NCBI GenBank assembly: GCA_046296495.1
Contig: JBKBLB010000019.1
Coordinates: forward strand, 4,312 to 68,311
Direction of reading: 5' to 3'
Length of the DNA stretch: 64,000 bases
DNA from: Bacteroidia bacterium
GTDB taxonomy: Bacteria; Bacteroidota; Bacteroidia; UKL13-3
In this document: in pieces, positions 1 to 64,000 of the stretch
How the letters are laid out: the number at the start of each line of letters is the position of its first letter
Numbering within the stretch: position 1 is the first letter of the stretch
The notes under the pieces: model-generated
The model's input: the letters and a program-made list of their open reading frames with translations, nothing else
The model's database searches: none
Told to the model about the DNA's origin: nothing
Position numbers and translations under genes: made by a program

Positions 1-371
1 CTCTCGCGCATGGACTCCAAGTCTTCAGGCGTATCGAAAGCGTAATAGGCATAGCCACTTTCAACCAATTTCATAGCATATTGCTTGTACATTTCTTTAC
101 GCTCGCTTTGGCGATAAGGGGCATGCGGACCATTGCCAAAGCCAACACCTTCGTTTGGCTCAATTCCAAGCCATTTTAACGATTCGATAATGTATTCTTC
201 GGCACCTTTAACAAAGCGCGTTTGGTCGGTATCTTCAATACGTAAAATAAAATCGCCATTGTTTTTTTTGGCAATAAGGTAGTTGTATAAAGCCGTTCTT
301 ACACCGCCAATATGCAAAGGCCCGGTAGGGCTTGGGGCAAAACGTACTCTTACTTTTCTGTTTTCGTTCAT
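1..371 (-). CDS. gltX: glutamate--tRNA ligase, N-terminal part (gene runs off the left edge)
   Basis: Absent from the ORF track because it is truncated. Reverse-strand translation from the ATG at 371-369 reads [36 protein letters not shown]..., carrying the class I aaRS HIGH motif (PLHIGG) in the typical GluRS N-terminal context. Confidence 0.85.
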
Positions 372-501
372 AAATGCTAAGCAGCCTGCGAAGATATATT
401 TTACGCTAATTATACCCTAAATTTAAAAACCTAATATTTTACTTAAATTTTGAAAGTGTATTTGTGTTTATTTACTTTGAACCAAACTATACTTATTAAT
501 T

Positions 502-1155
502 ATGCTTCACCGAGAAGGAAAAAAAACAATTTTTATAACACTTATTGTATTGTTTGCCATAAACTTTTTAGTTAGATTTATAGTTCCTGACAATCTTTTG
601 GTTCAGAATATATTTTTAATTTTATCTATTGCATTTTTGTTAATTATTCTACAGTTTTTTCGCAATCCGAGGGTACTAACGGTTTTAAACGAAAATAATA
701 TATTATCGCCAGCCGATGGCAAAGTTGTTGTAATTGAAGAAGTTGAAGAAACAGAATATTTTAAAGACAAACGCATACAAATTTCGGTGTTTATGAGCCC
801 ATTTAATGTACATGTAAATCGAAACCCTGTTGGCGGCATTGTTAAATATTTTAAGTATCATCCGGGAAAATATCTTGTTGCATGGCACCCCAAAAGCAGT
901 ACCGAAAACGAAAGAACCACAACCGTAATTGAAAGTGCAAAAGGTGAAATTTTATTTAGGCAAATTGCCGGTGCTTTGGCTAAGCGAATTGTTTGGTATA
1001 TAAAAGAAAATCAGCAGGTACGCCAAGGTGGTGAAATGGGCTTTATTAAATTCGGTTCAAGGGTTGATATTTTTGTTCCGCTTGGTTCAAAAATTAATGT
1101 GCAGTTAAACGATAAAGTTAAAGGTGGAAAAACTGTTTTGGCAACATTTTCATAA
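502..1155 (+). CDS. psd: phosphatidylserine decarboxylase proenzyme (short form)
   Basis: N-terminal TM segments, then SPADGKVVVIEEV, FMSPFNVHVNR and FGSRVD (the Gly-Ser self-cleavage site), all typical of Psd. Confidence 0.85.
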   Translation: MLHREGKKTIFITLIVLFAINFLVRFIVPDNLLVQNIFLILSIAFLLIILQFFRNPRVLTVLNENNILSPADGKVVVIEEVEETEYFKDKRIQISVFMSPFNVHVNRNPVGGIVKYFKYHPGKYLVAWHPKSSTENERTTTVIESAKGEILFRQIAGALAKRIVWYIKENQQVRQGGEMGFIKFGSRVDIFVPLGSKINVQLNDKVKGGKTVLATFS

Positions 1156-1199
1156 AAAAATGCAGGAAGCTGATATAACTCCCTGCATTTAGATTTTTT
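1154..1199. terminator. bidirectional intrinsic terminator between psd (+) and rplY (-)
   Basis: Stem aatgcagg (1159-1166) pairs with cctgcatt (1182-1189). An A-run lies upstream (1154-1160) and a T-run downstream (1195-1199). Confidence 0.6.
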
Positions 1200-1213
1200 A
1201 ATGTAATAGGTTA

Positions 1214-1804
1214 TTATTTCTTTTTGCCTGCTTTCTCTTCTGCTTTTGCAGCTTCCATAACCGCACGTGTAGTATTTACACTCACTACTGGATTGTTTGG
1301 AGAATCAAGCAACTCAATGCCTTCTGGTTTTAAATCTCCAACTTTTACCGATTTTCCAATTTCAAGATGCTCGATGTTAACCTCAATAAAATCGGGGAAT
1401 TTGCTTGGTAATGCTTTTACACGAAGTTTTTTGGCTTTTACAACCAACTTACCACCTGCACGCACTCCAACCGAGTTTCCAGTAATTTTTACCGGAATAT
1501 TCATTACAACCGGCTTATCATCATGTATTTCAAGAAAATCTGCATGAATAATTGAGTCGTTTACCGGATGAAACTGAATGTCTTTTAAAATGGCTTTATA
1601 CAATTTACCATCAATGTCTAATTTTACCTGATATGCGTTTGGTGTATAAACCAGTAATTTAAAATCGGGTTCATACATACTGAAATGAATATGTTCACTA
1701 CCTCCGTAAAGAACACATGGAACCTGACCTTCATCTCTTAACTTTTTTGTGGCACTTTTGCCAATGGTAGGGCGCACCGTACCAAACATTGCTATTGATT
1801 TCAT
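1214..1804 (-). CDS. rplY: 50S ribosomal protein L25 / general stress protein Ctc (long form)
   Basis: 196 aa. The GKSATKKLRDEGQVPCVLYGG N-terminus and two-domain length with a Lys/Ala/Glu tail are typical of L25/Ctc. Confidence 0.85.
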   Translation of the reverse strand: MKSIAMFGTVRPTIGKSATKKLRDEGQVPCVLYGGSEHIHFSMYEPDFKLLVYTPNAYQVKLDIDGKLYKAILKDIQFHPVNDSIIHADFLEIHDDKPVVMNIPVKITGNSVGVRAGGKLVVKAKKLRVKALPSKFPDFIEVNIEHLEIGKSVKVGDLKPEGIELLDSPNNPVVSVNTTRAVMEAAKAEEKAGKKK

Positions 1805-1871
1805 ATATATTTATTTTTCGGTTTACTCAAAATCATTTATGCCAACAAAAAGCATAAAAGTTTCCCATCAA

Positions 1872-2837
1872 CTATAGGTTCATTTTTAGCTGGTCTTTTA
1901 TATTAAAAAGCGAGCTAATTGAACCATGTTCGGTAATATTTTTTATTGCTTCTGCAAATAATGGAGCTACCGACAGCACCTTAATTTTACCGCTTTCTCT
2001 TTTTAACGGAATAGTATCGCATACAACCAATTCATCTAAAACACTATTTTCAATATTTTCGTATGCTTTTCCGCTAAGAACCGGATGCGTACACATGGCT
2101 CTAACACTATTGGCACCTTTTTCTTTGATAAGGTTTGCGGCTTTTGCCAAAGTGTTTCCGGTATCAATAATATCATCAACCATTACCACATCTTTTCCAG
2201 TTACATCACCTATCAGGTTCATGCTGGCAATTTCGTTTGCGCGTCTTCTTTCTTTATCAACAATAACCATATCGCAGCCAAGTGCTTTGGCATAAACCCT
2301 TGCACGTGCCGATGAGCCAATATCAGGCGAGGCAATAATAAGGTTTGAACCAAAATTACTTTTTCGAATATATGGAATAAAAATTACCGAAGGATCAAGA
2401 TGATCAACCGGGATTTCGAAGAATCCTTGAATTTGAGGTGCATGTAAATCCATGGTAATTACACGGCTGGCGCCAACTTTGGTAATCATATCGGCCACTA
2501 CTTTAGAGCCTATAGAAACCCTTGGCTTGTCTTTACGGTCTTGCCTTGCCATGCCAAAATAAGGAATAACGGCTGTAATGTAATGGGCCGAAGCACGTTT
2601 TGCTGCATCAATCATCAGCAACAATTCCATTAAATTGTCACTATTTGCAAAAGTTGACTGTATTAAGAAGACATCGCAACCCCGAACACTTTCATTAAAA
2701 CTAGGCTGAAATTCGCCATCGCTAAACTTACTTATCACACAATCGCCCAAACTTTTTCCGTAATGAGCAGCAATTTGCTCAGACAGGTACATTGAGGTAG
2801 TACCCGAAAAAAGCTTTATTTCGTTGCGTAACTGCAT
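1872..2837 (-). CDS. prs: ribose-phosphate pyrophosphokinase
   Basis: FSDGE, the RQDRK flexible loop and the DDIIDTGNT PRPP-binding loop are present. 321 aa. Confidence 0.92.
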   Translation of the reverse strand: MQLRNEIKLFSGTTSMYLSEQIAAHYGKSLGDCVISKFSDGEFQPSFNESVRGCDVFLIQSTFANSDNLMELLLMIDAAKRASAHYITAVIPYFGMARQDRKDKPRVSIGSKVVADMITKVGASRVITMDLHAPQIQGFFEIPVDHLDPSVIFIPYIRKSNFGSNLIIASPDIGSSARARVYAKALGCDMVIVDKERRRANEIASMNLIGDVTGKDVVMVDDIIDTGNTLAKAANLIKEKGANSVRAMCTHPVLSGKAYENIENSVLDELVVCDTIPLKRESGKIKVLSVAPLFAEAIKNITEHGSISSLFNIKDQLKMNL

Positions 2838-2886
2838 GGTTTTTATAAAATTAAGACATCCCTTTTAGTTTGGGATGTCTTTAGGT

Positions 2887-2962
2887 TGGTTGACCGACCA
2901 GGGGTCGAACCTGGACTCTTCTGAACCAAAATCAGACGTGTTGCCAGTTACACCATCGGTCA
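2887..2962 (-). tRNA. tRNA-Gln (anticodon UUG), CCA encoded
   Basis: Cloverleaf folded by hand. Acceptor TGACCGA/TCGGTCA with the U1:A72 pair typical of tRNA-Gln. U8, D stem GTGT/ACAC with A14 and G18G19. Anticodon stem TCTGA/TCAGA with loop TTTTGGT (anticodon TTG). T arm CCAGG-TTCGACC-CCTGG, discriminator A, then CCA. Confidence 0.9.
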
Positions 2963-3115
2963 ATTGGGAGTGCAAAAGTAAGTATTTTTAAAACTTTGTA
3001 AAGTATTTTTTAAAAAAATATTTAAGCTATCAGTATTAAATAACATACACACTTTGAGTGATGTTTACAAACTTAAAAATTTAAGCCGCAATTAAAAAAA
3101 TACCTTTGCGATAAA

Positions 3116-4297
3116 TTGACTGACGCTCACTGCATAGCTTTGGTTTTTTCACGAAACGGACTCAGGTACTTTAATTATGCCTGTATGCATGCTGCCGCAT
3201 TGTTGAAAATGAATAAACAAGTTTACATTTTTAGCCCTGATTGGTTAAAAATACAACAATACCTTGTTGAACATTTTTACCACAAAAAGCAGTATTTTAA
3301 TTGTGCTCCAACAACTTACAAAAATCACGAAAATAAAAATTTAAGTGTCTCATTAAATTTACTAAAACTGAGAAATGCTATTTCTGAAACTGAGAAAAAG
3401 CAAAAATCAAAAACCGATTTAATTATTTTCTGTCCGGTTGATGATTGGTTTTTACCCAATACAAAAAAGTTTTTTATAGAAAAGCTTTTACCTGCAAAAT
3501 GGACTGGTATTTACCTAAACCTTAGCGATTATTACAGCAATAAACTTACCTTAAATGTTGACCCAAAGCCGGGAGAACCGGATTATTTTTTTTCGGCAAG
3601 AAACTGCATTGGAGTAGTTTTACTTGACAGGTTTATGGCCAAAGAAGTACAAAGCAGGGTTTATAAAAAAGTTGTTGTTTTTCCGGATATTAGCCTTAGA
3701 AACAATGTTGGTTCAAACAAAATTATAGAGCAGATAAAACAACTAGCTAAAGGACGAATGATTGTTGGGATGATTTTGCTTGAAAATGAAAACCTTGAGC
3801 CGTTTTTACAAACAGCCCTTCATGCCGAAACCGATAAATTCTTTTTTGTTTGTGCAGGAAAAATTGAACCTGAATTACTAAATAAAAAAGAAAAAAAATT
3901 ATTGAGCCAATTGTTGCAAAAAGGATACAACAACAATTACTTTATTTTAAACGATTTTGACGATGATGACGAAGTGGCTACCTATATTAAAAGTTTTGAC
4001 ATATTGTTTTTAATCGATGGCAACTATATGCAGCCACACCCATTGCTAACCAAAGCTGCTATATTAAAAAAACCTGTTATTGCTTCAAACAAAGATGTAA
4101 TTGGTAAATTAGTTAGTACTTTTAAACTGGGTGTAAGTGTAGGAAGCCAGTATGCCGATTGTATACACGCACTAAACATGCTGCGTTTACAAATGCCTTT
4201 TGAACAAAATTTTGATTTGGAAAAACTAAACCTTTACGCACAGTTACAAAGTAATTCTATCTTAGAAGAAAGCCTGGAGCAAATCTTACTTTTTTAA
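3116..4297 (+). CDS. hypothetical protein, possible GT-B-fold glycosyltransferase
   Basis: The long ORF is in cluster context. The C-terminal LLTKAAILKKPVIASNKDVIGKLV..GVSV resembles the donor-binding half of GT1/GT4 enzymes. Start is uncertain (TTG 3116, ATG 3185 or 3209). A TACCTTTG -7-like box lies at 3101-3108. Confidence 0.4.
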   Translation: MTDAHCIALVFSRNGLRYFNYACMHAAALLKMNKQVYIFSPDWLKIQQYLVEHFYHKKQYFNCAPTTYKNHENKNLSVSLNLLKLRNAISETEKKQKSKTDLIIFCPVDDWFLPNTKKFFIEKLLPAKWTGIYLNLSDYYSNKLTLNVDPKPGEPDYFFSARNCIGVVLLDRFMAKEVQSRVYKKVVVFPDISLRNNVGSNKIIEQIKQLAKGRMIVGMILLENENLEPFLQTALHAETDKFFFVCAGKIEPELLNKKEKKLLSQLLQKGYNNNYFILNDFDDDDEVATYIKSFDILFLIDGNYMQPHPLLTKAAILKKPVIASNKDVIGKLVSTFKLGVSVGSQYADCIHALNMLRLQMPFEQNFDLEKLNLYAQLQSNSILEESLEQILLF

Positions 4298-4543
4298 CTG
4301 TAAAGTTTGTATGACTCGATATTAAATTTTTTATGTATCATTAAAAAAAGAGTTAACTTCTTTAAAAATTTATGATATATAAGTAAATTATGTTTATTGC
4401 AAAATTGAAGAAATTAAAATTATTACAGATAATCAATCAAAAGACATTAATATTTTTAGAGGTTCAAACCAACAACAATAAATAAATGCATATTAAAACT
4501 AATATGTATAATTTGCGTGTTTTAAGCTAAAATTGCGCCCAAT

Positions 4544-5434
4544 TTGGCATTACAAACACCCATACTGTTTTTAATTTTTAATCGCCCCGAAACAACTGTA
4601 AAGGTTTTTGAGCAAATAGCTTTGCAAAAGCCCTCTAAACTTTATATAGCAGCCGATGGGCCGAGAAAAAATAAACCAAATGAAGATGAACTTTGCAGGC
4701 AAACAAGAGAAATTGTTTCTAAAATTAACTGGCCATGCCAAGTAAAAACCCTTTACCGCGATAAAAACTTAGGTTGCAAAATTGCGGTGAGCAGCGCCAT
4801 AACTTGGTTTTTTGAACACGAAGAAGAAGGCATCATTCTTGAAGACGATTGCCTGCCTCATGCTGATTTTTTTAAATTTTGTGAGGTTTCTCTGCAAAAT
4901 TACAGGTATAATTATGAGGTAATGCACATAAATGGTTTTTGCCCAATAACCCAAAGCAGCAATGTAAGATTTACAAATTATATTTCAATTTGGGGCTGGG
5001 CAACCTGGCGAAGGGCATGGAAACTTTACGATGTAAATGCAGGTTATTACAACAGCTTTAAAAAACAACAGTTATTGCATAAACTTTTTCCTAAAAGTTA
5101 TCACCTTATAAAAGATTTTATAAAACATGTAATAGATGGCAAAAACAACACTTGGGATTTGCAATGGGCTTTGGCAATTCATGTATTTTTTGGCGTTGCA
5201 TTAATGCCTCCCGTTAATCTTGTTAAAAATATAGGGTTTGAAAATGCAACACATTCGAGCGAAAATGATAAAAGTCGATTAACCATTGAGTCAAATTCTA
5301 TAAATATAGAAAATTTAACTTTTACAAAAGATTTTTTTGTAGATAACACGCTCGATGATGAAATAAACTTTTATTTTAATGGCAGGTATTCTATTTTTAA
5401 AAAAATAAAATCAACACTATTCCCTAATTCGTAA
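4544..5434 (+). CDS. nucleotide-diphospho-sugar transferase (GT-A, GNT-I-like)
   Basis: N-terminal ILFLIFNRPETTVKVFEQI...LYIAADGPR and an acidic ILEDDCLP motif, as in GT-A enzymes. TTG start. Confidence 0.55.
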   Translation: MALQTPILFLIFNRPETTVKVFEQIALQKPSKLYIAADGPRKNKPNEDELCRQTREIVSKINWPCQVKTLYRDKNLGCKIAVSSAITWFFEHEEEGIILEDDCLPHADFFKFCEVSLQNYRYNYEVMHINGFCPITQSSNVRFTNYISIWGWATWRRAWKLYDVNAGYYNSFKKQQLLHKLFPKSYHLIKDFIKHVIDGKNNTWDLQWALAIHVFFGVALMPPVNLVKNIGFENATHSSENDKSRLTIESNSINIENLTFTKDFFVDNTLDDEINFYFNGRYSIFKKIKSTLFPNS

Positions 5435-5441
5435 TTATCAT

Positions 5442-6608
5442 TTGAAACATACACCTAAATATAAATTTGCAATAGCCGGTGCAGGATTTTCGGGAGCCGT
5501 TCTTGCAAGAGAATTAGTAACAAATTTAGATTGCAACGTTACCATTTTTGAAGAAAGAAGCCATATTGGAGGAAATTGCTATACAGAGAAAGATGAAAAA
5601 ACCAGCATTGAAATCCATAAATACGGCCCACATATTTTTAATACAAACTACAATTTAGTTTGGGAATATGTAAATAAGTTTTGCCGCATGGGTACTTATA
5701 TCCATCAGGTAAAAGCAAATACCACAAAAGGCATTTTTAGTCTTCCAATAAATCTTGATACAATTAACAAGTTTTTTGATAAAAGCTTTAATCCTACAGA
5801 AGCAGAAGAGTTTATAAATACACTTGGTTATAAAAACATTACTGAACCAAAAAACTTTGAAGAATTTGCTCTCAAATATATTGGCAAAGATTTGTATGAA
5901 ACTTTTATAAAATATTATTCTGAAAAACAGTGGGGTTGTGCTATGACAGAATTGCCCGCATCTGTAATAAAAAGATTGCCTGTAAGGTTTAATTACAACA
6001 GCAATTATCACAAAAGCAAATTTGTTGGCATTCCTGTTGAAGGTTACACAGGTTTAATTAAAAACATTTTAAACCACGATAAGATAACCATTGTTCTAAA
6101 TACAAAAATAAACCGAGATGTTTTAGGTGAATTCAATCACTTATTTTATTGCGGGCCAATTGACAAGTTTTACGAATACAAATTTGGCAATCTTGGATAT
6201 AGAACCGTTTATTGGGAAAACAATTATGCTAAAGGCGATTTTCAGGGAATATCTCAGGTAAACTATACCGAAAACAATGTGCCTTTTACACGTATTGTTG
6301 AACACAAACATTTTACGCCTTGGAATGATTTTAACGAAACCTTTTATTCGATAGAATACAGCAAAGAAACAACCGTAAACGATATACCTTATTACCCGAA
6401 ACGCCTTGAAAAAGATATTGAAATACTAAGCAAATACAGAGAATTTGCTGAGAACATCGAATACAATATTTCTTTTCTTGGAAGACTTGCTACATATCGC
6501 TACATGGATATGGATAAAACCATTTTAGAAGCATTAAATTTTGCAAAATTATTTATAAGTAAAATTAATGAAAGTAAAAAACCTGTTTTCCCTAATACTG
6601 AAATATGA
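5442..6608 (+). CDS. glf: UDP-galactopyranose mutase
   Basis: FAD fold AIAGAGFSGAVLA, then FEERSHIGGNCYT and HKYGPHIFNT, with the length and C-terminal GRLATYRYMDMD typical of Glf. Confidence 0.9.
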   Translation: MKHTPKYKFAIAGAGFSGAVLARELVTNLDCNVTIFEERSHIGGNCYTEKDEKTSIEIHKYGPHIFNTNYNLVWEYVNKFCRMGTYIHQVKANTTKGIFSLPINLDTINKFFDKSFNPTEAEEFINTLGYKNITEPKNFEEFALKYIGKDLYETFIKYYSEKQWGCAMTELPASVIKRLPVRFNYNSNYHKSKFVGIPVEGYTGLIKNILNHDKITIVLNTKINRDVLGEFNHLFYCGPIDKFYEYKFGNLGYRTVYWENNYAKGDFQGISQVNYTENNVPFTRIVEHKHFTPWNDFNETFYSIEYSKETTVNDIPYYPKRLEKDIEILSKYREFAENIEYNISFLGRLATYRYMDMDKTILEALNFAKLFISKINESKKPVFPNTEI

Positions 6609-7543
6609 TTACAAAACAACATAGTATTTTAGTAACTGTAGTTACCAGAAACAGGCCTAAAAATCTCGATACTTTTTTAAATCTTATATCCAATCAAACA
6701 TTACAACCTGATAAGGTTTTGGTAATTGATAACGACTCAGAACCTGAAACAAAATTTGTTGTTGAAAAGCATTTGGTTCAAAACAATAAAATAAAATACC
6801 TTAATACCCAAACAAACGGAGGCTCGGCAGGCGGACAGTGTGTTGCATTAAACTATGCAGCAGCCAATAACTTTGATTTGGTTTATACTCTTGATGATGA
6901 TTGTGAACCCACTCCTACCGCAATTGAAAAAGTTTATGAAAAATGGTTAGCACAACCCGATAAAGATAATGTTGTTCTTTCCGGAATTAGTTTAAGTTTG
7001 GATGATGATACTTTTTCGTTTGCTTTATGGACAATAGAAAAAAACATTTTTGCCAAAAACAATACTTGTTATTGGAGCAAAAATGAAATTCCTGATAACA
7101 AAATAACTGACGGAATATTTTGGGGCTGGTCGCATTTTTTTCTTGGTGTTTTAATACCAACAAAAATTATAAAAAGAATAGGCAGCGTAAACCGCAAATA
7201 CTTTATAAGAGGCGATGAACTTGAGTATTTTGTTAGACTTAAAGAAAGCGGAGTAAAACTTGGTGCTGTTATTGATAGTGTAGTAAAACATCCAAAAGAA
7301 ACTTCACAAAACAATAATAAAGCAGCCGAGGTAAAAAAATATTTTACCATAAGAAACAATACCGATATTAGGCTAACATACTATCCTGATAAAAAATACA
7401 ATTACACATTTTACAAATTATGGTTAAAATTTTATCCGTTATTTTTTAACAAACATAAAGCTGAATATTTGGCAACAAAAGATGCTATTGAAGGCAATTT
7501 TAATAGCAGTTTTGATGATATTGCCAATTTATTAAAAAATTGA
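6605..7543 (+). CDS. glycosyltransferase family 2 (candidate galactofuranosyl or rhamnosyl transferase)
   Basis: VTVVTRNRPKNLDTFLNLISNQT...VLVIDNDS plus the DxD-like LDDDCEP. Overlaps the glf stop by 4 nt. Confidence 0.75.
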   Translation: MITKQHSILVTVVTRNRPKNLDTFLNLISNQTLQPDKVLVIDNDSEPETKFVVEKHLVQNNKIKYLNTQTNGGSAGGQCVALNYAAANNFDLVYTLDDDCEPTPTAIEKVYEKWLAQPDKDNVVLSGISLSLDDDTFSFALWTIEKNIFAKNNTCYWSKNEIPDNKITDGIFWGWSHFFLGVLIPTKIIKRIGSVNRKYFIRGDELEYFVRLKESGVKLGAVIDSVVKHPKETSQNNNKAAEVKKYFTIRNNTDIRLTYYPDKKYNYTFYKLWLKFYPLFFNKHKAEYLATKDAIEGNFNSSFDDIANLLKN

Positions 7544-7550
7544 TTTTATA

Positions 7551-8327
7551 ATGAGTGTTAATTGCAAAATATGTGGAAATGAATCTAAAGAGATTTTTAA
7601 CTCTTCCATACTTGGCAAGTATAATGTTTGCTACTATCAATGTAGCACATGCTATTTTACGCAAACAGAAAATCCATATTGGTTAGGTGAAGCATACAAC
7701 AGTGCCCTTAATATTGAAGATACAGGCACTATGGTTCGAAACCTTAAATTTTCTACAATTTTAACAACATTCTTATTTATTATTTTTAATAAAAAAGCTC
7801 GTTTTGTTGATTGGGGAGGAGGATATGGCATATTTACACGATTAATGCGCGATATTGGTTTTGATTTTTATTGGAGCGATAAATATGCACAAAACTTAGT
7901 TGCAAGAGGTTTTGAATACAATAACAAAATGGGAAAAGTAGATGCAGTAACTGCATTTGAAGTTTTTGAACATTTAGAAAACCCTGTTGAAGAATTAAAA
8001 TCAATGCTCCAAATTACCGATACAATTATCTTTTCAACCGAACCCATACTATACCCGGCACCCAATAAAAACAATTGGTGGTATTATGCTTTTGAACATG
8101 GACAACATATAGCATTTTACCACACACAAACATTTAAATATTTGGCGAAAAAATTTAATTTAAACTATTACAGCAATGGTTTGAACCTACACATTTTAAG
8201 TTCAAAAAAACTAAATCCTACTATTGTTAAACTTATTCTCAGATTATCAAAATATACATACCCGATTTTTAAATTGTTTTTAAAAAGTAAAACAAATACG
8301 GATAACGTTTTATTGAAAAGGAAGTAA
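7551..8327 (+). CDS. class I SAM-dependent methyltransferase with an N-terminal Cys4 zinc ribbon
   Basis: CKICGN...CSTCYF resembles the putative zinc-binding domain of sugar C-/O-methyltransferases. It is followed by VDWGGGYG (SAM motif I-like) and AFEVFEHLENP. Confidence 0.6.
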   Translation: MSVNCKICGNESKEIFNSSILGKYNVCYYQCSTCYFTQTENPYWLGEAYNSALNIEDTGTMVRNLKFSTILTTFLFIIFNKKARFVDWGGGYGIFTRLMRDIGFDFYWSDKYAQNLVARGFEYNNKMGKVDAVTAFEVFEHLENPVEELKSMLQITDTIIFSTEPILYPAPNKNNWWYYAFEHGQHIAFYHTQTFKYLAKKFNLNYYSNGLNLHILSSKKLNPTIVKLILRLSKYTYPIFKLFLKSKTNTDNVLLKRK

Positions 8328-8633
8328 GTCATACTTACAAATGTTGGTTTAAGTAAAAAGTGCATTTTTTTAAGTAGATAAAGCTTTGCACATATCTTTC
8401 GTTGGTCGGAATTACTGCACAGCGCAATAATACCAGGTAGCAAATGGTGATATGATGGAACCTACCGCATTGCTATTTGCCCTGTTAGTGTTTATTTTTA
8501 TATTCTAAGAAACCAAAAGTAAATTGGGAAGTACAATCAATATAAGAGGTTCTGTTACTTTATTGCGGAAATACAAAAAAATAAATATTAAACACTGATT
8601 TTCTGAATATTATATAAATCATTAAAAACAACT

Positions 8634-8666
8634 ATGCAAATTGAAACTACAACTTTCAATTTGCAT
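8634..8666. repeat. 13-bp perfect inverted repeat ATGCAAATTGAAA-N7-TTTCAATTTGCAT
   Basis: Arms at 8634-8646 and 8654-8666 were checked base by base. The right arm overlaps the putative -33 TTTG of the downstream gene. Confidence 0.8.
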
Positions 8667-8690
8667 AGTTTTAATTATTTTATAATTTTG
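8660..8690 (+). promoter_or_regulatory. candidate Bacteroidota sigma-A-type promoter (TTTG-N19-TAATTTTG)
   Basis: TTTG at 8660-8663 and TAATTTTG (TAnnTTTG) at 8683-8690, 15 nt before the ATG at 8705. Motif match only. Confidence 0.35.
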
Positions 8691-8704
8691 CGAATTGATT
8701 ATCA

Positions 8705-9880
8705 ATGAATAAGCACGTTTATATTGAAAGAAACCTTGAAAAAGATATTGAAACATACATGAAGATTTTTCCTGTGGTCGCAATTTTAGGGCCACGTCAA
8801 TGTGGAAAATCAACCTTAATAAAGCATTTTGTATTAAATAGTGTTAAAAATGCTATTTATTTAGACTTACAAAACAATGAAGATTTAAACAAACTCCAAG
8901 ATCCTCGACTGTTTTTCAAAGCTAATATTGAAAAAACACTTTGTATTGATGAAATTCAATTGGTACCTGACTTATTTACAACATTAAGAAGTGTAATAGA
9001 CGAAGAAAGAAGAAATGGCAAGTTTATTTTATTGGGTTCTGCATCAAGAGAACTAATACAAAAAAGTTCTGAAACTCTTGCTGGTAGAATTGGCTATTTA
9101 TCACTTACTCCATTTCTTATAAATGAATTAATAGAAATAAATATGTTTACTTTTTGGAACAGAGGCGGATTTCCTGAGAGTATATTAGCCGAGAATGATT
9201 TGTATAGCTATATATGGAGAGAAAACTTTATTAAAACCTACATAGAAAGAGATTTACCTCAATTGGGGTTTCAAATACCACCCATACAACTTATAAGATT
9301 TCTAACAATCTGTGCTCATGAACATGGACAAACATTAAACTTAAGTAAGTTATCAAGTGCAATGGGTATGACTCACCCAACCATGAAAAAATATTTTGAC
9401 TTGTTTGAACAAACTTTTGTAACGCGCTCATTAAAACCATACGAATTAAATATAAAAAAAAGACTCATTAAGTCTCCAAAAATTTACATTAGGGATACTG
9501 GTATTTTACATCATTTATTAGGTATAAAAAATACAGATATGCTTTTTTCAAATCCTATATTTGGTGCATCTTGGGAAGGTTTGGTAATAGAACAGGTATT
9601 ATCTCAAATAAATGCACCTGCTTATTTTTACAGAACTTCAAACGGAGAAGAAGTTGATTTATTAATACAACTTAACAATTTATTAATTGCAATAGAATGC
9701 AAAGCATCGTCTGCACCAAAACTTTCGAAAGGGTTTTATAATGTAATAGAAGATTTAAAACCAAACATGGTTTTTATAGCATCACCCATTGAGAGTGCTT
9801 CATATCAATTATCTGAAAAAATTACAGTAATTGGTTTAAAAGAATTAATTACAACATTACTCAAAATTGCTTCAAATTAA
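8705..9880 (+). CDS. AAA+ ATPase with a DUF4143-type C-terminal domain
   Basis: Walker A GPRQCGKST and Walker B LCIDEIQ. About 390 aa with the architecture of the AAA_14/DUF4143 family. Confidence 0.75.
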   Translation: MNKHVYIERNLEKDIETYMKIFPVVAILGPRQCGKSTLIKHFVLNSVKNAIYLDLQNNEDLNKLQDPRLFFKANIEKTLCIDEIQLVPDLFTTLRSVIDEERRNGKFILLGSASRELIQKSSETLAGRIGYLSLTPFLINELIEINMFTFWNRGGFPESILAENDLYSYIWRENFIKTYIERDLPQLGFQIPPIQLIRFLTICAHEHGQTLNLSKLSSAMGMTHPTMKKYFDLFEQTFVTRSLKPYELNIKKRLIKSPKIYIRDTGILHHLLGIKNTDMLFSNPIFGASWEGLVIEQVLSQINAPAYFYRTSNGEEVDLLIQLNNLLIAIECKASSAPKLSKGFYNVIEDLKPNMVFIASPIESASYQLSEKITVIGLKELITTLLKIASN

Positions 9881-11902
9881 TCAAAATTTTATCTGTTTCA
9901 AAGCATCATTAACGGTGTAAACCGGAAGGCCGCAGGCTTTATCAACACAAACATAAATAGTTGTTTTACTTTTAATTTCTTTATCGGCTAAAAGCGGAAT
10001 TTTACTTGGCTTTTTAACCCAAGCAAACAAAGCATTTGGCAAATATTGTTTAAGCAGTTCCCTGTATATTTCTTCTGAATCAATTCCTGTTACAACAACT
10101 TGATAGAATGGCTTTTCCATTAATAATATCAATTGCATCCAGTTGCTAAAACCACTTGGAAACTTTTTAATTTTGTGCTGAACCAATAACACCATATTCT
10201 GCGCCATATCATGATATTTCGATATATCAAAATAAAATCCAAGTTTATATAATGCATTAGCAAATATTGAGTTTGCAGATGGTATTACATCATCATTTAC
10301 ATCTATTTTTCTTGTAATAAGTTCTTTTTCGGTTTTGTTTTTAAAGTAAAAAAACTGCTTATCATCATCATAAAAATAACTAATACTTAGATCCATTATT
10401 TCATTTGCTTTAAACAAATAACTTTCGTTTCCGGTTGCTTCATATAATTTTATCAGTGCATCAATTACAGTTGCGTAATCTTCGGCAAACGCAGGAATAC
10501 TTTGTTTGCCATTTTTATAAATTCTATAAAGTAAATTATCAATAAAACAATTTTGCAACAAAGTATTTATGGCAGTTTCAGCAAATTCAATATACTTATT
10601 GTTTTGAAGCATCATACCGGCAACTGTGAGGCCTTTTATGGTAAGAGCGTTCCAACTGCAAATGGTTTTATCGTCAATACCCGGACGTACTCTTGTATTT
10701 CTTACTTCAATAAGTTTTTTATTACACGCTTGTATAATATTTTTTATTTCATCTATGGGTTTTCCTGTTAATTTCTCAAGTTCATCATCTGTTCTTGAAA
10801 TATATAAAATATTGCTTCCGTGTTCCCAATTACCGTAAATATCAACCGAGTAATACAAACTGTAAACTGGCTCATTATTGCCAAGTATTTGTTTTAATTC
10901 CTGCTGAGTCCATATATAAAATTTTCCTTCAACACCTTCACTATCTGCATCTAAAGCCGAATAAAAAAAGTTTTCACGGTTTGTAAGTTCAGTTTTTATA
11001 AATTCAATTGTATGTTCTGCTATTTCTTTGTATAACGGGTTGGCTGTTGCAGCAAAAGCCAAACTGTATAATTCAATTAATTGAGCATTGTCGTAAAGCA
11101 TTTTTTCAAAGTGCGGAACTTTCCAGTAACTATCGGTACTGTATCTGGCAAAACCACCACCCAACTGGTCGTATATCCCGCCCTTTGCCATAGCAGTAAG
11201 GGTTTTATTTACTGCCTCGATAAAAATTTTATCATTGGTATATTTATTGTAATGTAAAAAAAGTTGCCAGTTGTTAGGCATTGGAAATTTTGGCGACCAA
11301 TTATAACCGCCAAACTGTAAATCGAAGTTACTTTTCCAGTTTATCAATGCATCATCAACAATTTGAGCAGATATATTTGCATTTGGTTCAGCCGCAAAGA
11401 CATCTAATTTTTTTATGCCATTGCTAAGGTTAGTGGCATATTCCATGGCTTCTTCGGGTTTGGTTTGCCAAAGATTTGCCAAGGCATTCAATACTCGCTC
11501 CCATTCTGCTTTCGGAAAATATGTTCCACCATGTATGGGCCTTCCATCGGGTAGTGTTATTACATTTAGCGGCCAACCTCCCCTGCCGGTAAGCAATTGC
11601 ACCGCATCCATATAAATCTGGTCAACATCCGGTCTCTCTTCGCGGTCAACCTTTACGCAAACAAAATTTTTGTTCATAATGGCTGCTGTATCTTCTTTTT
11701 CAAAACTTTCACGCTCCATTACATGACACCAGTGGCAGGCGCTGTAACCTATGCTTACTATAATGAGTTTATTTTCTTTTCTGGCAATATTAAAAATATC
11801 GTCACTCCATTCTATCCAATTTACGGGGTTGTAAGCGTGTTGCAATAAGTATGGGCTTTGTGCAAGTACTAATGCATTGGGGGTTTTGGTTTCGGTGGTC
11901 AT
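9881..11902 (-). CDS. thioredoxin-domain protein of the YyaL/DUF255 family (thioredoxin fold plus alpha/alpha-toroid)
   Basis: SPYLLQHAYNPVNWIEW and SIGYSACHWCHVMERESF are hallmark motifs. The start is taken at ATG 11902 (MTTETK...) rather than the track's 11953, which would overlap the divergent neighbour. Confidence 0.85.
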   Translation of the reverse strand: MTTETKTPNALVLAQSPYLLQHAYNPVNWIEWSDDIFNIARKENKLIIVSIGYSACHWCHVMERESFEKEDTAAIMNKNFVCVKVDREERPDVDQIYMDAVQLLTGRGGWPLNVITLPDGRPIHGGTYFPKAEWERVLNALANLWQTKPEEAMEYATNLSNGIKKLDVFAAEPNANISAQIVDDALINWKSNFDLQFGGYNWSPKFPMPNNWQLFLHYNKYTNDKIFIEAVNKTLTAMAKGGIYDQLGGGFARYSTDSYWKVPHFEKMLYDNAQLIELYSLAFAATANPLYKEIAEHTIEFIKTELTNRENFFYSALDADSEGVEGKFYIWTQQELKQILGNNEPVYSLYYSVDIYGNWEHGSNILYISRTDDELEKLTGKPIDEIKNIIQACNKKLIEVRNTRVRPGIDDKTICSWNALTIKGLTVAGMMLQNNKYIEFAETAINTLLQNCFIDNLLYRIYKNGKQSIPAFAEDYATVIDALIKLYEATGNESYLFKANEIMDLSISYFYDDDKQFFYFKNKTEKELITRKIDVNDDVIPSANSIFANALYKLGFYFDISKYHDMAQNMVLLVQHKIKKFPSGFSNWMQLILLMEKPFYQVVVTGIDSEEIYRELLKQYLPNALFAWVKKPSKIPLLADKEIKSKTTIYVCVDKACGLPVYTVNDALKQIKF

Positions 11903-11946
11903 AATTTGGTTCAATTTTAAACTTATTTGTTTATTTGATACCAACA

Positions 11947-12684
11947 ATGTCAAAACCTTTTAAGTTTAAACAATTTAGCATTCATCAGGATAAATGTGCC
12001 ATGAAGGTAGGAACCGATAGTGTTTTATTGGGAGTTTTTGCCCATGCAAAAGATCCAAAATCTATTCTTGATATTGGCTCAGGTACGGGTTTACTTACTT
12101 TAATAATGGCACAAAAATATACCAATGCCAAAATTACAGCCGTAGAAATTGATGAAGCGGCATACCTGCAATCGCAGCAAAACATTTCCAATAGTAAATT
12201 CAGCCAACAAATAATATTATTTAACCAAAATATTTTATGCTTTAAACCTCAAAATTGTTATGATTTAATAATAACAAATCCACCTTATTACAAGCAAAAA
12301 AATAATTACAAAATTGAAGACGAACAACGAAGCAAAGCCAGACACGATAAAGATTTACCTTTTGTAGATTTAATAGATTTTGTTTTAAAAAATCTTAATA
12401 CTGAAGGTTGTTTTTGGCTTATTTTACCAACAAAAGAAGCCAATGAGTTTTTAGCATTATGTGCCAAAAAATTATTTTTAAATGAATGTGTTTCTATTAA
12501 GCCAAAGCCTACAAAACAACCAAACCGAATGATTTTATGTTTTAGTTTGGTTCAAACAAAAAAAACAGAAAAAATATTTACTGTTTACAACGAGGATGGT
12601 TCGCCAACTAATGAGTACATTGATATAACCAAAGAATTTTACCTTTGGAAAGCTTTTGATGATGAAGAAAATCTTAAATGGTAA
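11947..12684 (+). CDS. tRNA1(Val) (adenine37-N6)-methyltransferase (YfiC/TrmN6 family)
   Basis: FKFKQFSIHQDKCAMKVGTDSVLLG, SAM motif DIGSGTGLL and the NPPY catalytic motif. ATG at 11947 is preferred over the upstream alternative start. Confidence 0.8.
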   Translation: MSKPFKFKQFSIHQDKCAMKVGTDSVLLGVFAHAKDPKSILDIGSGTGLLTLIMAQKYTNAKITAVEIDEAAYLQSQQNISNSKFSQQIILFNQNILCFKPQNCYDLIITNPPYYKQKNNYKIEDEQRSKARHDKDLPFVDLIDFVLKNLNTEGCFWLILPTKEANEFLALCAKKLFLNECVSIKPKPTKQPNRMILCFSLVQTKKTEKIFTVYNEDGSPTNEYIDITKEFYLWKAFDDEENLKW

Positions 12685-12687
12685 TGC

Positions 12688-13371
12688 TTAAGCCTTTTTA
12701 AGTTTGTTTAGCCACTCCATAATGTTTATGGGCAGCAATAAACAAGTTAATGCGTAAATGGTGTCTTCAACCGGAATTGTTAATATTCTTAGTCCAATAA
12801 TTTCGTTGTTATTATACCAAACAACCGGTTCGGGGGTAACTGCACCTGTAAGCACACCGTTTACCAGCAAAAATGGAATTAAATGTATAAAATAAGCCAG
12901 CCAAAAATAGCCCATGTATGCCGGCTTTAAATAATAGTTAATAATAAGCAAAACAGCAGCAACACCACAATTTACAAGAGTGTATGTTTTATTGTTGAAC
13001 ACAATAGCTAAGATTGCCGTAATAAGAAAAAAAATGAGTGTAATTTTATGCATGCTTGAACCAAAAGGTTGTTTATTGATATAAGCCTTTAAACATGCAT
13101 ATATAAAAACACTTGCATAAGGAATTACCACAAAAAAACTCCATTCTTCTAACGGTAAATGATTGATACGATAAGGCATGGTATATATTTCACTAAAACC
13201 CCAAATGCCGGTTTTGCTAAACCAACCATCCCATAAAATAAATATTATTCCATTTACAAAAATTCCTGCAAACAAAGCAGGCCACTGTTTGTAATAGGCA
13301 ACTTTTTTATCGAAACTAAGGGCAAAAGGGCCGGCAAAGCTTCCAAGCATAAGCCATGCATACAAACTCAT
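12688..13371 (-). CDS. lycopene cyclase, fused heterodimeric type (CrtYc/CrtYd-like)
   Basis: A polytopic membrane protein with the PxE(E/D) signature in each half (LPLEEW and IPVEDT). It is the last gene of the carotenoid operon. Confidence 0.75.
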   Translation of the reverse strand: MSLYAWLMLGSFAGPFALSFDKKVAYYKQWPALFAGIFVNGIIFILWDGWFSKTGIWGFSEIYTMPYRINHLPLEEWSFFVVIPYASVFIYACLKAYINKQPFGSSMHKITLIFFLITAILAIVFNNKTYTLVNCGVAAVLLIINYYLKPAYMGYFWLAYFIHLIPFLLVNGVLTGAVTPEPVVWYNNNEIIGLRILTIPVEDTIYALTCLLLPINIMEWLNKLKKA

Positions 13372-13820
13372 TATTTTGTAAGGTTTGGATTTTTAAAATA
13401 CCTGAAGGGTACTATAAGCATACCAAAGTTTTCGCCATGTTCTTTACCTAAATGTTTATGATGAAGTTTATGTGCCCTTCTAATGGCTCTTACATAGCGA
13501 TTGTTCCAATGTGTAAATATTTTAAATCGTTGATGAATGATAATGTCGTGAACTATAAAATATGCTATTCCATAAAATGAAATACCCAAACCAATAAAAA
13601 ACCTAAAATCGTTATAAATGCTACCTGTTATAAAACAATATGCACTCGGAACGGCAAATATTAAAAAGAATGCATCGTTTTTCTCAAAAAAACCCGGTTC
13701 CACCTGATGATGGTCTTTGTGTAAATACCATAAAAAGCCATGCATTACATATTTATGGGTAAACCAAGCCATAAACTCCATAAACCAAAATGTGGTAAAT
13801 GTTATCAAAAAATTTATCAT
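13371..13820 (-). CDS. crtZ: beta-carotene hydroxylase
   Basis: His boxes HKYVMH, HKDHH, HDIIIH and HKLHHKH. The start is trimmed to ATG 13820, giving an ATGA overlap with the upstream gene. The track's 13952 start lies inside the neighbouring ORF. Confidence 0.85.
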   Translation of the reverse strand: MINFLITFTTFWFMEFMAWFTHKYVMHGFLWYLHKDHHQVEPGFFEKNDAFFLIFAVPSAYCFITGSIYNDFRFFIGLGISFYGIAYFIVHDIIIHQRFKIFTHWNNRYVRAIRRAHKLHHKHLGKEHGENFGMLIVPFRYFKNPNLTK

Positions 13821-14494
13821 ACCAGTTGACTTAAATTTATTGCAGCAAAAAACATTAATTGTATTATATAAAGCCTTAAACCCATGATATTGTTTTGCAT
13901 GATGCCGCTTTTTATCATCCAAAAACAAAAAGCAGTACCAAAACAAAACCATGCCGTAAAGTTTTGTAGCGGAATTTTATTATCCTGCCAATACCAAAAA
14001 TCAAGTTTTGGGGCAACAGGCTCAATAAAAACATCAAGTATTACCATAAATAAACCAGCAAACAAGGCTAAGGCTATTTGCGCTGCCTGTATATTTTGCA
14101 GAGGATATTTCTTTAAAACAAAATGTGCCATTTGTATGCTTGCATAACAAACCAAAATCCAGTTTAGGCCAATTATTATCGGGGTTTGCATTATCTTTAC
14201 TCCCAGAGCTTCTCCATAAGTGTAAAATCCAAAAATTCTTCCGGTAGTGGTTCCGGCCATTTCAAGCACCCATGCCGATACCCATATAAAAATCATATTT
14301 ATTATAAAATATCTGTTTACCAAAGCATGACCATAGAGCATTGAAAATACACTTAGTATAAGATTAAATGGTGTAAGTTTTGCAAACAGTTTTGGTTCAA
14401 ACACCATACCCAATAGGCCAACACCATAAAAAATAATTAGCAAAGTGGTATTTAGCTTGGTTTTATTGGTAGTTAGTTGTTTTATATTCATCAA
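13817..14494 (-). CDS. carotenoid biosynthesis membrane protein (CruF-like candidate hydratase)
   Basis: A 225-aa polytopic membrane protein, translationally coupled on both sides to carotenoid genes. The family assignment comes from memory of the 'carotenoid biosynthesis protein' family and is not verified. Confidence 0.5.
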   Translation of the reverse strand: MMNIKQLTTNKTKLNTTLLIIFYGVGLLGMVFEPKLFAKLTPFNLILSVFSMLYGHALVNRYFIINMIFIWVSAWVLEMAGTTTGRIFGFYTYGEALGVKIMQTPIIIGLNWILVCYASIQMAHFVLKKYPLQNIQAAQIALALFAGLFMVILDVFIEPVAPKLDFWYWQDNKIPLQNFTAWFCFGTAFCFWMIKSGIMQNNIMGLRLYIIQLMFFAAINLSQLV

Positions 14495-15972
14495 TAATCT
14501 TCTTTTATAAGTTGGCTTACTATTTTAGCCGAATTTAAACAAAGTGGAATACCACCTCCGGGATGTACGCTTCCTCCGCAAAAATACAAGCCTTTTATAT
14601 TGTCAGAAAAATTTTTATGCCTTAAAAATGCCGCGTACCTGTTATTGCTTGCATTTCCGTATAAAGCTCCGGCAAAACTTCCGGTTCGGCTTTCAATACT
14701 TCTTGGTTCAAGCAAATGTTCGCAAACTATTAATGGCTCTATTGGTTCGCCAAGTAAATTGCTTAGTTTATTTAAAATATTTTGCCTTGATATTTTAATT
14801 ATCTCATCCCAGTTTTGACCCGAATTGTTTGGCACATTAATCATAACAAACCAGTTTTCGCAACCTTGTGGGGCATCGCCATCAACATATTTTGAAGTAA
14901 TATTTATATATACTGTCGGGTCGGCAAAAACCTGTTTTTTATTAAAAATATAATCAAACTCTGTTTCGTAATCGGCACTAAAAAAAATGTTGTGCAAATC
15001 AAGATTATTAAACTGCTTCTTTATTCCCCAATAAAAAATTAAAGCACTCGATGATTTTTCCTGACTTATAATTTTCTCAGGTAATTGTTCATTTGGCAAT
15101 AAATTTTTGTATGTAAAGTATATATCGGCATTGCTTAAAACTGCATCAAATTCAATAAAATTATTATTTACTACTATACCAGTAATTTGCTTTTTTCCTT
15201 TTAGGTAGTTATATTTTATTTCGTTTACCTGATGTTTAAAATAAAACTTTACGCCCAAATCTTTAGCCAAATTATAAATGCTGTTTGTTATACTATACAT
15301 ACCTTTTTGCGGAATGTATGAACCAAAATAATGTTCTAAGTGAGCAATAACATGCAACAAACCGGGTGCTTTGTATGGGTTTGAACCATTGTATGTTGCA
15401 AACCTGTTAAAATACTGAACCAATTTAGGGTTATTAAATTTTTGTTTGTGTAGTTGGTTAAGTGTTTTAAAAACATGCAGTTTGTAAGCAAAAAAAATGC
15501 CTTTTAAGGTTTTAAAATTTAAGTAGTTTTTTAACTTATGCAAACTTTGCTCAATAAACAGTGGTGCAGTTAGGTTGTAATTAAATTCAGCTTGTTTTAA
15601 GAAATCAAAAAAAATATTTGGGTTATCAACATTAAGTTTTTCTTTAAGTTCGTTTGCAAAAGTTCTTTTATCGTGCCATGCTATTAAATTAGTACCATCA
15701 GCATAGTGGTAAACGCAGTTTATTTGCGTTTTTTTATAATTAAAATAATCCCTTGGATTTTTTTGAACCAATTCAAATAATTCATCAATTAAAAACGGTG
15801 TGGCAAGTAATGATGGGCCTGCATCAAACCTAAAACCATCTATATTAAATTCGCTTAGTTTACCACCCGGAAATTCATTTTTCTCGAAAACATAAACATC
15901 ATGTTTATTAGCAGCAAGCCTAACAGCACAAGCCAATCCGGCAATTCCACTTCCAACTACGGCAATTTTCAT
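14491..15972 (-). CDS. phytoene desaturase-family FAD oxidoreductase (CrtI/CrtD-like)
   Basis: KIAVVGSGIAGLACAVRL...FEKNEFPGGK dinucleotide fold and a C-terminal GGSVHPGGGIP. Its position next to a CruF-like gene favours a 3,4-desaturase (CrtD) role. Confidence 0.8.
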   Translation of the reverse strand: MKIAVVGSGIAGLACAVRLAANKHDVYVFEKNEFPGGKLSEFNIDGFRFDAGPSLLATPFLIDELFELVQKNPRDYFNYKKTQINCVYHYADGTNLIAWHDKRTFANELKEKLNVDNPNIFFDFLKQAEFNYNLTAPLFIEQSLHKLKNYLNFKTLKGIFFAYKLHVFKTLNQLHKQKFNNPKLVQYFNRFATYNGSNPYKAPGLLHVIAHLEHYFGSYIPQKGMYSITNSIYNLAKDLGVKFYFKHQVNEIKYNYLKGKKQITGIVVNNNFIEFDAVLSNADIYFTYKNLLPNEQLPEKIISQEKSSSALIFYWGIKKQFNNLDLHNIFFSADYETEFDYIFNKKQVFADPTVYINITSKYVDGDAPQGCENWFVMINVPNNSGQNWDEIIKISRQNILNKLSNLLGEPIEPLIVCEHLLEPRSIESRTGSFAGALYGNASNNRYAAFLRHKNFSDNIKGLYFCGGSVHPGGGIPLCLNSAKIVSQLIKEDY

Positions 15973-16009
15973 TTGTTTTATAACTTAACAGAACTAAATG
16001 CCGCTTGTT

Positions 16010-17149
16010 TTAATTTTCAATCCAATCAATATAGTTTTCTGATGTTATTACCTCGAACTTACTATCCGGATAACCGGTTTTCCATGCACTTGGCACTTTA
16101 ACATTTTCAGCATTTTTCCATTTCATTTCGTAGGCATAAAGCTTACCGTTTCTTTCTTCAATCCAATCTATTTCCTGTTGCTGATAGGTTCGCCAGAAAT
16201 AATTATTCGAAACCATTCCCGTATATTCCTGAAACTTTATTCTTTCGGCTAAAATGTAGTTCTCCCAAAGTTCGCCTGTATCGTTTCGCATAGTCAGTTC
16301 ATTAAAATTTGCTATCAATGCGTTGCGAATACCATTATCAAAAAAATACCATTTACTGCTTTTGGTAATTTCTTTACCTAAATTTCTACTAAAACCCTGC
16401 AATCTATATATAACAAATACCTTTGTAAGTAAATCAAGATAGCGTTCAACAGTATTTTTGCTTATTCCCAATTGTCGTCCAAGTCCATCAACCGATACTT
16501 CTTTGCCAACAGCAAATGCAATAAGTTTTAGCAAACCAAGCATTTTTACCGAATTTCTTACGCCCTCAAATTCAAGAATATCTTTTAGCAAATATGAATT
16601 TACAAGCTCTTTTAAATAAGCGGCCTTTTCGGCATTTCCTTCTATGTTTACCAATTCAGGATAATTTCCGTAAATTATTCTTTCGGCAAGCCTTGCTTTA
16701 GTTTCGGGCAATGTTTCGTGTTTAATATACTCCAAATGTGCCAAAGGATACAGATACAACGAATAAGACCGGCCGGTTAGCGGCTCTCCCAGTTTGTTAT
16801 TTAAATCAAAAACACTTGAGCCGGTTGCTATTATTTTTAATCCTTCTATACCATCAATCATTAGTTTTAGTATTGAACCAATTTGAGGGATTTTCTGTGC
16901 CTCGTCTATTATTAATATTTTACGCTTTCCCAAAAGACGTTTGTAATTTGCAATGCTTCGCCTTTCAAGAATTTCGTTTGTAGTTATATCTTCGCCATTA
17001 AGGTGTAAATATGGCTCTTTAAGCGTTTCGGTAAACTTTTTTAATAAATGGCTTTTGCCGGTTCGTCTGGCACCAAAAAGCAAAACTACTTTATTGGCTA
17101 CAAAGCGTTTTTTAAGTTTTTGCATCAATGCTCTTTCTATAAAATTCAT
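16010..17149 (-). CDS. AAA+ ATPase with a DUF4143-type C-terminal domain (second copy)
   Basis: Walker A GARRTGKSH and Walker B LIIDEAQ. Same architecture as 8705-9880, but the sequence is divergent. Confidence 0.75.
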   Translation of the reverse strand: MNFIERALMQKLKKRFVANKVVLLFGARRTGKSHLLKKFTETLKEPYLHLNGEDITTNEILERRSIANYKRLLGKRKILIIDEAQKIPQIGSILKLMIDGIEGLKIIATGSSVFDLNNKLGEPLTGRSYSLYLYPLAHLEYIKHETLPETKARLAERIIYGNYPELVNIEGNAEKAAYLKELVNSYLLKDILEFEGVRNSVKMLGLLKLIAFAVGKEVSVDGLGRQLGISKNTVERYLDLLTKVFVIYRLQGFSRNLGKEITKSSKWYFFDNGIRNALIANFNELTMRNDTGELWENYILAERIKFQEYTGMVSNNYFWRTYQQQEIDWIEERNGKLYAYEMKWKNAENVKVPSAWKTGYPDSKFEVITSENYIDWIEN

Positions 17150-17184
17150 TGATATATAATTTTTTATGATGCAAATATAATAAT

Positions 17185-17258
17185 TTCAGTCAATATACTG
17201 ACTGAATTTAATTAAATTCAGTCAGTAAACTAACTTATTTTTATAAAATTGAGTCAGT
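17185..17258. repeat. cluster of four TTCAGTCA(GT) half-sites including a 30-bp perfect palindrome
   Basis: 17197-17226 reads ACTGACTGAATTTAATTAAATTCAGTCAGT, a perfect palindrome checked base by base. An extra arm ttcagtca at 17185-17192 pairs with 17199-17206. A one-mismatch copy ttgagtcagt lies at 17249-17258. Confidence 0.85.
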
Positions 17259-17311
17259 TTGGCTCATACAGAAGATGCAGTAATTTAATTAATTTGCAGT
17301 AAATTAAAGTT

Positions 17312-18562
17312 ATGGCTGATTTATTAATAAAAAATATAAAAAACCTTTATGGCATTTATGAAAGCGGTTTAGAAAAAAAATGTGGTTTACAAATGCAAGA
17401 GTTTAAAAGCATAAACAATGCATACATATTTTGCAGCAACGGTAAAATTGTAAGCTACGGATTAATGAGTGATTTAAACTCTGATAAAGCGGCAGCAAAT
17501 TGCGATAACACCATTGATGCAAGCGAAAGACTTGTTTTACCATGCTTTGTTGATTCGCATACACACATAGTTTTTGCCCAAACCCGCGAAGAAGAATTTG
17601 TTATGCGCATAAAAGGTAAATCTTATGAAGAAATTGCAGCAGCAGGTGGTGGCATTTTAAACAGCGCTAAAAAACTTCAACAAACAAGCGAAGAACAACT
17701 TTTTGAATCTGCACTTAAAAGACTTCACGAATGTATAAATTACGGAACGGGTGCCATTGAAATAAAAAGCGGGTATGGACTAACTTTAAACGATGAGTTA
17801 AAAATGCTGAGGGTTATAGCAAAACTTAAACAAGTTAGTCCTATACCGGTAAAAGCAACTTTTTTAGGGGCACATGCTTTTCCGGCTGAGTATAAAAATA
17901 ATCGCGAGGGTTATATAAAACTAATTATTGATGAAATGCTTCCGGCTATAGCTGCCGAAAACCTTGCTGATTATATGGATGTATTTTGCGATAAAGGTTT
18001 TTTCTCTCCAAATGAAACCGATATACTGCTAGAAGCTGCTTATAAATATGGTTTGAAACCAAAAATTCACGGAAACGAACTTGGATATACAGGTGGCGTT
18101 CAAACAGCAGTAAAAAACAATGCATTAAGTGTTGACCATCTTGAATATACAGGTGACGAAGAAATAAACTGTTTAATTAACAGTAATACTATGCCGGTTG
18201 CTTTACCGGGCTGTTCATTTTTTTTGGGAATTCCTTATGCACCGTTAAGAAAGATGATTGATGCCGGATTGCCTGTTTGCCTTGCAAGCGATTATAACCC
18301 GGGTAGCACGCCAAACGGACGAATGGGCTTTGTAGTAAGCCTTGCCTGTACGCAAATGAAACTTACCCCTGAAGAAGCATTTAATGCCACAACCATTAAT
18401 GGTGCTTATGCGCTAGAGTTGAGTAATGTTTTGGGTTCAATTACAAAAGGTAAAACTGCCAATTTAATGATAACAAAACCAATAAACAGCCTTGCTTTTA
18501 TTCCTTATAATTTTGGCAGCGATGTAACAGAAAAAGTAATTATAAACGGTACGGTTTTTTAG
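17312..18562 (+). CDS. hutI: imidazolonepropionase
   Basis: [32 protein letters not shown] and ASDYNPGS are amidohydrolase/HutI motifs. Confidence 0.9.
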
Positions 18563-20139
18563 CCGTTCATACTCGCTAAAAACTCTTCGTTTGATTCGGA
18601 AGTTTTCATTGATTTTAAAATTAAATCCATGGCTTCTTCCGAACTCATATCGGCAATATGGTTACGCAATACCCACATACGTTGCAGGGTAGTTTTATCA
18701 AGCAGTAAATCTTCTCTGCGGGTGCTCGATGAAACAATATCAATAGCAGGGAAAATACGTTTATTGGCAAGTTTTCGGTCGAGCTGAAGTTCCATATTTC
18801 CGGTACCTTTAAACTCTTCAAAAATCACTTCATCCATTTTACTTCCGGTATCGGTAAGAGCTGTTGCAATAATGGTAAGCGAGCCACCATTTTCAATTTT
18901 ACGTGCCGCACCAAAAAAGCGTTTTGGTTTGTGTAAGGCATTTGCATCAACACCACCGCTTAAAACTTTACCCGAAGCCGGTTGAACCGTATTAAATGCA
19001 CGTGCCATACGAGTTATCGAATCGAGCAGAATTACTACATCATGTCCACACTCCACAAGTCTTTTTGCTTTTTCAAGCACAATATTTGCTAGTTTTACGT
19101 GTTTTTCGGCAGGCTCATCAAAAGTGCTGGCAACAACCTCTGCTTTAACGCTGCGTTGCATATCGGTAACTTCTTCGGGCCTTTCATCAATCAGTAAAAT
19201 CAATAAATAAACTTCGGGATGATTTTTGGCAATGGCATTGGCAATATCTTTTAGCAAAATGGTTTTACCGGTTTTTGGCTGAGCCACAATTAATCCACGC
19301 TGGCCTTTACCAATCGGAGCAATTAAATCTATAATTCTGGTTGAGTAAGTTGTTGCATTTTTAGAAAGGTTTAGTTTTTCATCTGGGAAAAGCGGGGTTA
19401 AATGTTCAAATGCTACCCTATCGCGAACTTCTTGCGGTGTGCGACCGTTTATGGATTCGATTTTTACCAGTGCAAAATATTTTTCGCCTTCTTTTGGCGG
19501 CCTTATGGTTCCTAAAACAGTATCACCAGTTTTAAGACCATGTGTTTTTATTTGAACCGGAGCAACATAAACATCATCTGGCGATGGCATGTAGTTATAA
19601 TCAGACGAGCGTAAAAATCCGTAACCATCTTGAATAACTTCCAAAACACCTTCGCTGGTTACAATTGCTTCAAGGTCAATATATGGGTTTGGTTTTTCGT
19701 AACGATCGTTCTTATTATATTTGTTTCCACCATTTGGCCTTTCTTCTACTTGTGTTTGTGTTGTTTCTGTCGCTTCAATTTCTTCTTCAACAGGCTCAGC
19801 CAAAACAGATTCTATTTCATTTTGTTCACCAGAGTCTTCGTTAAAAGATAATGGTAACTCTCCTTCAATAGGTTTTATATCAATTGCAGGAGTTTCTGTT
19901 TTTTCTGCTATAATCTTTCTTTTTCGAGTACGTTTTGGTTTTTCCTCTTGTTGACTACTTTCTTGCTCATTTTGAGCACTAAAAACAGCTTGTTCGCTAT
20001 TTTGCTGTGCTTGAACCTGCAAAACTTTTTCAATCAACTCTTTTTTGGTATAGTCTTTAGGATTGCTTATACCAATGGTTAAAGCATAATCTCTAAGCTC
20101 AGATATGAGCATGTCATTCAATGTTTGAATGTTGTGCAT
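18559..20139 (-). CDS. rho: transcription termination factor Rho with a long N-terminal insertion
   Basis: Walker [19 protein letters not shown], and C-terminal [21 protein letters not shown]. The start is taken at ATG 20139 ([10 protein letters not shown]...). Confidence 0.95.
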
Positions 20140-20311
20140 TAGCAAATGAATAATTAGGTTGTCAAAATAAATTATGTATAGCTGTTTGTTTTTTTGACCC
20201 AAACAAGATTGAAATTTAATAAGTGTACTAAAATAAACCTTGTTTGAAGCTGATAAGACTTAATACAGCGCTGCAATACTAAACAATAATTTTATATTTG
20301 CAATAGGTTAG

Positions 20312-21190
20312 TTAATATGATGCTTTCATCATATCCAGCATACCTATTAAACCACCATTATGAAGCGCTAAAACGCTTTCTCCATTTTTAAAATAACCCT
20401 GCTTTGCTAAACTTGTAAGGGCATAAAACATTTTTCCTTCGTAAACATAATCGAGGAGTATACCGGTATTGGTTGCAAAATAACTTACAAATTGGGTTAA
20501 TTGTTTATCAATTTTTGCATAACCTCCAAAATGAAATCCATCATGCCATTCGTACAAAGATTTATCAAAAGTTTTTAAAAGTTCTTTATCATCGTAGCCT
20601 TTTAGAACCGGGACTCCATGTATTTTAGTTTGGTAATTATTTTTTTCAACTCTTTGCAATAACCCTAACATGGTGCTTCCTGTTCCAACCGAACAAAAAA
20701 TATGATTATAATTTTGGCTTAAATCTTCAATTATTTCTGCCACACCTTTTTCTCCCAATTCTCCTTGTCCGCCTTCATCAATAAAATAACAATTTTCAAT
20801 ATCATGTATTTTGCTTTTTGCAAAATTTATTTTATCGGTTTTGTATGTGTTGCGTTCAACAAAAAACAAATGCATACCAAAAATTTTGCAAAGGCTAAGC
20901 ATATAATTTTTTACAGGTTCGCCTCTTACAAATCCATACGATATAAAACCCATTTTGGCACATGCTGCGGCAGTAGCCAGCAAATGATTACTGTAAGCTC
21001 CGCCAAAAGTTACAATGGTATTTTTACCATTCGCTGCAGCATCTTGAAAATAATATTTTAATTTACGCATTTTGTTACCACTAACAAAAGGGTGTGCCAA
21101 GTCCTCGCGTTTTATAAAAACATTTATTCCGGCATTGCTAAATTCAGGTAAATTAACCTGCTCAATAGGTGCATAAGGCTTATTGAACAT
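20312..21190 (-). CDS. PLP-dependent ACC deaminase / D-cysteine desulfhydrase family protein
   Basis: IKREDLAHPFVSGNKMRKLKY (PLP lysine context) and a GGAYSNH-type loop. 292 aa. Confidence 0.7.
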   Translation of the reverse strand: MFNKPYAPIEQVNLPEFSNAGINVFIKREDLAHPFVSGNKMRKLKYYFQDAAANGKNTIVTFGGAYSNHLLATAAACAKMGFISYGFVRGEPVKNYMLSLCKIFGMHLFFVERNTYKTDKINFAKSKIHDIENCYFIDEGGQGELGEKGVAEIIEDLSQNYNHIFCSVGTGSTMLGLLQRVEKNNYQTKIHGVPVLKGYDDKELLKTFDKSLYEWHDGFHFGGYAKIDKQLTQFVSYFATNTGILLDYVYEGKMFYALTSLAKQGYFKNGESVLALHNGGLIGMLDMMKASY

Positions 21191-22499
21191 GCACTTTAAA
21201 TTTTATTTTTTCGAAAGAAAAAGCAGCGGCAATCCAAAGCAATGGTGCAAAGCCAATGCGATAACGAGCAAGACCTAATACCCCCGTAGCGCCTACCATA
21301 TAACACACAAATAAAAAAATTAGCAGTTTTAAGTATAAATCGGTTTTAGTAAAAAGTAAAAAGTAAATAAACGCGGAAAACAAAACAACATTAAAAACAA
21401 AGCTTACAGCTAATACAAACAACAAACCAAGTGGAGCAATTTTTAAAAAAGACACTATTCCCTTAAAAAAGCCTTCGGTATTAATTAAATGGTATAAACC
21501 TAAAAATTCTCCCTCATTAATGTTTAAAAATTTGTACCAATCAAATCTTCCGGGGTCAATCATTATCATAAGCCAGCCTTTTACATTAAACCAAATAAAT
21601 ACAGGCCAATGTTGTTTAATAATTTTTTTTCCTTCATTGTTCATTATTTCATAACGAGTTTGAAAGTCTGTTGCCGCATCGGCTTTTTGCATAATTACAG
21701 CCTGAACCGAATCGGCATAAGCCTCGCCATAAATTTGTGCATTGGTGTATTTGGCCATGTATTTTAATACAAAATAAGGTGTTACAGTAGTATAATGATA
21801 ATATCCTGTTACCTTTTTATTGTAAGAACAATAGGCGTGGTAAGTAATAGGTAAAAGCAAAAAAGGCAATACATATTTTAATTTTTTTTGCCTTAACCAA
21901 ATAACCACTAAAAACAAAGCAAGCGAAAAGCCAAGCAAAAAACTTACCGGCTTGGTTAGCATACCAATAACAAAAAATAAACTTGCAATAACAGCATATT
22001 TAAAAGTTGGATTTTTAATGAGTTTATATGAGAATAAAAATGCCTGAAACATGATAAACTGAAACAAAATATCGCTCATTATCATATTGCAGTGTATAAA
22101 CTGAGAAGGATAAAACAACAATATTAAACTTAGTAAAATTGAAACATTTAATTCTTTTATATTTTGCTGAACCAAAAACCTAAACAATGAGATTATAGTG
22201 AAAATACTTAACAGGTTTTGAAAAAAAAGCACCGTAAAATCGTGCTTGTAAATTGATTTGCATAACAAAATAAACAAACCATATAAAGGTGGACGAAAGG
22301 TAAACCAATCAGGGTGAAATTTTTCTCTCCATGGTGCTGCGTAAAAACTGTAATGATTTTTAATATTATCTGCTTGAGCCAAATAGCCTATTGAATCTGT
22401 TGTATAAATATCAGAAATAAAATAAGCTGTAAAAAAATATATGGCATGTACAATGGTTATAAATGCAGCAAAAAATCGGTATGGGTTCGATTGAATCAA
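21180..22499 (-). CDS. polytopic membrane protein, possible GT-C (ArnT/PMT-like) glycosyltransferase
   Basis: About 12 predicted hydrophobic helices over 439 aa. Its 3' end overlaps the downstream gene start by 11 nt. No catalytic motif could be verified. Confidence 0.4.
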   Translation of the reverse strand: MIQSNPYRFFAAFITIVHAIYFFTAYFISDIYTTDSIGYLAQADNIKNHYSFYAAPWREKFHPDWFTFRPPLYGLFILLCKSIYKHDFTVLFFQNLLSIFTIISLFRFLVQQNIKELNVSILLSLILLFYPSQFIHCNMIMSDILFQFIMFQAFLFSYKLIKNPTFKYAVIASLFFVIGMLTKPVSFLLGFSLALFLVVIWLRQKKLKYVLPFLLLPITYHAYCSYNKKVTGYYHYTTVTPYFVLKYMAKYTNAQIYGEAYADSVQAVIMQKADAATDFQTRYEIMNNEGKKIIKQHWPVFIWFNVKGWLMIMIDPGRFDWYKFLNINEGEFLGLYHLINTEGFFKGIVSFLKIAPLGLLFVLAVSFVFNVVLFSAFIYFLLFTKTDLYLKLLIFLFVCYMVGATGVLGLARYRIGFAPLLWIAAAFSFEKIKFKVHVQ

Positions 22500-22543
22500 G
22501 TTGCAAATTAAACAAAACTAAAATTTTATTGCTTTATTAGTAT

Positions 22544-23848
22544 ATGAACCAACCGATAAATATTTTTTGGCATCGAAGAGACTTAAGAATAACCGACAAT
22601 GCCGGATTATACCACGCATTAAAAAGTAATATACCTGTTTTACCCATATTTATTTTTGATACCAATATTCTTGATAAACTGGACGATAAAACAGATGCGA
22701 GGGTTAGTTTTATTCACCAAGAAATTTTAAAAATAAAAAATGAGCTACAAAAATTTGGTTCAGACCTATACGTATTTTACGGTAAACCAATTGAAGTTTT
22801 TGAAAGAATTACGCAACAATTTAAAATTAATGCAGTGTTTACCAATCATGATTACGAGCCATATGCAACCCAAAGAGATAAACAGGTAAAAGACTTTTTG
22901 GAATATAATAACATTGAGTTCAACACATATAAAGACCATTGTATTTTTGAAAAAGATGAAGTAGTAAAAGATGACGGGAAACCCTACACGGTTTTTACTC
23001 CTTACAGCAAAAAGTGGAGGTTTAAAATTAATTCATTTTACTTAAAATCTTACCCAAACGAAAAATATTATAACAACTATTTAAAAATTGAACCAAAACC
23101 AATAATTTCTTTAAATGAAATGGGTTTTGAGCCTACAAGTTTGCATTTTCCTGAACCGGAAACAACTAACGGCATCATTAAACACTATGCTGAAAAAAGA
23201 AATTTTCCGGCCATAAACGGTACAAGCCGACTTGGCATACACTTTAGGTTTGGCACCATAAGCATTCGCGAAAAAGCACGAAAAGCTTATTCACTTAGCG
23301 AAACCTGGGTTAACGAACTTATTTGGCGAGACTTTTATATGCAAATTTTATGGCACTTTCCGTATGTTGCCACAAGCGCATTTAGGCCTGAATACAACAA
23401 CATAGAATGGATTAACAACGAAAACGATTTTGATAAATGGTGCAACGGACAAACCGGCTACCCCATTGTAGATGCAGGTATGAGAGAATTAAATAAAACC
23501 GGTTACATGCACAATCGTGTACGAATGATTACTGCAAGTTTTTTAACTAAACACCTGCTTATTGACTGGCGTTGGGGCGAAGCTTATTTTGCCAAAAAAC
23601 TACTCGATTTTGATTTGAGTGCTAACAATGGCGGCTGGCAATGGGCTGCAGGTTGCGGAACTGATGCAGCACCTTATTTCAGAATTTTTAACCCTGCATT
23701 GCAAACCGAAAAATTTGATAAAGATTTAGTTTATACAAAAAAATGGGTTCCTGAATTAGGCACTCCTTCTTATCCTAAACCCATAGTAAACCACGATTTT
23801 GCAAGAAAACGATGCCTGGATGTGTATAAAAAAGCCATTGGAAAATAA
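22544..23848 (+). CDS. deoxyribodipyrimidine photolyase / cryptochrome-DASH family protein
   Basis: IFWHRRDLRITDNAGL N-terminus and FAD-binding region TGYPIVDAGMRELNKTGYMHNRVRMITASFL...DLSANNGGWQW. Confidence 0.85.
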   Translation: MNQPINIFWHRRDLRITDNAGLYHALKSNIPVLPIFIFDTNILDKLDDKTDARVSFIHQEILKIKNELQKFGSDLYVFYGKPIEVFERITQQFKINAVFTNHDYEPYATQRDKQVKDFLEYNNIEFNTYKDHCIFEKDEVVKDDGKPYTVFTPYSKKWRFKINSFYLKSYPNEKYYNNYLKIEPKPIISLNEMGFEPTSLHFPEPETTNGIIKHYAEKRNFPAINGTSRLGIHFRFGTISIREKARKAYSLSETWVNELIWRDFYMQILWHFPYVATSAFRPEYNNIEWINNENDFDKWCNGQTGYPIVDAGMRELNKTGYMHNRVRMITASFLTKHLLIDWRWGEAYFAKKLLDFDLSANNGGWQWAAGCGTDAAPYFRIFNPALQTEKFDKDLVYTKKWVPELGTPSYPKPIVNHDFARKRCLDVYKKAIGK

Positions 23849-23850
23849 AT

Positions 23851-24129
23851 TTAACGTTTACTTATTTTATTACCTGAAATTATTCTTTGCCTTGTACATT
23901 TAAAACGTTCAATTTCCGGATTACGTTTTTTTAAATGCTTTTGGCTTATTCCGCTATTTACACGTTTTCTCCATAAACGCCAACTGCTTCCTTTTAAATT
24001 TATGCGCATAAGCTCTATTACCTGGCTTTCAGATAACCCGAATTGAATTTTGATAGCTTCAAATGGGGTTTTGTCTTCCCAAGCCATTTCAATTATCCTG
24101 TCTATTTCTTCCGGTTTTAAATCATTCAT
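23851..24129 (-). CDS. small conserved protein of the DUF2805/TIGR03643 type
   Basis: [31 protein letters not shown]...WRKRV matches my memory of this family, which is typically found beside photolyase/cryptochrome genes. Confidence 0.65.
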
Positions 24130-24176
24130 TTTTGTTTAAACATTCAATATTTAAGGTTGTTTTAATCAAAAAAAAC

Positions 24177-25706
24177 ATGCAGCAAGGCATAAATATAGTT
24201 TGGTTAAAACGCGATTTACGATTAAGCGATCATATTCCGCTTTTAAAAGCTTCGCAAACCGATAAACCTTTGTTTTTACTTTATATGTTTGAACCAAACA
24301 TTATAGAAGCACCTGATTTTGATGAAAGACATGGCAGATTTATTTTTGAAAGTGTAGCAGATTTAAATAACCGACTGGCTGAGTATAATACAGAAATTTA
24401 TACCTGCTATGGAAATGCATTTGATGTTTTTAGTACACTAATTGATAATATAAAAATAGAAGGTGTATATAGCCAGATAGAAACCGGAAATGATATTACT
24501 TTTAAAAGAGATAAAGAGGTTGCATCATTACTTAATGATAAAAAAATTATCTGGCATCAATTTCAACACAACGGCATAAAAAGGGGTTTAAAAAACCGCG
24601 AAAACTGGAGTAAATTATGGCATCAATATATGCTTACTAAAATTGAACCGATTGAACTCGATAAAATAAATTGGTTCAAACCTGATAAAAAAATTCTTAA
24701 TAAAAACATACCTAACGGGTTTAAAATTTATAACAAAAACTTTCAAAAAGGTGGAGAAACATTTGCATGGAAATATTTATCAAGTTTCATTAACGAAAGA
24801 TCTTTTAATTATGCAAAGCATATAAGCAAGCCACTTTACAGCAGAACATCTTGCAGCCGCCTTTCACCATATATAGCTTATGGAAATATAAGCATCAGGC
24901 AGGTATATCAGGAATGTTTAAATTTAAAAAAAGAAAAGAAAAACAGAGGTTTGCATTTTTTTATAAGCCGCTTGCATTGGCATTGCCATTTTATACAAAA
25001 GTTTGAAACCTTTTGTAAAATGGAGTTTGAAAATATAAATTCTGCTTTTAATGATATACGAACCCAAGTAAACGAACATTTTATTGAAGCTTGGAAAAAT
25101 GGAAAAACCGGCTATCCGCTAATTGATGCTTGCATGAGATGTTTGCATGAAACAGGCTATATAAATTTTAGAATGCGTGCCATGCTAATAAGTTTTTTAA
25201 CACACAATTTATGGCAACCCTGGCAAGCAGGTGCGCACCATTTGGCAAAGTTGTTTTTAGACTACGAGCCTGGTATTCACTACCCGCAAATACAAATGCA
25301 GGCAGGTACTACCGGTATAAATACCATAAGAACTTACAATCCTGTAAAACAAAGCAAAGACCACGACCCCGATGGTGAATTTATAAAAATGTGGATTAAA
25401 GAACTTTATCAGGTTCCTGCTTCACTTATTCATACTCCGTGGTTAATGAATGAACATGAGCAGAAAATGTATAATTGCGTTTTAGGCAAAGATTATCCAT
25501 TACCCATTGTTGATTTAAAGGAAACCACCAACCATGCAAACAAAGAACTCTGGCGAATAAAAAAATCAATTACGGCAAAACTAAACAATCAACAAATACT
25601 GAATACCTTAACCGAAAGAAAATCAGAAAAAGAAAAAAATATATCCATAAAAATATCTTCTACTAAAAATAAAAAACAGCAAGATTTAAACCTTAAACTT
25701 TTTTAA
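24177..25706 (+). CDS. cryptochrome/photolyase family protein (second, divergent member)
   Basis: [49 protein letters not shown] and [16 protein letters not shown]. The start is trimmed to ATG 24177, because the track start at 24063 overlaps the divergent gene. Confidence 0.75.
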
Positions 25707-25711
25707 TAGGT

Positions 25712-26641
25712 TTGAAAACTTTGAAGGCTGTAATTGATATAGGAACAAACACGTTTAATCTTTTAATAGGAGAAATTAAAGACAAAGAGTTAATAATTTA
25801 TTATAATACCGAAACACCGGTTAAGCTTGGTAAAAAAGGCATTAACGAAGGCATTATAAGAGAAGATGCCTTAAAAAGAGGTCTTGATACATTAACACAA
25901 TACAAAGCTATTACTGAACAATTTGGCGTTAATAGCATAATAACTTTAGCTACGGCTACCATACGAAATGCAAAAAACGCAAACATTTTTATTGAAAAAG
26001 CTCAGCAGATTTTAAATACAACTATTAAAACCATTAGCGGTTTGGAAGAGGCTGAACTTATTTATAAAGGAGCCATTAATAGTTACAAAATACCCGATGA
26101 AACCTTATTGGTTATGGATATTGGCGGTGGGAGCGTTGAAATAATAATAGGCAAAAAACAAGAAATATTTTTTTGTAAAAGCTACGAAGCTGGCGCTTTA
26201 AAATTACTTGAGTTGTTCAATCCCAATAATCCATTCACCGGCAAAGATTTTGAAAAAATCAATACACATCTTCAATCAATATTTTTTGATTTGATAGAAC
26301 TAAAAAGTGATTTTGAAATTGATACTATGATTGGCACAGCCGGTAGTTTCGATAGCCTTACGGATGTTTTAGAAAATCATTTTAACCAAAAACTTGTTTC
26401 TCTAAGTAAAAATGCAGTTTTGGTTCAAAAAGAACAATTTGATGAATTTTATAATCTTATAACCAAAAGTTCAATTAATGAAAGAATAAATATTAGAGGG
26501 TTGGTTGATTTTAGGGTAGAAACTATTCCGGTTGCTGCTTTATTGATGCATTTTATTGTAACAATTTTTAATATTGAAAAAATTATTGCAAGTAAATATG
26601 CCTTAAAAGAAGGCGTATTTTTTGTTGACCCTAAACATTAA
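25712..26641 (+). CDS. Ppx/GppA family phosphatase
   Basis: VIDIGTNTFNLLI and MDIGGGSVEI are ASKHA-fold phosphate loops. TTG start. Confidence 0.8.
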   Translation: MKTLKAVIDIGTNTFNLLIGEIKDKELIIYYNTETPVKLGKKGINEGIIREDALKRGLDTLTQYKAITEQFGVNSIITLATATIRNAKNANIFIEKAQQILNTTIKTISGLEEAELIYKGAINSYKIPDETLLVMDIGGGSVEIIIGKKQEIFFCKSYEAGALKLLELFNPNNPFTGKDFEKINTHLQSIFFDLIELKSDFEIDTMIGTAGSFDSLTDVLENHFNQKLVSLSKNAVLVQKEQFDEFYNLITKSSINERINIRGLVDFRVETIPVAALLMHFIVTIFNIEKIIASKYALKEGVFFVDPKH

Positions 26642-26645
26642 TGAC

Positions 26646-26978
26646 ATGAAAACAACACTGAGACCTATAGTATTTGTTATAAACATTATTTGCATTGTTT
26701 TATTGGCAGCTAACTTAGATTTAGAGACTGTTTTTAAACTATCAACAAAAGAATTGTTTTTGTTTGTTTTTTATCCGGTAATAATATTGGTAGGCCATTT
26801 ACTTATGTTTATGTATTACCGAACAGGAGCATTTACAAGCATAGCAGGTTTGATTTTGTATTACTTAATTTACTATTTATTAAACCATCACTTTCCTCAG
26901 GGCAGTTTTTATTTTTTATTCTTGGCGGCTCCAATTTTGGCAATAGTTGACAGATTTTTAATTCCAAAGAAATTTTAA
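26646..26978 (+). CDS. small membrane protein (3-4 TM helices), unknown function
   Basis: Hydrophobic segments run throughout. ATG at 26646 is preferred. Confidence 0.4.
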   Translation: MKTTLRPIVFVINIICIVLLAANLDLETVFKLSTKELFLFVFYPVIILVGHLLMFMYYRTGAFTSIAGLILYYLIYYLLNHHFPQGSFYFLFLAAPILAIVDRFLIPKKF

Positions 26979-26987
26979 AAATCACAA

Positions 26988-28100
26988 GTGAAAATTTTAT
27001 TTGATGATGAAATTTTTTTCAGGCAACGTTATGGCGGTGTAAGTAAAATATTTTCGTTGCTGCTACAAAACCTAAGTAATGATAAAGACTTCGATATTTT
27101 ATTCAAAAACTTTTACTCGGAAAATGAATATTTAATAGGTCTTAACTTAAATGGGGTTGAACCTGTTTTAAAAAACAAAAACTTTCCTCTTAAAGGTAAA
27201 ATTATCAGGGCCATTGGCGCATATTACGGGCATGCATTTGTTAATAAAATTCTTAAACAGCAAAAAGCAGATATTTTTCATCCAACATTTTACAGCAATT
27301 ACTTTTTTAAATCACTAAGCAACAAAACCAAACTTGTAATTACCATTCACGATTTAATACACGAAAAATTCAGCTCGAATCAACATTACAGAAACCTTGC
27401 TAAAATAAAAATGCAAAACATTAAGCAAGCAGATGCCATTGTTACCGTATCTGAAAATACCAAAAAAGATTTACTCGAAATTTATCCGTTCACCAACCCC
27501 AATAAAATATACGTAAATTATCTTGCCGAAGATATATCCGGAATTACAGCTAAACCAATTAAAAATTTACCCGAAAAGTATATCTTATTTACCGGTGAAA
27601 GAAGAGGATATAAAAATTTTAATGTACTTGTTAAAGCTTTTGCGATTGTTGCCAAAAAACACGCTGATTTATTTTTGTTTTGTACCGGCAGTTTGCCTTT
27701 TACTGCCGATGAAATAAAAATGTTTAAAAATTTAAATATTGAAAATAAAGTTATTCAACAATCGCTTAGTATAGGTGAGCTAAAATATGCTTACAACAGT
27801 GCAAAAGTTTTTATTTTTCCATCAAAATACGAAGGTTTTGGCATTCCGGTTTTAGAGGCTTTTGCCTGTAAAGTTGCTTTAATTATAAGTAATTGCGGAA
27901 GCCTGCCAGAAATTGCAGGTGATGCCTGTCTTAAATTTAATGCTGATGATGAATTGGAACTGTCTCATCAAATAATCAATGTTTTAGAAGACAAAAATCT
28001 TTCGAATAGCTTAATTGAAAAAGGAACTGAAAGATTAAAACTTTTTAGCTGGCAAAAACATATACAACAAACCAAAAACCTTTATCTATCTTTGGTATAG
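26988..28100 (+). CDS. glycosyltransferase family 4 (GT-B)
   Basis: C-terminal FIFPSKYEGFGIPVLEAFACKVALIISNCGSLPEI is the E(x7)E-type GT4 motif. Confidence 0.8.
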   Translation: MKILFDDEIFFRQRYGGVSKIFSLLLQNLSNDKDFDILFKNFYSENEYLIGLNLNGVEPVLKNKNFPLKGKIIRAIGAYYGHAFVNKILKQQKADIFHPTFYSNYFFKSLSNKTKLVITIHDLIHEKFSSNQHYRNLAKIKMQNIKQADAIVTVSENTKKDLLEIYPFTNPNKIYVNYLAEDISGITAKPIKNLPEKYILFTGERRGYKNFNVLVKAFAIVAKKHADLFLFCTGSLPFTADEIKMFKNLNIENKVIQQSLSIGELKYAYNSAKVFIFPSKYEGFGIPVLEAFACKVALIISNCGSLPEIAGDACLKFNADDELELSHQIINVLEDKNLSNSLIEKGTERLKLFSWQKHIQQTKNLYLSLV

Positions 28101-28672
28101 TGCGTATTTTATTATTGGATAATTTTGACTCATTTACCTACATGCTTAAAGATTACCTTGAGCAGTGCGGTGTAAATTGCCAAGTTGTTAGAAACAACAT
28201 TGATATAGATTTAAGTAATCTGTCGGTTGAATATAATGCTTTGGTATTATCACCGGGGCCTCAAACACCACAATTAGCGGGTAATTTAATGCAGGTTTTA
28301 AATGCAGGTGTTCAACAAAAAATGCCAATTTTGGGTGTTTGCCTCGGCCATCAGGCAATTGGTATATATTTTGGTTCAAAACTTATTAAAGCCAAGCTTC
28401 CACGACATGGAAAAGTTGATATAATTGAACACACCGGCCACAGCATGTTTAAAAATGTAACCAAGCATTTTAAAGCCACTCGCTACCACAGCCTTATTGT
28501 TAAAGACATGCCCAATATGCTTGAACCAACCGCATTTTGCCAAAACGAAATAATGGCGTTGGCCCATAAAACACTTCCCGTGTGGGGCATACAGTTTCAC
28601 CCCGAAAGTTGCCAAACCGAATTTGGATTAACAATTATTAATAATTTTGTAGCTTTGGCAAAAACAAAATAA
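28100..28672 (+). CDS. anthranilate / aminodeoxychorismate synthase glutamine amidotransferase component
   Basis: ILLLDNFDSFTY, GVCLGHQ (catalytic Cys) and FHPES. Confidence 0.85.
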   Translation: MRILLLDNFDSFTYMLKDYLEQCGVNCQVVRNNIDIDLSNLSVEYNALVLSPGPQTPQLAGNLMQVLNAGVQQKMPILGVCLGHQAIGIYFGSKLIKAKLPRHGKVDIIEHTGHSMFKNVTKHFKATRYHSLIVKDMPNMLEPTAFCQNEIMALAHKTLPVWGIQFHPESCQTEFGLTIINNFVALAKTK

Positions 28673-28712
28673 GAATTTAAACTTTGTTTATATTTGGTTA
28701 ACAATAACTTAA

Positions 28713-29477
28713 ATGGAATATAATATACGAAAGGAAGATAAATTCAGCTATATAGATGAGGGCGAGGGCGAAATATTGTTACTGCTTCATGGACTTTTTG
28801 GAGCATTGAGCAATTGGAAAGATGTTTTAAACCATTTTAAGCAAACCCACAGGGTTGTAATTCCTTTAATGCCTATTTTTGAAATGAACCTGTTAAAACT
28901 TAGTGTTGAAGGTCTTGCAAATTTTGTTAACGATTTTATTGAGTATAAAAAGTTTGATAAAGTTAATATTCTTGGCAACTCGCTTGGCGGACATATTGCC
29001 CTGGTTTACATTAAAAAGTATCCGGCCAAAGTAAACAGTCTTTTACTTACCGGCAGTTCCGGATTATACGAAAATGCTTTTGGAGCAAGCTATCCAAGAA
29101 AAGGCGATAAGGCGTACCTGCGCGAAAGAATTGCTTTAACCTTTTACGATCCAAAATCAACGACTGACGAACTGGTAGATGAAATTTATGAAACCATACA
29201 AGACAAGGGTAAATTGCTTAGAATTTTAACCATGGCTAAAAGTGCAATTAGGCATAATATGCGTAAAGATTTGCCAAATTTTAAATTACCCGTTTGCCTT
29301 ATTTGGGGAAAACAAGATAATGTTACTCCGCCAGAAGTTGCAGAAGAGTTTAACCAGTTGCTTCCAAACTCTGAGTTATATTTTATTGATAAATGCGGCC
29401 ACGCCCCCATGATGGAACAACCTGAAGCATTTAATATACTTGCCGATAATTTTTATAAAAAAATATTTAACCAATAG
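28713..29477 (+). CDS. alpha/beta hydrolase
   Basis: HGLFG oxyanion region, nucleophile elbow GNSLGG, and a C-terminal CGHAP His. Confidence 0.7.
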   Translation: MEYNIRKEDKFSYIDEGEGEILLLLHGLFGALSNWKDVLNHFKQTHRVVIPLMPIFEMNLLKLSVEGLANFVNDFIEYKKFDKVNILGNSLGGHIALVYIKKYPAKVNSLLLTGSSGLYENAFGASYPRKGDKAYLRERIALTFYDPKSTTDELVDEIYETIQDKGKLLRILTMAKSAIRHNMRKDLPNFKLPVCLIWGKQDNVTPPEVAEEFNQLLPNSELYFIDKCGHAPMMEQPEAFNILADNFYKKIFNQ

Positions 29478-30139
29478 TGTTTGCCTTTCAACTTATATCA
29501 ACCGAAATTTTTGCTTTAAAGAAAAGCGATACTTGCGATGCTGCCCACATGCTTATGGAAGACTTTAAAGTAAAACATTTGCCTGTGGTTGATAGCGGAG
29601 CTTTAATTGGCTTTGTTTCAGAAAAAATACTTCTTGATAACCCCGACAGCAAGGTTGAAACCGTTATGCAAACCAATACTGAAATATACAAAATAAATTC
29701 AGGTAAACATATTTTTGAATGTTTGCAAATGCTGGCTGAACACCATTTAAGTACTTTAGCAGTTATTGATGAAACCAAGCAGTATAAAGGAATAATTAAT
29801 GCAGCCGATATTGCAGTTTTCTTTCACAAAAACACCTTATTGCAACAGCCCGGCTCAATTATTGTATTGCAAATGCCGGCACTAAATTATTCTTTGGCTG
29901 AGCTTTCAAGAATTGCAGAAAGCAATAACGTTAAAATACTTGCAAGTATAACAAGCCCCGTTCTAAACGAACAAAATCATGTTTATGTAAGTTTAAAGTT
30001 TAACTCAACCAACTTAAAGTTTGTAAGGCAAAGTTATGAGCGTTTTGGTTACCAAATTGTTTTTGCAAACCATACTGATGAAGAAGATGATTTGTTTAAC
30101 AGTCGCTATAATTGGCTTCTTAAATACATAAACACCTGA
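29477..30139 (+). CDS. CBS domain-containing protein
   Basis: HLPVVD and LSTLAVIDE CBS-pair signatures. GTG start overlaps the upstream stop. This is the conserved position upstream of nadK. Confidence 0.6.
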   Translation: MFAFQLISTEIFALKKSDTCDAAHMLMEDFKVKHLPVVDSGALIGFVSEKILLDNPDSKVETVMQTNTEIYKINSGKHIFECLQMLAEHHLSTLAVIDETKQYKGIINAADIAVFFHKNTLLQQPGSIIVLQMPALNYSLAELSRIAESNNVKILASITSPVLNEQNHVYVSLKFNSTNLKFVRQSYERFGYQIVFANHTDEEDDLFNSRYNWLLKYINT

Positions 30140-30142
30140 TAC

Positions 30143-31036
30143 ATGCAAATTGCAGTTTTTGGAAAATACTTTAAAGATGCACGATTTGCTGAAATTCAGG
30201 AATTTTTCAACTACCTCGAATTAAAAAAAATAAATTTTTCGGTTTATAAAAATTATTACGATGATTGTTTACGTCATGGATTAAGCATTGACGTAAAAAC
30301 AAAAACTTACAGCACCTACGAAGAATTTATAAACTTTAATCCAGATTATGTTATTTCTATTGGCGGAGATGGCACCATATTAAACTCTATAGAATTTATA
30401 AGGCATCACCAAATTCCGGTAGCAGGTATAAATACAGGCAGACTTGGTTTTTTGGCAGGAGTAGCTGCCGAAAAGGCCAAAGAATTGGTTGATGATATAA
30501 TAAAAGGCCATTATACCATAGATGGCCGTACTGTTTTAAAACTCGAATGCAAAGAGAGTTTATTTGGTGGTGTGCATTATGCACTAAACGATTTTGTGCT
30601 GCATAAAAAAGACAGCAGCAGCATGATAACCATTCATACTTACCTGAATGGCGAATTTTTAAACTCGTATTGGAGCGATGGTTTAATAGTTGCCACACCA
30701 ACCGGCAGTACAGGTTACAACCTAAGTTGCGGTGGACCAATATTATACCCAACATCGGCAAGTTTTGTTATAACTCCCATTGCGCCACACAACCTAAACG
30801 TAAGACCCATTATCCTTAGCGATTCAAATGTAATTTCGTTTGAAATTGAAGGCCGAGGCGAAAGTTTTCTTGCTACCTTAGATTCACGCTCGGAAAGTAT
30901 AAAAGCTAAATTGCCGCTTGCCATTCGCAAAGCCGATTTTACTTTTAACCTAATGCGCTTTAACAACGAAAACTACCTTAATACGCTTCGGCATAAGCTA
31001 ATGTGGGGAATTGATAATCGTAACTTTAAAAACTAA
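30143..31036 (+). CDS. nadK: NAD kinase
   Basis: GGDGT (SIGGDGTILN) and ATPTGSTGYNLSCGGPI. Confidence 0.9.
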   Translation: MQIAVFGKYFKDARFAEIQEFFNYLELKKINFSVYKNYYDDCLRHGLSIDVKTKTYSTYEEFINFNPDYVISIGGDGTILNSIEFIRHHQIPVAGINTGRLGFLAGVAAEKAKELVDDIIKGHYTIDGRTVLKLECKESLFGGVHYALNDFVLHKKDSSSMITIHTYLNGEFLNSYWSDGLIVATPTGSTGYNLSCGGPILYPTSASFVITPIAPHNLNVRPIILSDSNVISFEIEGRGESFLATLDSRSESIKAKLPLAIRKADFTFNLMRFNNENYLNTLRHKLMWGIDNRNFKN

Positions 31037-31399
31037 ATGTATTTAATAAAAAGACTCAAATCATTTATTCATGCTTTTAATGGTTTAGTTTATTTGTTCA
31101 GGTTTGAACCCAATGCCCAAATTCATTTATTGGCAATAATAGTTGTTACCATTGCGGGATTTTGGTTCAACATAAACAATTTAGAATGGATTGCGATTGT
31201 AATTTGTATTGCTTTGGTAATAGCAGCCGAAGCTGTTAACGCTGCCATAGAAAGATTTTGCAACTTGGTTGAACCAAAATTTAATAATCATGTAAAACAC
31301 ATTAAAGATTTGGCTGCAGGCAGCGTATTGATTTGTGCTGTAGTTTCGGTAATTGTAGCGTTAATTATATTTTTACCCAAAATTTTTTATAAAACCTGA
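31037..31399 (+). CDS. diacylglycerol kinase family protein
   Basis: 120 aa with 3 TM helices and the AEAVNAAIE motif of prokaryotic DAGK/undecaprenol kinases. Confidence 0.7.
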   Translation: MYLIKRLKSFIHAFNGLVYLFRFEPNAQIHLLAIIVVTIAGFWFNINNLEWIAIVICIALVIAAEAVNAAIERFCNLVEPKFNNHVKHIKDLAAGSVLICAVVSVIVALIIFLPKIFYKT

Positions 31400-32418
31400 T
31401 GAAAAAGGTAAACAATGTAGCAGTAATTGGTGGTGGCAGCTGGGCTACTGCGCTAGTAAAAATTCTTTGCGATCATAAACAAACCCCCGATAACAATTTA
31501 GGCAATATTTATTGGTGGGTTAGGCACAATAGCCTTGTTGAGTATATAAAACAAAACCATCATAACCCCGATTACCTTAGCAGTATTGAAATTCACCCTG
31601 ATTTAGTAACTGTTGACAGTAACCTTAAAGAAATTGTAAAAAATGCTGATATAATTATAATTGTTATTCCTGCTGCTTTTGCCGAAGAAAGCCTAAAAAG
31701 CCTTAACAAAAATGACTTTGAAAACAAGTTTGTTGTATCTGCCATAAAAGGACTTATTCCGAGTACTAGACAAATTGTTGGCGATTATTTAATTGATAAA
31801 TACAATATTCCCGAAAAAAGAATTGGCGTAATTAGCGGGCCTTGCCATGCCGAAGAAGTAGCTAACGAAAAATTAAGCTATCTTACCATTGCATCAGAAG
31901 ATCAGGATTTTGCGCGTAAAGTTGCCGAATACTTAAGTTGCAGGTATGTAAAAACAGTTGTAAGCAACGATGTAAGAGGTACAGAATATGGTGCAGTTTT
32001 AAAAAATATTTATGCCGTTGCAGCCGGAATTTGCCATGGTCTTGGTTATGGAGACAATTTTCAGGCTGTACTTATGAGTAATGCTTTGAGAGAAATGAAG
32101 CGTTTTTTAAGAAACATTACCGATGCCAACAGAAAAATTAATCACAGCGCTTACCTTGGCGATTTATTGGTAACAGCTTATAGCATACATAGCCGCAATC
32201 GTACTTTTGGAAATATGATTGGCTTAGGTTATACGGTTCAGAACGCACAACTTGAAATGAAGATGGTTGCTGAAGGTTATTATGCAACAAAAAACATGTA
32301 TATATTAAATCAGCAAATGGATGTAAAAATGCCCATTTTAAATGCTGTTTATGATATTTTATACAACAATAAACCGGCCAAAAAGGTTATAGAAAAACTA
32401 ACCGAAAAACTTGTTTAG
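31399..32418 (+). CDS. gpsA: NAD(P)H-dependent glycerol-3-phosphate dehydrogenase
   Basis: GGGSWATAL dinucleotide fold, SGPCHAEEV and KNIYAVAAGI. Confidence 0.9.
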   Translation: MKKVNNVAVIGGGSWATALVKILCDHKQTPDNNLGNIYWWVRHNSLVEYIKQNHHNPDYLSSIEIHPDLVTVDSNLKEIVKNADIIIIVIPAAFAEESLKSLNKNDFENKFVVSAIKGLIPSTRQIVGDYLIDKYNIPEKRIGVISGPCHAEEVANEKLSYLTIASEDQDFARKVAEYLSCRYVKTVVSNDVRGTEYGAVLKNIYAVAAGICHGLGYGDNFQAVLMSNALREMKRFLRNITDANRKINHSAYLGDLLVTAYSIHSRNRTFGNMIGLGYTVQNAQLEMKMVAEGYYATKNMYILNQQMDVKMPILNAVYDILYNNKPAKKVIEKLTEKLV

Positions 32419-32474
32419 CTTATTAAGTTGACTTTATGTTTATATTCGTTCAACTTAAAAATAAATTAAATCTC

Positions 32475-35400
32475 ATGCGAATTTTTTCATTTCTTATAAT
32501 CAATACCTGTTTGTTTTTTAAACTATCGGGTCAAATAAAAACCCAAAACAGTTTTCAGCAGCATGTTGAATATAACATTCATGTTAAGTTAAATGAAACC
32601 AAACGTACATTGCAAGGTAACATAGAAATTTTTTACACCAACAATGCAGAAACCTCGCTTGATAAAATTTATATGCACCTATGGCCAAATGCATACAAAA
32701 ACAGGCAAACCGATTATGCAAAACAAAAGTTGGAAAACGGCTCGGCAGAATTTCATTTCTCTGATAAATCAAAACGCGGTTATATTGATTCGATTAACTT
32801 TTCAGTTGACAACGAAACAGTAAAATGGCAATACACCGATAAAAATGATATTGCAGTTTTGAACCTGAATAAACCAATATTACCAAAACAATCTATAAAA
32901 ATATCTACTCCGTTTTTTGTTAAAATTCCAAATGTATTTAGCCGAATGGGCTACGAAAATGGCATTTTTTGTATTACACAATGGTACCCAAAACCTGCTG
33001 TTTACGATATAAACGGCTGGAATGCCATGCCATACCTAGACCAGGGTGAGTTTTACAGTGAGTTTGGAAAATTTACCGTTCATATAACTGTACCCAAAAA
33101 TATGGTGGTGGCTGCAACCGGAAACTTACAAAACAAAGAAGAAATTGAATGGCTTAAAAATTTAAGCAACGAAAATGCTAATTTATCATCGGGGGTAAAC
33201 GGTGAAAAAACACTTACATATATTCAAGACAGCGTTCATGATTTTGCCTGGTTTGCTTCAAGAGATTTTAAAGTATTACACGATACTTTTACCTTACACA
33301 ACGGTAAAGAAGTTACAGCCTGGTTGTTTGCTAAAAATATCCAAAAACAAGGTATTGATTATATAAAAAAGGGTGTAAAATTTTATTCGCAAATGGTTGG
33401 AGAGTATCCTTACAAAAATGCAACAGTTGTAATTACACCATTAAAAGCTGGAGGAGGAATGGAATATCCAACCATTACCAATTGTGCTTCAATAGATGAA
33501 ACTACCATCGTACACGAAATTGGTCACAACTGGTTTTATGGTATTTTAGGTTCAAACGAAAGAGAATACCCCTGGATGGATGAAAGTATAAACACATTTT
33601 ACGAAAATTGGTATCAGGAAAAAGTAAATAAAAATGCTAAAAACGAATTAGAAATGGCGGCTTCTATTTTTGGATTTAACATTTTTCCAAAATTATCGGG
33701 CCAATATGGCAGCATACTTACTTACCAATACACGGCAAGGCAAAATAAAGAACAAGCAGGAAACCTGCCATCAACCCAATACACCGATATAAATTACGGT
33801 ACCATCATTTATGCAAAAAATGTTATTGCTTTTTTTTACCTTAAAAATTATTTAGGCGAGAACTTGTTTAATAACATGATGCAATCTTATTTTCAAAAAT
33901 GGAAGTTTAAGCATCCCCTACCCGATGATTTTAGAAAACATTGCGAAACCTTTACCGGAAAAGATTTAAGCTGGTTTTTTAATTCAACCCTTAGCAACGG
34001 CCGATACGATTACTCATTTAAAAAAAACAAAAACACTTTATTGATTAAAAATAAGTTAAATGGTATTGGCCCTGTTCCGGTTTCAACAGTTTTATACGAT
34101 TCGGTATTGCATACCGTTTGGGTTGAACCTAATAAATACTATGAAATTGATAAACTGATTCCTGAAGGATTGACAGAAAAAAACGAATTAAGGCTTACCA
34201 TACACAAAAGTTTGTTACCGCTTGATTTGTATGGACAAAACAATCAATTATGGCTTAAAAACAATTCATTGAAAGCGCCCTTAAAACTTAGCCCGTTGTT
34301 TTATGCCGAAAAAGACCATATAACAAACGTTTATTATGCACCTGTTTATGCTTACAATTTATACAACAAAAGCATGTTGGGCATGGCATTATACAATAGT
34401 ATTTATCCGCAAAAACGAAACGAGTTTGTACTGATGCCTGTTTACGCCTTTGGCACTAATGATGTAAACGGATATGCCCAATATTGGCATAATTTTTATA
34501 CGCAAGGAAAAATTCAGCGACTATCGCTTGGTTTTAATGCAGCGCGCTTTGCGGCAATGGGCATATATACTCAAAGCAATACCGAAAGAATTCAGCAAAT
34601 CATCAATTCGTTTGGTGCGTATTATGGCAATATTACTTACGAAAAATTAGCGCCTTTTGTTGCATTGAACCTAAAACCAAAACATGCAAGAAGCGAAATT
34701 GTGCAGCAACTACAAGCACGTTATGTAATGGTAAATCAACAAGAGCGAGATTTGGGTTACTTTAAAAATTTTAACAACCATATTGGCATTGCCGAGTTAT
34801 CTTACAACTACAACAATCCATTTATTTTGTATCCATCATCGTTTTCTGCCAGCTATCAGCAAGGTTTAAAAAACAGCGAAATAAGTCGTTTAGGAATTAG
34901 CTTTACGCAAAGTATTTTGTATAAAGATGGTAAACAAAAAGCCGATTTGCGATTATTTGGCGGCACATTTCTTTTTCAACAAAACATAGATGGAAACTCG
35001 CTTGCGGGAGACAACTACGGAAGGGCCATGTTTCAGGCAGCAGGTACCACCGGCCAACATGATTATTTATATGATTATGCCATGTTTGGCCGTGCCGAAA
35101 ATAACCCTCAAAGAACTTTATGGGCTCGACAAGCAATACTACGCGATGCAGGTTTTAGAAACTTTGTTAGTGTTGGCTCAACCGATAAAATAATATTTGC
35201 AGCAAATTTAACATTGCCTTTGCCCATTTCGCTACCAGTAGGCTTTTATGCTGATGCCAGCTATGCAAATCTTAAAAGCATAACTAATAATACTGATGTA
35301 TCATACAACTATCAACTTACTTATATAGGCGGATTTTATGTTGCCATAGCCAAAAATGTTGTTGCTTGGTATTTTCCATTGCTTCAAAGTAATAACATAA

Positions 35401-35510
35401 ACGAGGCTTTTAATACACAAAACCTGTTTAATATTTTTGAACGCAGCAGTATTGTTTTAAACCTAAATAACTTAAACCCGATAAAAGCCATCAGGAATAT
35501 TAAGTTCTAA
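32475..35510 (+). CDS. M1-family zinc metallopeptidase with a ~500-aa C-terminal extension
   Basis: Signal peptide MRIFSFLIINTCLFFKLSGQ. HEIGH at 33513-33527 followed by E at X18 (HEXXH-X18-E). The protein ends in ...IRNIKF. Confidence 0.85.
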   Translation: MRIFSFLIINTCLFFKLSGQIKTQNSFQQHVEYNIHVKLNETKRTLQGNIEIFYTNNAETSLDKIYMHLWPNAYKNRQTDYAKQKLENGSAEFHFSDKSKRGYIDSINFSVDNETVKWQYTDKNDIAVLNLNKPILPKQSIKISTPFFVKIPNVFSRMGYENGIFCITQWYPKPAVYDINGWNAMPYLDQGEFYSEFGKFTVHITVPKNMVVAATGNLQNKEEIEWLKNLSNENANLSSGVNGEKTLTYIQDSVHDFAWFASRDFKVLHDTFTLHNGKEVTAWLFAKNIQKQGIDYIKKGVKFYSQMVGEYPYKNATVVITPLKAGGGMEYPTITNCASIDETTIVHEIGHNWFYGILGSNEREYPWMDESINTFYENWYQEKVNKNAKNELEMAASIFGFNIFPKLSGQYGSILTYQYTARQNKEQAGNLPSTQYTDINYGTIIYAKNVIAFFYLKNYLGENLFNNMMQSYFQKWKFKHPLPDDFRKHCETFTGKDLSWFFNSTLSNGRYDYSFKKNKNTLLIKNKLNGIGPVPVSTVLYDSVLHTVWVEPNKYYEIDKLIPEGLTEKNELRLTIHKSLLPLDLYGQNNQLWLKNNSLKAPLKLSPLFYAEKDHITNVYYAPVYAYNLYNKSMLGMALYNSIYPQKRNEFVLMPVYAFGTNDVNGYAQYWHNFYTQGKIQRLSLGFNAARFAAMGIYTQSNTERIQQIINSFGAYYGNITYEKLAPFVALNLKPKHARSEIVQQLQARYVMVNQQERDLGYFKNFNNHIGIAELSYNYNNPFILYPSSFSASYQQGLKNSEISRLGISFTQSILYKDGKQKADLRLFGGTFLFQQNIDGNSLAGDNYGRAMFQAAGTTGQHDYLYDYAMFGRAENNPQRTLWARQAILRDAGFRNFVSVGSTDKIIFAANLTLPLPISLPVGFYADASYANLKSITNNTDVSYNYQLTYIGGFYVAIAKNVVAWYFPLLQSNNINEAFNTQNLFNIFERSSIVLNLNNLNPIKAIRNIKF

Positions 35511-37045
35511 TAAACTTTAGCAACAGCCAAATTTCCCTGAACTTTTATAATTTCTTTTTCACAATTTATTAAGCTGTCATGGTTCAATCGGTATAAAACG
35601 TAAACATTATTTTTTAAAGAATCTGGAATGTTTATATAAAGATTTTTTCTGAAATTTATTGAATTGTTATTAAAGTTTACTCCATAAATATTGCTGTATA
35701 AATAATACCATGCAATGCTGCGGTTAACAGTATGTATAAAAGCATGTGGCGAAACAACCAAGCTTCTTTTTGCATTGCATGAAAAAGAATTATCTTCAGG
35801 AAAAGTTATAAAAAGTGCATCATTGGCCAAGTTGTTATTTATCCATTGCTGTACAATTTCTAAATCTGTTTTTATATAATTACCAATTTTAATTTTATTT
35901 CTTAAACTGCTTGGAAACGAAAAATTAAAAACCGTAAACGAAAAAATAAACGCAAATAGTAATGCTGCTATTACAATAGTTTTAGGTTTAAAACTGCTAT
36001 TAATTTTACTAATTAATTGTGAGAAAAAATACGAAGCATAAACCGAAGCAAATGCGCATACCCACATACTGGCTTTAAACCATTGCAGCTTTGCTAAGCT
36101 AAAATTATTAAAAAGCTCAATAGTTACTGAGTAAATAATAGCAACTACAATAAAAACAACTGAGAAGTTTAATACGACATTTTTATAATTGGTTTTTGTT
36201 TTAATTATTCCGGCCAAAACAACTATTAACACCATTAAAAATTTTAAATAACTGCCTAAAGTAAATGCCGATGGCATATAGTGCCATGGAGCTCTAAAAG
36301 TAAACAATATTTGCTCAAAAAGTCTTTTTTCTTGAACCGAAACCGAAGTAAAATAATTACCAAAAACAGGTATTAAAATAAACAGACCCACAATACAGAA
36401 AGTTGAACTGAATATGATAAGATTTTTTAATTCTGATTTTTTAAATTCAAAAATCAAAAATAATGCTAAAATTACAAATGGCTGCAAAGCCGATAAAACC
36501 TGAAACAAAGCACCAAAACCAAATAAAAAGCCGCTAACAACAAAACGCCTTTTTAAAAAATAATAAATGCCAAAACTTGCAAAAACCTTAGCTATTACAC
36601 CGCCAATTAAAATATTGTATGTAATATGGTTTGAACCCAATGTAAATGCATAAAAAACAAACAACACAAAAAATGGCGTAAGCAACGAAGCCGTTATATT
36701 TTCTGTAACAATGTAAGCTATTTTTTGCCATATAAAACCTAAACTGAATAAACATAAAAGCCATACAGAAAAAAACAAAATCTCTATATCAATAAACTTT
36801 TGTAAATAATAAAATAATTGAACAAAAAAGAATCTGATGTTAAAGGCTGATTCATATCCGTTCATAAAAAAATCATTTTGATATAGCGATGGATTTACCA
36901 ATTTGTAAATTGGGGGCAAATGTTCTTCGTGATCGCCACTTGCAAACTGATAACCATAGCGAAGCATAAAAAACAACGTGTATGCTAAAGCCATTGTAAA
37001 AAACAAGTGGTTATTTTTAAAATATTTTTTCAAAGCAGTTTTCAA
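35507..37045 (-). CDS. polytopic membrane protein, unknown function
   Basis: 512 aa with more than 10 hydrophobic helices followed by a soluble C-terminal ~130 aa. No recognisable motif. Confidence 0.45.
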   Translation of the reverse strand: MKTALKKYFKNNHLFFTMALAYTLFFMLRYGYQFASGDHEEHLPPIYKLVNPSLYQNDFFMNGYESAFNIRFFFVQLFYYLQKFIDIEILFFSVWLLCLFSLGFIWQKIAYIVTENITASLLTPFFVLFVFYAFTLGSNHITYNILIGGVIAKVFASFGIYYFLKRRFVVSGFLFGFGALFQVLSALQPFVILALFLIFEFKKSELKNLIIFSSTFCIVGLFILIPVFGNYFTSVSVQEKRLFEQILFTFRAPWHYMPSAFTLGSYLKFLMVLIVVLAGIIKTKTNYKNVVLNFSVVFIVVAIIYSVTIELFNNFSLAKLQWFKASMWVCAFASVYASYFFSQLISKINSSFKPKTIVIAALLFAFIFSFTVFNFSFPSSLRNKIKIGNYIKTDLEIVQQWINNNLANDALFITFPEDNSFSCNAKRSLVVSPHAFIHTVNRSIAWYYLYSNIYGVNFNNNSINFRKNLYINIPDSLKNNVYVLYRLNHDSLINCEKEIIKVQGNLAVAKVY

Positions 37046-37086
37046 AATAATACATCTTGCGGCAATATTTTTTAAAGTTGCAAAAT

Positions 37087-38124
37087 ATGAACGATTTTAT
37101 TGATGTAAGAAGTGATACCGTAACCAAACCAACCCCACAAATGCTTGAAGTGATGATGCTGGCCAGAGTTGGCGATGATGTTTTTGGTGAAGACGAAACA
37201 GTAAACGAATTGCAGCAATATGCTGCCAATATGTTTGGCTTTGAAGCCGGATTGTTTTGCCCAAGCGGAACCATGACAAACCAAATTGCCATAAAATTAC
37301 ATACACAACCGGGCGATGAAGTTATTTGCGATAAACTGGCTCATGTTTATAATTACGAAGGTGGCGGCATTGCTTTTCATTCAGGTTCATCTGTAAAATT
37401 GGTTGAGGGCAAATTTGGAATTTTCACACCAAATGATGTTTTAAATGCCATCAATAAAGACGACCCTCATTTTCCAAAAACATCGTTGGTTTGCATTGAA
37501 AATACTGTAAATAAAGGTGGTGGAACTTGCTGGAGTATTAGCCAAATGCTTGCCATAAAAGAAGTATGCTCAACTCACTCTCTTAAATTACATTTAGATG
37601 GAGCAAGGGTTTTTAATGCATTGGTTGCACTAAACCAAGATGCATCGCAGTACGGAAAATTTTTCGATACCATGTCGGTTTGCTTATCAAAAGGTTTGGG
37701 TGCACCGGTTGGCTCGGTGCTGTTAGGTTCAAAACAATATATAAAACAAGCCGTAAGGTTGCGTAAATTGTTTGGAGGCGGTATGCGACAAGCAGGTTAC
37801 ATAGCTGCAGCAGGTTTATATGCACTAAAAAATCATATCACTCGTTTACAAAGCGACCACGAAAAGGCAAATGCTTTACTTAAACATTTGCAGCAATTGC
37901 AAATGGTTACAGAAATATATCCGGTACAAACCAATATTGTTATTTTTAAAATTAAGCCAAGCATTAGCAACGATATGTTTTTGGCAAAACTTTCGGAAAA
38001 CAATATTAAAGCTGCAGCTATGGCACCACAAACTTTTAGGTTTGTAATGCACCTTGATATTACTGATGAAAAGTTTGGCAAGCTTTTAGATGTGTTAACA
38101 CTAATTAACAAGCAGTTTACCTAA
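37087..38124 (+). CDS. ltaE: low-specificity L-threonine aldolase
   Basis: DVRSDTVTKPT, GDDVFGEDETVNEL, FCPSGTMTNQ and the PLP lysine context LSKGLGAPVGS. Confidence 0.9.
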   Translation: MNDFIDVRSDTVTKPTPQMLEVMMLARVGDDVFGEDETVNELQQYAANMFGFEAGLFCPSGTMTNQIAIKLHTQPGDEVICDKLAHVYNYEGGGIAFHSGSSVKLVEGKFGIFTPNDVLNAINKDDPHFPKTSLVCIENTVNKGGGTCWSISQMLAIKEVCSTHSLKLHLDGARVFNALVALNQDASQYGKFFDTMSVCLSKGLGAPVGSVLLGSKQYIKQAVRLRKLFGGGMRQAGYIAAAGLYALKNHITRLQSDHEKANALLKHLQQLQMVTEIYPVQTNIVIFKIKPSISNDMFLAKLSENNIKAAAMAPQTFRFVMHLDITDEKFGKLLDVLTLINKQFT

Positions 38125-38125
38125 A

Positions 38126-38584
38126 ATGCACTATTTTTTAACAAAAAAATTATATTCGCTACCAATTTTAATGATACGAATAGCCTTATTATTTCTATTA
38201 CTCACTGCCTCAACAGTAGCATTTGCCCAGCGTGGTTCTCAAAAAATGCTTAAAGGCTATGATGCCATTTACCCTTTTAAAAATGGCAAAGCAAAGGTTG
38301 AAAAAGGCGGAAAAATAGGCTACATAAACTTAGAGGGCGAAGAAATTATACCGCCCATTTACGATGCCATTTACCCTTTTGAAAGAGGTGTTGCCAAAGT
38401 TGAAAAAGCAGGCTTAATAGGAATGATAAACGAACAAGGCGAAATTCTGCTCGAAGCTGTTTACGATTACATTGGTCCTAACAAAAACGGCCTTGTTGTT
38501 GTTACCCGATTTGGTAAACGTGGCTTATGCAAAATTACCGGCAACACCCCCGATGATGTTGAATACATTGTTGATATAAGATAA
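38126..38584 (+). CDS. secreted WG-repeat protein
   Basis: Signal peptide, then three repeats of the type YDAIYPFxxGxAKVEKxGKxGxIN. Confidence 0.6.
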   Translation: MHYFLTKKLYSLPILMIRIALLFLLLTASTVAFAQRGSQKMLKGYDAIYPFKNGKAKVEKGGKIGYINLEGEEIIPPIYDAIYPFERGVAKVEKAGLIGMINEQGEILLEAVYDYIGPNKNGLVVVTRFGKRGLCKITGNTPDDVEYIVDIR

Positions 38585-38673
38585 TTAGTTCAAATCAACT
38601 TTTATTAAATTTACACTTTCTTATTTCATTCAATTGCTTTTATGGTTGAGCCAAACTTAACAAACAGTAATAA

Positions 38674-38724
38674 TTGGTTTACAAACCAAATGTTAATGTT
38701 GAATAAATAAATTTTACAAACCAA
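38674..38724. promoter_or_regulatory. candidate operator in the glnA leader: palindrome TTGGTTTACAAACCAA plus a second TTTACAAACCAA copy
   Basis: Palindrome at 38674-38689. The identical 12-mer occurs at 38678-38689 and 38713-38724 (35-bp spacing), the latter 42 nt upstream of the glnA ATG. Confidence 0.4.
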
Positions 38725-38765
38725 CAACACATTGTATCTTGCACCGCAAAATTTTTAAAAACAAT

Positions 38766-40949
38766 ATGTTGACCCAGCGTTCGCGTGCATTAGAAACCGT
38801 ACAAACCAGAAAAAAAATTGAGGTTTCTCGTCCTTCATCAAGAATTTCTGATTATTTTAACCAAAATGTTTTTAACGATATTGCCATGAAAAAGTATCTT
38901 ACAAAAGATGCTTACAATGCCGTTAAAAAAGCCATAAACGAAGGACATCAAATTGACCGTGCCATGGCCGATCAGGTTGCAAACGGAATGAAAGCATGGG
39001 CAATCGATCATGGTGTAACACATTATACACACTGGTTTCAGCCACTTACCGGTGCAACTGCCGAAAAGCATGATGCATTTTTTGAACCAACAGAAGATGG
39101 TCGCTCGGTTGAGAAATTTACCGGCAATGCTTTGGTTCAGCAAGAACCTGATGCCAGCAGCTTTCCGAGCGGAGGTATAAGAAATACTTTTGAGGCACGT
39201 GGTTATACGGCTTGGGATCCATCATCTCCGGCCTTTATCATGGAAAGTTTAAATGGCAAAACTCTTTGCATACCAACTGTTTTTGTAAGCTATACCGGAG
39301 AGGCACTAGATTATAAAGCACCGCTTTTAAAAAGTTTACATGCGGTTGAGAAAGCTGTTGTAAATGTTTGCAAAAACTTTTTCGATAAAAATGTAACATC
39401 GGCATTTGCAAGCCTTGGTATAGAGCAGGAGTATTTTTTAATTGATGAAGCCATGTTCTTTGCCCGCCCCGATTTAATGCTATGCGGCAGAACATTATTA
39501 GGTCAAATGCCCGAAAAAGGACAGCAACTCGAAGATCATTATTTTGGCTCCATACCGGTGCGTGTTTACGATTTTATGGTTGATTTGGAAACCGAATGTT
39601 ATAAGTTGGGAATTCCATTAAAAACACGTCACAACGAGGTTGCTCCTTCGCAATTTGAATGTGCACCAAATTTTGAGGAAGTAAACCTTGCGGTTGACCA
39701 CAACCAACTTTTAATGGATTTAATGGAAAAGGTTGCCGAAAAACACAACCTTAAAGTTTTGCTTCACGAAAAACCTTTTGCAGGCATAAACGGTAGCGGC
39801 AAACACAATAATTGGAGTTTAATTACCAATACAGGAGTAAATTTACTTGCTCCGGGCAGCACACCGCAAAACAATCTGATGTTTTTAACATTTTTTGTAA
39901 ATGTTATTAAAGCTGTTTACGAAAATGCCGATTTGCTTAGAGCCAGTATTGCAGGTGCCGGAAACGACCACCGCCTTGGAGCTAACGAAGCCCCCCCTGC
40001 AATCATGTCTATTTTTATTGGCAGCCAAATGACAGCCGTATTGGAGGAAATTCTTGGCGGAAAAGCCAAAAAAACTGCCGATGCTGCAAAATCTATTTCG
40101 GTTATTAAAATTCCTGAAATTTTAAGAGACAATACCGACAGAAACCGCACCTCTCCTTTTGCATTTACAGGTAACAAATTCGAGTACAGGGCAGTAGGTT
40201 CAAGCGCAAATTGTGCAAATGCCATGATTGTTCTTAATACAGCAATGGCAAACCAGTTAAACGAGTTTAAAACAGAAGTAGATGAACTGATTGCCAAAGG
40301 TCATAAAAAAGAAGAAGCCATTATTGAAACATTAAAGGCATATTACAAAACCGCAAAAAACATTTTGTTTGAGGGTAACGGTTATGGCGAAGAATGGGTA
40401 AAAGAAGCTGCTCAACGCGGATTAAGCAATATAAAAAACACACCGGAAGCTCTAAATGCTTACATCAGTAAAAAAAGTAAAAACCTATTTATACAAAACG
40501 AAATTTTTAATGAGGTAGAACTTGAAGCACGTTACGAAATAATGCAGGAAAACTATGTTAAAAAGCTCGATATTGAAGCCAAAGTTTTAATGCAACTTGC
40601 CAGTTCGCATGTATTGCCTGCAGCCATAACCTACCAACGCAACCTTGCCGAAAATATTAAGGCTATGAAAGAAGCAGGCTTAGGTAAAAGCGATTATGAA
40701 GTACAACTTAATTTGATTAAAAATATTTCGGGTCATATAAAATCAATTCAGGAAAATATGGCAAAACTGAATGATGAATTGGAAAAAGCACACCACATTG
40801 AGCATGTTGGAAAACGTGCCGTTGCCATGGTAAACAAAATAAAGCCTTTGTTTGATCCGATTAGAAGCAGCTCTGATGCCTTGGAGTTTATGGTTGATGA
40901 TGAACTTTGGAAACTACCAAAATACAGAGAAATGCTTTTTATTAAGTAA
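38766..40949 (+). CDS. glnA: glutamine synthetase type III
   Basis: About 727 aa. VTHYTHWFQPLTGATAEKHD, NEVAPSQFE and HEKPFAGINGSGKHNNWS are typical of GSIII. ATG at 38766 is preferred. Confidence 0.95.
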   Translation: MLTQRSRALETVQTRKKIEVSRPSSRISDYFNQNVFNDIAMKKYLTKDAYNAVKKAINEGHQIDRAMADQVANGMKAWAIDHGVTHYTHWFQPLTGATAEKHDAFFEPTEDGRSVEKFTGNALVQQEPDASSFPSGGIRNTFEARGYTAWDPSSPAFIMESLNGKTLCIPTVFVSYTGEALDYKAPLLKSLHAVEKAVVNVCKNFFDKNVTSAFASLGIEQEYFLIDEAMFFARPDLMLCGRTLLGQMPEKGQQLEDHYFGSIPVRVYDFMVDLETECYKLGIPLKTRHNEVAPSQFECAPNFEEVNLAVDHNQLLMDLMEKVAEKHNLKVLLHEKPFAGINGSGKHNNWSLITNTGVNLLAPGSTPQNNLMFLTFFVNVIKAVYENADLLRASIAGAGNDHRLGANEAPPAIMSIFIGSQMTAVLEEILGGKAKKTADAAKSISVIKIPEILRDNTDRNRTSPFAFTGNKFEYRAVGSSANCANAMIVLNTAMANQLNEFKTEVDELIAKGHKKEEAIIETLKAYYKTAKNILFEGNGYGEEWVKEAAQRGLSNIKNTPEALNAYISKKSKNLFIQNEIFNEVELEARYEIMQENYVKKLDIEAKVLMQLASSHVLPAAITYQRNLAENIKAMKEAGLGKSDYEVQLNLIKNISGHIKSIQENMAKLNDELEKAHHIEHVGKRAVAMVNKIKPLFDPIRSSSDALEFMVDDELWKLPKYREMLFIK

Positions 40950-40973
40950 GTTATTTTTTAAGCTTTTAAAAAA

Positions 40974-41909
40974 CTAAACAGACATTTCCAATTGCTCAAC
41001 AACATTTTGTTTTAGTGCAAATATTGTAATTTGTTTTACCAACCTTTCGTAATTTATACCATTAAAATTACATATTCGGGGTAAGAAACTTTTTTCCGGC
41101 TCAAGGTTTGGCATGGCATTTACATCGAGAACGAAAATGGTGTTGTTGTAAACTTTAAAATCGGTTCGCGAAAGGCCTTTTAGTCCGATTAGTTTATGCA
41201 ATTGCAGTAATTTGGTTTTTATTTCATTAAGTAATTCTAAGTTCAATTCCGGTTTAAAACAAAGTTGCTTTGGCTGGCCACTGCCAAGTATAAAAAATTC
41301 ATTATTGGTGTCGGGTACAATTTCTACGGGGTTTAAGCATATTTCAAAATCACCTGTTTCATTTGGAATAATGGCTGCCGTAAATTCTCGCCCTTTAATA
41401 AAATCCTGAACCAAATAATCATTGTGTTGCAGGTAATGAAGCGGCACATTACCGTTTTTAAACACGTGAATATCGCGGTGCATACTTCCAAAACGGGGTT
41501 TTACTATCATGGGCAGGTTACTGCATAAAACTTCTGCATCTTCAATTATTTGTGGCGAGTTTAAACCAACCTGTTTACACAATTGGGGCAAAAGCAATTT
41601 ATCTTGAGCAAGTAACTGTGCAATATGGCTGCTTGCCGAGTGTGGTATTTCATTATCATCTAGCCATTTGCAAACATCGGTTTGTTGCAGGTTATCGTAG
41701 CCGTAACAAACATTAAAAACCATTTCAAAACGCTTCAGCAGCCTTGCAAATTCGTTTGTAAAACCTGCAAAATGAATTACCGAAACATCAAATTTTAAAG
41801 ATAGCGATTCAATGATTTTACTAATCATATTTGCCGAAACATTTTCATTCCATGGCGTAAAATCGCTGTGGGTATATAATACGGCAACACGTTGCCTTTG
41901 TGCTTGCAT
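40974..41909 (-). CDS. ATP-grasp protein, D-Ala-D-Ala-ligase-like, non-canonical
   Basis: MIVKPRFGSMHRDI and LDVNAMPNL resemble the Ddl-type ATP-grasp core. The canonical Ddl N-terminal GG.SxE..VS motif is absent. Confidence 0.55.
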   Translation of the reverse strand: MQAQRQRVAVLYTHSDFTPWNENVSANMISKIIESLSLKFDVSVIHFAGFTNEFARLLKRFEMVFNVCYGYDNLQQTDVCKWLDDNEIPHSASSHIAQLLAQDKLLLPQLCKQVGLNSPQIIEDAEVLCSNLPMIVKPRFGSMHRDIHVFKNGNVPLHYLQHNDYLVQDFIKGREFTAAIIPNETGDFEICLNPVEIVPDTNNEFFILGSGQPKQLCFKPELNLELLNEIKTKLLQLHKLIGLKGLSRTDFKVYNNTIFVLDVNAMPNLEPEKSFLPRICNFNGINYERLVKQITIFALKQNVVEQLEMSV

Positions 41910-42189
41910 GGCACAAATGTTTGGTAAAACCTTTTTTGCAAGGTAAACCTTGTGTTATTTTATCTTTAACAAATTGCATAATAAAACATACAGTTTAACC
42001 ATATCAGTACAAATAACGATTAATTTCCATTAAAAATCAGTCAATTATTATATCGTCATTTTTTTATATAGCATTTAAAATTTAACAAAAAATTAACACA
42101 CTTTTTAAAACAATGTAAATAGACCGCAGCCCTAACATTTACTTAACACGCGGGCATTATCCTTGAACAAAATTTCAAAAAAAATCTTT

Positions 42190-45100
42190 ATGAAACTAAA
42201 AAAACAATTTATCTACTTTATTACATTTTTACTATGCCTTTTGTTGAACCAAAGTTGGGGGCAGGTTAGTATTACAACACAAGCAACTTATCAAGAATCT
42301 TTTGATGGAATGGGCACATCTGGAACTGCTACATTACCAACTGGTTTTAAATTTGGTAATAACACAACTGATTGGACAGCAGGGGCAAACACAACTGCAA
42401 CAACTTTAGCTTACGGTACAACTGGAACAGGAGCTGTTACTGGAACTTCTAGTGGTGGTGCAATTAATTGGGCCAACGGTATAACAGGTAGTTCTACTGA
42501 AAGAGCAATAGGATATTTGACAACTAGTTCATTTTCGAGCCCTAGAGACATATTTTTTGCATTTACAAATAACACAGGTAGTACAATAAGCACATTAATT
42601 ATTAGTTGGGATTATGAAAAATACAGAAGTGGCTCAAGAGCATTTGACTGGACATTTTTTCATGGAAGTACAGCATCAAGTGTTAGTACATCTGCTACTG
42701 CAGGCGACCAAAGTTACAGTGCAGATGCAGATAATAATACAATCAATAATCCACCTACTATAATTAATAAAGCTGTTCTATTAACCGGTTTAAGCATAGG
42801 AAATGGTACTACATATTACTTTAGATGGAGATATGCAGGATCAGGTGGTTCAACAAATGCACAAGGATTGGCAATAGATAATTTAACATTAACATTTCCT
42901 CAAAACATACCCTATTCACAGAATTTTGGAACTACATCTTTTACAACTTATCCAGCAGGTTTTTACGGAAGATTGCAGGATGGAAGTTCAGTAAGCAGCC
43001 AATCTGCCGCTGAAGCAACAACACCTGTTGGTGGTATGGCTTTACTTGCTGCACAATCAGGCGCTTTCGGTTCAGAACCTTCCGGTGGTTTAAGAGGATT
43101 CGCTGTTTCTTCAAACGGACAATTAGCTATTTCAACTGCTAATAGCACAACTTCTGGATTAAATCAACCATTTTTAACTATTAATACAGGTTCAAATACT
43201 TCTTTGAATATTTCTTATGATGTTGAAATATTATTTTCTGGAAGTAGAACTATGGGACATGCTTTACAATACAGAACCGGAGTTTCTGGTTCATGGACAA
43301 CAGTTAGTGCTACTGCTACTAATATTGGCTCTAGCCCAATATTAAATTCGACAACCAGCATTTCAACTTCTCTAAGTGGTCTTTCAACAAACACTAATTA
43401 TCAATTTCGCTGGATAACATGGAGGGACCATGGTTCTGGTACTACTAATACATCTATTGGTATTGATAATATTTCATTTACTGCAGGAGCTACCCCAACC
43501 ATTACCCTAAACAACAACACCCAAATTACGGCTGGCAATGTAAACCAAGGTACTACCGACCATATTCTTTCTCGCTTTAGGGTTGAAGTTGCCACTGCAA
43601 ACGCCACTTTAAACCAAATTAGCTTTACTGCAGGAGGCACTTTTATTGCCGGTGATATTACCAATTTTAAATTATATACCTCAACCACCAATACTTTTCC
43701 GGGTGGCACACCGCTTGCTACCGTTAGTGCCGGCAGCATTGCCAATGGCGGAACCGTAACTTTCAGTTCATTATCTCAAAGTTGTGCCATTGGCGACCGC
43801 TATTTTTGGATTACTGCCGATGTTTCGGCTACCGCAACTGCTTCAAACACCGTTAGTGTTCCATCGCTTGGCGCTTCTAATTTTACTTTTGCCGCAGGTA
43901 TGCCTACCGGAACCATTGATGCCGGTGGCGCTCAAACCTTTGTAGTGGTTACACCCAATATTGTTTTAAGCTCTCCGGCTGCTTCATCAGCAGATATTAC
44001 CCAAGGACAAAACAATCAGGTAATTTATCGTTTTGATTTGGCTGTTACCGTTGCCAATGCCTCACTAAACGGAGTTACCGTTACTACTGCCGGAACTTAT
44101 GCTGCTGCCGACCTTACCAATATTAAATGCTGGTACTCGGCTGATAATTCGTTTGATGCAGGTACAGATGTATTGCTTTCTACCAAAACTACCGGCTTAG
44201 GAGCGGGCTCGCAGGTGTTTCCATCATTTACTTCTCAAACCATCAATTCAGGTTCTACAGGCTTTATATTTATTACGGTTGATTTGCCTTTAACAGCCAC
44301 ATCGGGCAATACCATTTCGGTAAATGCCATAACCACAGCCGATATTTCGTTTGTAAGCGGCAGCAAATCTGGTACTGCCAACACAAGTGGCACCAAAACC
44401 ATTATAGCTTGTACACCTACCAATGTTACTGGCTTAAGTTTAACTCCCGGCAACGGTCAAATTACCGTTAGCTGGACCAACCCAAGTTGTATGGATGACG
44501 TGGTTATTGCAGTTCATACAGCATCTATTTCTGCTTCGCCAAGCGGTGTGCCTACCATTAGTTCTTTATCATACACCGATGGTGCAAACCCAACCCTAAC
44601 GGGTGGGGCGGTTTTGGTTTACAGAGGTTCTACTTCGCCTCAAACCATTACAAGTTTAACCAACGGCACAACCTATTTTGTAAAAGTATTTACCAGAAGA
44701 GGAACTGTTTACAGCTCAGGTGTTGAATCGAGTGCTACGCCATCAAACATTACCGTGGGTGATTATCGTTCAAACAAAGCAACGGGAAACTGGGGTACTG
44801 CTGCCGACTGGGATACATGGAATGGAACATCATGGGTTACTGCCTCTTCTGCACCAACATCAACAACCAATGTAACTGTACAAAATGGTCATACATACAC
44901 TATACCGGGCTCAGGCACTCTTGAGTGTAATAACCTTACGGTTGATGCTGGCGGTAAATTATTTTATAATACTACCGGTGTAAGATATATTAGTATAAAC
45001 GGAAATATTACTTGTAACGGAACAATTGGAAACGGTACCACCCTTGATGGTATCAGTTTTAATATAAATGGTGCCTCTTGTACAATTAGCGGCTCCGGAA

Positions 45101-47316
45101 GCTTTGATTGTTTAAGGTTGAGAAAAAACAGTACTACTCCCGCAACAACTAACTTAACAATTTCAATGAATGTTAACGCCAGATTTAATGGTACTGCCAT
45201 ATACAATGAAGTTGCGGCTACTTTTAATGTTACAATAGCCTCGGGAGTTACCGTAACCTGCCCGGGAGACGGTACAAGTAACTCAAGAGGAAGTGTATCT
45301 ATAGACGGAACCGAAGGTACCGGTTCAGGAGAAAGGTCAGGTACATTAACCGTAAATGGAACTTTAACTTTATCGGGTACTGGAACCGGAACTGCTACCT
45401 TGTTTGCTAAAACAAACAATTCAACCGGTGCAGTTGCCATAGTTATTGCAAGTACAGGAACCATAAACACTAATATGGTAGATTTTGGCGCAAGCAGTGC
45501 AGCCGGACATACCTTTACCATTAATAGCGGTGGCATATTAAATATAACAGGCGAACCTGCAACTTTTATCACACCTTCAAATACCAATAATACTTACAGT
45601 TTTAATGCTAACTCAAACATAAACTATTCAAGAGCGGGCGATCAAACAATTTATACATTTGGAGAAACTGTATTTTGCGGAAATATTACTTTAAGCGGTA
45701 GCGGTGTTAAAAAAGTTCCTGCCGGCAGAACTTTAAACTTTAACGGAACTCTAACAACCGGTGGATTACTTACTTTAGAATCTACCTCGTCAGGAACTGC
45801 CAGAATTGGCGCTCTAACAACAGGCACCATTACAGGCAACGTAACCATTGAGCGTTTTATTCCTTCGAGCGTGCGTGCATGGCGCTACATGGCTGCGCCT
45901 TTTACAACCGGCCCTACCGTGGCAAGCAGTTGGCAGCAACAAATACACATAACCGGAAACGGCACAGGCGGTACCAATTGCCCTTCGTTAACCCAACATA
46001 CCAATGGTTTTGATGCCAGCGTACTAAACAATCCAAGCATGATGACCTTTAATGAAACCGTTGCAACTTCAACCAACAGTTTTGTAAACGGCTACCAAAG
46101 TATTGCAAATACCAATGCAACCAATTTAACTGCCGGCACAGGCTACATAGTTTTTGTTAGGGGTGCCAGAAGCCAGGGTTGCGCTTTGCTTGACGGTACA
46201 AACCCTACACCAAGTGCAGTTACAATTAGCGCAACAGGTGCGGTTCATCAAGGAACTTTTAATTTTACCGGCATTACTTATACGGCTGCCAACGGACAAG
46301 GATGGAATTTGGTTGGAAACCCCTTCCCAAGTAATATCAATTGGGATGCAAGCGGTTGGACAAGATCCAATATTGACGGAACTGTATATTTATATGTACC
46401 TGCCACCAATACTTTTACAAGCTGGAACGGAACAACCGGTACTAACGGAGCAACCGATGGTATTATACCTTCAAGCGGTGCTTTCTTTATCAAAGCCAAT
46501 GCATCATCTCCGGCCATGTCTATTACCGAAAACGTAAAAACGGCTTCAAATCCGGGTTTAGGCTTGTTTAAAAAACACGAGTTGGATAATGCCATTGAAA
46601 TTGCTTTCAGAAACACAACCGGTGCGGTTGACGAAACAAAAATTGTGTTCAGCAAATTTTATGAAAATAAATATGGCGATGATTTTGATGGAGAAAAACT
46701 TCACAACCTGAATAACTTAAATATATACTCTATTGTAGAAGCCAACACACCAAATGCTAAAAAATGTGTATTTAACGGGCTTGAACCTATAGAACCGGGC
46801 AACTCAACCGTTATTCCGCTTGGCATTACAACTCCAGCAAATGGAAATTATATTTTAAGTATAAATGTTGAAAAAATAGCCGAAAAACATGTTGTATGGT
46901 TGGTTGACCACTATTTAAAAACCCAAACTTTGCTTACCGGTACATTAAACATTCCGGTTACCATAAACAGCGACCCTGCCAGCAAAGGCGACAGCCGCTT
47001 TGAAATTGTGGTAAAACATGAATTAAATGTATTGAGCGAACCCATTGTAAATGCCACTAACAATACAGTATTTAATGTTTATCCGAACCCGGCTGCCAAT
47101 GTATTAAACATAGCTGCAACCTATACCAGCGGCAATGCTGTAACCGTAAACATTTACGATGCATTTGGCAAAAAAGTATTGCAGCACATACTTGAACCAA
47201 AAGCAGGCAATACCGCAAACGGCAGCATGGAAATAAGCAACCTGCAGGCCGGAACCTACTTTGTTGAAGTAAGCAACGGAGAAACCAAAAACATTTTTAA
47301 AACCATTAAATACTAA
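42190..47316 (+). CDS. giant secreted protein (1708 aa) with a type-A T9SS C-terminal sorting domain
   Basis: Signal peptide MKLKKQFIYFITFLLCLLLNQSWGQ and Thr/Ser/Gly/Asn-rich beta-type sequence. The C-terminus FNVYPNPAANVLNI...GTYFVEVSNGETKNIFKTIKY is a typical T9SS CTD. Confidence 0.85.
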   Translation: MKLKKQFIYFITFLLCLLLNQSWGQVSITTQATYQESFDGMGTSGTATLPTGFKFGNNTTDWTAGANTTATTLAYGTTGTGAVTGTSSGGAINWANGITGSSTERAIGYLTTSSFSSPRDIFFAFTNNTGSTISTLIISWDYEKYRSGSRAFDWTFFHGSTASSVSTSATAGDQSYSADADNNTINNPPTIINKAVLLTGLSIGNGTTYYFRWRYAGSGGSTNAQGLAIDNLTLTFPQNIPYSQNFGTTSFTTYPAGFYGRLQDGSSVSSQSAAEATTPVGGMALLAAQSGAFGSEPSGGLRGFAVSSNGQLAISTANSTTSGLNQPFLTINTGSNTSLNISYDVEILFSGSRTMGHALQYRTGVSGSWTTVSATATNIGSSPILNSTTSISTSLSGLSTNTNYQFRWITWRDHGSGTTNTSIGIDNISFTAGATPTITLNNNTQITAGNVNQGTTDHILSRFRVEVATANATLNQISFTAGGTFIAGDITNFKLYTSTTNTFPGGTPLATVSAGSIANGGTVTFSSLSQSCAIGDRYFWITADVSATATASNTVSVPSLGASNFTFAAGMPTGTIDAGGAQTFVVVTPNIVLSSPAASSADITQGQNNQVIYRFDLAVTVANASLNGVTVTTAGTYAAADLTNIKCWYSADNSFDAGTDVLLSTKTTGLGAGSQVFPSFTSQTINSGSTGFIFITVDLPLTATSGNTISVNAITTADISFVSGSKSGTANTSGTKTIIACTPTNVTGLSLTPGNGQITVSWTNPSCMDDVVIAVHTASISASPSGVPTISSLSYTDGANPTLTGGAVLVYRGSTSPQTITSLTNGTTYFVKVFTRRGTVYSSGVESSATPSNITVGDYRSNKATGNWGTAADWDTWNGTSWVTASSAPTSTTNVTVQNGHTYTIPGSGTLECNNLTVDAGGKLFYNTTGVRYISINGNITCNGTIGNGTTLDGISFNINGASCTISGSGSFDCLRLRKNSTTPATTNLTISMNVNARFNGTAIYNEVAATFNVTIASGVTVTCPGDGTSNSRGSVSIDGTEGTGSGERSGTLTVNGTLTLSGTGTGTATLFAKTNNSTGAVAIVIASTGTINTNMVDFGASSAAGHTFTINSGGILNITGEPATFITPSNTNNTYSFNANSNINYSRAGDQTIYTFGETVFCGNITLSGSGVKKVPAGRTLNFNGTLTTGGLLTLESTSSGTARIGALTTGTITGNVTIERFIPSSVRAWRYMAAPFTTGPTVASSWQQQIHITGNGTGGTNCPSLTQHTNGFDASVLNNPSMMTFNETVATSTNSFVNGYQSIANTNATNLTAGTGYIVFVRGARSQGCALLDGTNPTPSAVTISATGAVHQGTFNFTGITYTAANGQGWNLVGNPFPSNINWDASGWTRSNIDGTVYLYVPATNTFTSWNGTTGTNGATDGIIPSSGAFFIKANASSPAMSITENVKTASNPGLGLFKKHELDNAIEIAFRNTTGAVDETKIVFSKFYENKYGDDFDGEKLHNLNNLNIYSIVEANTPNAKKCVFNGLEPIEPGNSTVIPLGITTPANGNYILSINVEKIAEKHVVWLVDHYLKTQTLLTGTLNIPVTINSDPASKGDSRFEIVVKHELNVLSEPIVNATNNTVFNVYPNPAANVLNIAATYTSGNAVTVNIYDAFGKKVLQHILEPKAGNTANGSMEISNLQAGTYFVEVSNGETKNIFKTIKY

Positions 47317-47337
47317 ATCTTCTACCCAAACAATATC

Positions 47338-47946
47338 ATGAAAAAGATAAATTTAACCATTGCTCTTGTAGCCATACTGCTAATAAATGCCAAGGCAAAC
47401 ATGGCGCAAAACCTGTCGTTTAGAGAACAATTGCTTGAAGCATTGTATGGCGATGAAAGTTATGAACCCCAACGCTATGAAGATGAGGGAAACGAAGACG
47501 GCTTTTTTAACGACATGAACCAAAGCCGCTTTGCGAGCAGTTACAAAAGCAGCTACGAGCGTACTGATTACAGAATTGAAAACAGAAGAAACTTTGATTT
47601 TAACAGAAATACTCCTTCGTCAGGATATAATTTTAACGAACAATCATTTGATTTTTCTTCACCCCGAAATTACGGCAATGGCGGTGGCGCTGCTGGTGCC
47701 GGTGGTTTTGAACCTGTAACCATAAACCCGGGCAATTCTGCCGGAACCATAAACCAAGGTGGTAGTATTGGCATTGCCCCTTTTGAGCCGCCCAAACGCA
47801 GAGATGTAACCCCCGAAAATTCTCCCGGCCTACCCGGAGACCCTGATGTACCCGTTGATGGTGGCATTGTAGCCCTGCTTGCAGCCGGTGCCGCCTACGG
47901 AGCAAAGAGAAAATTTAAAAAAAATAATAAAAATTTACATATATGA
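47338..47946 (+). CDS. secreted low-complexity protein with a P-V-D-G-G + TM + KRK C-terminal tail
   Basis: Signal peptide (..AKANMA), an N/F/Y/G/D/E/R-rich body, and C-terminus DVPVDGGIVALLAAGAAYGAKRKFKK. Lies 21 nt after the upstream gene, and its stop overlaps the next start (ATGA). Confidence 0.7.
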   Translation: MKKINLTIALVAILLINAKANMAQNLSFREQLLEALYGDESYEPQRYEDEGNEDGFFNDMNQSRFASSYKSSYERTDYRIENRRNFDFNRNTPSSGYNFNEQSFDFSSPRNYGNGGGAAGAGGFEPVTINPGNSAGTINQGGSIGIAPFEPPKRRDVTPENSPGLPGDPDVPVDGGIVALLAAGAAYGAKRKFKKNNKNLHI

Positions 47947-50528
47947 AAAAAAATAATTTAGCATTAACAATTTTAAATCTTATTGTTATATTCGGATTAG
48001 TTAACAATAAAGCAAAATGTCAAATTCTTTTTCAAGACTTTTCGTCATCAACAACTGTAAGTGATTATGTTAATTCTTCTCCAAATTCAAACCAATTTAA
48101 TTCAATTAGTACATCGGGTACTGGAACTGTTATTTCAATCAATACCGGTCAATTGAGATTTGTAAGAACTGGTAATGCCGGTTCAATAAGTAGGACGACT
48201 GATTTTACTGGAAGTCCATCATCTTTGGTTGTTAGAATGCAACTTAATGTTCCTTCTAGTTCAGGTGCTACAACTTCTGCCGCTGTTTTTCAAATTGGTT
48301 CTGGTTTTACCACAAGTAATTCAGCCGAAAGTAATGCAAATACTCATTCAAGATTTGCTATTAATATTGGATCAACCAGTGGTCAATTTTCATTAAGAGA
48401 TATTAATGCTAGCGTAAACGGCACTACAACTTTATCAACATCAACTTTAATTACTTGGGTTATAAACAACTCAGGAGCATCAATTACCTATAGGGCTCCA
48501 AACGGTAATCAGGAAACGGTAGCCGATGACACATGGGATTTATGGATAGGTACTACAAAAGAATTTAATGATAGAGGAGCTACAACTACCTCTCAAAGTT
48601 TAGCAGACTTTAAATTTGCTTTTACTAGTGGTAGTGCAACTATTGATATTGATAATATTTCTGCAGATCCTTTGTCAATTATAAATAGCTTCAGAACATC
48701 TAGTGTAAATTCTACATGGACTAACTCTTCTGATTGGGAAATTTCAAATGATGGAAGTAACTGGACTTCTTCTTCAGTTATTCCAACTGTTAATTCACAC
48801 TCAATTTTAGTTAGAAATGGTCATGTTCTAACAATCCCTGGTCAATCAACTTCGACAACTTTTTTTGTAGATGATATATCAATTGAAAGCGGTGGCACAT
48901 TGAATGTTGGCAATTTAAATGATGTTTCGGATAATAATAATAATTTGGTGTTATACGTACATAATGGTGTCTCAACAAATGATGTCAACATTGATGGTAG
49001 TTTAATTGTTAATGAAAATGCAACTATAAGAACTAGAGGAACAATTAATAATAATTCTGTTTTTAGATTAGTTTCTTCTGACAAGGGTGATGCAAGAATT
49101 GGTGATTCTAAAGACGGTACATTTTCTGGTTCAATAACCGTGCAACGCTATTTGCCATCACGCAGGGCATTCAGGTTTTTGGCAAGCCCTGTTACCACAT
49201 CAAACTTTATAAGCAACAACTGGCAACAACAAACCCATATTACCGGAACCGGTGGTGCAAGCAACGGCTTTGATGCAAGCACATTAAACAATAACTCTAT
49301 GTTTACCTTAAACGAATCCACTCAAAGCTGGACGGCTATACCCAATACCAATGCAACCAATTTACAGCAAGGTGTAGGATACAGAATTTTAATAAGAGGC
49401 GACAGAACCGTAGATTTAACAAGCAATACAGCCACACCAACCGCGGTAACCCTTTCGGCCACCGGCACACACACAACCGGAGATAAAACATACAATACTT
49501 CATCTACTCCGGCTATTTCGGGCACTACCAACAACTATACCTTTTTAGGCAATCCGTTTCCATCTTCAATAGATTGGAATGCTGTTTCGAGAACCAATGT
49601 ATCAAGCACTTATTATACCTGGAGAGCTCAAGGCGGCACAAACAATCGTGGCGCTTACGTAAACTTTAATGCTACCGGAAACGTAAGTTCTGATGGCAAT
49701 ATCAATCAATACATTGGTTCAGGCCAAGGTTTTATGATACAAACAACCGGAGCTTCACCATCCATAACAATTGAAGAAGCCGATAAGGTTTCAAACGCTC
49801 AAGGCAACCAAATTAGAGGAAAATCAAGCAATCCAAACACGCTTAGAATAAATGTTTTTGAAGATGATTCAATTTTTGCCGATGGTTTTGTAATTTATCA
49901 AAACAATAATGCCAAAGATGAATACGAAGAATACGACTCGGAAAAATGGATTAATCCGGGATTGACCATGTACTCGTTAACGGCTGATAATAAAAAAGTT
50001 TCTATTCAAGGTTTTAAAACACTTACCATTGACAGGGTTATTGAACTTGGAATAGAAAAAACCGAAAAAACCAATTATAAATTAGAGTTTACCGAATTTG
50101 ATAATTTGCTGCTTGACCCTTATTTGATTGACAGGTTTACCAATACCGAAACCGATATAAAACGCAATCCGGTTTACCGATTTAATGTAAACGAGAATGC
50201 AAATTCATCAGCCATTAACCGTTTTAGCATTGTGTTTAAAAATTCAGCTTCAACCGGTGTAAACGAAGCCATAAACAACAATCGTTTTGTGGTGTATCCA
50301 AATCCGGCTGTTGATGTTTTAAATATTCAGTCAATCAGCCAAAATGTTTCAAGCCAAATAGACTATGTGGTTTATAACCAAATAGGCGCCAACATGCAAA
50401 GCGGGAATTTGCAACTTGGCGCAAACAACCAGGCTGCCATAAACATAAACAACCTAAGCAATGGTGTGTATTTTATACAACTGCTTGATGCAAAAGGTGG
50501 CGTTCAAACAATTAAATTTATTAAATAA
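47943..50528 (+). CDS. secreted protein (861 aa) with a type-A T9SS C-terminal sorting domain, paralog of 42190-47316
   Basis: Signal peptide. Shares the central module (RFLASPVTT..NNWQQQTHITGTGG..NGFDAS) with the upstream giant. C-terminus is FVVYPNPAVDVLNI...GVYFIQLLDAKGGVQTIKFIK. Confidence 0.85.
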   Translation: MKKNNLALTILNLIVIFGLVNNKAKCQILFQDFSSSTTVSDYVNSSPNSNQFNSISTSGTGTVISINTGQLRFVRTGNAGSISRTTDFTGSPSSLVVRMQLNVPSSSGATTSAAVFQIGSGFTTSNSAESNANTHSRFAINIGSTSGQFSLRDINASVNGTTTLSTSTLITWVINNSGASITYRAPNGNQETVADDTWDLWIGTTKEFNDRGATTTSQSLADFKFAFTSGSATIDIDNISADPLSIINSFRTSSVNSTWTNSSDWEISNDGSNWTSSSVIPTVNSHSILVRNGHVLTIPGQSTSTTFFVDDISIESGGTLNVGNLNDVSDNNNNLVLYVHNGVSTNDVNIDGSLIVNENATIRTRGTINNNSVFRLVSSDKGDARIGDSKDGTFSGSITVQRYLPSRRAFRFLASPVTTSNFISNNWQQQTHITGTGGASNGFDASTLNNNSMFTLNESTQSWTAIPNTNATNLQQGVGYRILIRGDRTVDLTSNTATPTAVTLSATGTHTTGDKTYNTSSTPAISGTTNNYTFLGNPFPSSIDWNAVSRTNVSSTYYTWRAQGGTNNRGAYVNFNATGNVSSDGNINQYIGSGQGFMIQTTGASPSITIEEADKVSNAQGNQIRGKSSNPNTLRINVFEDDSIFADGFVIYQNNNAKDEYEEYDSEKWINPGLTMYSLTADNKKVSIQGFKTLTIDRVIELGIEKTEKTNYKLEFTEFDNLLLDPYLIDRFTNTETDIKRNPVYRFNVNENANSSAINRFSIVFKNSASTGVNEAINNNRFVVYPNPAVDVLNIQSISQNVSSQIDYVVYNQIGANMQSGNLQLGANNQAAININNLSNGVYFIQLLDAKGGVQTIKFIK

Positions 50529-50547
50529 CCAATAAAAAATAAATCAC

Positions 50548-50724
50548 ATGAAAAATATACTAAAAGCACTTTTAACACTGGCTGTAATTGCTCTATTATC
50601 ATACCATGCATCGGCACAACCGGGTTTTGATGATGATGTACAAGACACCCCGCTTGATGGAGGTATAGCCCTTGTTGTAGGCAGCGCTTTGGCCTACGGT
50701 GCAATGAAAAAAAGAAAAAAATAA
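50548..50724 (+). CDS. 58-aa secreted mini-protein with a P-L-D-G-G + TM + KKRKK tail (not in the ORF track)
   Basis: Hand translation gives MKNILKALLTLAVIALLSYHASAQPGFDDDVQDTPLDGGIALVVGSALAYGAMKKRKK*. It lies 19 nt after the upstream stop and is followed by a strong terminator. Its tail is 13/26 identical to that of 47338-47946. Confidence 0.6.
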   Translation: MKNILKALLTLAVIALLSYHASAQPGFDDDVQDTPLDGGIALVVGSALAYGAMKKRKK

Positions 50725-50743
50725 ACTTGTAAGTATCTCTAAT

Positions 50744-50779
50744 AAAAAAGCAGGTGAAAATATTCACCTGCTTTTTTTA
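50744..50779. terminator. bidirectional intrinsic terminator
   Basis: Perfect 9-bp stem gcaggtgaa (50750-50758) / ttcacctgc (50763-50771) with a 4-nt loop, an A-run before and a T7 run after. It lies between the convergent mini-ORF (+) and the oxidoreductase (-). Confidence 0.85.
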
Positions 50780-50781
50780 TG

Positions 50782-51912
50782 CTAAATACTCATTAATGCA
50801 ACCACATCTTTTGCAATTTTGCTTCCAAGGGCAACTCCCATGCCGTTTAGCCTTGCACCAACAACAATATTGGTTTCAACCAATTTAACAACTGGCAGTT
50901 TATTTTTCCCAAAAGCCATTATGCCACTCCATTTGTGCTCTATTATAAATGCTGTATCGGGAATAATTATCTCTTTAAGGTAATAAACTAATTTATCAAT
51001 AATTTTTTGGTTTAAACCAAATTCGGTTGTGGTTTCAGTCTCAAAATCGAGGTTGCGGCCACCACCAAAAATAATGCGGTTTTCGAAATCGCGGAAGTAA
51101 TAAAAACCTTCATCAAAATTAAATGTTCCTTTAAACTTTAAGTTGGGTATTGGCGTTGTGCAAATTACTTGCCCTCTGCCGGGAGTTATATCATCTAAAT
51201 TTAGCAAATTACCGGTAAATGCATTGGTACAAACAGCCAATTTGTTGCAAGTAAAATTATATTCGGTTTGGTTTGATGTAGCCATTACCTTAACAACATT
51301 ACTATTGCTTTCAATATGGTTTACAATAGCTCCTGTTGTAATGTGAATGCCTAAACTGTAACAATAATTAATCAGGTTTTTCATCATTTTACCGGTATCA
51401 ATCTGTCCTTCAAAATCGTTGCATATAATGGTATCAACCATGTTTTTGTTGAAACCGAATTGCTCTACCAGTTTTTTATTTTCGGAGAAAATATTTTTAT
51501 TCAGTAAAGGAAAAAGCAATTCATTCATTTCATCAAGTTTATCAAGATGATGCTTTACATTGTTTTTTAAAATCATTTCAAAACCGCCATTGTTTTGGTA
51601 GTCTATATTGTCATCGCCTAAACGATTTCGCAGCAATTGCAAACCCGTTATTCTGTTATTTATTAATTGCAGCAATGCATCTTTTCCCATAAGTCCCAAA
51701 TCGTAAACCTTTTCGCTAAGGGTTCCAATACATGCAAAACCGGCATTTTTGGTACTTGCTCCTGTAGGAAGTAAGCCTCTTTCCAAAACCATTACAGTAG
51801 CTTTAGGTTTTTGCTCTTTTATTTCACAAGCAGTACTAAGGCCTGTAATACCTGCTCCTACAACAATAAAATCGTAGTGCAAAAACTCTTTCTTATCCCA
51901 AAACGATAACAT
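50782..51912 (-). CDS. FAD-dependent oxidoreductase (DAO/glycine oxidase-like family)
   Basis: YDFIVVGAGITGLS dinucleotide fold. 376 aa. Confidence 0.75.
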   Translation of the reverse strand: MLSFWDKKEFLHYDFIVVGAGITGLSTACEIKEQKPKATVMVLERGLLPTGASTKNAGFACIGTLSEKVYDLGLMGKDALLQLINNRITGLQLLRNRLGDDNIDYQNNGGFEMILKNNVKHHLDKLDEMNELLFPLLNKNIFSENKKLVEQFGFNKNMVDTIICNDFEGQIDTGKMMKNLINYCYSLGIHITTGAIVNHIESNSNVVKVMATSNQTEYNFTCNKLAVCTNAFTGNLLNLDDITPGRGQVICTTPIPNLKFKGTFNFDEGFYYFRDFENRIIFGGGRNLDFETETTTEFGLNQKIIDKLVYYLKEIIIPDTAFIIEHKWSGIMAFGKNKLPVVKLVETNIVVGARLNGMGVALGSKIAKDVVALMSI

Positions 51913-51914
51913 AT

Positions 51915-54446
51915 TTATTTTCCTAACTCTATTAAATTTACCAATAATTTTAATGCTCCGGTATTTGCAGCAGGCAACTGCCTAAAAAAAGAAAGCCCGG
52001 TATATACATAGTTACCTTTACCGTATTTACAAACTATCAATCCGCCTTCATCGGGTTTTTCGTTTGGGTCGGCCATGCTAATAAGTGGTGTAAAATTATT
52101 GTCCCATGCAGTTGCATGGTAAATGCTTCTTTCCTGAACCCAGTTTTCAAAATCTTTTGAAGTAATTTTGTTAGGCTTGTTAAATGCAGGATGTTCGGGA
52201 ACTAATAAATTAACTTCGGCATTTTCATCGGTAATACGGTTGCGGCTAATTTTAAACGGATATGGACCAATATTTTGATTTAATGGACCAAAAAAGTTAT
52301 TGGTTTGATATTGTACTACCACATTGCCACCGTTTTTTAAATAATCAAGAATCAATTGTTTTTGCTTATTTAAAACTTCGCTGGTATTGTAAGCCCTAAC
52401 ACCAACAACTACTGCATCAAACAATTTTAAATCGCCTGTTTTCCAAAATTCATCTGTAATTTCGAATACTTTGTAACCTAACTGCTTTAAGCATTCTGCA
52501 ACACCATCTCCGGGTCCGTTCACATAGCCAATCAACTTACTTTTGGTTTCAATAGGTTCATAATTTAAATTTACGGTAGCATCAGGAAACCAAGATTGTA
52601 TGGGTATATGGTTGTATTTTATTTCATTTAACCCTACACCGTATTTTTCACCATCAACCATAGCAAAGCATTGTAAACTAGCGGCCTTAGCAGCATTTGG
52701 TTTTGGTTCAACCGATAAAGTAACTTCAAAAAAATCTCCACTTTTGTTTAATGTATAATCATCAAGTATTAAACCCGTTGGTAAATTTTTATACACTTTG
52801 CGATTTAATGCTTTAATACTGTATGTTTCATCGGTTTCAAAAAAAGGCGTAAAAGTTATGTTATCTTTAATGGCACTAAACCTAAAAGTAACTGTTTTAA
52901 CTTCGGGTTTGCAAAACAAAAGTTGTTCTTTGCTTATGTTTATTGTTACAGGTGGGCTTAGTAAAACCGGCCTATATAGTTCTCCTTTATCAGGTTCAAC
53001 CCATTTATATATTACAGGAATTTGTTTTTCAATAAAATGTTTTTCATTTATTTTAAACAAAACAGTTATTACCCTCGAAAAATCACCCTCATTATTTGCA
53101 TAATAGGTTTGGGTTGATGATAGCATGTTGTTTTGTAAGCCATTTTTTATCCATGGAATTTGGCTGTATGTTTTTGTATTTACTTTGGTTTGATAGGTGT
53201 ATTTATACCAATCGTTAATGGGCAAAACAGTATCTGAAACTATGTTATTATTATTTGAAAGATTGTGCCTGATTAAAATAACTTTATATTCATCATTATT
53301 TCTTTTAATAATGTTTAGTTGTATTTGCAAGCTGTCGGCAAATGAAGTATAAAACTTATTGGCAGTTGCTTCGGTATAAATACCAAGGCATTGTAAAATA
53401 ATATCATCAAGCTTTTGCTCGAACCAAATTTTATGATTGATTAAATCTTTATTGGTGGAATTAATTTTTTTTAATAATTCTTTTACCGCCAACAATGTTT
53501 GAACCGATTTGTGGGGATTTAAAGCATCAAAAATTTTGATGGTTTTAAGCAAAATTTTTTCTATTGCTTTAAATTCATTGAATCTTGCAAGTGAAAAATC
53601 AATTCCATCAAATATTGAATTTGTTTGAGGCTTATCACCTTTTATAAATTGAAAATATTCGTAGTAATTGCCGCGTTGCAAACTGCTACCAAAGCCCTGG
53701 CTTTTGTGCATACTTCTGCTTTGCGCAGCAATTTCTCCGTAGCTTTTTCCTAATATATTGTTAAAACCACCAACATTTAATGGTATATACTGACTCATAT
53801 CGGCATTGGGATTTGCAAAACGTGTACTTACATTCCAAACCAAACGCTTTGCCTTCCACAATCCTGTTTCATTTATTTGCCAACTAAACATATCAGGGTT
53901 TGCAGCTGCATCAAACGCTTCTTCTGCCAGCAATGCCGAAGCCGTATGATGGCCGTGACCGCCACTTCCATCAGTTGCAAAACGAGTTATAATTACATCG
54001 GGTTTAAAAGTTCTTATAATGTAAACCATATCTGCCAACACACTGTCTTTATTCCATTTTGTTAGTGTTTCTTCGGGAGATTTGCTGTAACCAAAATCGT
54101 AAGCACGGGTAAAAAACTGAATGCCGCCATCAATTTTTCTGGCTTCAAGTAACTCATGGGTTCTTATCATTCCCAATTCTATGCCTTGCTCTGAGCCAAT
54201 TAAATTTTGACCACCATCGCCACGTGTAAGGCTTAAATAAGCTGTTCGTAAATGCATTTCGTTTGCAAGGTATGCCAGCAGTCTTGTGTTTTCATCATCA
54301 GGATGTGCTGCTATATACAAAACACTTCCTGCTGTTTTAAGCTTATTCAATTCAAGTAAAATATCGCTCGAACTGTTAAACTTAATTTGAGCAAAACAAA
54401 TAAAACCAAATAGTGTAAGGATAGTAGTAAGGCTAAATTTTTTCAT
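51915..54446 (-). CDS. PIG-L/LmbE-family deacetylase fused to a large C-terminal region
   Basis: Signal peptide, then AAHPDDENTRL and GHGHH in the N-terminal ~250 aa. The C-terminal ~200 aa (AVVVGVRAYNT...GGNVVVQYQT) looks like a ThuA/class-I-amidotransferase-like fold (inference). Confidence 0.7.
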   Translation of the reverse strand: MKKFSLTTILTLFGFICFAQIKFNSSSDILLELNKLKTAGSVLYIAAHPDDENTRLLAYLANEMHLRTAYLSLTRGDGGQNLIGSEQGIELGMIRTHELLEARKIDGGIQFFTRAYDFGYSKSPEETLTKWNKDSVLADMVYIIRTFKPDVIITRFATDGSGGHGHHTASALLAEEAFDAAANPDMFSWQINETGLWKAKRLVWNVSTRFANPNADMSQYIPLNVGGFNNILGKSYGEIAAQSRSMHKSQGFGSSLQRGNYYEYFQFIKGDKPQTNSIFDGIDFSLARFNEFKAIEKILLKTIKIFDALNPHKSVQTLLAVKELLKKINSTNKDLINHKIWFEQKLDDIILQCLGIYTEATANKFYTSFADSLQIQLNIIKRNNDEYKVILIRHNLSNNNNIVSDTVLPINDWYKYTYQTKVNTKTYSQIPWIKNGLQNNMLSSTQTYYANNEGDFSRVITVLFKINEKHFIEKQIPVIYKWVEPDKGELYRPVLLSPPVTINISKEQLLFCKPEVKTVTFRFSAIKDNITFTPFFETDETYSIKALNRKVYKNLPTGLILDDYTLNKSGDFFEVTLSVEPKPNAAKAASLQCFAMVDGEKYGVGLNEIKYNHIPIQSWFPDATVNLNYEPIETKSKLIGYVNGPGDGVAECLKQLGYKVFEITDEFWKTGDLKLFDAVVVGVRAYNTSEVLNKQKQLILDYLKNGGNVVVQYQTNNFFGPLNQNIGPYPFKISRNRITDENAEVNLLVPEHPAFNKPNKITSKDFENWVQERSIYHATAWDNNFTPLISMADPNEKPDEGGLIVCKYGKGNYVYTGLSFFRQLPAANTGALKLLVNLIELGK

Positions 54447-54448
54447 GT

Positions 54449-55621
54449 TTAGTTTTTATCTTCTATAAACCTCAATTTGCTTGAAATAAAGGAAGCCTTT
54501 TGTAACAATTCGTCATAAGAATCGGACAAAATGGTTGCATGACCCATTTTTCGCATGGGTTTATTTTCTTTTTTATCATATAAATGCACATAAACATTAT
54601 CTAACTTCATTACATCTTCAATTCCATCAAGGAGATAATTACCTGAAAATTCTTTATTACCTAACAGGTTTACCATTGCAGCATATTTTTTTATCAAATT
54701 GGTTGAGCCAAGCGGCAAACCAGTTATAATACGTACAAGTTGTTCGTATTGAGAGGTTACACAACCCTCAATGGTTTGATGCCCGCTGTTATGAGGCCTT
54801 GGCGCAATTTCGTTAACATAAATTTCTCCGCTACTGCTTAAAAACATTTCTACTGCAAACAAACCCACACCGTTAAAAACATTTATGGCATCAATGGCAA
54901 TTTGCTCTGCTTTTTGTTCAATAGTTGAGCCTACACTTGCCGGACTAACCAGTAATGTTACAAGATTAGCTTCAGGGTCAAAAACCATTTCAATACTTGG
55001 AAAAGAAATTGTATTACCTTGCCTGTCTCTTGCAACTATTACAGCAAGTTCTTTTTCGCAAGGCAAAAAAGATTCTAAGACACAGGGTTCATCAAAAGGA
55101 ATCAAATCAGTATTTTTTATTACATCATCCGATTTTAAAATACAAACACCTTTGCCATCATATCCGCCTTTACGGGTTTTAGCGGCAATTTTTTCGGTAC
55201 CAAGTTTTTTAATGGCATCAAGCCAATCTTCTTTGCGTTCAACCAAAACAAATGGCAATGTTGGTATATGATTTTTTTGGTAAAATTGTTTTTGCAAACC
55301 TTTATCTTGTATTATTTGAAGAATTTTAGGAGATGGTATTATTTCTTTTCCTTTTGCTTCAAGCTCAAGCAGTGCCAAGGTATTTACATGTTCTATTTCG
55401 TAAGTAAGCACATCGCTTAAAGCAGCAAGTTCATTTATTTTATTGGCATCTGTAAGTTTTCCTTCAATAAACTTATTTGCCACTAAAGCACAACTGCAAT
55501 TAGGGTCAGCATCTAAAACATTAAATTCAATATTAAGTCTCAGGCTTTCTTCTATCATCATGCGACCAAGTTGCCCGCCACCAATTATACCAATTTTTCT
55601 CTTTAAAGGATTTTGATTCAT
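54449..55621 (-). CDS. purK: 5-(carboxyamino)imidazole ribonucleotide synthase
   Basis: IGIIGGGQLGRMM, ATP-grasp core, and C-terminal RKMGHATI. ATG at 55621. Confidence 0.9.
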   Translation of the reverse strand: MNQNPLKRKIGIIGGGQLGRMMIEESLRLNIEFNVLDADPNCSCALVANKFIEGKLTDANKINELAALSDVLTYEIEHVNTLALLELEAKGKEIIPSPKILQIIQDKGLQKQFYQKNHIPTLPFVLVERKEDWLDAIKKLGTEKIAAKTRKGGYDGKGVCILKSDDVIKNTDLIPFDEPCVLESFLPCEKELAVIVARDRQGNTISFPSIEMVFDPEANLVTLLVSPASVGSTIEQKAEQIAIDAINVFNGVGLFAVEMFLSSSGEIYVNEIAPRPHNSGHQTIEGCVTSQYEQLVRIITGLPLGSTNLIKKYAAMVNLLGNKEFSGNYLLDGIEDVMKLDNVYVHLYDKKENKPMRKMGHATILSDSYDELLQKASFISSKLRFIEDKN

Positions 55622-55674
55622 ACAATACAAAAGTTTGCAATTTATAAAATATGATGCTTAATAAGGTTTTTGCT

Positions 55675-56535
55675 TTAAAACAAGCTGATAACAATAATTG
55701 ATAATATTGCCAGTACAAGTCCGGCTTTATTTAAGTTGTTAAGTTTTTCGTTAAAAAACCAAATACCGGCAAAAGTGCTTAGGCCAACAATACCTATATT
55801 GTTTATTGGAAATATCATACTGGCATCAAAAAGTGTTAAAGTTTTTACCAAAAAAAACATGCTGAAATAATTTGGTAATCCTAAAAAAACACCCCAAACA
55901 AGACTTTTTAAATTAATTGTTGTTTTACCTGTTATTGTTTGATAGCTTAAATACAATACACCAAACGCAAATGCATTTGCAAATACCAAGGTAACAATTA
56001 ATGCCTCGTTTAGTGGTGGAATAAACTTGCTTTGCATTAACTTTAACATTGTATCAATTAGGCCACTACCTATAAAAACTATTAGTGGTAAAAGCAAATA
56101 CTTATTATCTTTTAAATGTGCATCTTCATCTTTATTGCTTATAAACCAAACAGCAATCAGCGATAGTATAATACCGGCCATTTTAAACATTGATAATGCT
56201 TCGTTATATAAAAAAACCGAAGCAACAACCGGTATTACCACACTAAGTTTTGCAGCCACCATGCTTGCCGAAACACTTATAGTTTGTGCTGTTTTAGCTA
56301 TTGATAAAAATATGGAAATAAACAAAAAGCCAAGGAATAATGTATATTCATACCCAGTAAATTGTTTTAGTTTTTCTGTAATTGAGGAATCATTCATTAA
56401 AAAAAGCCCCAACAAAATACATGTAATGTAATTGGCTATGATTGCCTGTAGGGTATCAACTTTATAGCGTTCAAATAACTTAAAAAAAGATACGGTAATG
56501 GTTGAAAAAAGTATGCTTAGAGCTACTGTTATCAT
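55675..56535 (-). CDS. DMT/EamA-like 10-TM transporter
   Basis: 286 aa as two ~140-aa hydrophobic halves. Overlaps the ribD stop by 4 nt. Confidence 0.5.
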   Translation of the reverse strand: MITVALSILFSTITVSFFKLFERYKVDTLQAIIANYITCILLGLFLMNDSSITEKLKQFTGYEYTLFLGFLFISIFLSIAKTAQTISVSASMVAAKLSVVIPVVASVFLYNEALSMFKMAGIILSLIAVWFISNKDEDAHLKDNKYLLLPLIVFIGSGLIDTMLKLMQSKFIPPLNEALIVTLVFANAFAFGVLYLSYQTITGKTTINLKSLVWGVFLGLPNYFSMFFLVKTLTLFDASMIFPINNIGIVGLSTFAGIWFFNEKLNNLNKAGLVLAILSIIVISLF

Positions 56536-57578
56536 AATGTATATTGAGTTAAGGTAACTCCGTCAATAGTGGTTGAATAAACTGCTTTTCCAGAAAAATC
56601 GGGCGCTTTAATTCCATTATTTATATGTTGCGGGCTTGTAAAAACTATTGCTTCCTGAGCAAGTTGGTTTTTAAAAAAACTATTAAGTAATACGGCTCCC
56701 CCTTCAACAACAAGGCTTTGAATATTTATACCGTATAAGTAACTTAGTAACTCATCTAATAATTGTTCATTAAAATTTATTTTTAAATAACTGGTTTGGC
56801 CTTGTTGCTTATTTTCTATTTCATTAACTATAATAGTTGGTTGAGAATTATCAAAAATTTTTAAGGTATGATACAGTTTTAATTTTCTATCCAACACTAT
56901 TCGAAAAGTGTTTTTAATACTTCCCCACTCGCGACTGTTAAGTGAAGGATTATCGGTTATTGCGGTATTTGTGCCTATCATTATAGCATCTTCGCAGGTG
57001 CGCCATTTATGAACCAATTTTTGCACTATTCTTCCGGTTATATGTCTTTCGGCTTCAAATTGGTCTTTTGAAACTTTACTTGCATCAGGGCCGAGCATAC
57101 CATTGATGGTTTGAGCCCATTTTAAAATTACATAAGGTTTTTTATTATTTATAAAATGAATGAACCTTCTGTTTAAAAACCGTGCTTCTTCTTCCAACAC
57201 ATTGGTTTCAACTATTACTCCGGCTTGTTTTAATATTTGTATTCCTTTACCGGCAACAAGCGGGTTTGGGTCAACCATTGCAACAACAACATGCTTAATT
57301 CCATATTCAATAATTAAATTGGTACATGGAGGCGTTTTACCAAAATGACAGCATGGTTCAAGGCTTACATACAATATACTCTCAGGTAAAAGAGATTTAT
57401 CATTTACCGAGTTAATGGCATTTACCTCGGCATGGGCACCACCAAATTTTTGGTGCCAGCCTTCGCCAATTATCTTGTTGTTATGCACAATTACGCAACC
57501 AACCATTGGGTTTGGAGCAACCCAACCAAATCCAAGGCGGGCAAGCTCTAAACATCTTTGCATGTACAAATTGTGCAT
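56532..57578 (-). CDS. ribD: bifunctional riboflavin biosynthesis deaminase/reductase
   Basis: Deaminase zinc motifs HAEVNAI and PCCHFGKTPPC, plus a C-terminal reductase domain. Confidence 0.9.
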   Translation of the reverse strand: MHNLYMQRCLELARLGFGWVAPNPMVGCVIVHNNKIIGEGWHQKFGGAHAEVNAINSVNDKSLLPESILYVSLEPCCHFGKTPPCTNLIIEYGIKHVVVAMVDPNPLVAGKGIQILKQAGVIVETNVLEEEARFLNRRFIHFINNKKPYVILKWAQTINGMLGPDASKVSKDQFEAERHITGRIVQKLVHKWRTCEDAIMIGTNTAITDNPSLNSREWGSIKNTFRIVLDRKLKLYHTLKIFDNSQPTIIVNEIENKQQGQTSYLKINFNEQLLDELLSYLYGINIQSLVVEGGAVLLNSFFKNQLAQEAIVFTSPQHINNGIKAPDFSGKAVYSTTIDGVTLTQYTL

Positions 57579-57609
57579 AGGCCGGCAAAAATAGTATTTT
57601 GCTGCTCTA

Positions 57610-58449
57610 ATGGAAGCATACGATTTTTATGTTGAAGCAGTTGAAAAATTAAAGCATCTATACGATGAACGTGAAGCTGCTATGATTATGCAGCGTGTAT
57701 TTGAAGTCAAATTGCTAATAAAACCACACTTTATAAAACTTTTTCAAAAAGAATTGAGCCTTATTGAAGAAAAAATGCTCAACGAAATATTAAACAAACT
57801 TTTGCAGGGAGAACCTTTTCAATACATTTTAGGCTACGAGTGGTTTTGCGGAAACCTTTTTAAAGTAAATAAACATGTATTAATACCAAGACCCGAAACC
57901 GAAGAACTTGTTGAAGAATTTATTAAGCATGAAAAAGAAAAATTAAATTTAACAATTCTTGATATTGGAACAGGAAGCGGTTGTATTGCCATCTCAATAA
58001 AAAAAATGCTTCCATCTTCAAAGGTTTATGCCATTGATATAAGCGAGTACGCCCTTGAAACAGCTAAAGAAAATGCAAAACAAAATAACGCAAGCATAAA
58101 TTTTATACAAGCAGATATATTAAATATTGACAAGTTGCCTGTAAACGAAAAAGTTGATATTATTATAAGCAATCCTCCATACATAACCGAAAACGAAAAA
58201 AACCAAATGCATAAAAATGTATTGCAGTTTGAGCCAAAACATGCACTATTTGTGCCTAATGATAACCCCATGATTTTTTACGAAAAAATTATGCAATTAG
58301 GTTTGATGCAAAATCAATTATGCAAATTTTACTTTGAGTTGAGTGCATTACATGGAGAACTTATAAAAAATACAACAAATAAATTTGGCAAAACCACAAC
58401 GCTAATAAATGATATATCGGGAAATTTAAGAATTGCCGTAATCGAATAA
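57610..58449 (+). CDS. prmC: release factor glutamine N5-methyltransferase
   Basis: PFQYILGYEWF, DIGTGSGCIA and NPPY. Confidence 0.85.
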   Translation: MEAYDFYVEAVEKLKHLYDEREAAMIMQRVFEVKLLIKPHFIKLFQKELSLIEEKMLNEILNKLLQGEPFQYILGYEWFCGNLFKVNKHVLIPRPETEELVEEFIKHEKEKLNLTILDIGTGSGCIAISIKKMLPSSKVYAIDISEYALETAKENAKQNNASINFIQADILNIDKLPVNEKVDIIISNPPYITENEKNQMHKNVLQFEPKHALFVPNDNPMIFYEKIMQLGLMQNQLCKFYFELSALHGELIKNTTNKFGKTTTLINDISGNLRIAVIE

Positions 58450-58498
58450 AAACCATTTTAGTTATTTTGCGTAATAGTATTTTCACCTAATTGATAAC

Positions 58499-59356
58499 AT
58501 GATTGAAATATTAAAAATTAAAGAAGTTGAAGCTTTGATAGATCTTGCCATAAAAGAAGATGTTGGTAATGGCGATCATACTTCTCTTGCCTGTATTCCT
58601 ACTCAAAGCCAAGGTCAGGCTTATTGTATTGCAAAACAGCAAGGCATTTTAGCTGGACTGCCATTAGCCGAATATATTTTTAAAAAAATTGATGAAACAT
58701 TACGCTTTGAACCATTAAAAAACGATGGTGACGAAATACAAAATGGCGATATTATTTTTAATGTTTTTGGTTCAGACATAAGCATATTAACAGCCGAGCG
58801 AACTGTTTTAAATTTTTTGCAACGTTTAAGTGGTATTGCTACCCAAAGTAAAGAATACGCAAACCTTGTAAAAGGAATGCACACCAAAATTTTAGATACA
58901 CGCAAAACCACTCCGGGACTAAGGCATTTAGAAAAATATGCTGTAACGGTTGGCGGCTGCTTCAATCACAGAATCGGCTTATACGATATGATTTTGATAA
59001 AAGACAACCATGTTGATTTTGCGGGAGGTATTACCAAAGCTATACATCAAACTTTACAGTATTTAAAAAACAATAACCTTAACTTAAAAATAGAAATTGA
59101 AACCCGCAACCTAAGCGAAGTAAAAGAAGTTTTGGATGTTGGTGGCATAAACCGCATTATGCTCGATAATTTTTCGCCAGAATTGCTTCAAGAAGCCATT
59201 GATTTAATAGCAGGGCGTTTTGAAACCGAGGCGAGTGGAGGTATAACAAAAGAAACATTGCCTTTATATGCGCAAACCGGTGTTGATTTCATTTCGGTTG
59301 GTGCATTAACACACAGCAGCAAAAGCATAGATTTAAGCCTAAGAGCCATAAAATAA
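58499..59356 (+). CDS. nadC: nicotinate-nucleotide diphosphorylase (carboxylating)
   Basis: ERTVLNFLQRLSGIAT, LDTRKTTPGLR, LIKDNH and MLDNF motifs of QPRTase. Confidence 0.9.
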   Translation: MIEILKIKEVEALIDLAIKEDVGNGDHTSLACIPTQSQGQAYCIAKQQGILAGLPLAEYIFKKIDETLRFEPLKNDGDEIQNGDIIFNVFGSDISILTAERTVLNFLQRLSGIATQSKEYANLVKGMHTKILDTRKTTPGLRHLEKYAVTVGGCFNHRIGLYDMILIKDNHVDFAGGITKAIHQTLQYLKNNNLNLKIEIETRNLSEVKEVLDVGGINRIMLDNFSPELLQEAIDLIAGRFETEASGGITKETLPLYAQTGVDFISVGALTHSSKSIDLSLRAIK

Positions 59357-59384
59357 AAAAGCCCCGCAAATGTTGCGGGGCTTT
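59355..59384. terminator. GC-rich hairpin terminator between nadC (+) and the lipoprotein gene (-)
   Basis: gccccgcaa (59361-59369) pairs with ttgcggggc (59373-59381). A6 before it gives a T-run for the minus-strand gene. Only TTT follows. Confidence 0.75.
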
Positions 59385-59408
59385 ACCGAGATATTTTTAA
59401 ATAAATTA

Positions 59409-60227
59409 TTATTGTAATTTAGTTACTATACTGTTTGAAACTGTCCAACCTGTAGAAGTTTTTTGCCAAATCACAACCGCAATTGAACAATTTTCTTTTT
59501 TGTACTTAGTACCGGGGAAGAAGCTCATATCTGCTTTATAAGTATCGTCTTTTTTAGGATCAAGTTTTATTAAGGTTCCGGTAATTGATGTGCCAAATTT
59601 TTCACGTAAAATATCATGGTGAATATTTTTTTCCTTGCTGTTATCGCTGGCTTGTGTAAAGTTTAATTTGCTTTCTAACAAATAGCCTGCTATATGGAAT
59701 TCTCCAACAGCATCGGCAAAAAATTTACCATCAACTTTAACATTAATTAATCCGTCTGATTCTGATAGTTTAACTATACAGTTTGTAACCGGGGTTCTTG
59801 CAGCAGCAGAGTTAACTGCAGTAACTGCATTTGCACTCATTGAGCTGTTTGATGGAACTGAGCCAAAAGGTTGACCTGCACTACCTATAAACATTGAAGG
59901 AACTTGACTAACTCTGAACATTGAAGCCAATGCATTGGCATCAGCGTTATTCATTGGGTCTTGAACCGATGATGAATTAACCTGACATGAAATAACAACA
60001 GCTTTAGAAGCAGCTTGCTCTTTTATAGCTTCTTTTGCAGGTTTTCCGTTTGCACCACATGGCGGGCACCAGGTTCCACCGAAATAGAAAACGGTAGCTC
60101 TTTGTGTTTCAGGAATTGTTACTGTTCCCGGATTGTTATTGTTATTGTCGTCTTTTTTGGTGTCTTCTTTTTTACACCCGGCAAGCACCGCTCCAAGCAA
60201 CGCAAAGCCAACAAGTATTTTTTTCAT
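59409..60227 (-). CDS. thioredoxin-fold outer-membrane lipoprotein (Omp28-related)
   Basis: Lipobox LAGC after MKKILVGFALLGAV, and GGTWCPPCG (CxxC). ATG at 60227 is preferred over the track start. Confidence 0.55.
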   Translation of the reverse strand: MKKILVGFALLGAVLAGCKKEDTKKDDNNNNNPGTVTIPETQRATVFYFGGTWCPPCGANGKPAKEAIKEQAASKAVVISCQVNSSSVQDPMNNADANALASMFRVSQVPSMFIGSAGQPFGSVPSNSSMSANAVTAVNSAAARTPVTNCIVKLSESDGLINVKVDGKFFADAVGEFHIAGYLLESKLNFTQASDNSKEKNIHHDILREKFGTSITGTLIKLDPKKDDTYKADMSFFPGTKYKKENCSIAVVIWQKTSTGWTVSNSIVTKLQ

Positions 60228-60285
60228 AGTTTTTAAATAATTAGCGGGGCTAATGTATTTATTTTTGAACTTATTGAGAAAATTT

Positions 60286-60316
60286 TTTGTAAAATTTAAC
60301 ATAAAGTTTAGTTTTG
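60286..60316 (+). promoter_or_regulatory. candidate promoter TTTG-N19-TAGTTTTG
   Basis: TTTG at 60286-60289 and TAGTTTTG at 60309-60316, 32 nt upstream of the ATG at 60348. Motif match only. Confidence 0.3.
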
Positions 60317-60347
60317 CTTTAACATTCTATTAATAACTATTAAAAAC

Positions 60348-61226
60348 ATGAAAACAAATTACAAAAAAATCCTTGTAGCCTCTGCAACTTTTGCATTAAT
60401 ATTTTTTGGCTGCAAAAAAGAAGAAACAAAGAAAAATGATGACCCAAATACCGGAGGAACTGCTCCTTCTTCTTTTACCAAGAAAGTTTTAATTGAAGAA
60501 TTTACAGGGGCGTGGTGCGGTTGGTGTGTTGACGGACATTTACGAGTTGATAATATCATGTCAGCAAATCCAGGTAAAATTGTACCCGTAATGGTTCATC
60601 AAGGCGATGGAATGCAAGGGCCGGAGTATGAAGCATACTACAAACCAACCTTTAGTGTTTCGGGATTTCCTACAGGAATGATTAACCGAGTACCCGGAAC
60701 AGACGGTAAACAAGTACAAAGCAGAAGCGTGTGGGAAAATATGACCAATGCCGAATTAGGTAAAAAAGCAAAATTAGGGTTAAAAATTGATGCCAAAAGT
60801 ATTGAAGGTGATGGCGGCACAGTAAAAGTTTCGGTTGGTTTTGCTGAAGATGTAACAACTAAATGTAATATAATTATTGCAATTCTTGAGGATAAAGTTA
60901 CCGGAACAGGTTCTCAATACGACCAAAAAAACTTTTACGCAAACAATTCTCAATATACTACTCACCCATTTTATTCAAAACCGGCAACCATTACAGGTTA
61001 CGAACATAAATACGTACTTAGAAGAATTACAAAAATTCCTTATGCCGGTGATGAAATCCCTGCTGACAAAACCAAAAAAGGTTCAATATTTACTACAGAA
61101 GCAATGGTAACATTTACCGGATATAATAAACAAAATTGCTATATAGCTGCTTGGGTTCATACACCGGGTGGTGCTGTAGAAAATGCACAAATGGTTAAAG
61201 TTGGCGAAGCAAAAGACTGGGATTAG
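60348..61226 (+). CDS. thioredoxin-fold outer-membrane lipoprotein (Omp28-related), paralog of the divergent neighbour
   Basis: Lipobox FFGC and EEFTGAWCGWCVDGH (CxxC in the Omp28-family context). Confidence 0.6.
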   Translation: MKTNYKKILVASATFALIFFGCKKEETKKNDDPNTGGTAPSSFTKKVLIEEFTGAWCGWCVDGHLRVDNIMSANPGKIVPVMVHQGDGMQGPEYEAYYKPTFSVSGFPTGMINRVPGTDGKQVQSRSVWENMTNAELGKKAKLGLKIDAKSIEGDGGTVKVSVGFAEDVTTKCNIIIAILEDKVTGTGSQYDQKNFYANNSQYTTHPFYSKPATITGYEHKYVLRRITKIPYAGDEIPADKTKKGSIFTTEAMVTFTGYNKQNCYIAAWVHTPGGAVENAQMVKVGEAKDWD

Positions 61227-61250
61227 TAAAAACCATACAAAATTTTAAAA

Positions 61251-61276
61251 GGTCGGCAAATGCCGGCCTTTTTTAT
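61251..61276 (+). terminator. intrinsic terminator
   Basis: ggtcggc/gccggcc stem (one G-U pair) at 61251-61268, followed by TTTTTT at 61269-61274. Confidence 0.7.
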
Positions 61277-61289
61277 TTGTTTTGAACCA

Positions 61290-62192
61290 ATGCACAACAG
61301 CTATTTACAAGGTTTTAAAATTTATCTTCAACTCGAAAAATCATTGTCGCAAAATTCAATCGAAGCATACCTTCGAGATTTGGAAAAATTGGTTCAATAC
61401 TTAATGATAAAAAATATTGATGCTCCTTTAAATAAACTATCAACCCAACAACTTTCAGATTTTATCATTTTCCTAAACCAATTAGGTTTAAGTGTGGCCT
61501 CGCAGGCACGACTGATAAGTGCTATAAAAACATTCTATAAATACCTTTTACTTGAAGATGAAATAAAAGCAAACCCGGCAGAACTGATTGATGCACCTAA
61601 GCTTACACGCAAATTACCCGATGTACTCGATGTGCACGAAATAGATTTAATGATAGCTCAAATAAACCAAAGCACTCCTGAAGGAATTCGAAACAGAGCA
61701 ATTATTGAAACCATGTTTGGCTGTGGCTTGCGCGTAAGCGAAGCCGTTAACTTAAAAATATCAGAAATTTATGCTGACGAAGAATTTATTAAAGTTACCG
61801 GAAAAGGTAACAAAGAAAGACTTGTACCAATAGGTAAAACAGCATTAAAATTTATAGAAATTTACAGAGAAAGCATTCGTAATCATCAAACACCAAAAGC
61901 AGGCAGCAACGATATTTTATTTTTGAACCGAAGAGGCGGAAAATTAAGCCGGGTAATGGTATTTTATATTTTAAAAGATTTGGCTCAGGCTGCCGGAATT
62001 AAAAAAAATATAAGTCCGCACACATTAAGACATTCATTTGCAACAGCATTGGTTGAAGCAGGTGCCGACTTGAGAGCAGTACAACAAATGCTTGGACACG
62101 AAAGTATTACTACCACCGAAATTTATACCCATATTGACAGAAGTTACTTGCATGATGTTGTAACTCAATTTCATCCAAGAGCAAATAAATAA
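61290..62192 (+). CDS. xerD: site-specific tyrosine recombinase XerD
   Basis: LEKSLSQNSIEAYLRDL N-terminal SAM-like domain. Catalytic GLRVSE (R), HTLRHSFAT (HxxR) and LGHESITTTEIYTH (Y). The start is moved to ATG 61290 because 61260 lies inside the upstream terminator. Confidence 0.85.
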   Translation: MHNSYLQGFKIYLQLEKSLSQNSIEAYLRDLEKLVQYLMIKNIDAPLNKLSTQQLSDFIIFLNQLGLSVASQARLISAIKTFYKYLLLEDEIKANPAELIDAPKLTRKLPDVLDVHEIDLMIAQINQSTPEGIRNRAIIETMFGCGLRVSEAVNLKISEIYADEEFIKVTGKGNKERLVPIGKTALKFIEIYRESIRNHQTPKAGSNDILFLNRRGGKLSRVMVFYILKDLAQAAGIKKNISPHTLRHSFATALVEAGADLRAVQQMLGHESITTTEIYTHIDRSYLHDVVTQFHPRANK

Positions 62193-62210
62193 CCGCAAAT
62201 CTTAAACAAT

Positions 62211-62244
62211 AAAAAAAGCCGCTAGTATGTTTTCTAACGGCTTT
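62211..62244. terminator. bidirectional hairpin terminator between xerD (+) and rpsT (-)
   Basis: agccgctag (62217-62225) pairs with ctaacggct (62234-62242), one mismatch. A7 lies before it and TTT after. Confidence 0.6.
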
Positions 62245-62267
62245 ACTAAAATGTTATTAAGGCCAGA

Positions 62268-62588
62268 TTAGGCTTTTTTTGCCTTACTTTTTCCTGATGT
62301 TTTTTTGGTAGCAGCGGCTTTAGCAGCAGCCCTTTGTTCTACAGTATTTACAAGTTTTGATAATTTACTTTTTTGATTGGCAGCCTTATTTTTATGGATG
62401 ATGCTTCTTTTTGCCAATTTATCCAACAAACTGCTTACTTCTTTTAATAATTCTTGCGCTTCGCTTTTTACGGTAGAATTACGTAATTTTTTTATCATAT
62501 TACGTGTGGTTTTTGCCTGGTACCTGTTACGAAGACGCTTTGTAGCGCTATTTCTTATTCTTTTCTCAGCCGATTTATGATTAGCCAT
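62268..62588 (-). CDS. rpsT: 30S ribosomal protein S20 (with a Lys/Ala-rich C-terminal tail)
   Basis: MANHKSAEKRIRNSATKRLRNR... is the canonical S20 N-terminus. 106 aa. Confidence 0.9.
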   Translation of the reverse strand: MANHKSAEKRIRNSATKRLRNRYQAKTTRNMIKKLRNSTVKSEAQELLKEVSSLLDKLAKRSIIHKNKAANQKSKLSKLVNTVEQRAAAKAAATKKTSGKSKAKKA

Positions 62589-62664
62589 TATTATTAATTT
62601 TTTTATTAAAGGGCAGCAAAAATAAAAGAATTACAATTAATTAACAACAAAATGTAAAAAAATT

Positions 62665-62994
62665 TTAAACGGCAAAACTTTCTCCGCAACTGCAAGTTCT
62701 CGAAGCATTTGGATTGTTAAAAGTAAAGCCCTTTCCGTTTAAGCCATCACTAAAATCAAGTTCGGTGCCAAATAAATATAAAACACTTCGTTTGTCGGTA
62801 ACTACTTTAATTCCGTTGTGTTCAAATACCTCATCGCCAGGTTTTATATCATTATCAAAATCAAGTAAGTAACTCAAACCACTGCATCCGCCACTGGTTA
62901 CACCAACACGTAAAAAATAATCAGGGGTATTTTTTCCTTGTTCGCTCATTAAGGCAGTTATATGGTTTTTGGCTTTGTCAGATACGGTTATCAT
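62665..62994 (-). CDS. iron-sulfur cluster insertion protein (IscA/ErpA/HesB family)
   Basis: MITVSDKAKNHI..., GGCSGLSY and C-terminal CSCGESF. The start is trimmed to ATG 62994. Confidence 0.85.
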   Translation of the reverse strand: MITVSDKAKNHITALMSEQGKNTPDYFLRVGVTSGGCSGLSYLLDFDNDIKPGDEVFEHNGIKVVTDKRSVLYLFGTELDFSDGLNGKGFTFNNPNASRTCSCGESFAV

Positions 62995-63099
62995 AATTGG
63001 GTACAAAAATAATATTAGTTTTAAAGTTAATAGCAATATATGTGCCTTAATTGTTTTTGTAAGGTTTGAACCTAAAACAATATGGTTATTTTTGCGCAA

Positions 63100-63954
63100 A
63101 TGGATTTTAACATAAAAACTATTGCAATTGCCGGTGCAGGTACAATGGGTAGCGGAATTGCCCAAGTGTGTGCTACTGCCGGGTACAACACCATTTTGTA
63201 TGATATTGAGGATAATACGCTAAAAAAAGCAGAAACATCTATTAGAAGTGTTTTAGAAAAACTGACAGAAAAAGGCAAAATGGATTTGACAAAAATGAAT
63301 GCAATATTGTCGAAATTACAGTTTACTTCTGAAATTAAATTATTAAAAGCCGATTTGATATTAGAGGCAATAGTTGAAAATTTAGATATAAAACATCGTT
63401 TTTTTAATGATGTATCAGAAATAAACACACCGAAAACCATACTTGCAACAAATACCAGCAGTATTCCCATAACACAAATAGCAGCAAAAATTATAAATCC
63501 TGAAAGGGTTGTTGGCGTTCACTTTTTTAATCCAGCTCCTGTAATGAAATTGGTAGAAATTATTTCGGGTGCACAAACAAACCCTGATATTGCCGCTTTT
63601 TGTAAAAATTTATTTGAAGGTATGGGTAAAACCTGTGTTTTGGCGGCAGACTCACCGGGTTTTATAGTAAACCGCGTAGCAAGGCATTATTATGTGGAAG
63701 CCCTAAAAATTTTAGAAGAAGGCATTTGCAGTTTTGAAACCATAGATGATTTGGCAGAAAATGCCGGTTTTAAAATGGGGCCTTTTAAATTAATGGATTT
63801 AATAGGCATTGACACTAACCTATCTGTGACTACAAGTATGTACAAACTATTTAATATGGATGGTAAATTCAGGCCCAGCCGCATACAACAGCAAAAAGTT
63901 GATGCAGGATTAAACGGTCGCAAATCAGGAAAAGGTTTTTACAATTATGAATAA
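63100..63954 (+). CDS. 3-hydroxyacyl-CoA / 3-hydroxybutyryl-CoA dehydrogenase
   Basis: IAIAGAGTMGSGIAQ Rossmann fold, NTSSIPIT, HFFNPAP and GFIVNR motifs. Confidence 0.85.
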   Translation: MDFNIKTIAIAGAGTMGSGIAQVCATAGYNTILYDIEDNTLKKAETSIRSVLEKLTEKGKMDLTKMNAILSKLQFTSEIKLLKADLILEAIVENLDIKHRFFNDVSEINTPKTILATNTSSIPITQIAAKIINPERVVGVHFFNPAPVMKLVEIISGAQTNPDIAAFCKNLFEGMGKTCVLAADSPGFIVNRVARHYYVEALKILEEGICSFETIDDLAENAGFKMGPFKLMDLIGIDTNLSVTTSMYKLFNMDGKFRPSRIQQQKVDAGLNGRKSGKGFYNYE

Positions 63955-64000
63955 ATTGCTTACAGGTATTTTGCTTCTTAGTATTTTATACTCATGTAAA
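63947..64000 (+). CDS. start of a lipoprotein gene (runs off the right edge)
   Basis: MNKLLTGILLLSILYSCK... is a signal peptide with a lipobox-like SC. Only 18 codons are visible. Confidence 0.3.
   Translation, partial: MNKLLTGILLLSILYSCK

Follow-up and report, generated by a model that had tools for sequence, protein, structure and literature searches.

Four co-directional ORFs coding for 1708, 202, 861 and 58 amino acids (big1, small1, big2 and small2) lie close together in the window, the whole 64-kb stretch of DNA that was analysed, with spacing of 21, -4 and 19 nt between them (Table 1). This big/small/big/small layout, together with the positions and gaps given for it in the first-pass annotation, was borne out by the ORF calls. 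We conclude that the region consists of two back-to-back copies of a two-gene cassette that is widespread in Bacteroidota. As a separate observation, big1 and small1 are in the same reading frame.

The leader in front of big1 has a GC content of 25.7%, compared with 34.2% for the whole window, and was rightly described earlier as AT-rich. Within it (41910-42189) no exact Bacteroidota -7 motif (TAnnTTTG) was found, and matches resembling sigma-70 promoters were not enriched over shuffled sequence, which makes that scan uninformative. At the other end of the operon, a hairpin flanked by an A-tract before and a T-tract after it has a folding energy of -19.8 kcal/mol (z = -7.5), which none of 200 shuffles matched. 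It had been called the strongest terminator in the window; it is indeed a strong hairpin, but not uniquely so, being joint-strongest and ranking second when the window was scanned with a sliding 46-nt frame, at most 0.2 kcal/mol from the best. This terminator closes both the operon and a convergent gene (50782-51912, minus strand). It escaped a consensus terminator scan, since its T-run forms part of the stem.

Table 1. Positions of the genes and features of the operon in the window
Feature	Residues	Nucleotides	Strand	Remarks
Leader		41910-42189	+	AT-rich, intergenic, 5' of big1; presumed promoter region
big1		42190-47316	+	1708 aa from ATG; alternative upstream TTG at 42163 possible
big1 signal peptide	1-24		+	Gln at +1; read by eye
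big1 pre-CTD module	~1161-1629	45670-47076	+	Module HMM match
big1 T9SS type A CTD	1630-1707	47077-47310	+	TIGR04183, PF18962
small1		47338-47946	+	202 aa; rare extended mini-protein
small1 signal peptide	1-23		+	Read by eye
small1 PID-CTERM	171-196	47848-47925	+	P-V-D-G-G, TM helix, KRKFKK
big2		47943-50528	+	861 aa; start overlaps small1 stop (ATGA)
big2 signal peptide	1-26		+	Gln at +1; read by eye; N-terminal passenger follows
big2 pre-CTD module	340-783	48960-50291	+	
big2 T9SS type A CTD	784-861	50292-50525	+	TIGR04183, PF18962
small2		50548-50724	+	58 aa; typical mini-protein form
small2 signal peptide	1-23		+	Mature N-terminus QPGFDDDVQDT
small2 PID-CTERM	34-58	50647-50721	+	P-L-D-G-G, TM helix, KKRKK
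Terminator hairpin		50744-50777		Bidirectional, intrinsic; 15-bp stem incl. A-U pairs, 4-nt loop

The large proteins and their small partners

Both large proteins carry a T9SS C-terminal domain (CTD), as had been read from their sequences: TIGR04183 (39.6 bits for big1 and 33.3 bits for big2, cut-off 23) and PF18962 (50.8 and 40.4 bits, cut-off 27) exceed their curated cut-offs. Among the CTD models, type A alone passes on big1 and big2, and the type C model NF033708 reaches 12.8 bits on big2 against a cut-off of 40. A cargo with a type B CTD and a PorP/SprF partner was rejected, as only type A passes and the genes downstream of big1 and big2 gave no PorP_SprF match. Read by eye, all four proteins of the operon appear to begin with a signal peptide with Gln at the presumed +1 position, and those of big1 and big2 show the typical n-h-c regions. 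The N-terminal passenger of big1 is variable and includes a BNR_assoc_N-like domain (PF14873, 32.2 bits).

Over their last ~550 residues big1 and big2 are paralogous (31% identity across 559 aa). Ahead of the CTD, this common part consists of an unannotated, all-beta module of ~450 aa, for which a search with big2 returned at least 202 homologues, in none of which a Pfam model covers this part. As modelled by AF2 (mean pLDDT 77.6), big2 is all-beta and multi-domain. Its CTD superposes on those of RemA (8gl6_D, TM 0.68) and NucA (8glk_D, TM 0.76) and is predicted to fold into an Ig-like beta-sandwich, as the known CTDs of T9SS substrates do. A Foldseek search of this model against the PDB gave no structural match to the module as a whole, and outside the CTD returned generic beta-sandwich matches only (query TM <= 0.16).

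The two small proteins share, by eye, a D-x-P-[VL]-D-G-G-I motif, a hydrophobic stretch ending in 'AYGA' and a Lys/Arg cluster. The first-pass annotation had recognised an exosortase-type tripartite tail here and treated it as a signal without a name. The former holds, as the tail is the curated PID-CTERM and an exosortase adjoins such minis in relatives (see below); the latter does not, since NCBIfam and Pfam already model it (NF046080 and PF28310). In the sorting-signal HMM check that had been proposed, PID_CTERM was the sole NCBIfam match for either small protein at E <= 1. small1 scores 37.3 bits with NF046080 (cut-off 26) and also has a precomputed PF28310 assignment. small2 scores 24.3 bits (E = 2e-5), 1.7 bits under the same cut-off, and 51 bits (E = 4e-14) with a custom PID HMM, for which 120 short database proteins were aligned, PF28310 being assigned to nearly all; its mature part is near-identical to many PF28310 proteins (e.g. 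P0008 and P0010). Identity of the tails with PEP-CTERM (TIGR02595) or GlyGly-CTERM (TIGR03501) was rejected, as neither model matched small1 or small2 even at E <= 1.

By comparison with their relatives, the 58-aa small2 is the typical form of these mini-proteins (minis) and the 202-aa small1 a rare form with a disordered extension. In small1, the middle of the protein is a disordered region rich in Asn, Gly, Ser and Phe, followed by a conserved block (EPPKRRDVTPENSPGLPGDPD); the AF2 model has no structure beyond the helix of the signal peptide and one TM helix (residues 173-198), and its pLDDT is below 50 for residues 69-148. Only four homologues of small1 were found among 5.8e9 sequences, all four with PF28310 and each directly 3' of a big1-like protein, and the proteins upstream of these homologues are 46-58% identical to the big1 module. 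The small proteins are not cargo with a tail: a typical one is no more than a signal peptide, ~12 acidic residues and the tail itself.

Conservation of the gene pair across Bacteroidota

Conserved adjacency of the large and the small gene had been set beforehand as a test. The pre-CTD module led to 78 loci in GTDB representative genomes. Of the 69 assessable module genes there, 59 have a mini-ORF directly 3', and 81 of 83 mini matches directly follow a module gene, with a median gap of 13 nt (n = 73). The pair was seen in more than 80 independent loci, a recurrence that cannot be due to chance. Nine of ten PID proteins chosen for long contigs and blind to context adjoin a protein positive with the module HMM. 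The minis of relatives have the same anatomy: signal peptide, acidic motif, P-[ILV]-D-G-G or P-I-[DN]-x-Y, TM helix and Lys/Arg tail.

All T9SS proteins adjoining PID minis have the same C-terminal ~550 aa. The pairing with T9SS cargo that had been suggested from the operon thus stands, but not for T9SS cargo in general: it concerns one family, defined by the conserved pre-CTD module. The suggestion of a duplicated two-gene cassette proved correct as well; in addition to the paralogy of big1 and big2, many Bacteroidota have the cassette, either as a single copy or in tandem, the latter at eight loci. A well-characterised sorting family with a known enzyme and no link to T9SS, which would have spoken against the original idea, is not what we find, because the PID-CTERM family is curated only in silico and its linkage to T9SS is strong.

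Among Flavobacterium minis dN/dS is 0.10-0.19, and the mini-ORF is under purifying selection. That the small ORFs, above all the 58-aa one, could be unexpressed chance ORFs is scarcely credible. small2 is short, was absent from the first gene list and, as noted, falls just below the NCBIfam cut-off, but the same architecture is found in more than 200 database proteins, its position behind module genes is kept at the 59 loci, dN/dS is low, and gene callers call small2 on independent assemblies, including one of the same DNA. Stop-codon read-through fusing cargo and mini was rejected as well, the frame offsets being spread 22/19/33 across 74 pairs.

It may be that the mini (with its exosortase) and the T9SS protein have unrelated functions and travel together by way of a shared promoter or a mobile cassette, the mini giving rise, for example, to an acidic peptide that is secreted or linked to lipid. 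This agrees with the existence of stand-alone operons of mini and exosortase, with divergent transcription of the pair in one lineage (L012, L124 and L128), and with the 10 of 69 module genes that have no mini. These orphans we also count against the explanation preferred below; no mini remnants were found behind any of the ten, and decayed minis were rejected on that ground. However, the two genes remain neighbours in Flavobacteriia, Chitinophagia and other Bacteroidia, at module identities of 23-35% and through complete turnover of the flanking genes, and even the divergent arrangement leaves both genes side by side. Further to that, the pair is duplicated as a unit, and small1-type minis occur only with big1-type modules. 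We regard unrelated functions as quite improbable.

Exosortase genes beside the minis and a proposed mechanism

An exosortase gene lies directly 3' of the last mini in 10 of the 78 genome loci, and an exosortase-anchored scan found a mini immediately upstream in 20 of 33 metagenome loci. All 30 of these minis are of the DGG type. The adjoining exosortases score 49-60 bits with TIGR04178 (cut-off 23) and have invariant C109, R150 and H169 (alignment A4). Eight of them reach 100-129 bits with the XrtX model against a cut-off of 170, and 59-86 bits with XrtF (TIGR04128) against a cut-off of 90; they thus belong to neither curated family and form a separate subfamily with a predicted similar way of working. 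A membrane protein of ~130 aa is encoded 3' of these exosortases, and no NCBIfam model matched it.

In the 64-kb window itself, no exosortase, rhomboid or related gene was found by NCBIfam and Pfam searches of the multi-TM ORFs or by a custom exosortase HMM run on ORFs of at least 30 aa, and an exosortase inside the window was rejected. In some genomes (e.g. Mariniflexile and Algibacter) the tails are near-identical while the segments upstream of them differ, as would be expected if a single enzyme acted on many substrates. Cassettes of the Flavobacterium type have differing tails inside one genome, and this fits a cargo-specific function better than recognition by one enzyme. At some loci (L096-L103) mini and exosortase occur with no module gene, indicating that the mini can function without an adjacent cargo.

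Processing by a rhombosortase or other rhomboid, with the tail cut in the manner of GlyGly-CTERM at the D-G-G/small-residue TM helix, would dispense with an exosortase. The G-G that opens a Gly/Ala-rich TM helix does resemble GlyGly-CTERM, and proteins processed by rhombosortase are later exported by a dedicated T2SS (summarised in PMC7468200). We consider this very improbable: the tails match PID_CTERM and neither of the other two models, the enzyme adjoining the minis in relatives is an exosortase and not a rhomboid, and no rhomboid was found among the membrane ORFs of the window.

Another possibility is that the mini is not processed at all and stays in the inner membrane as a single-pass protein, its acidic periplasmic tip holding or guiding the conserved module of the newly Sec-exported cargo up to the point at which the T9SS takes hold of the CTD. 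The mini would then be a cargo-specific accessory, like SprF for SprB, and the PID motif a binding or structural element. Such an escort would account for the tight coupling of one mini to each cargo gene, for a window with no exosortase in it, and for the conservation of the acidic segment before the PID motif (FDDDVQDVP-like), unlike the region before PEP-CTERM signals; in Flavobacterium, moreover, the TM segment varies with the cargo subfamily inside one genome. It fits poorly with the finding that every one of the exosortase-adjoining minis has exactly the DGG tail type and that an operon of mini, exosortase and partner gene occurs without any cargo gene. Motif, TM helix and basic cluster are, besides, the hallmark of sortase-type signals and are modelled as such by curators. 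We find an unprocessed escort fairly unlikely.

The explanation we prefer, and hold to be reasonably probable, is that the minis are cargo-specific peptides that serve as exosortase substrates and act together with the T9SS cargo family. The first gene encodes a surface protein made up of a variable passenger, the all-beta module and a type A CTD, predicted to be exported by Sec and taken across the outer membrane by the T9SS. The second product, with its signal peptide, short conserved acidic segment, P-[ILV]-D-G-G, single TM helix and Lys/Arg cluster, would come to span the inner membrane with its N-terminus outside and its C-terminus inside, after Sec export and cleavage by signal peptidase I (Gln at +1). 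An exosortase encoded elsewhere in the genome may then recognise the mini by its PID motif, its TM helix and its basic tail, remove the anchor and transfer the short acidic peptide to an acceptor; with small1 the transferred part would be a disordered polypeptide of ~150 aa. In the last and weakest step of the scheme, each processed mini would work on a one-to-one basis with the conserved module of the cargo it belongs to, in attachment to the surface or in assembly. A pyroglutamate N-terminus is expected from the Q-rule (PMC5837995) and would rule out the alpha-amine of the peptide as a PorU acceptor, a point that counts against our explanation. So do the lack of an exosortase in the window, the scores below cut-off of the adjoining exosortases, the minis found with an exosortase but no module gene, and the variable tails of Flavobacterium-type cassettes.

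A more specific version, possible but on balance doubtful, is that the PID-type minis (both DGG and Flavobacterium P-I-[DN]-x-Y) are the natural substrates of the XrtX/XrtF clade, each then anchoring or maturing one type A cargo in a one-to-one manner. If true, an inner-membrane sortase and the outer-membrane T9SS/PorU systems would converge on a two-polypeptide surface structure, and the shared phenotype pattern of xrtF, porU and porZ mutants of F. johnsoniae would be explained. XrtF targets were still described as unknown in 2024 (10.1101/2024.12.02.626408). In F. johnsoniae, deleting xrtF or its partner gene gives a phenotype row identical to that of porU and porZ deletions (PMC10936215). 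A tiny F. johnsoniae gene and candidate mini, Fjoh_0651, also has an xrtF-like phenotype; the published Fjoh_0651 primer sequences had no match in the loci collected here. Were it a mini, its published phenotype would tie together mini, XrtF and PorU/PorZ.

Relation to known sorting and secretion systems

We could not find an earlier description of a gene pair consisting of a T9SS cargo and a tiny peptide with an exosortase-type tail, nor is there one in the listed papers that mention both exosortase and T9SS. A pair of this kind points to one surface structure served by two distinct protein-sorting machineries. For exosortases, known since 2006, we are aware of no established substrate in the Bacteroidota branch. 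In the conserved one-to-one pair, a substrate of exosortase type is tied to a defined family of T9SS cargo, and the pair bears on how type A cargo is retained at the surface outside Porphyromonas and Tannerella. As the exosortase is adjacent in some genomes, there are genetically testable candidates for both questions, also in tractable Flavobacterium species. The locus further exposes three gaps in annotation, namely the ~450-aa pre-CTD module without a Pfam model, a second flavour of mini tail missed by current sorting-signal models, and genes for 55-80 aa that gene callers and readers easily skip.

The closest known element is PID-CTERM itself, to which both small proteins belong by motif, TM helix and basic cluster. 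This family is known as database models only, and a literature search found no paper mentioning it; here it goes together with a single family of T9SS cargo, and what the signal itself carries as 'cargo' is in most cases just ~12 residues long; we could find documentation of neither. Neighbouring accessions (NF046080 for PID-CTERM and NF046081 for XrtX; also NF046083 for XrtY) lead us to infer that XrtX is its curated partner, and XrtX is the best model for the mini-adjoining exosortases, yet below cut-off. XrtF is the second-best model and likewise a Bacteroidota exosortase followed by a gene for a small membrane partner (Fjoh_1449 in F. johnsoniae). One difference is that Flavobacterium-type minis (P-I-N-D-Y and similar), which no NCBIfam model recognises, are not adjacent to xrtF in the loci seen.

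The PEP-CTERM/EpsH (XrtA) system has the same combination of signal peptide with motif, TM helix and basic cluster, a polytopic enzyme with Cys, Arg and His, and one enzyme for many substrates per genome, many of them of low complexity. Its motif is P-E-P, whereas here it is P-[ILV]-D-G-G with no TIGR02595 match, and the substrates described here are mostly of 55-80 aa and pair one-to-one with T9SS cargo genes instead of EPS loci. In Porphyromonas gingivalis, PorU and PorZ take part in a pathway in which the CTD is removed and the cargo is covalently anchored to a carrier presenting an amino-acid-modified sugar (PMC7468200). This PorU/PorZ/A-LPS route is comparable in that it is the fate of the same CTD class after export. 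A peptide carrier in the PorU/PorZ system is, to our knowledge, without precedent, and an anchor role of the processed mini in attachment of this type is speculation.

SprB/SprF follows the same operon logic, with a giant T9SS surface protein, a small cargo-specific accessory gene after it, and several such pairs per genome. The CTD there is of type B, in contrast to type A (TIGR04183) here, and the partner here is a single-TM peptide of 58-200 aa with a sortase-type tail and not an outer-membrane barrel of the PorP family. Finally, the GlyGly-CTERM/rhombosortase pathway of Vibrio cholerae VesB couples the processing of a C-terminal anchor signal in the inner membrane to a dedicated secretion system, the T2SS, and to surface attachment (PMC7468200), and thus sets a precedent. 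VesB carries both signals itself and is processed by a rhomboid, whereas in the cassette the secretion and sortase signals are on two separate co-encoded polypeptides and the enzyme would be an exosortase.

A tandem operon of large T9SS proteins and small partners

The four reading frames of the operon, as placed by the first-pass annotation, were recovered at identical coordinates: two large T9SS type A proteins (big1 and big2), each followed by a small partner (small1 and small2) after gaps of 21 nt and 19 nt, respectively. The 280-nt leader before big1 has a GC content of 25.7%, compared to 34.2% window-wide. The operon does end at a terminator hairpin, shared with a convergent gene; the hairpin is, however, one of the two most stable in the window rather than the single strongest. 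Read by eye, all four products carry a signal peptide of typical form with Gln at the predicted +1 position, the Bacteroidota "Q-rule" (PMC5837995).

Features of the window, with the carotenoid cluster as a separate observation
Feature	Position (strand)	Description
big1	42190-47316	ORF of 1708 aa
small1	47338-47946	ORF of 202 aa
big2	47943-50528	ORF of 861 aa; ATG overlaps the small1 stop (ATGA)
small2	50548-50724	ORF of 58 aa
Terminator hairpin	50744-50777	-19.8 kcal/mol, z = -7.5; A-tract and T-tract at its sides
Convergent gene	50782-51912	
Carotenoid cluster	12688-15972 (-)	Lycopene cyclase domain protein, fatty-acid-hydroxylase-family protein, CruF-like hydratase, CrtD (1-hydroxycarotenoid 3,4-desaturase, 603 bits)

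The C-terminal domains (CTDs) of both large proteins score above the curated cut-offs of the T9SS type A models TIGR04183 and PF18962, in line with the original reading. In every T9SS protein found beside a PID-type small protein, big1 and big2 included, the last ~550 aa (a ~450-aa module, then the CTD) are homologous, and the N-terminal parts are unlike one another. Module motifs include VERYIPxxKRAFRLLSxPVTT, NNWQQxTHITG and GFDAT. At least 202 homologues were found; their precomputed Pfam matches fall on the CTD and assorted N-terminal domains, and in none of those listed on the module itself. The AF2 model is all-beta and multi-domain (mean pLDDT 77.6 for big2), and Foldseek against the PDB matched the CTD part to the CTDs of RemA and NucA (TM 0.68-0.76) and otherwise gave nothing but generic beta-sandwiches.

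Searches with sorting-signal HMMs bore out the exosortase-like tail claimed for both small proteins: NCBIfam NF046080 ("PID-CTERM protein-sorting domain", PF28310 in the newer Pfam release) matched small1 at 37.3 bits, above the cut-off of 26, and small2 slightly below it (24.3 bits, E = 2e-5), while PEP-CTERM and GlyGly-CTERM models gave no match in either at E <= 1. The tail is thus a sorting signal that curators have already defined by computation; the term "PID-CTERM" is absent from the literature searched. A tail profile searched against 5.8e9 proteins gave 205 matches, the best 120 of which are all 42-70 aa long, with PF28310 on nearly every one. The listed matches consist of a signal peptide and a stretch of ~10-15 acidic residues, in small2 and often elsewhere QPGFDDDVQDTP, followed by P-[ILV]-D-G-G, a Gly/Ala-rich helix ending in A-Y-G and a Lys/Arg tail. 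Small2 is therefore the typical form of these "minis", which is essentially devoid of cargo ahead of the sorting signal. Small1, with only four homologues among the 5.8e9 proteins and no fold predicted by AF2 from signal peptide to C-terminal TM helix, is a rare version bearing a ~140-aa low-complexity insert; minis of intermediate length (83-152 aa) occur at other loci. Values of dN/dS of 0.10-0.19 in Flavobacterium minis indicate purifying selection, and hence real genes.

Conservation of the module-mini cassette

A scan for the module in one genome per GTDB species gave 469 confirmed loci. The 78 retained for analysis belong to Flavobacterium, Algibacter, Hyunsoonleella, Mariniflexile, Psychroflexus, Winogradskyella, Polaribacter and Nonlabens, and also to Chitinophagaceae, Flavipsychrobacter and unclassified Bacteroidia. 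With both genes called by their own HMMs, a same-strand mini came next after the module gene in 59/69 assessable cases (median gap 13 nt, from -38 to +202); behind the other ten there was neither a mini nor a remnant of one. Across the DNA covered before the exosortase-anchored scan described below, 81 of 83 mini matches lie directly after a module gene, one of the others being divergent from such a gene and one a second mini in tandem. When ten PID proteins were picked solely for long contigs, six sat directly downstream of a module protein, three were its divergent neighbours, and one followed an 853-aa secreted protein of weak similarity. The big-small adjacency is thus conserved in relatives, and the suggestion of a duplicated two-gene cassette agrees with the big1/big2 homology and with window-like tandem cassettes in seven further loci. 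Small1-type minis were found exclusively behind big1-type modules (46-58% identity).

Programmed read-through from big1 into small1, which share a frame and are separated by one TAA and seven codons (47314-47340), was rejected: frame offsets are distributed 22/19/33 over 74 cassette pairs, so that the shared frame looks like chance.

Counted over 76 non-redundant minis (median 71 aa), tails of the P-[ILV]-D-G-G (DGG) flavour, to which small1 and small2 belong, make up 32; a P-[ILV]-[DN]-[DN]-aromatic flavour typical of Flavobacterium (e.g. APINDY, PIDNY) accounts for 31, and other variants for 13. The Flavobacterium flavour is clearly homologous to DGG in position and layout, and no NCBIfam model matched the one such mini tested (L018).

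Several variants were noted. On L002:1-10400, the gene behind that of a giant module protein (>3253 aa) encodes P0004, a small1 homologue at 42% identity; this contig comes from run SRR31360857, which also yielded an assembly of the window DNA, so that the same community carries further cassettes, possibly in the same genome. Typical Bacteroidota cassettes on contigs of GTDB records labelled Nostoc sp. XA013, Erythrobacter sanguineus MAG and Rhizobium sp. MAG (L023, L030, L075) probably reflect bin or assembly contamination. Behind many Flavobacterium-type cassettes, just past the mini, lies a third gene for a secreted FISUMP-domain protein (TIGR02145; L040:4088-4966, 98.9 bits; also L030, L039, L043, L046, L051, L052, L065), with the N-terminus "MKK...AQSVGIN-DGS-A--SA-LD". 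In one lineage (L012, L124, L125, L128, L129), minis with DDPGLPGDDPDVPLDGG are divergent from a module gene with Laminin_G_3, 90-190 nt away and always adjoining an RND efflux operon; in L124 and L128 a PorP/SprF gene is also present, preceded by the gene of a giant protein with CHU_C (type B CTD). At L050, L072 and L073, a conserved secreted protein of ~195-220 aa ("...AQRIAMVDIAGHRDSFIE...") lies ~170-250 nt behind a mini-less module gene.

Exosortases beside the minis

Directly behind the last mini in 10/78 genome loci are genes for a ~200-aa polytopic protein and then a ~130-aa membrane protein. The polytopic proteins match Exosortase X (XrtX, NF046081) best, at 100-129 bits (cut-off 170), then XrtF (TIGR04128) at 59-86 bits (cut-off 90), and score 49-60 bits with the exosortase/archaeosortase signature TIGR04178 (cut-off 23); their alignment shows invariant Cys, Arg and His residues. 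These proteins are exosortases that form a subfamily alongside XrtX and XrtF. Scanning metagenomes with these enzymes as anchor gave 33 loci, 20 with a mini directly upstream, preceded by a module gene in 13 and alone with exosortase and partner in seven. Upstream DNA was too short in most of the remaining 13; in the L117/L118 lineage, where plenty of upstream sequence was available, a mini is clearly missing. All exosortase-adjacent minis (30/30) have DGG-type tails. In genomes with several DGG cassettes (Mariniflexile, Algibacter), the tails are near-identical and the segments before them are not, as one enzyme with many substrates predicts. No exosortase gene lies within the 64-kb window.

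Compact operons of mini, exosortase and ~130-aa membrane partner (L096-L100, L102, L103; e.g. L098:6721-7946) have no upstream module gene, and their 83-91-aa minis carry charged low-complexity inserts such as DRRSDDRRSDDRRSDD.

Proposed processing and relation to known systems

The observed anatomy, the conserved cassette, the coupling of its genes and the exosortase neighbourhood are most likely explained by exosortase processing. Once exported by Sec and freed of its signal peptide, the mini would be a type I inner-membrane peptide, which an exosortase would cut close to the PID motif, passing the N-terminal part to an acceptor; these steps are extrapolated from established knowledge of exosortases, archaeosortases and rhombosortases, as summarised in PMC7468200. 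The main rival is an uncleaved mini serving as a cargo-specific periplasmic escort: conservation of the acidic segment and variation of the tail with cargo in Flavobacterium both point to a role beyond mere enzyme recognition. Under exosortase processing, the mini product might further act with the module of its cognate T9SS protein in surface attachment or assembly, as suggested by one-to-one co-inheritance and by published Flavobacterium johnsoniae genetics. In that species, deletion mutants of xrtF and of its partner gene share their phenotype set with deletion mutants of porU and porZ, which are T9SS attachment components (PMC10936215); XrtF substrates are still unknown (10.1101/2024.12.02.626408). 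Fjoh_0651, a very small hypothetical gene (complementing fragment of 434 bp including promoter) whose deletion has a phenotype row identical to those of xrtF, Fjoh_1449, porU and porZ (PMC10936215), could be a mini of the cassette kind.

In the literature searched, we found no description of a near cargo-less exosortase substrate paired with one T9SS cargo family, nor of the unannotated pre-CTD module, nor of the second tail flavour; the neighbourhood may have been seen by database curators and left unpublished. The cassette resembles SprB/SprF in operon logic but does not belong there, as its CTD is of type A and its partner is not a PorP-like barrel. The chemistry of the mini is probably like that of the PEP-CTERM/exosortase and GlyGly-CTERM/rhombosortase systems; small1 and small2 fail the signal models of both. 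The parts themselves are of known kinds: a T9SS type A cargo, a PID-CTERM signal and an exosortase.

Follow-up and report, generated by a model that had tools for sequence, protein, structure and literature searches.

The 58-codon ORF that closes a four-gene operon in the 64,000-nucleotide stretch of Bacteroidia DNA analyzed here (the window) is, as comparison with its homologues indicates, a genuine gene of the PID-CTERM family, and its tiny, tail-only product is likely to be an exosortase substrate. The ORF thereby adds another case to PID-CTERM, a kind already known to databases. What is apparently undescribed in the literature that we searched, the curators' own descriptions aside, is the synteny of such mini genes with adhesin genes and the mostly cargo-less membership of the family. 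As read from gene order, the pairing suggests that two envelope-sorting systems may be linked.

The 58-Codon ORF and Its Predicted Product

A sequence-only reading of the window had proposed a short ORF at positions 50548-50724 of the + strand, and we found it exactly there, with the translation MKNILKALLTLAVIALLSYHASAQPGFDDDVQDTPLDGGIALVVGSALAYGAMKKRKK followed by a stop codon. The layout that had been claimed for the 58-aa product is also seen, that is, a (predicted) signal peptide, 11 acidic linker residues, and a sorting-type tail (Table 1). Hydropathy reveals two hydrophobic stretches, at residues ~3-23 and 40-53, with a net charge of -5 on the 16-residue segment between them, while the basic KKRKK runs right up to the stop codon. 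From hydropathy and the family alignment, cleavage is predicted between A-S-A and Q, which would leave an N-terminal Gln; a Gln at the N terminus after signal-peptide cleavage is the Q-rule of Bacteroidetes, the subject of PMC5837995 and PMC10653852. Were both the signal peptide and the tail removed, the acidic linker would be all that remained of the protein besides the P-L-D-G-G motif, which is the presumed exosortase recognition or cleavage site.

Table 1. Coordinates of the operon, of the parts of the 58-codon gene, and of the terminator (window positions)
Feature	Position	Strand	Evidence
1717-aa RemA-family T9SS cargo, first operon gene	42163..47316	+	Por_Secre_tail match, module HMM match
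202-aa long PID-CTERM protein	47338..47946	+	NF046080, 37.3 bits vs. cut-off 26
861-aa second RemA-family T9SS cargo	47943..50528	+	TIGR04183, PF18962, module HMM
58-aa cargo-less PID-CTERM mini-protein gene	50548..50724	+	Start 19 nt past adhesin gene; family match, homologues
Predicted Sec signal peptide, residues 1-23	50548..50616	+	Hydropathy; A-Q nearly invariant in family alignment
Acidic linker QPGFDDDVQDT, residues 24-34	50617..50649	+	PGFDDDVQDTP invariant in closest homologues
P-L-D-G-G signature motif of PID-CTERM (P35 to G39)	50650..50664	+	NF046080 model begins at residue 34
Hydrophobic stretch IALVVGSALAYGAM, 14 residues, then basic tail KKRKK	50665..50721	+	Hydropathy; conserved G..YG.KK pattern in family alignment
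Terminator hairpin between A-tract and T-tract, end of four-gene operon	50744..50779	.	Folding

Since 16 kb of this 34% G+C window hold 71 ORFs of at least 40 aa, the length of the 58-codon ORF is not significant by itself, and its coding status rests on its homologues. No Pfam match was found on record for the exact 58-aa product, and a search for RNA runs holding the ORF found none, the holders being listed as "DNA?" (a guessed kind) from a hot-springs metagenome. A shorter Logan contig, of 19.5 kb, also carries the ORF. The hairpin that follows the stop codon folds with -22 kcal/mol (z = -6.9), and 0/200 shuffles folded as well; it could serve both strands since the convergent gene at 50782-51912 ends there. 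A simple pattern scan did not list this hairpin, which folding shows clearly.

Two Tails of One Sorting-Signal Family

The tail of the 58-aa protein had been described as identical at 13 of 26 positions to that of the 202-aa protein encoded in the same operon, and recomputation returned the same figure. Because both tails match the curated PID_CTERM model NF046080, their similarity is not due to chance; they are homologous members of one sorting-signal family rather than generic TM helices, in line with what had been proposed. The 202-aa protein scores above the cut-off of this model (Table 1; E 1.7e-9), and the 58-aa protein, with 24.3 bits (E 2e-5, over profile positions 1-25 at full length), falls narrowly short of the 26 bits set for membership, a borderline miss rather than an absence. 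The 58-aa protein has P-[IVL]-D-G-G right before its hydrophobic stretch, and the hydrophobic helix and basic cluster are at the extreme C terminus. When all six frames of the window were scanned for tails in which P-x-D-G-G, a TM segment, and a basic cluster precede a stop, only these two were found.

The family is abundant well beyond the window, which rules out local duplication as the source of the likeness between the two tails. Mini proteins of other genomes match the 58-aa protein with 59% identity over the full length, and the relatives of 56-79 aa returned by a first search have an identical PGFDDDVQDTP[LI]DGGI core between divergent signal peptides and tails. A profile search yielded 716 clusters when homologues were grouped at 50% identity and no fewer than 6131 when they were grouped at 90%, with nearly all of the highest-ranked homologues 50-90 aa long. 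The P, D, G, and G of the motif are invariant in 112 distinct genes, in which they are encoded by all synonymous codons. It is this synonymous-codon diversity at invariant residues alone that we used, pN/pS having been set aside because of saturation at synonymous sites (pS about 0.74) and because gapless anchoring misaligns linkers with indels. PF28310 is on record for homologues 54-65% identical to the 58-aa protein, and some homologues are named by NCBI [quoted passage not shown]; no mention of either PID-CTERM or XrtX was found in the literature searched. Across the family, a median of 11 residues lies between the predicted signal-peptidase site and the P of PxDGG. With essentially no cargo and so short a linker, the predicted products fit the proposal that the ORF specifies a minimal substrate, or a handle, for a sorting enzyme.

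The Four-Gene Operon

The operon is composed, in this order, of an adhesin gene, a PID-CTERM gene, a second adhesin gene, and the 58-codon gene as its second PID-CTERM gene, and both of the large genes carry a RemA/RemZ-like module. The 1717-aa protein, for which the TTG start is merely the first possible start codon, exhibits a variable N-terminal head with hints of BNR_assoc_N and fn3, followed by the module (about residues 1207-1630) and by a type-A CTD (residues 1639-1716), and shows 32% identity to the module and CTD of its 861-aa paralogue (E 2e-56). The 202-aa gene, which starts 21 nt past the 1717-aa adhesin gene, encodes a signal peptide ending in …ANMA before Q, then a ~147-residue low-complexity spacer rich in G, N, S, and E, and after it PGLPGDPDVPVDGG, a hydrophobic stretch, and a basic tail. 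Its stop codon is overlapped by the ATG of the 861-aa gene (ATGA).

The 861-aa protein shows a weak G8 match in its head, the module at about residues 378-780, and at residues 784-861 a type-A CTD that scores above the cut-offs of both TIGR04183 (33.3 bits, cut-off 23) and PF18962 (40.4 bits, cut-off 27). Homology extends beyond the CTD, since a family profile that includes this protein matches residues 697-1112 of RemZ in the PDB (E 3.9e-33) and residues 1034-1434 of RemA (E 1.1e-30), while CTD-only PDB chains reach only about 32-38 bits with the adhesin-family profile. The domain search detected no lectin domain in the 861-aa protein.

Mini Genes Follow RemA/RemZ-Like Adhesin Genes

The partner of the mini genes is specifically the RemA/RemZ-like adhesin family and not T9SS cargo in general. 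Across 107 related loci (1.1 Mb in total), a mini gene lies directly 3' of 82 of the 85 ORFs that combine a RemA/RemZ-like module with a T9SS type-A CTD, whereas this is the case for 0/28 of the other complete (CTD-only) T9SS cargo genes; these loci were all collected by way of their mini genes, so that such specificity figures rest on internal controls and not on whole genomes. The suggestion that homologues would occupy a conserved position right after T9SS-CTD genes held when it was checked, with 27 matches to Por_Secre_tail among the 27 upstream C termini tested. The upstream proteins, 71 from 68 loci, form one homology cluster with variable heads and a common ~400-aa C-terminal module, in which four arginines (R408, R411, R485, and R760) are nearly invariant; Ice_binding, NHL, LamG, and G8 are present in the heads of related adhesins. 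Linkage to an adhesin gene is seen for 85% of the mini genes, about 16 of the 108 with readable upstream DNA being not adhesin-linked. A search for the remZ/remA locus of F. johnsoniae with a RemZ fragment taken from the PDB alignment gave only three short metagenomic fragments.

The acidic linker of the PGFDDDV type occurs in 50 of the 90 adhesin-linked mini proteins versus 2 of the 17 others (Fisher p = 0.001), and the remaining 40 adhesin-linked mini proteins display other P/G/D-rich linkers. Consequently, PGFDDDV was rejected as a universal adhesin-binding epitope, and the pairing cannot be put down to any one peptide epitope. In tandem adhesin arrays, the 3' cassettes are 82-97% identical and each paralogue has a mini gene of its own.

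Exosortase and Polysaccharide-Export Neighbors

A small exosortase gene adjoins the mini gene in 8 of the 107 loci and is directly downstream of it in 7 of these 8; in L054, an adhesin gene followed by two mini genes has the exosortase gene on its upstream side. In L103, L071, and L054, all three kinds of gene (adhesin, mini, and exosortase) occur in one string. The best match is XrtX in L054, L093, L103, L104, and L107, and XrtY in L071, L097, and L098. Ranked from highest to lowest, the XrtX scores are 165.6, 124.1, 117.5, 114.3, and, for a truncated ORF, 71.9 bits (cut-off 170), and the XrtY scores are 119.6, 114.5, and 95.8 bits (cut-off 160). As all of these are below the cut-offs of NF046081 and NF046083, we call the neighbors XrtX-like and XrtY-like. 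The TIGR04178 exosortase/archaeosortase signature (cut-off 23 bits) is matched by six of the proteins with 36-52.6 bits and by that of L107 with 23.3 bits, and no TIGR04178 match was found for the truncated L097 ORF. In an alignment of four of the neighbor exosortases, a Cys (..CN[GA]..), an Arg (LN[IV].R), and a His are conserved. A candidate sorting enzyme for the mini proteins can now be named, an XrtX- or XrtY-like exosortase, whose gene stands beside the mini gene in these 8 loci. The accessions run from NF046080 (PID_CTERM) through NF046081 (XrtX) and NF046082 (XrtX-associated) to NF046083 (XrtY), and this consecutive numbering suggests that the curators built them as one system.

XrtF was rejected as the enzyme in these lineages because the neighbors match XrtX/XrtY better (for example, 165.6 vs. 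88.1 bits), and it is retained solely as a lead for Flavobacterium. The first ten multi-TM neighbor candidates contained no exosortase, the matches having emerged from recurrent neighbors of orphan mini genes. Other orphan mini genes head Wza/Wzc/NusG-like export loci, and linkage to polysaccharide export is typical of exosortase systems. As for the 64-kb window itself, it contains no exosortase gene, which counts against reading the 58-aa protein as an exosortase substrate.

Discussion

Our working model, which we hold tentatively and rate at slightly less than an even chance, is that each adhesin is produced together with a mini protein that serves an exosortase as a substrate without cargo and possibly acts as a surface anchor or handle. 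The mini protein would be exported by Sec and cut after A-S-A, whereupon its short hydrophobic stretch and KKRKK tail would hold it in the inner membrane with only about 16 acidic residues (QPGFDDDVQDTPLDGG) facing the periplasm. Recognition of P-x-D-G-G at the membrane surface would then fall to one of the small XrtX/XrtY-type exosortases of Bacteroidota. Going by analogous systems built on exosortases, archaeosortases, or rhombosortases, this enzyme would remove the anchor and transfer the short peptide to an acceptor in the envelope, either a lipid or an exported polysaccharide. There, as a handle in the envelope, the peptide may help to keep the adhesin expressed with it at the cell surface or to direct it there. 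Since RemA-family type-A adhesin genes have their own mini gene directly downstream (82/85), the mini protein is most likely a one-per-adhesin partner; precedent for single-use partners comes from the PorP/SprF-like genes found directly downstream of type-B T9SS cargo genes.

The idea that PID-CTERM mini proteins supply the surface anchors or targeting handles so far missing for gliding adhesins with a type-A CTD is, in our estimation, unlikely to be right. An exosortase of the XrtX/XrtY type would join the short acidic peptide to a lipid or an exported polysaccharide, and the RemA-family adhesin of the same operon would be held on the surface through that peptide, either non-covalently via its pre-CTD module or covalently via PorU-type transpeptidation. 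Because the inner membrane is where the mini protein starts out and the surface is where the adhesin ends up, such an anchor needs a further export step. If true, this would be the first functional coupling of an exosortase system with the type IX secretion system, and it might account for the colonization and biofilm phenotypes that F. johnsoniae mutants in the exosortase gene xrtF have in common with porU, porZ, and porV mutants.

The strict 1:1 co-operonic arrangement would also suit a mini protein that is never processed and serves as a single-pass inner-membrane holdase or targeting tether, its acidic stub binding the adhesin module before hand-over to the T9SS. Such a tether would make sense of a module with several nearly invariant arginines and a stub with a net charge of -5, and cleavage of the tail is, after all, a step that we infer. 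We nevertheless think a permanent tether improbable, since the invariant positions are concentrated in P-x-D-G-G at the edge of the membrane, the pattern of cleaved sorting signals, exosortase genes adjoin mini genes in 8 loci, and a hydrophobic stretch of 14 residues is short for a stable TM helix; moreover, linkers vary widely among adhesin-linked mini proteins and, according to the literature, the CTD of RemA is by itself enough to get sfGFP secreted. Practically no likelihood is left for the view that the ORF is open by chance or arose as an artefact when the 202-aa gene's tail was duplicated locally. Its shortness, its NF046080 score below the cut-off, the lack of a recorded Pfam match to the exact product, and the lack of RNA runs found to hold it would fit an artefact, but comparative data refute this, with thousands of independent homologues of the same size, a conserved position, and synonymous-codon variation at invariant residues; the ORF also has its own predicted signal peptide and terminator and is closer to the mini proteins of other genomes (59% identity) than to the 202-aa protein of the window.

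Orphan mini genes, some directly upstream of xrtX- or xrtY-like genes and further ones at the head of Wza/Wzc/NusG-like export loci, point to another role, for which we see a small chance. The mini protein might belong mainly to an exosortase/polysaccharide system, as a primer, a cap, or a peptide decoration of a polysaccharide or glycolipid, or as a decoy or regulator of XrtX/XrtY, and adhesin genes would carry a mini gene because adhesins work with the polymer, not for anchoring. Exosortase systems elsewhere stabilize polysaccharide at the cell surface and affect motility, and RemA of F. johnsoniae is a lectin that is genetically linked to wza and wzc. Such a role is hard to reconcile with the adhesin linkage of 85% of the mini genes. 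Moreover, each adhesin paralogue keeps its own copy, even in tandem arrays with 82-97% identical 3' cassettes, which argues for a per-adhesin requirement over a general polymer function.

Two questions in the literature are touched by a cargo-less substrate paired with each adhesin: how RemA and other type-A T9SS adhesins stay on the cell surface and reach the gliding machinery, and which substrates the short Bacteroidota exosortase XrtF acts on. Among the tiny ORFs of Chitinophagaceae-type Bacteroidota, this one, usually left "hypothetical" or uncalled, ranks with the most common, and its product is, to judge from its sequence, a cargo-less exosortase-type substrate. Gene for gene, it is linked to RemA-family adhesins and, in certain genomes, also to an exosortase gene. 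PID-CTERM genes of 56-70 codons are below common ORF length filters, and the ORF in the window is also just below the curated HMM cut-off.

Comparison with Known Systems

The system closest in kind is PID-CTERM with XrtX/XrtY (NF046080-NF046083; PF28310), with which the 58-aa protein shares P-[IVL]-D-G-G, a short hydrophobic stretch, and a C-terminal basic cluster, and members of which adjoin XrtX- or XrtY-like genes in related loci; it differs in that the ORF is just under the cut-off and that the window has neither xrtX nor xrtY. PEP-CTERM/exosortase systems (EpsH, XrtA; cyanoexosortase CrtB) exhibit the same tripartite tail, an inner-membrane enzyme of the exosortase family, and ties to polysaccharide export loci with surface or motility phenotypes. 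However, the motif in the mini proteins is PxDGG and not PEP, the enzymes beside the mini genes are of the short (~180 aa) Bacteroidota type, and PEP-CTERM proteins normally have a real passenger domain, in contrast to the passenger of about 11 residues in the mini proteins.

Among adhesins, RemA and RemZ of Flavobacterium johnsoniae have in common with the upstream genes a pre-CTD region of ~330 aa and a type-A CTD, while the heads differ and no SUEL-lectin match is seen among the upstream adhesins. The arrangement is reminiscent of SprB-SprF of F. johnsoniae, in which a cargo-specific partner gene likewise lies immediately 3' of a T9SS adhesin gene, and a PorP/SprF-like partner is believed to be required in stoichiometric amounts and to determine the ultimate localization. 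There, the partner is an outer-membrane beta-barrel shuttle for type-B CTDs, whereas the cargo in the window operon bears a type-A CTD and is paired with a 58-aa sorting-signal protein, predicted to reside in the inner membrane.

Two further systems bear on how a peptide could end up holding a protein on the surface. In the PorU sortase/A-LPS system of Porphyromonas gingivalis, type-A cargo, once cleaved, is passed to an amine nucleophile, and since amino acids and short peptides can replace A-LPS as the acceptor, a surface-displayed peptide handle is chemically conceivable in that role; the mini peptide, for its part, has no lysine, and its N-terminal Gln is expected to cyclize under the Q-rule. 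GlyGly-CTERM/rhombosortase (VesB of Vibrio cholerae) resembles the present case in its Gly-Gly motif at the membrane boundary, the difference being that the tail there is on the secreted enzyme itself and here on a separate mini protein. The cleaved VesB-type protein gains a moiety containing glycerophosphoethanolamine that keeps the secreted protein on the cell surface, and by analogy this system could be a useful model for a processed tail that becomes a surface anchor.

Identification of the mini gene

The sequence-only reading had picked out an unlisted 58-codon ORF, the mini gene, whose product ends in a tail resembling that of a nearby 202-aa protein. The frame is indeed intact from ATG to TAA and translates to MKNILKALLTLAVIALLSYHASAQPGFDDDVQDTPLDGGIALVVGSALAYGAMKKRKK, which by hydropathy displays an N-terminal hydrophobic segment up to A-S-A|Q, 16 middle residues with a net charge of -5 between both hydrophobic segments, and a C-terminal 14-residue hydrophobic stretch (50665-50706) followed by KKRKK. 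In the family alignment, the distance between GG and the first Lys is similarly short. The likeness of the tails holds as well (13/26 residues identical), and both proteins match the NCBIfam model NF046080 (PID-CTERM protein-sorting domain), the 202-aa protein with 37.3 bits for a cut-off of 26 and the 58-aa protein with 24.3 bits (E 2e-5), below the cut-off and spanning all 25 model positions. A six-frame search of the window shows PID-CTERM-type tails ahead of a stop codon just in these two proteins. Since such an ORF length is unremarkable in a window with 34% G+C and 71 ORFs of ≥40 aa per 16 kb, the argument for a gene is a comparative one, drawn from other genomes.

The ATGA overlap listed in the table implies translational coupling within a putative four-gene operon (42163-50724), which has housekeeping neighbors (Ddl-like ligase, FAD oxidoreductase, purK, and ribD). 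The hairpin behind it, composed of an A-tract, a stem, and a T-tract, was missed by a consensus terminator scan and found by folding; lying between convergent genes, it may stop transcription from either side. Elsewhere, the window holds a carotenoid-related gene group (12688-14494, minus strand).

Features of the operon and of its surroundings in the window. The module is the RemA/RemZ-like region just before the type-A C-terminal domain (CTD) of T9SS cargo.
Feature	Position	Strand	Remark
T9SS cargo, 1717 aa	42163-47316	+	with module
Gap, 1717-aa to 202-aa gene			21 nt
PID-CTERM protein, 202 aa	47338-47946	+
Start/stop overlap, 202-aa and 861-aa genes	47943-47946		ATGA
T9SS cargo, 861 aa	47943-50528	+	with module
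Gap, 861-aa gene to mini gene			19 nt
Mini gene	50548-50724	+	58 aa
Terminator hairpin	about 50744-50779		-22 kcal/mol, z = -6.9 (folding)
Lycopene cyclase domain protein	12688-13371	-
Fatty-acid-hydroxylase-family protein	13371-13952	-
Caroten_synth protein	13817-14494	-
843-aa protein	51915-54446	-	unusually long; N-terminal PIG-L/MshB-like deacetylase region
8-TM protein	35507-37045	-	sole match DUF6798
WG-repeat protein	38126-38584	+

A large family of short proteins

Homologues are annotated with Pfam PF28310 (PID_CTERM), and some bear the NCBI name 'PID-CTERM protein-sorting domain-containing protein [Chitinophagaceae bacterium]'. The ORF is thus a borderline-scoring new member of a family whose tail domain, like the exosortases XrtX and XrtY, already has a curated model; that the accessions run on from NF046080 to NF046083 hints at a joint definition of tail and enzymes by the curators. 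A single-sequence search returned relatives of 56-79 aa with an identical PGFDDDVQDTP[LI]DGGI core and divergent signal peptides and hydrophobic tails. A profile search yielded 716 clusters at 50% identity, where almost every one of the 150 listed measures 50-90 aa, and a broader one at least 6131 clusters at 90% identity, with 120/120 listed at 59-88 aa, so the tails for which the sequence-only reading proposed a search are abundant. Its impression that hardly any cargo separates signal peptide from tail extends to the whole family, in which the predicted signal-peptidase cut and the P of PxDGG are a median of 11 residues apart, and which is essentially tail-only. At the invariant P, D, G, and G, every synonymous codon is used (112 distinct genes from 107 loci), a pattern expected under selection on the protein.

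With its low-complexity spacer of ~147 residues, the 202-aa protein represents a long form of the family. In three homologues (P0012, P0016, and P0021), the acidic motif PGFxDDxxD occurs twice in tandem before the PxDGG tail, which suggests that the motif may be a functional unit by itself. Another protein (P0033, 1439 aa) has several ~50-aa repeats with 'WQPGRDEAVQDKPIDR' and seven matched stretches to the mini-protein profile, without the tail; it appears unrelated and calls for caution in searches by motif alone.

Pairing with RemA-family adhesin genes

Our sample comprised 24 loci from genomes of species representatives and 80 from metagenomes, the latter retrieved via a more divergent subfamily. 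The genome loci are all from Bacteroidota, mostly MAGs labeled Bacteroidetes, Bacteroidia, Chitinophaga, Chitinophagaceae, or Ferruginibacter; one carries a cyanobacterial label, and one is the isolate Hymenobacter terricola 3F2. All pairing frequencies are conditional on the presence of the mini gene, through which the loci were collected: among their 120 PID-CTERM ORFs, 108 have readable upstream DNA, and 92 of these come right after a T9SS-CTD gene on the same strand or follow one as part of a tandem; Por_Secre_tail (Pfam) matches 27/27 upstream C-termini tested. The place downstream of T9SS-CTD genes, raised by the earlier reading, is therefore conserved.

Of the upstream proteins, 71 (from 68 loci) fall into one homology cluster. 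While their N-terminal heads differ (Ice_binding, NHL, LamG, G8, and others), they have in common the C-terminal module of ~400 aa, for which we found no Pfam family and which is present in both large window proteins (32% identity, E 2e-56). Against PDB sequences, the adhesin-family profile matches Flavobacterium johnsoniae RemZ (residues 697-1112, E 3.9e-33) and RemA (residues 1034-1434, E 1.1e-30), far above CTD-only chains. With flanking genes as internal controls, the mini gene comes next in 82/85 ORFs with module and CTD and in 0/28 complete CTD-bearing ORFs without the module from the same loci; seven apparent exceptions to the pairing are contig-truncated or CTD-only fragments. Mini genes are thus linked one-to-one to genes whose predicted products are RemA-family adhesins, not arbitrary T9SS cargo.

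Some loci show further arrangements. L015 contains three tandem adhesin-mini units whose 3' cassettes of CTD and mini gene (958-1576, 5593-6211, and 10114-10717, ~4.5 kb apart) share 82-97% DNA identity, with no such repeat in the rest of the units; such a cassette might allow adhesins to recombine or to swap heads. L014 (9610-11089) has three mini genes within 1.5 kb, one of them behind a 93-aa CTD-only ORF (10586-10867), apparently left over from a duplication or deletion of the cassette. In L109 (1-14013), which comes from a 5.0-Mb metagenomic contig, the surroundings are rich in T9SS genes, with a 1708-aa Peptidase_C25 (PorU-like) gene and an RDD-family gene beside the pair and CHU_C type-B cargo, PorP_SprF, and OmpA-domain genes on the opposite side.

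Exosortase and polysaccharide neighbors

We found no conserved enzyme gene accompanying adhesin-mini pairs among the loci, and no exosortase gene within the 64-kb window, which was taken from a hot-springs metagenome contig. The orphan mini genes, those not linked to an adhesin gene, are informative here, and mini genes recurrently adjoin XrtX- or XrtY-like genes. In L093, L103, L104, and L107, the mini gene is overlapped by a gene for a ~180-aa multi-pass protein or has its start 1-12 nt downstream, and one of this type directly precedes the adhesin gene in L054, where two mini genes follow the adhesin. The best match of these proteins is XrtX (NF046081; 165.6, 117.5, 124.1, 71.9 for a truncated ORF, and 114.3 bits), followed by XrtF, while neighbors in L071, L097, and L098 best match XrtY (NF046083; 96-120 bits). 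All score below the high family-specific cut-offs; the exosortase/archaeosortase signature TIGR04178 is passed by all scored except the truncated L097 ORF, and Cys, Arg, and His are conserved in an alignment of four. The gene behind the L093 exosortase weakly matches NF046082 ('XrtX-associated membrane protein'), and adhesin, mini gene, and exosortase form one gene string in L103, L071, and L054. On an estimate of one or two exosortase genes for a multi-megabase genome, adjoining exosortase genes in 8 loci, within 1.1 Mb of loci, are far above chance.

A second context of orphan mini genes consists of polysaccharide export loci (L056, L074, L079, and L087), recalling the classical occurrence of exosortases at EPS loci. 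These orphans have a GDPG.DPD linker and head a string of Wza-like (Poly_export), Wzc-like (Wzz/GNVR/AAA_31), and NusG-like genes (10001-14405 in L056).

A possible role for the mini protein

We favor a role for the mini protein as an anchor or handle that partners the adhesin stoichiometrically and is used once, because each adhesin paralogue has its own mini-gene copy. After Sec export, it would be cleaved at A-S-A|Q, the new N-terminal Gln probably becoming pyroglutamate under the Bacteroidetes Q-rule (PMC5837995 and PMC10653852), and would be held in the inner membrane as a transient anchor. On the model of exosortase and rhombosortase systems, an exosortase would then cut at PxDGG and pass an acidic peptide of ~15 residues to an envelope acceptor. 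This scheme has weak points: the topology needs an extra step, as the mini protein would sit in the inner membrane and its partner on the cell surface, and the linker is heterogeneous, PGF[DG]DDVxD being found in 50 of 90 mini proteins linked to adhesins and DPGxDPD or P-rich sequences in the others.

That the ORF is spurious, its unremarkable length notwithstanding, is excluded by the comparative data. We consider an uncleaved periplasmic tether or holdase unlikely; with only about 14 residues, the hydrophobic stretch is on the short side for a helix that spans the bilayer stably, and better suits an anchor that serves sorting for a time. We are just as doubtful of a role centered on the polysaccharide and exosortase system, to which the orphans at Wza/Wzc-type loci point and against which the adhesin pairing stands.

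Comparison with known systems

In the literature searched, we found 'PID-CTERM', 'XrtX', or 'exosortase X' nowhere in the relevant sense, nor descriptions of a sampled family made almost wholly of cargo-less mini proteins, of its near-obligatory tie to RemA-family type-A T9SS adhesin genes, or of the physical linkage of adhesin, mini gene, and exosortase in some genomes. A single-use partner has a precedent in the PorP/SprF-like genes directly 3' of type-B T9SS cargo genes. In F. johnsoniae, XrtF is an exosortase without reported substrates, and xrtF mutants have colonization, biofilm, and zorb defects in common with porU, porZ, and porV mutants. The synteny reported here offers a testable bridge, not proof, between the question of XrtF substrates and these shared xrtF/por mutant phenotypes.
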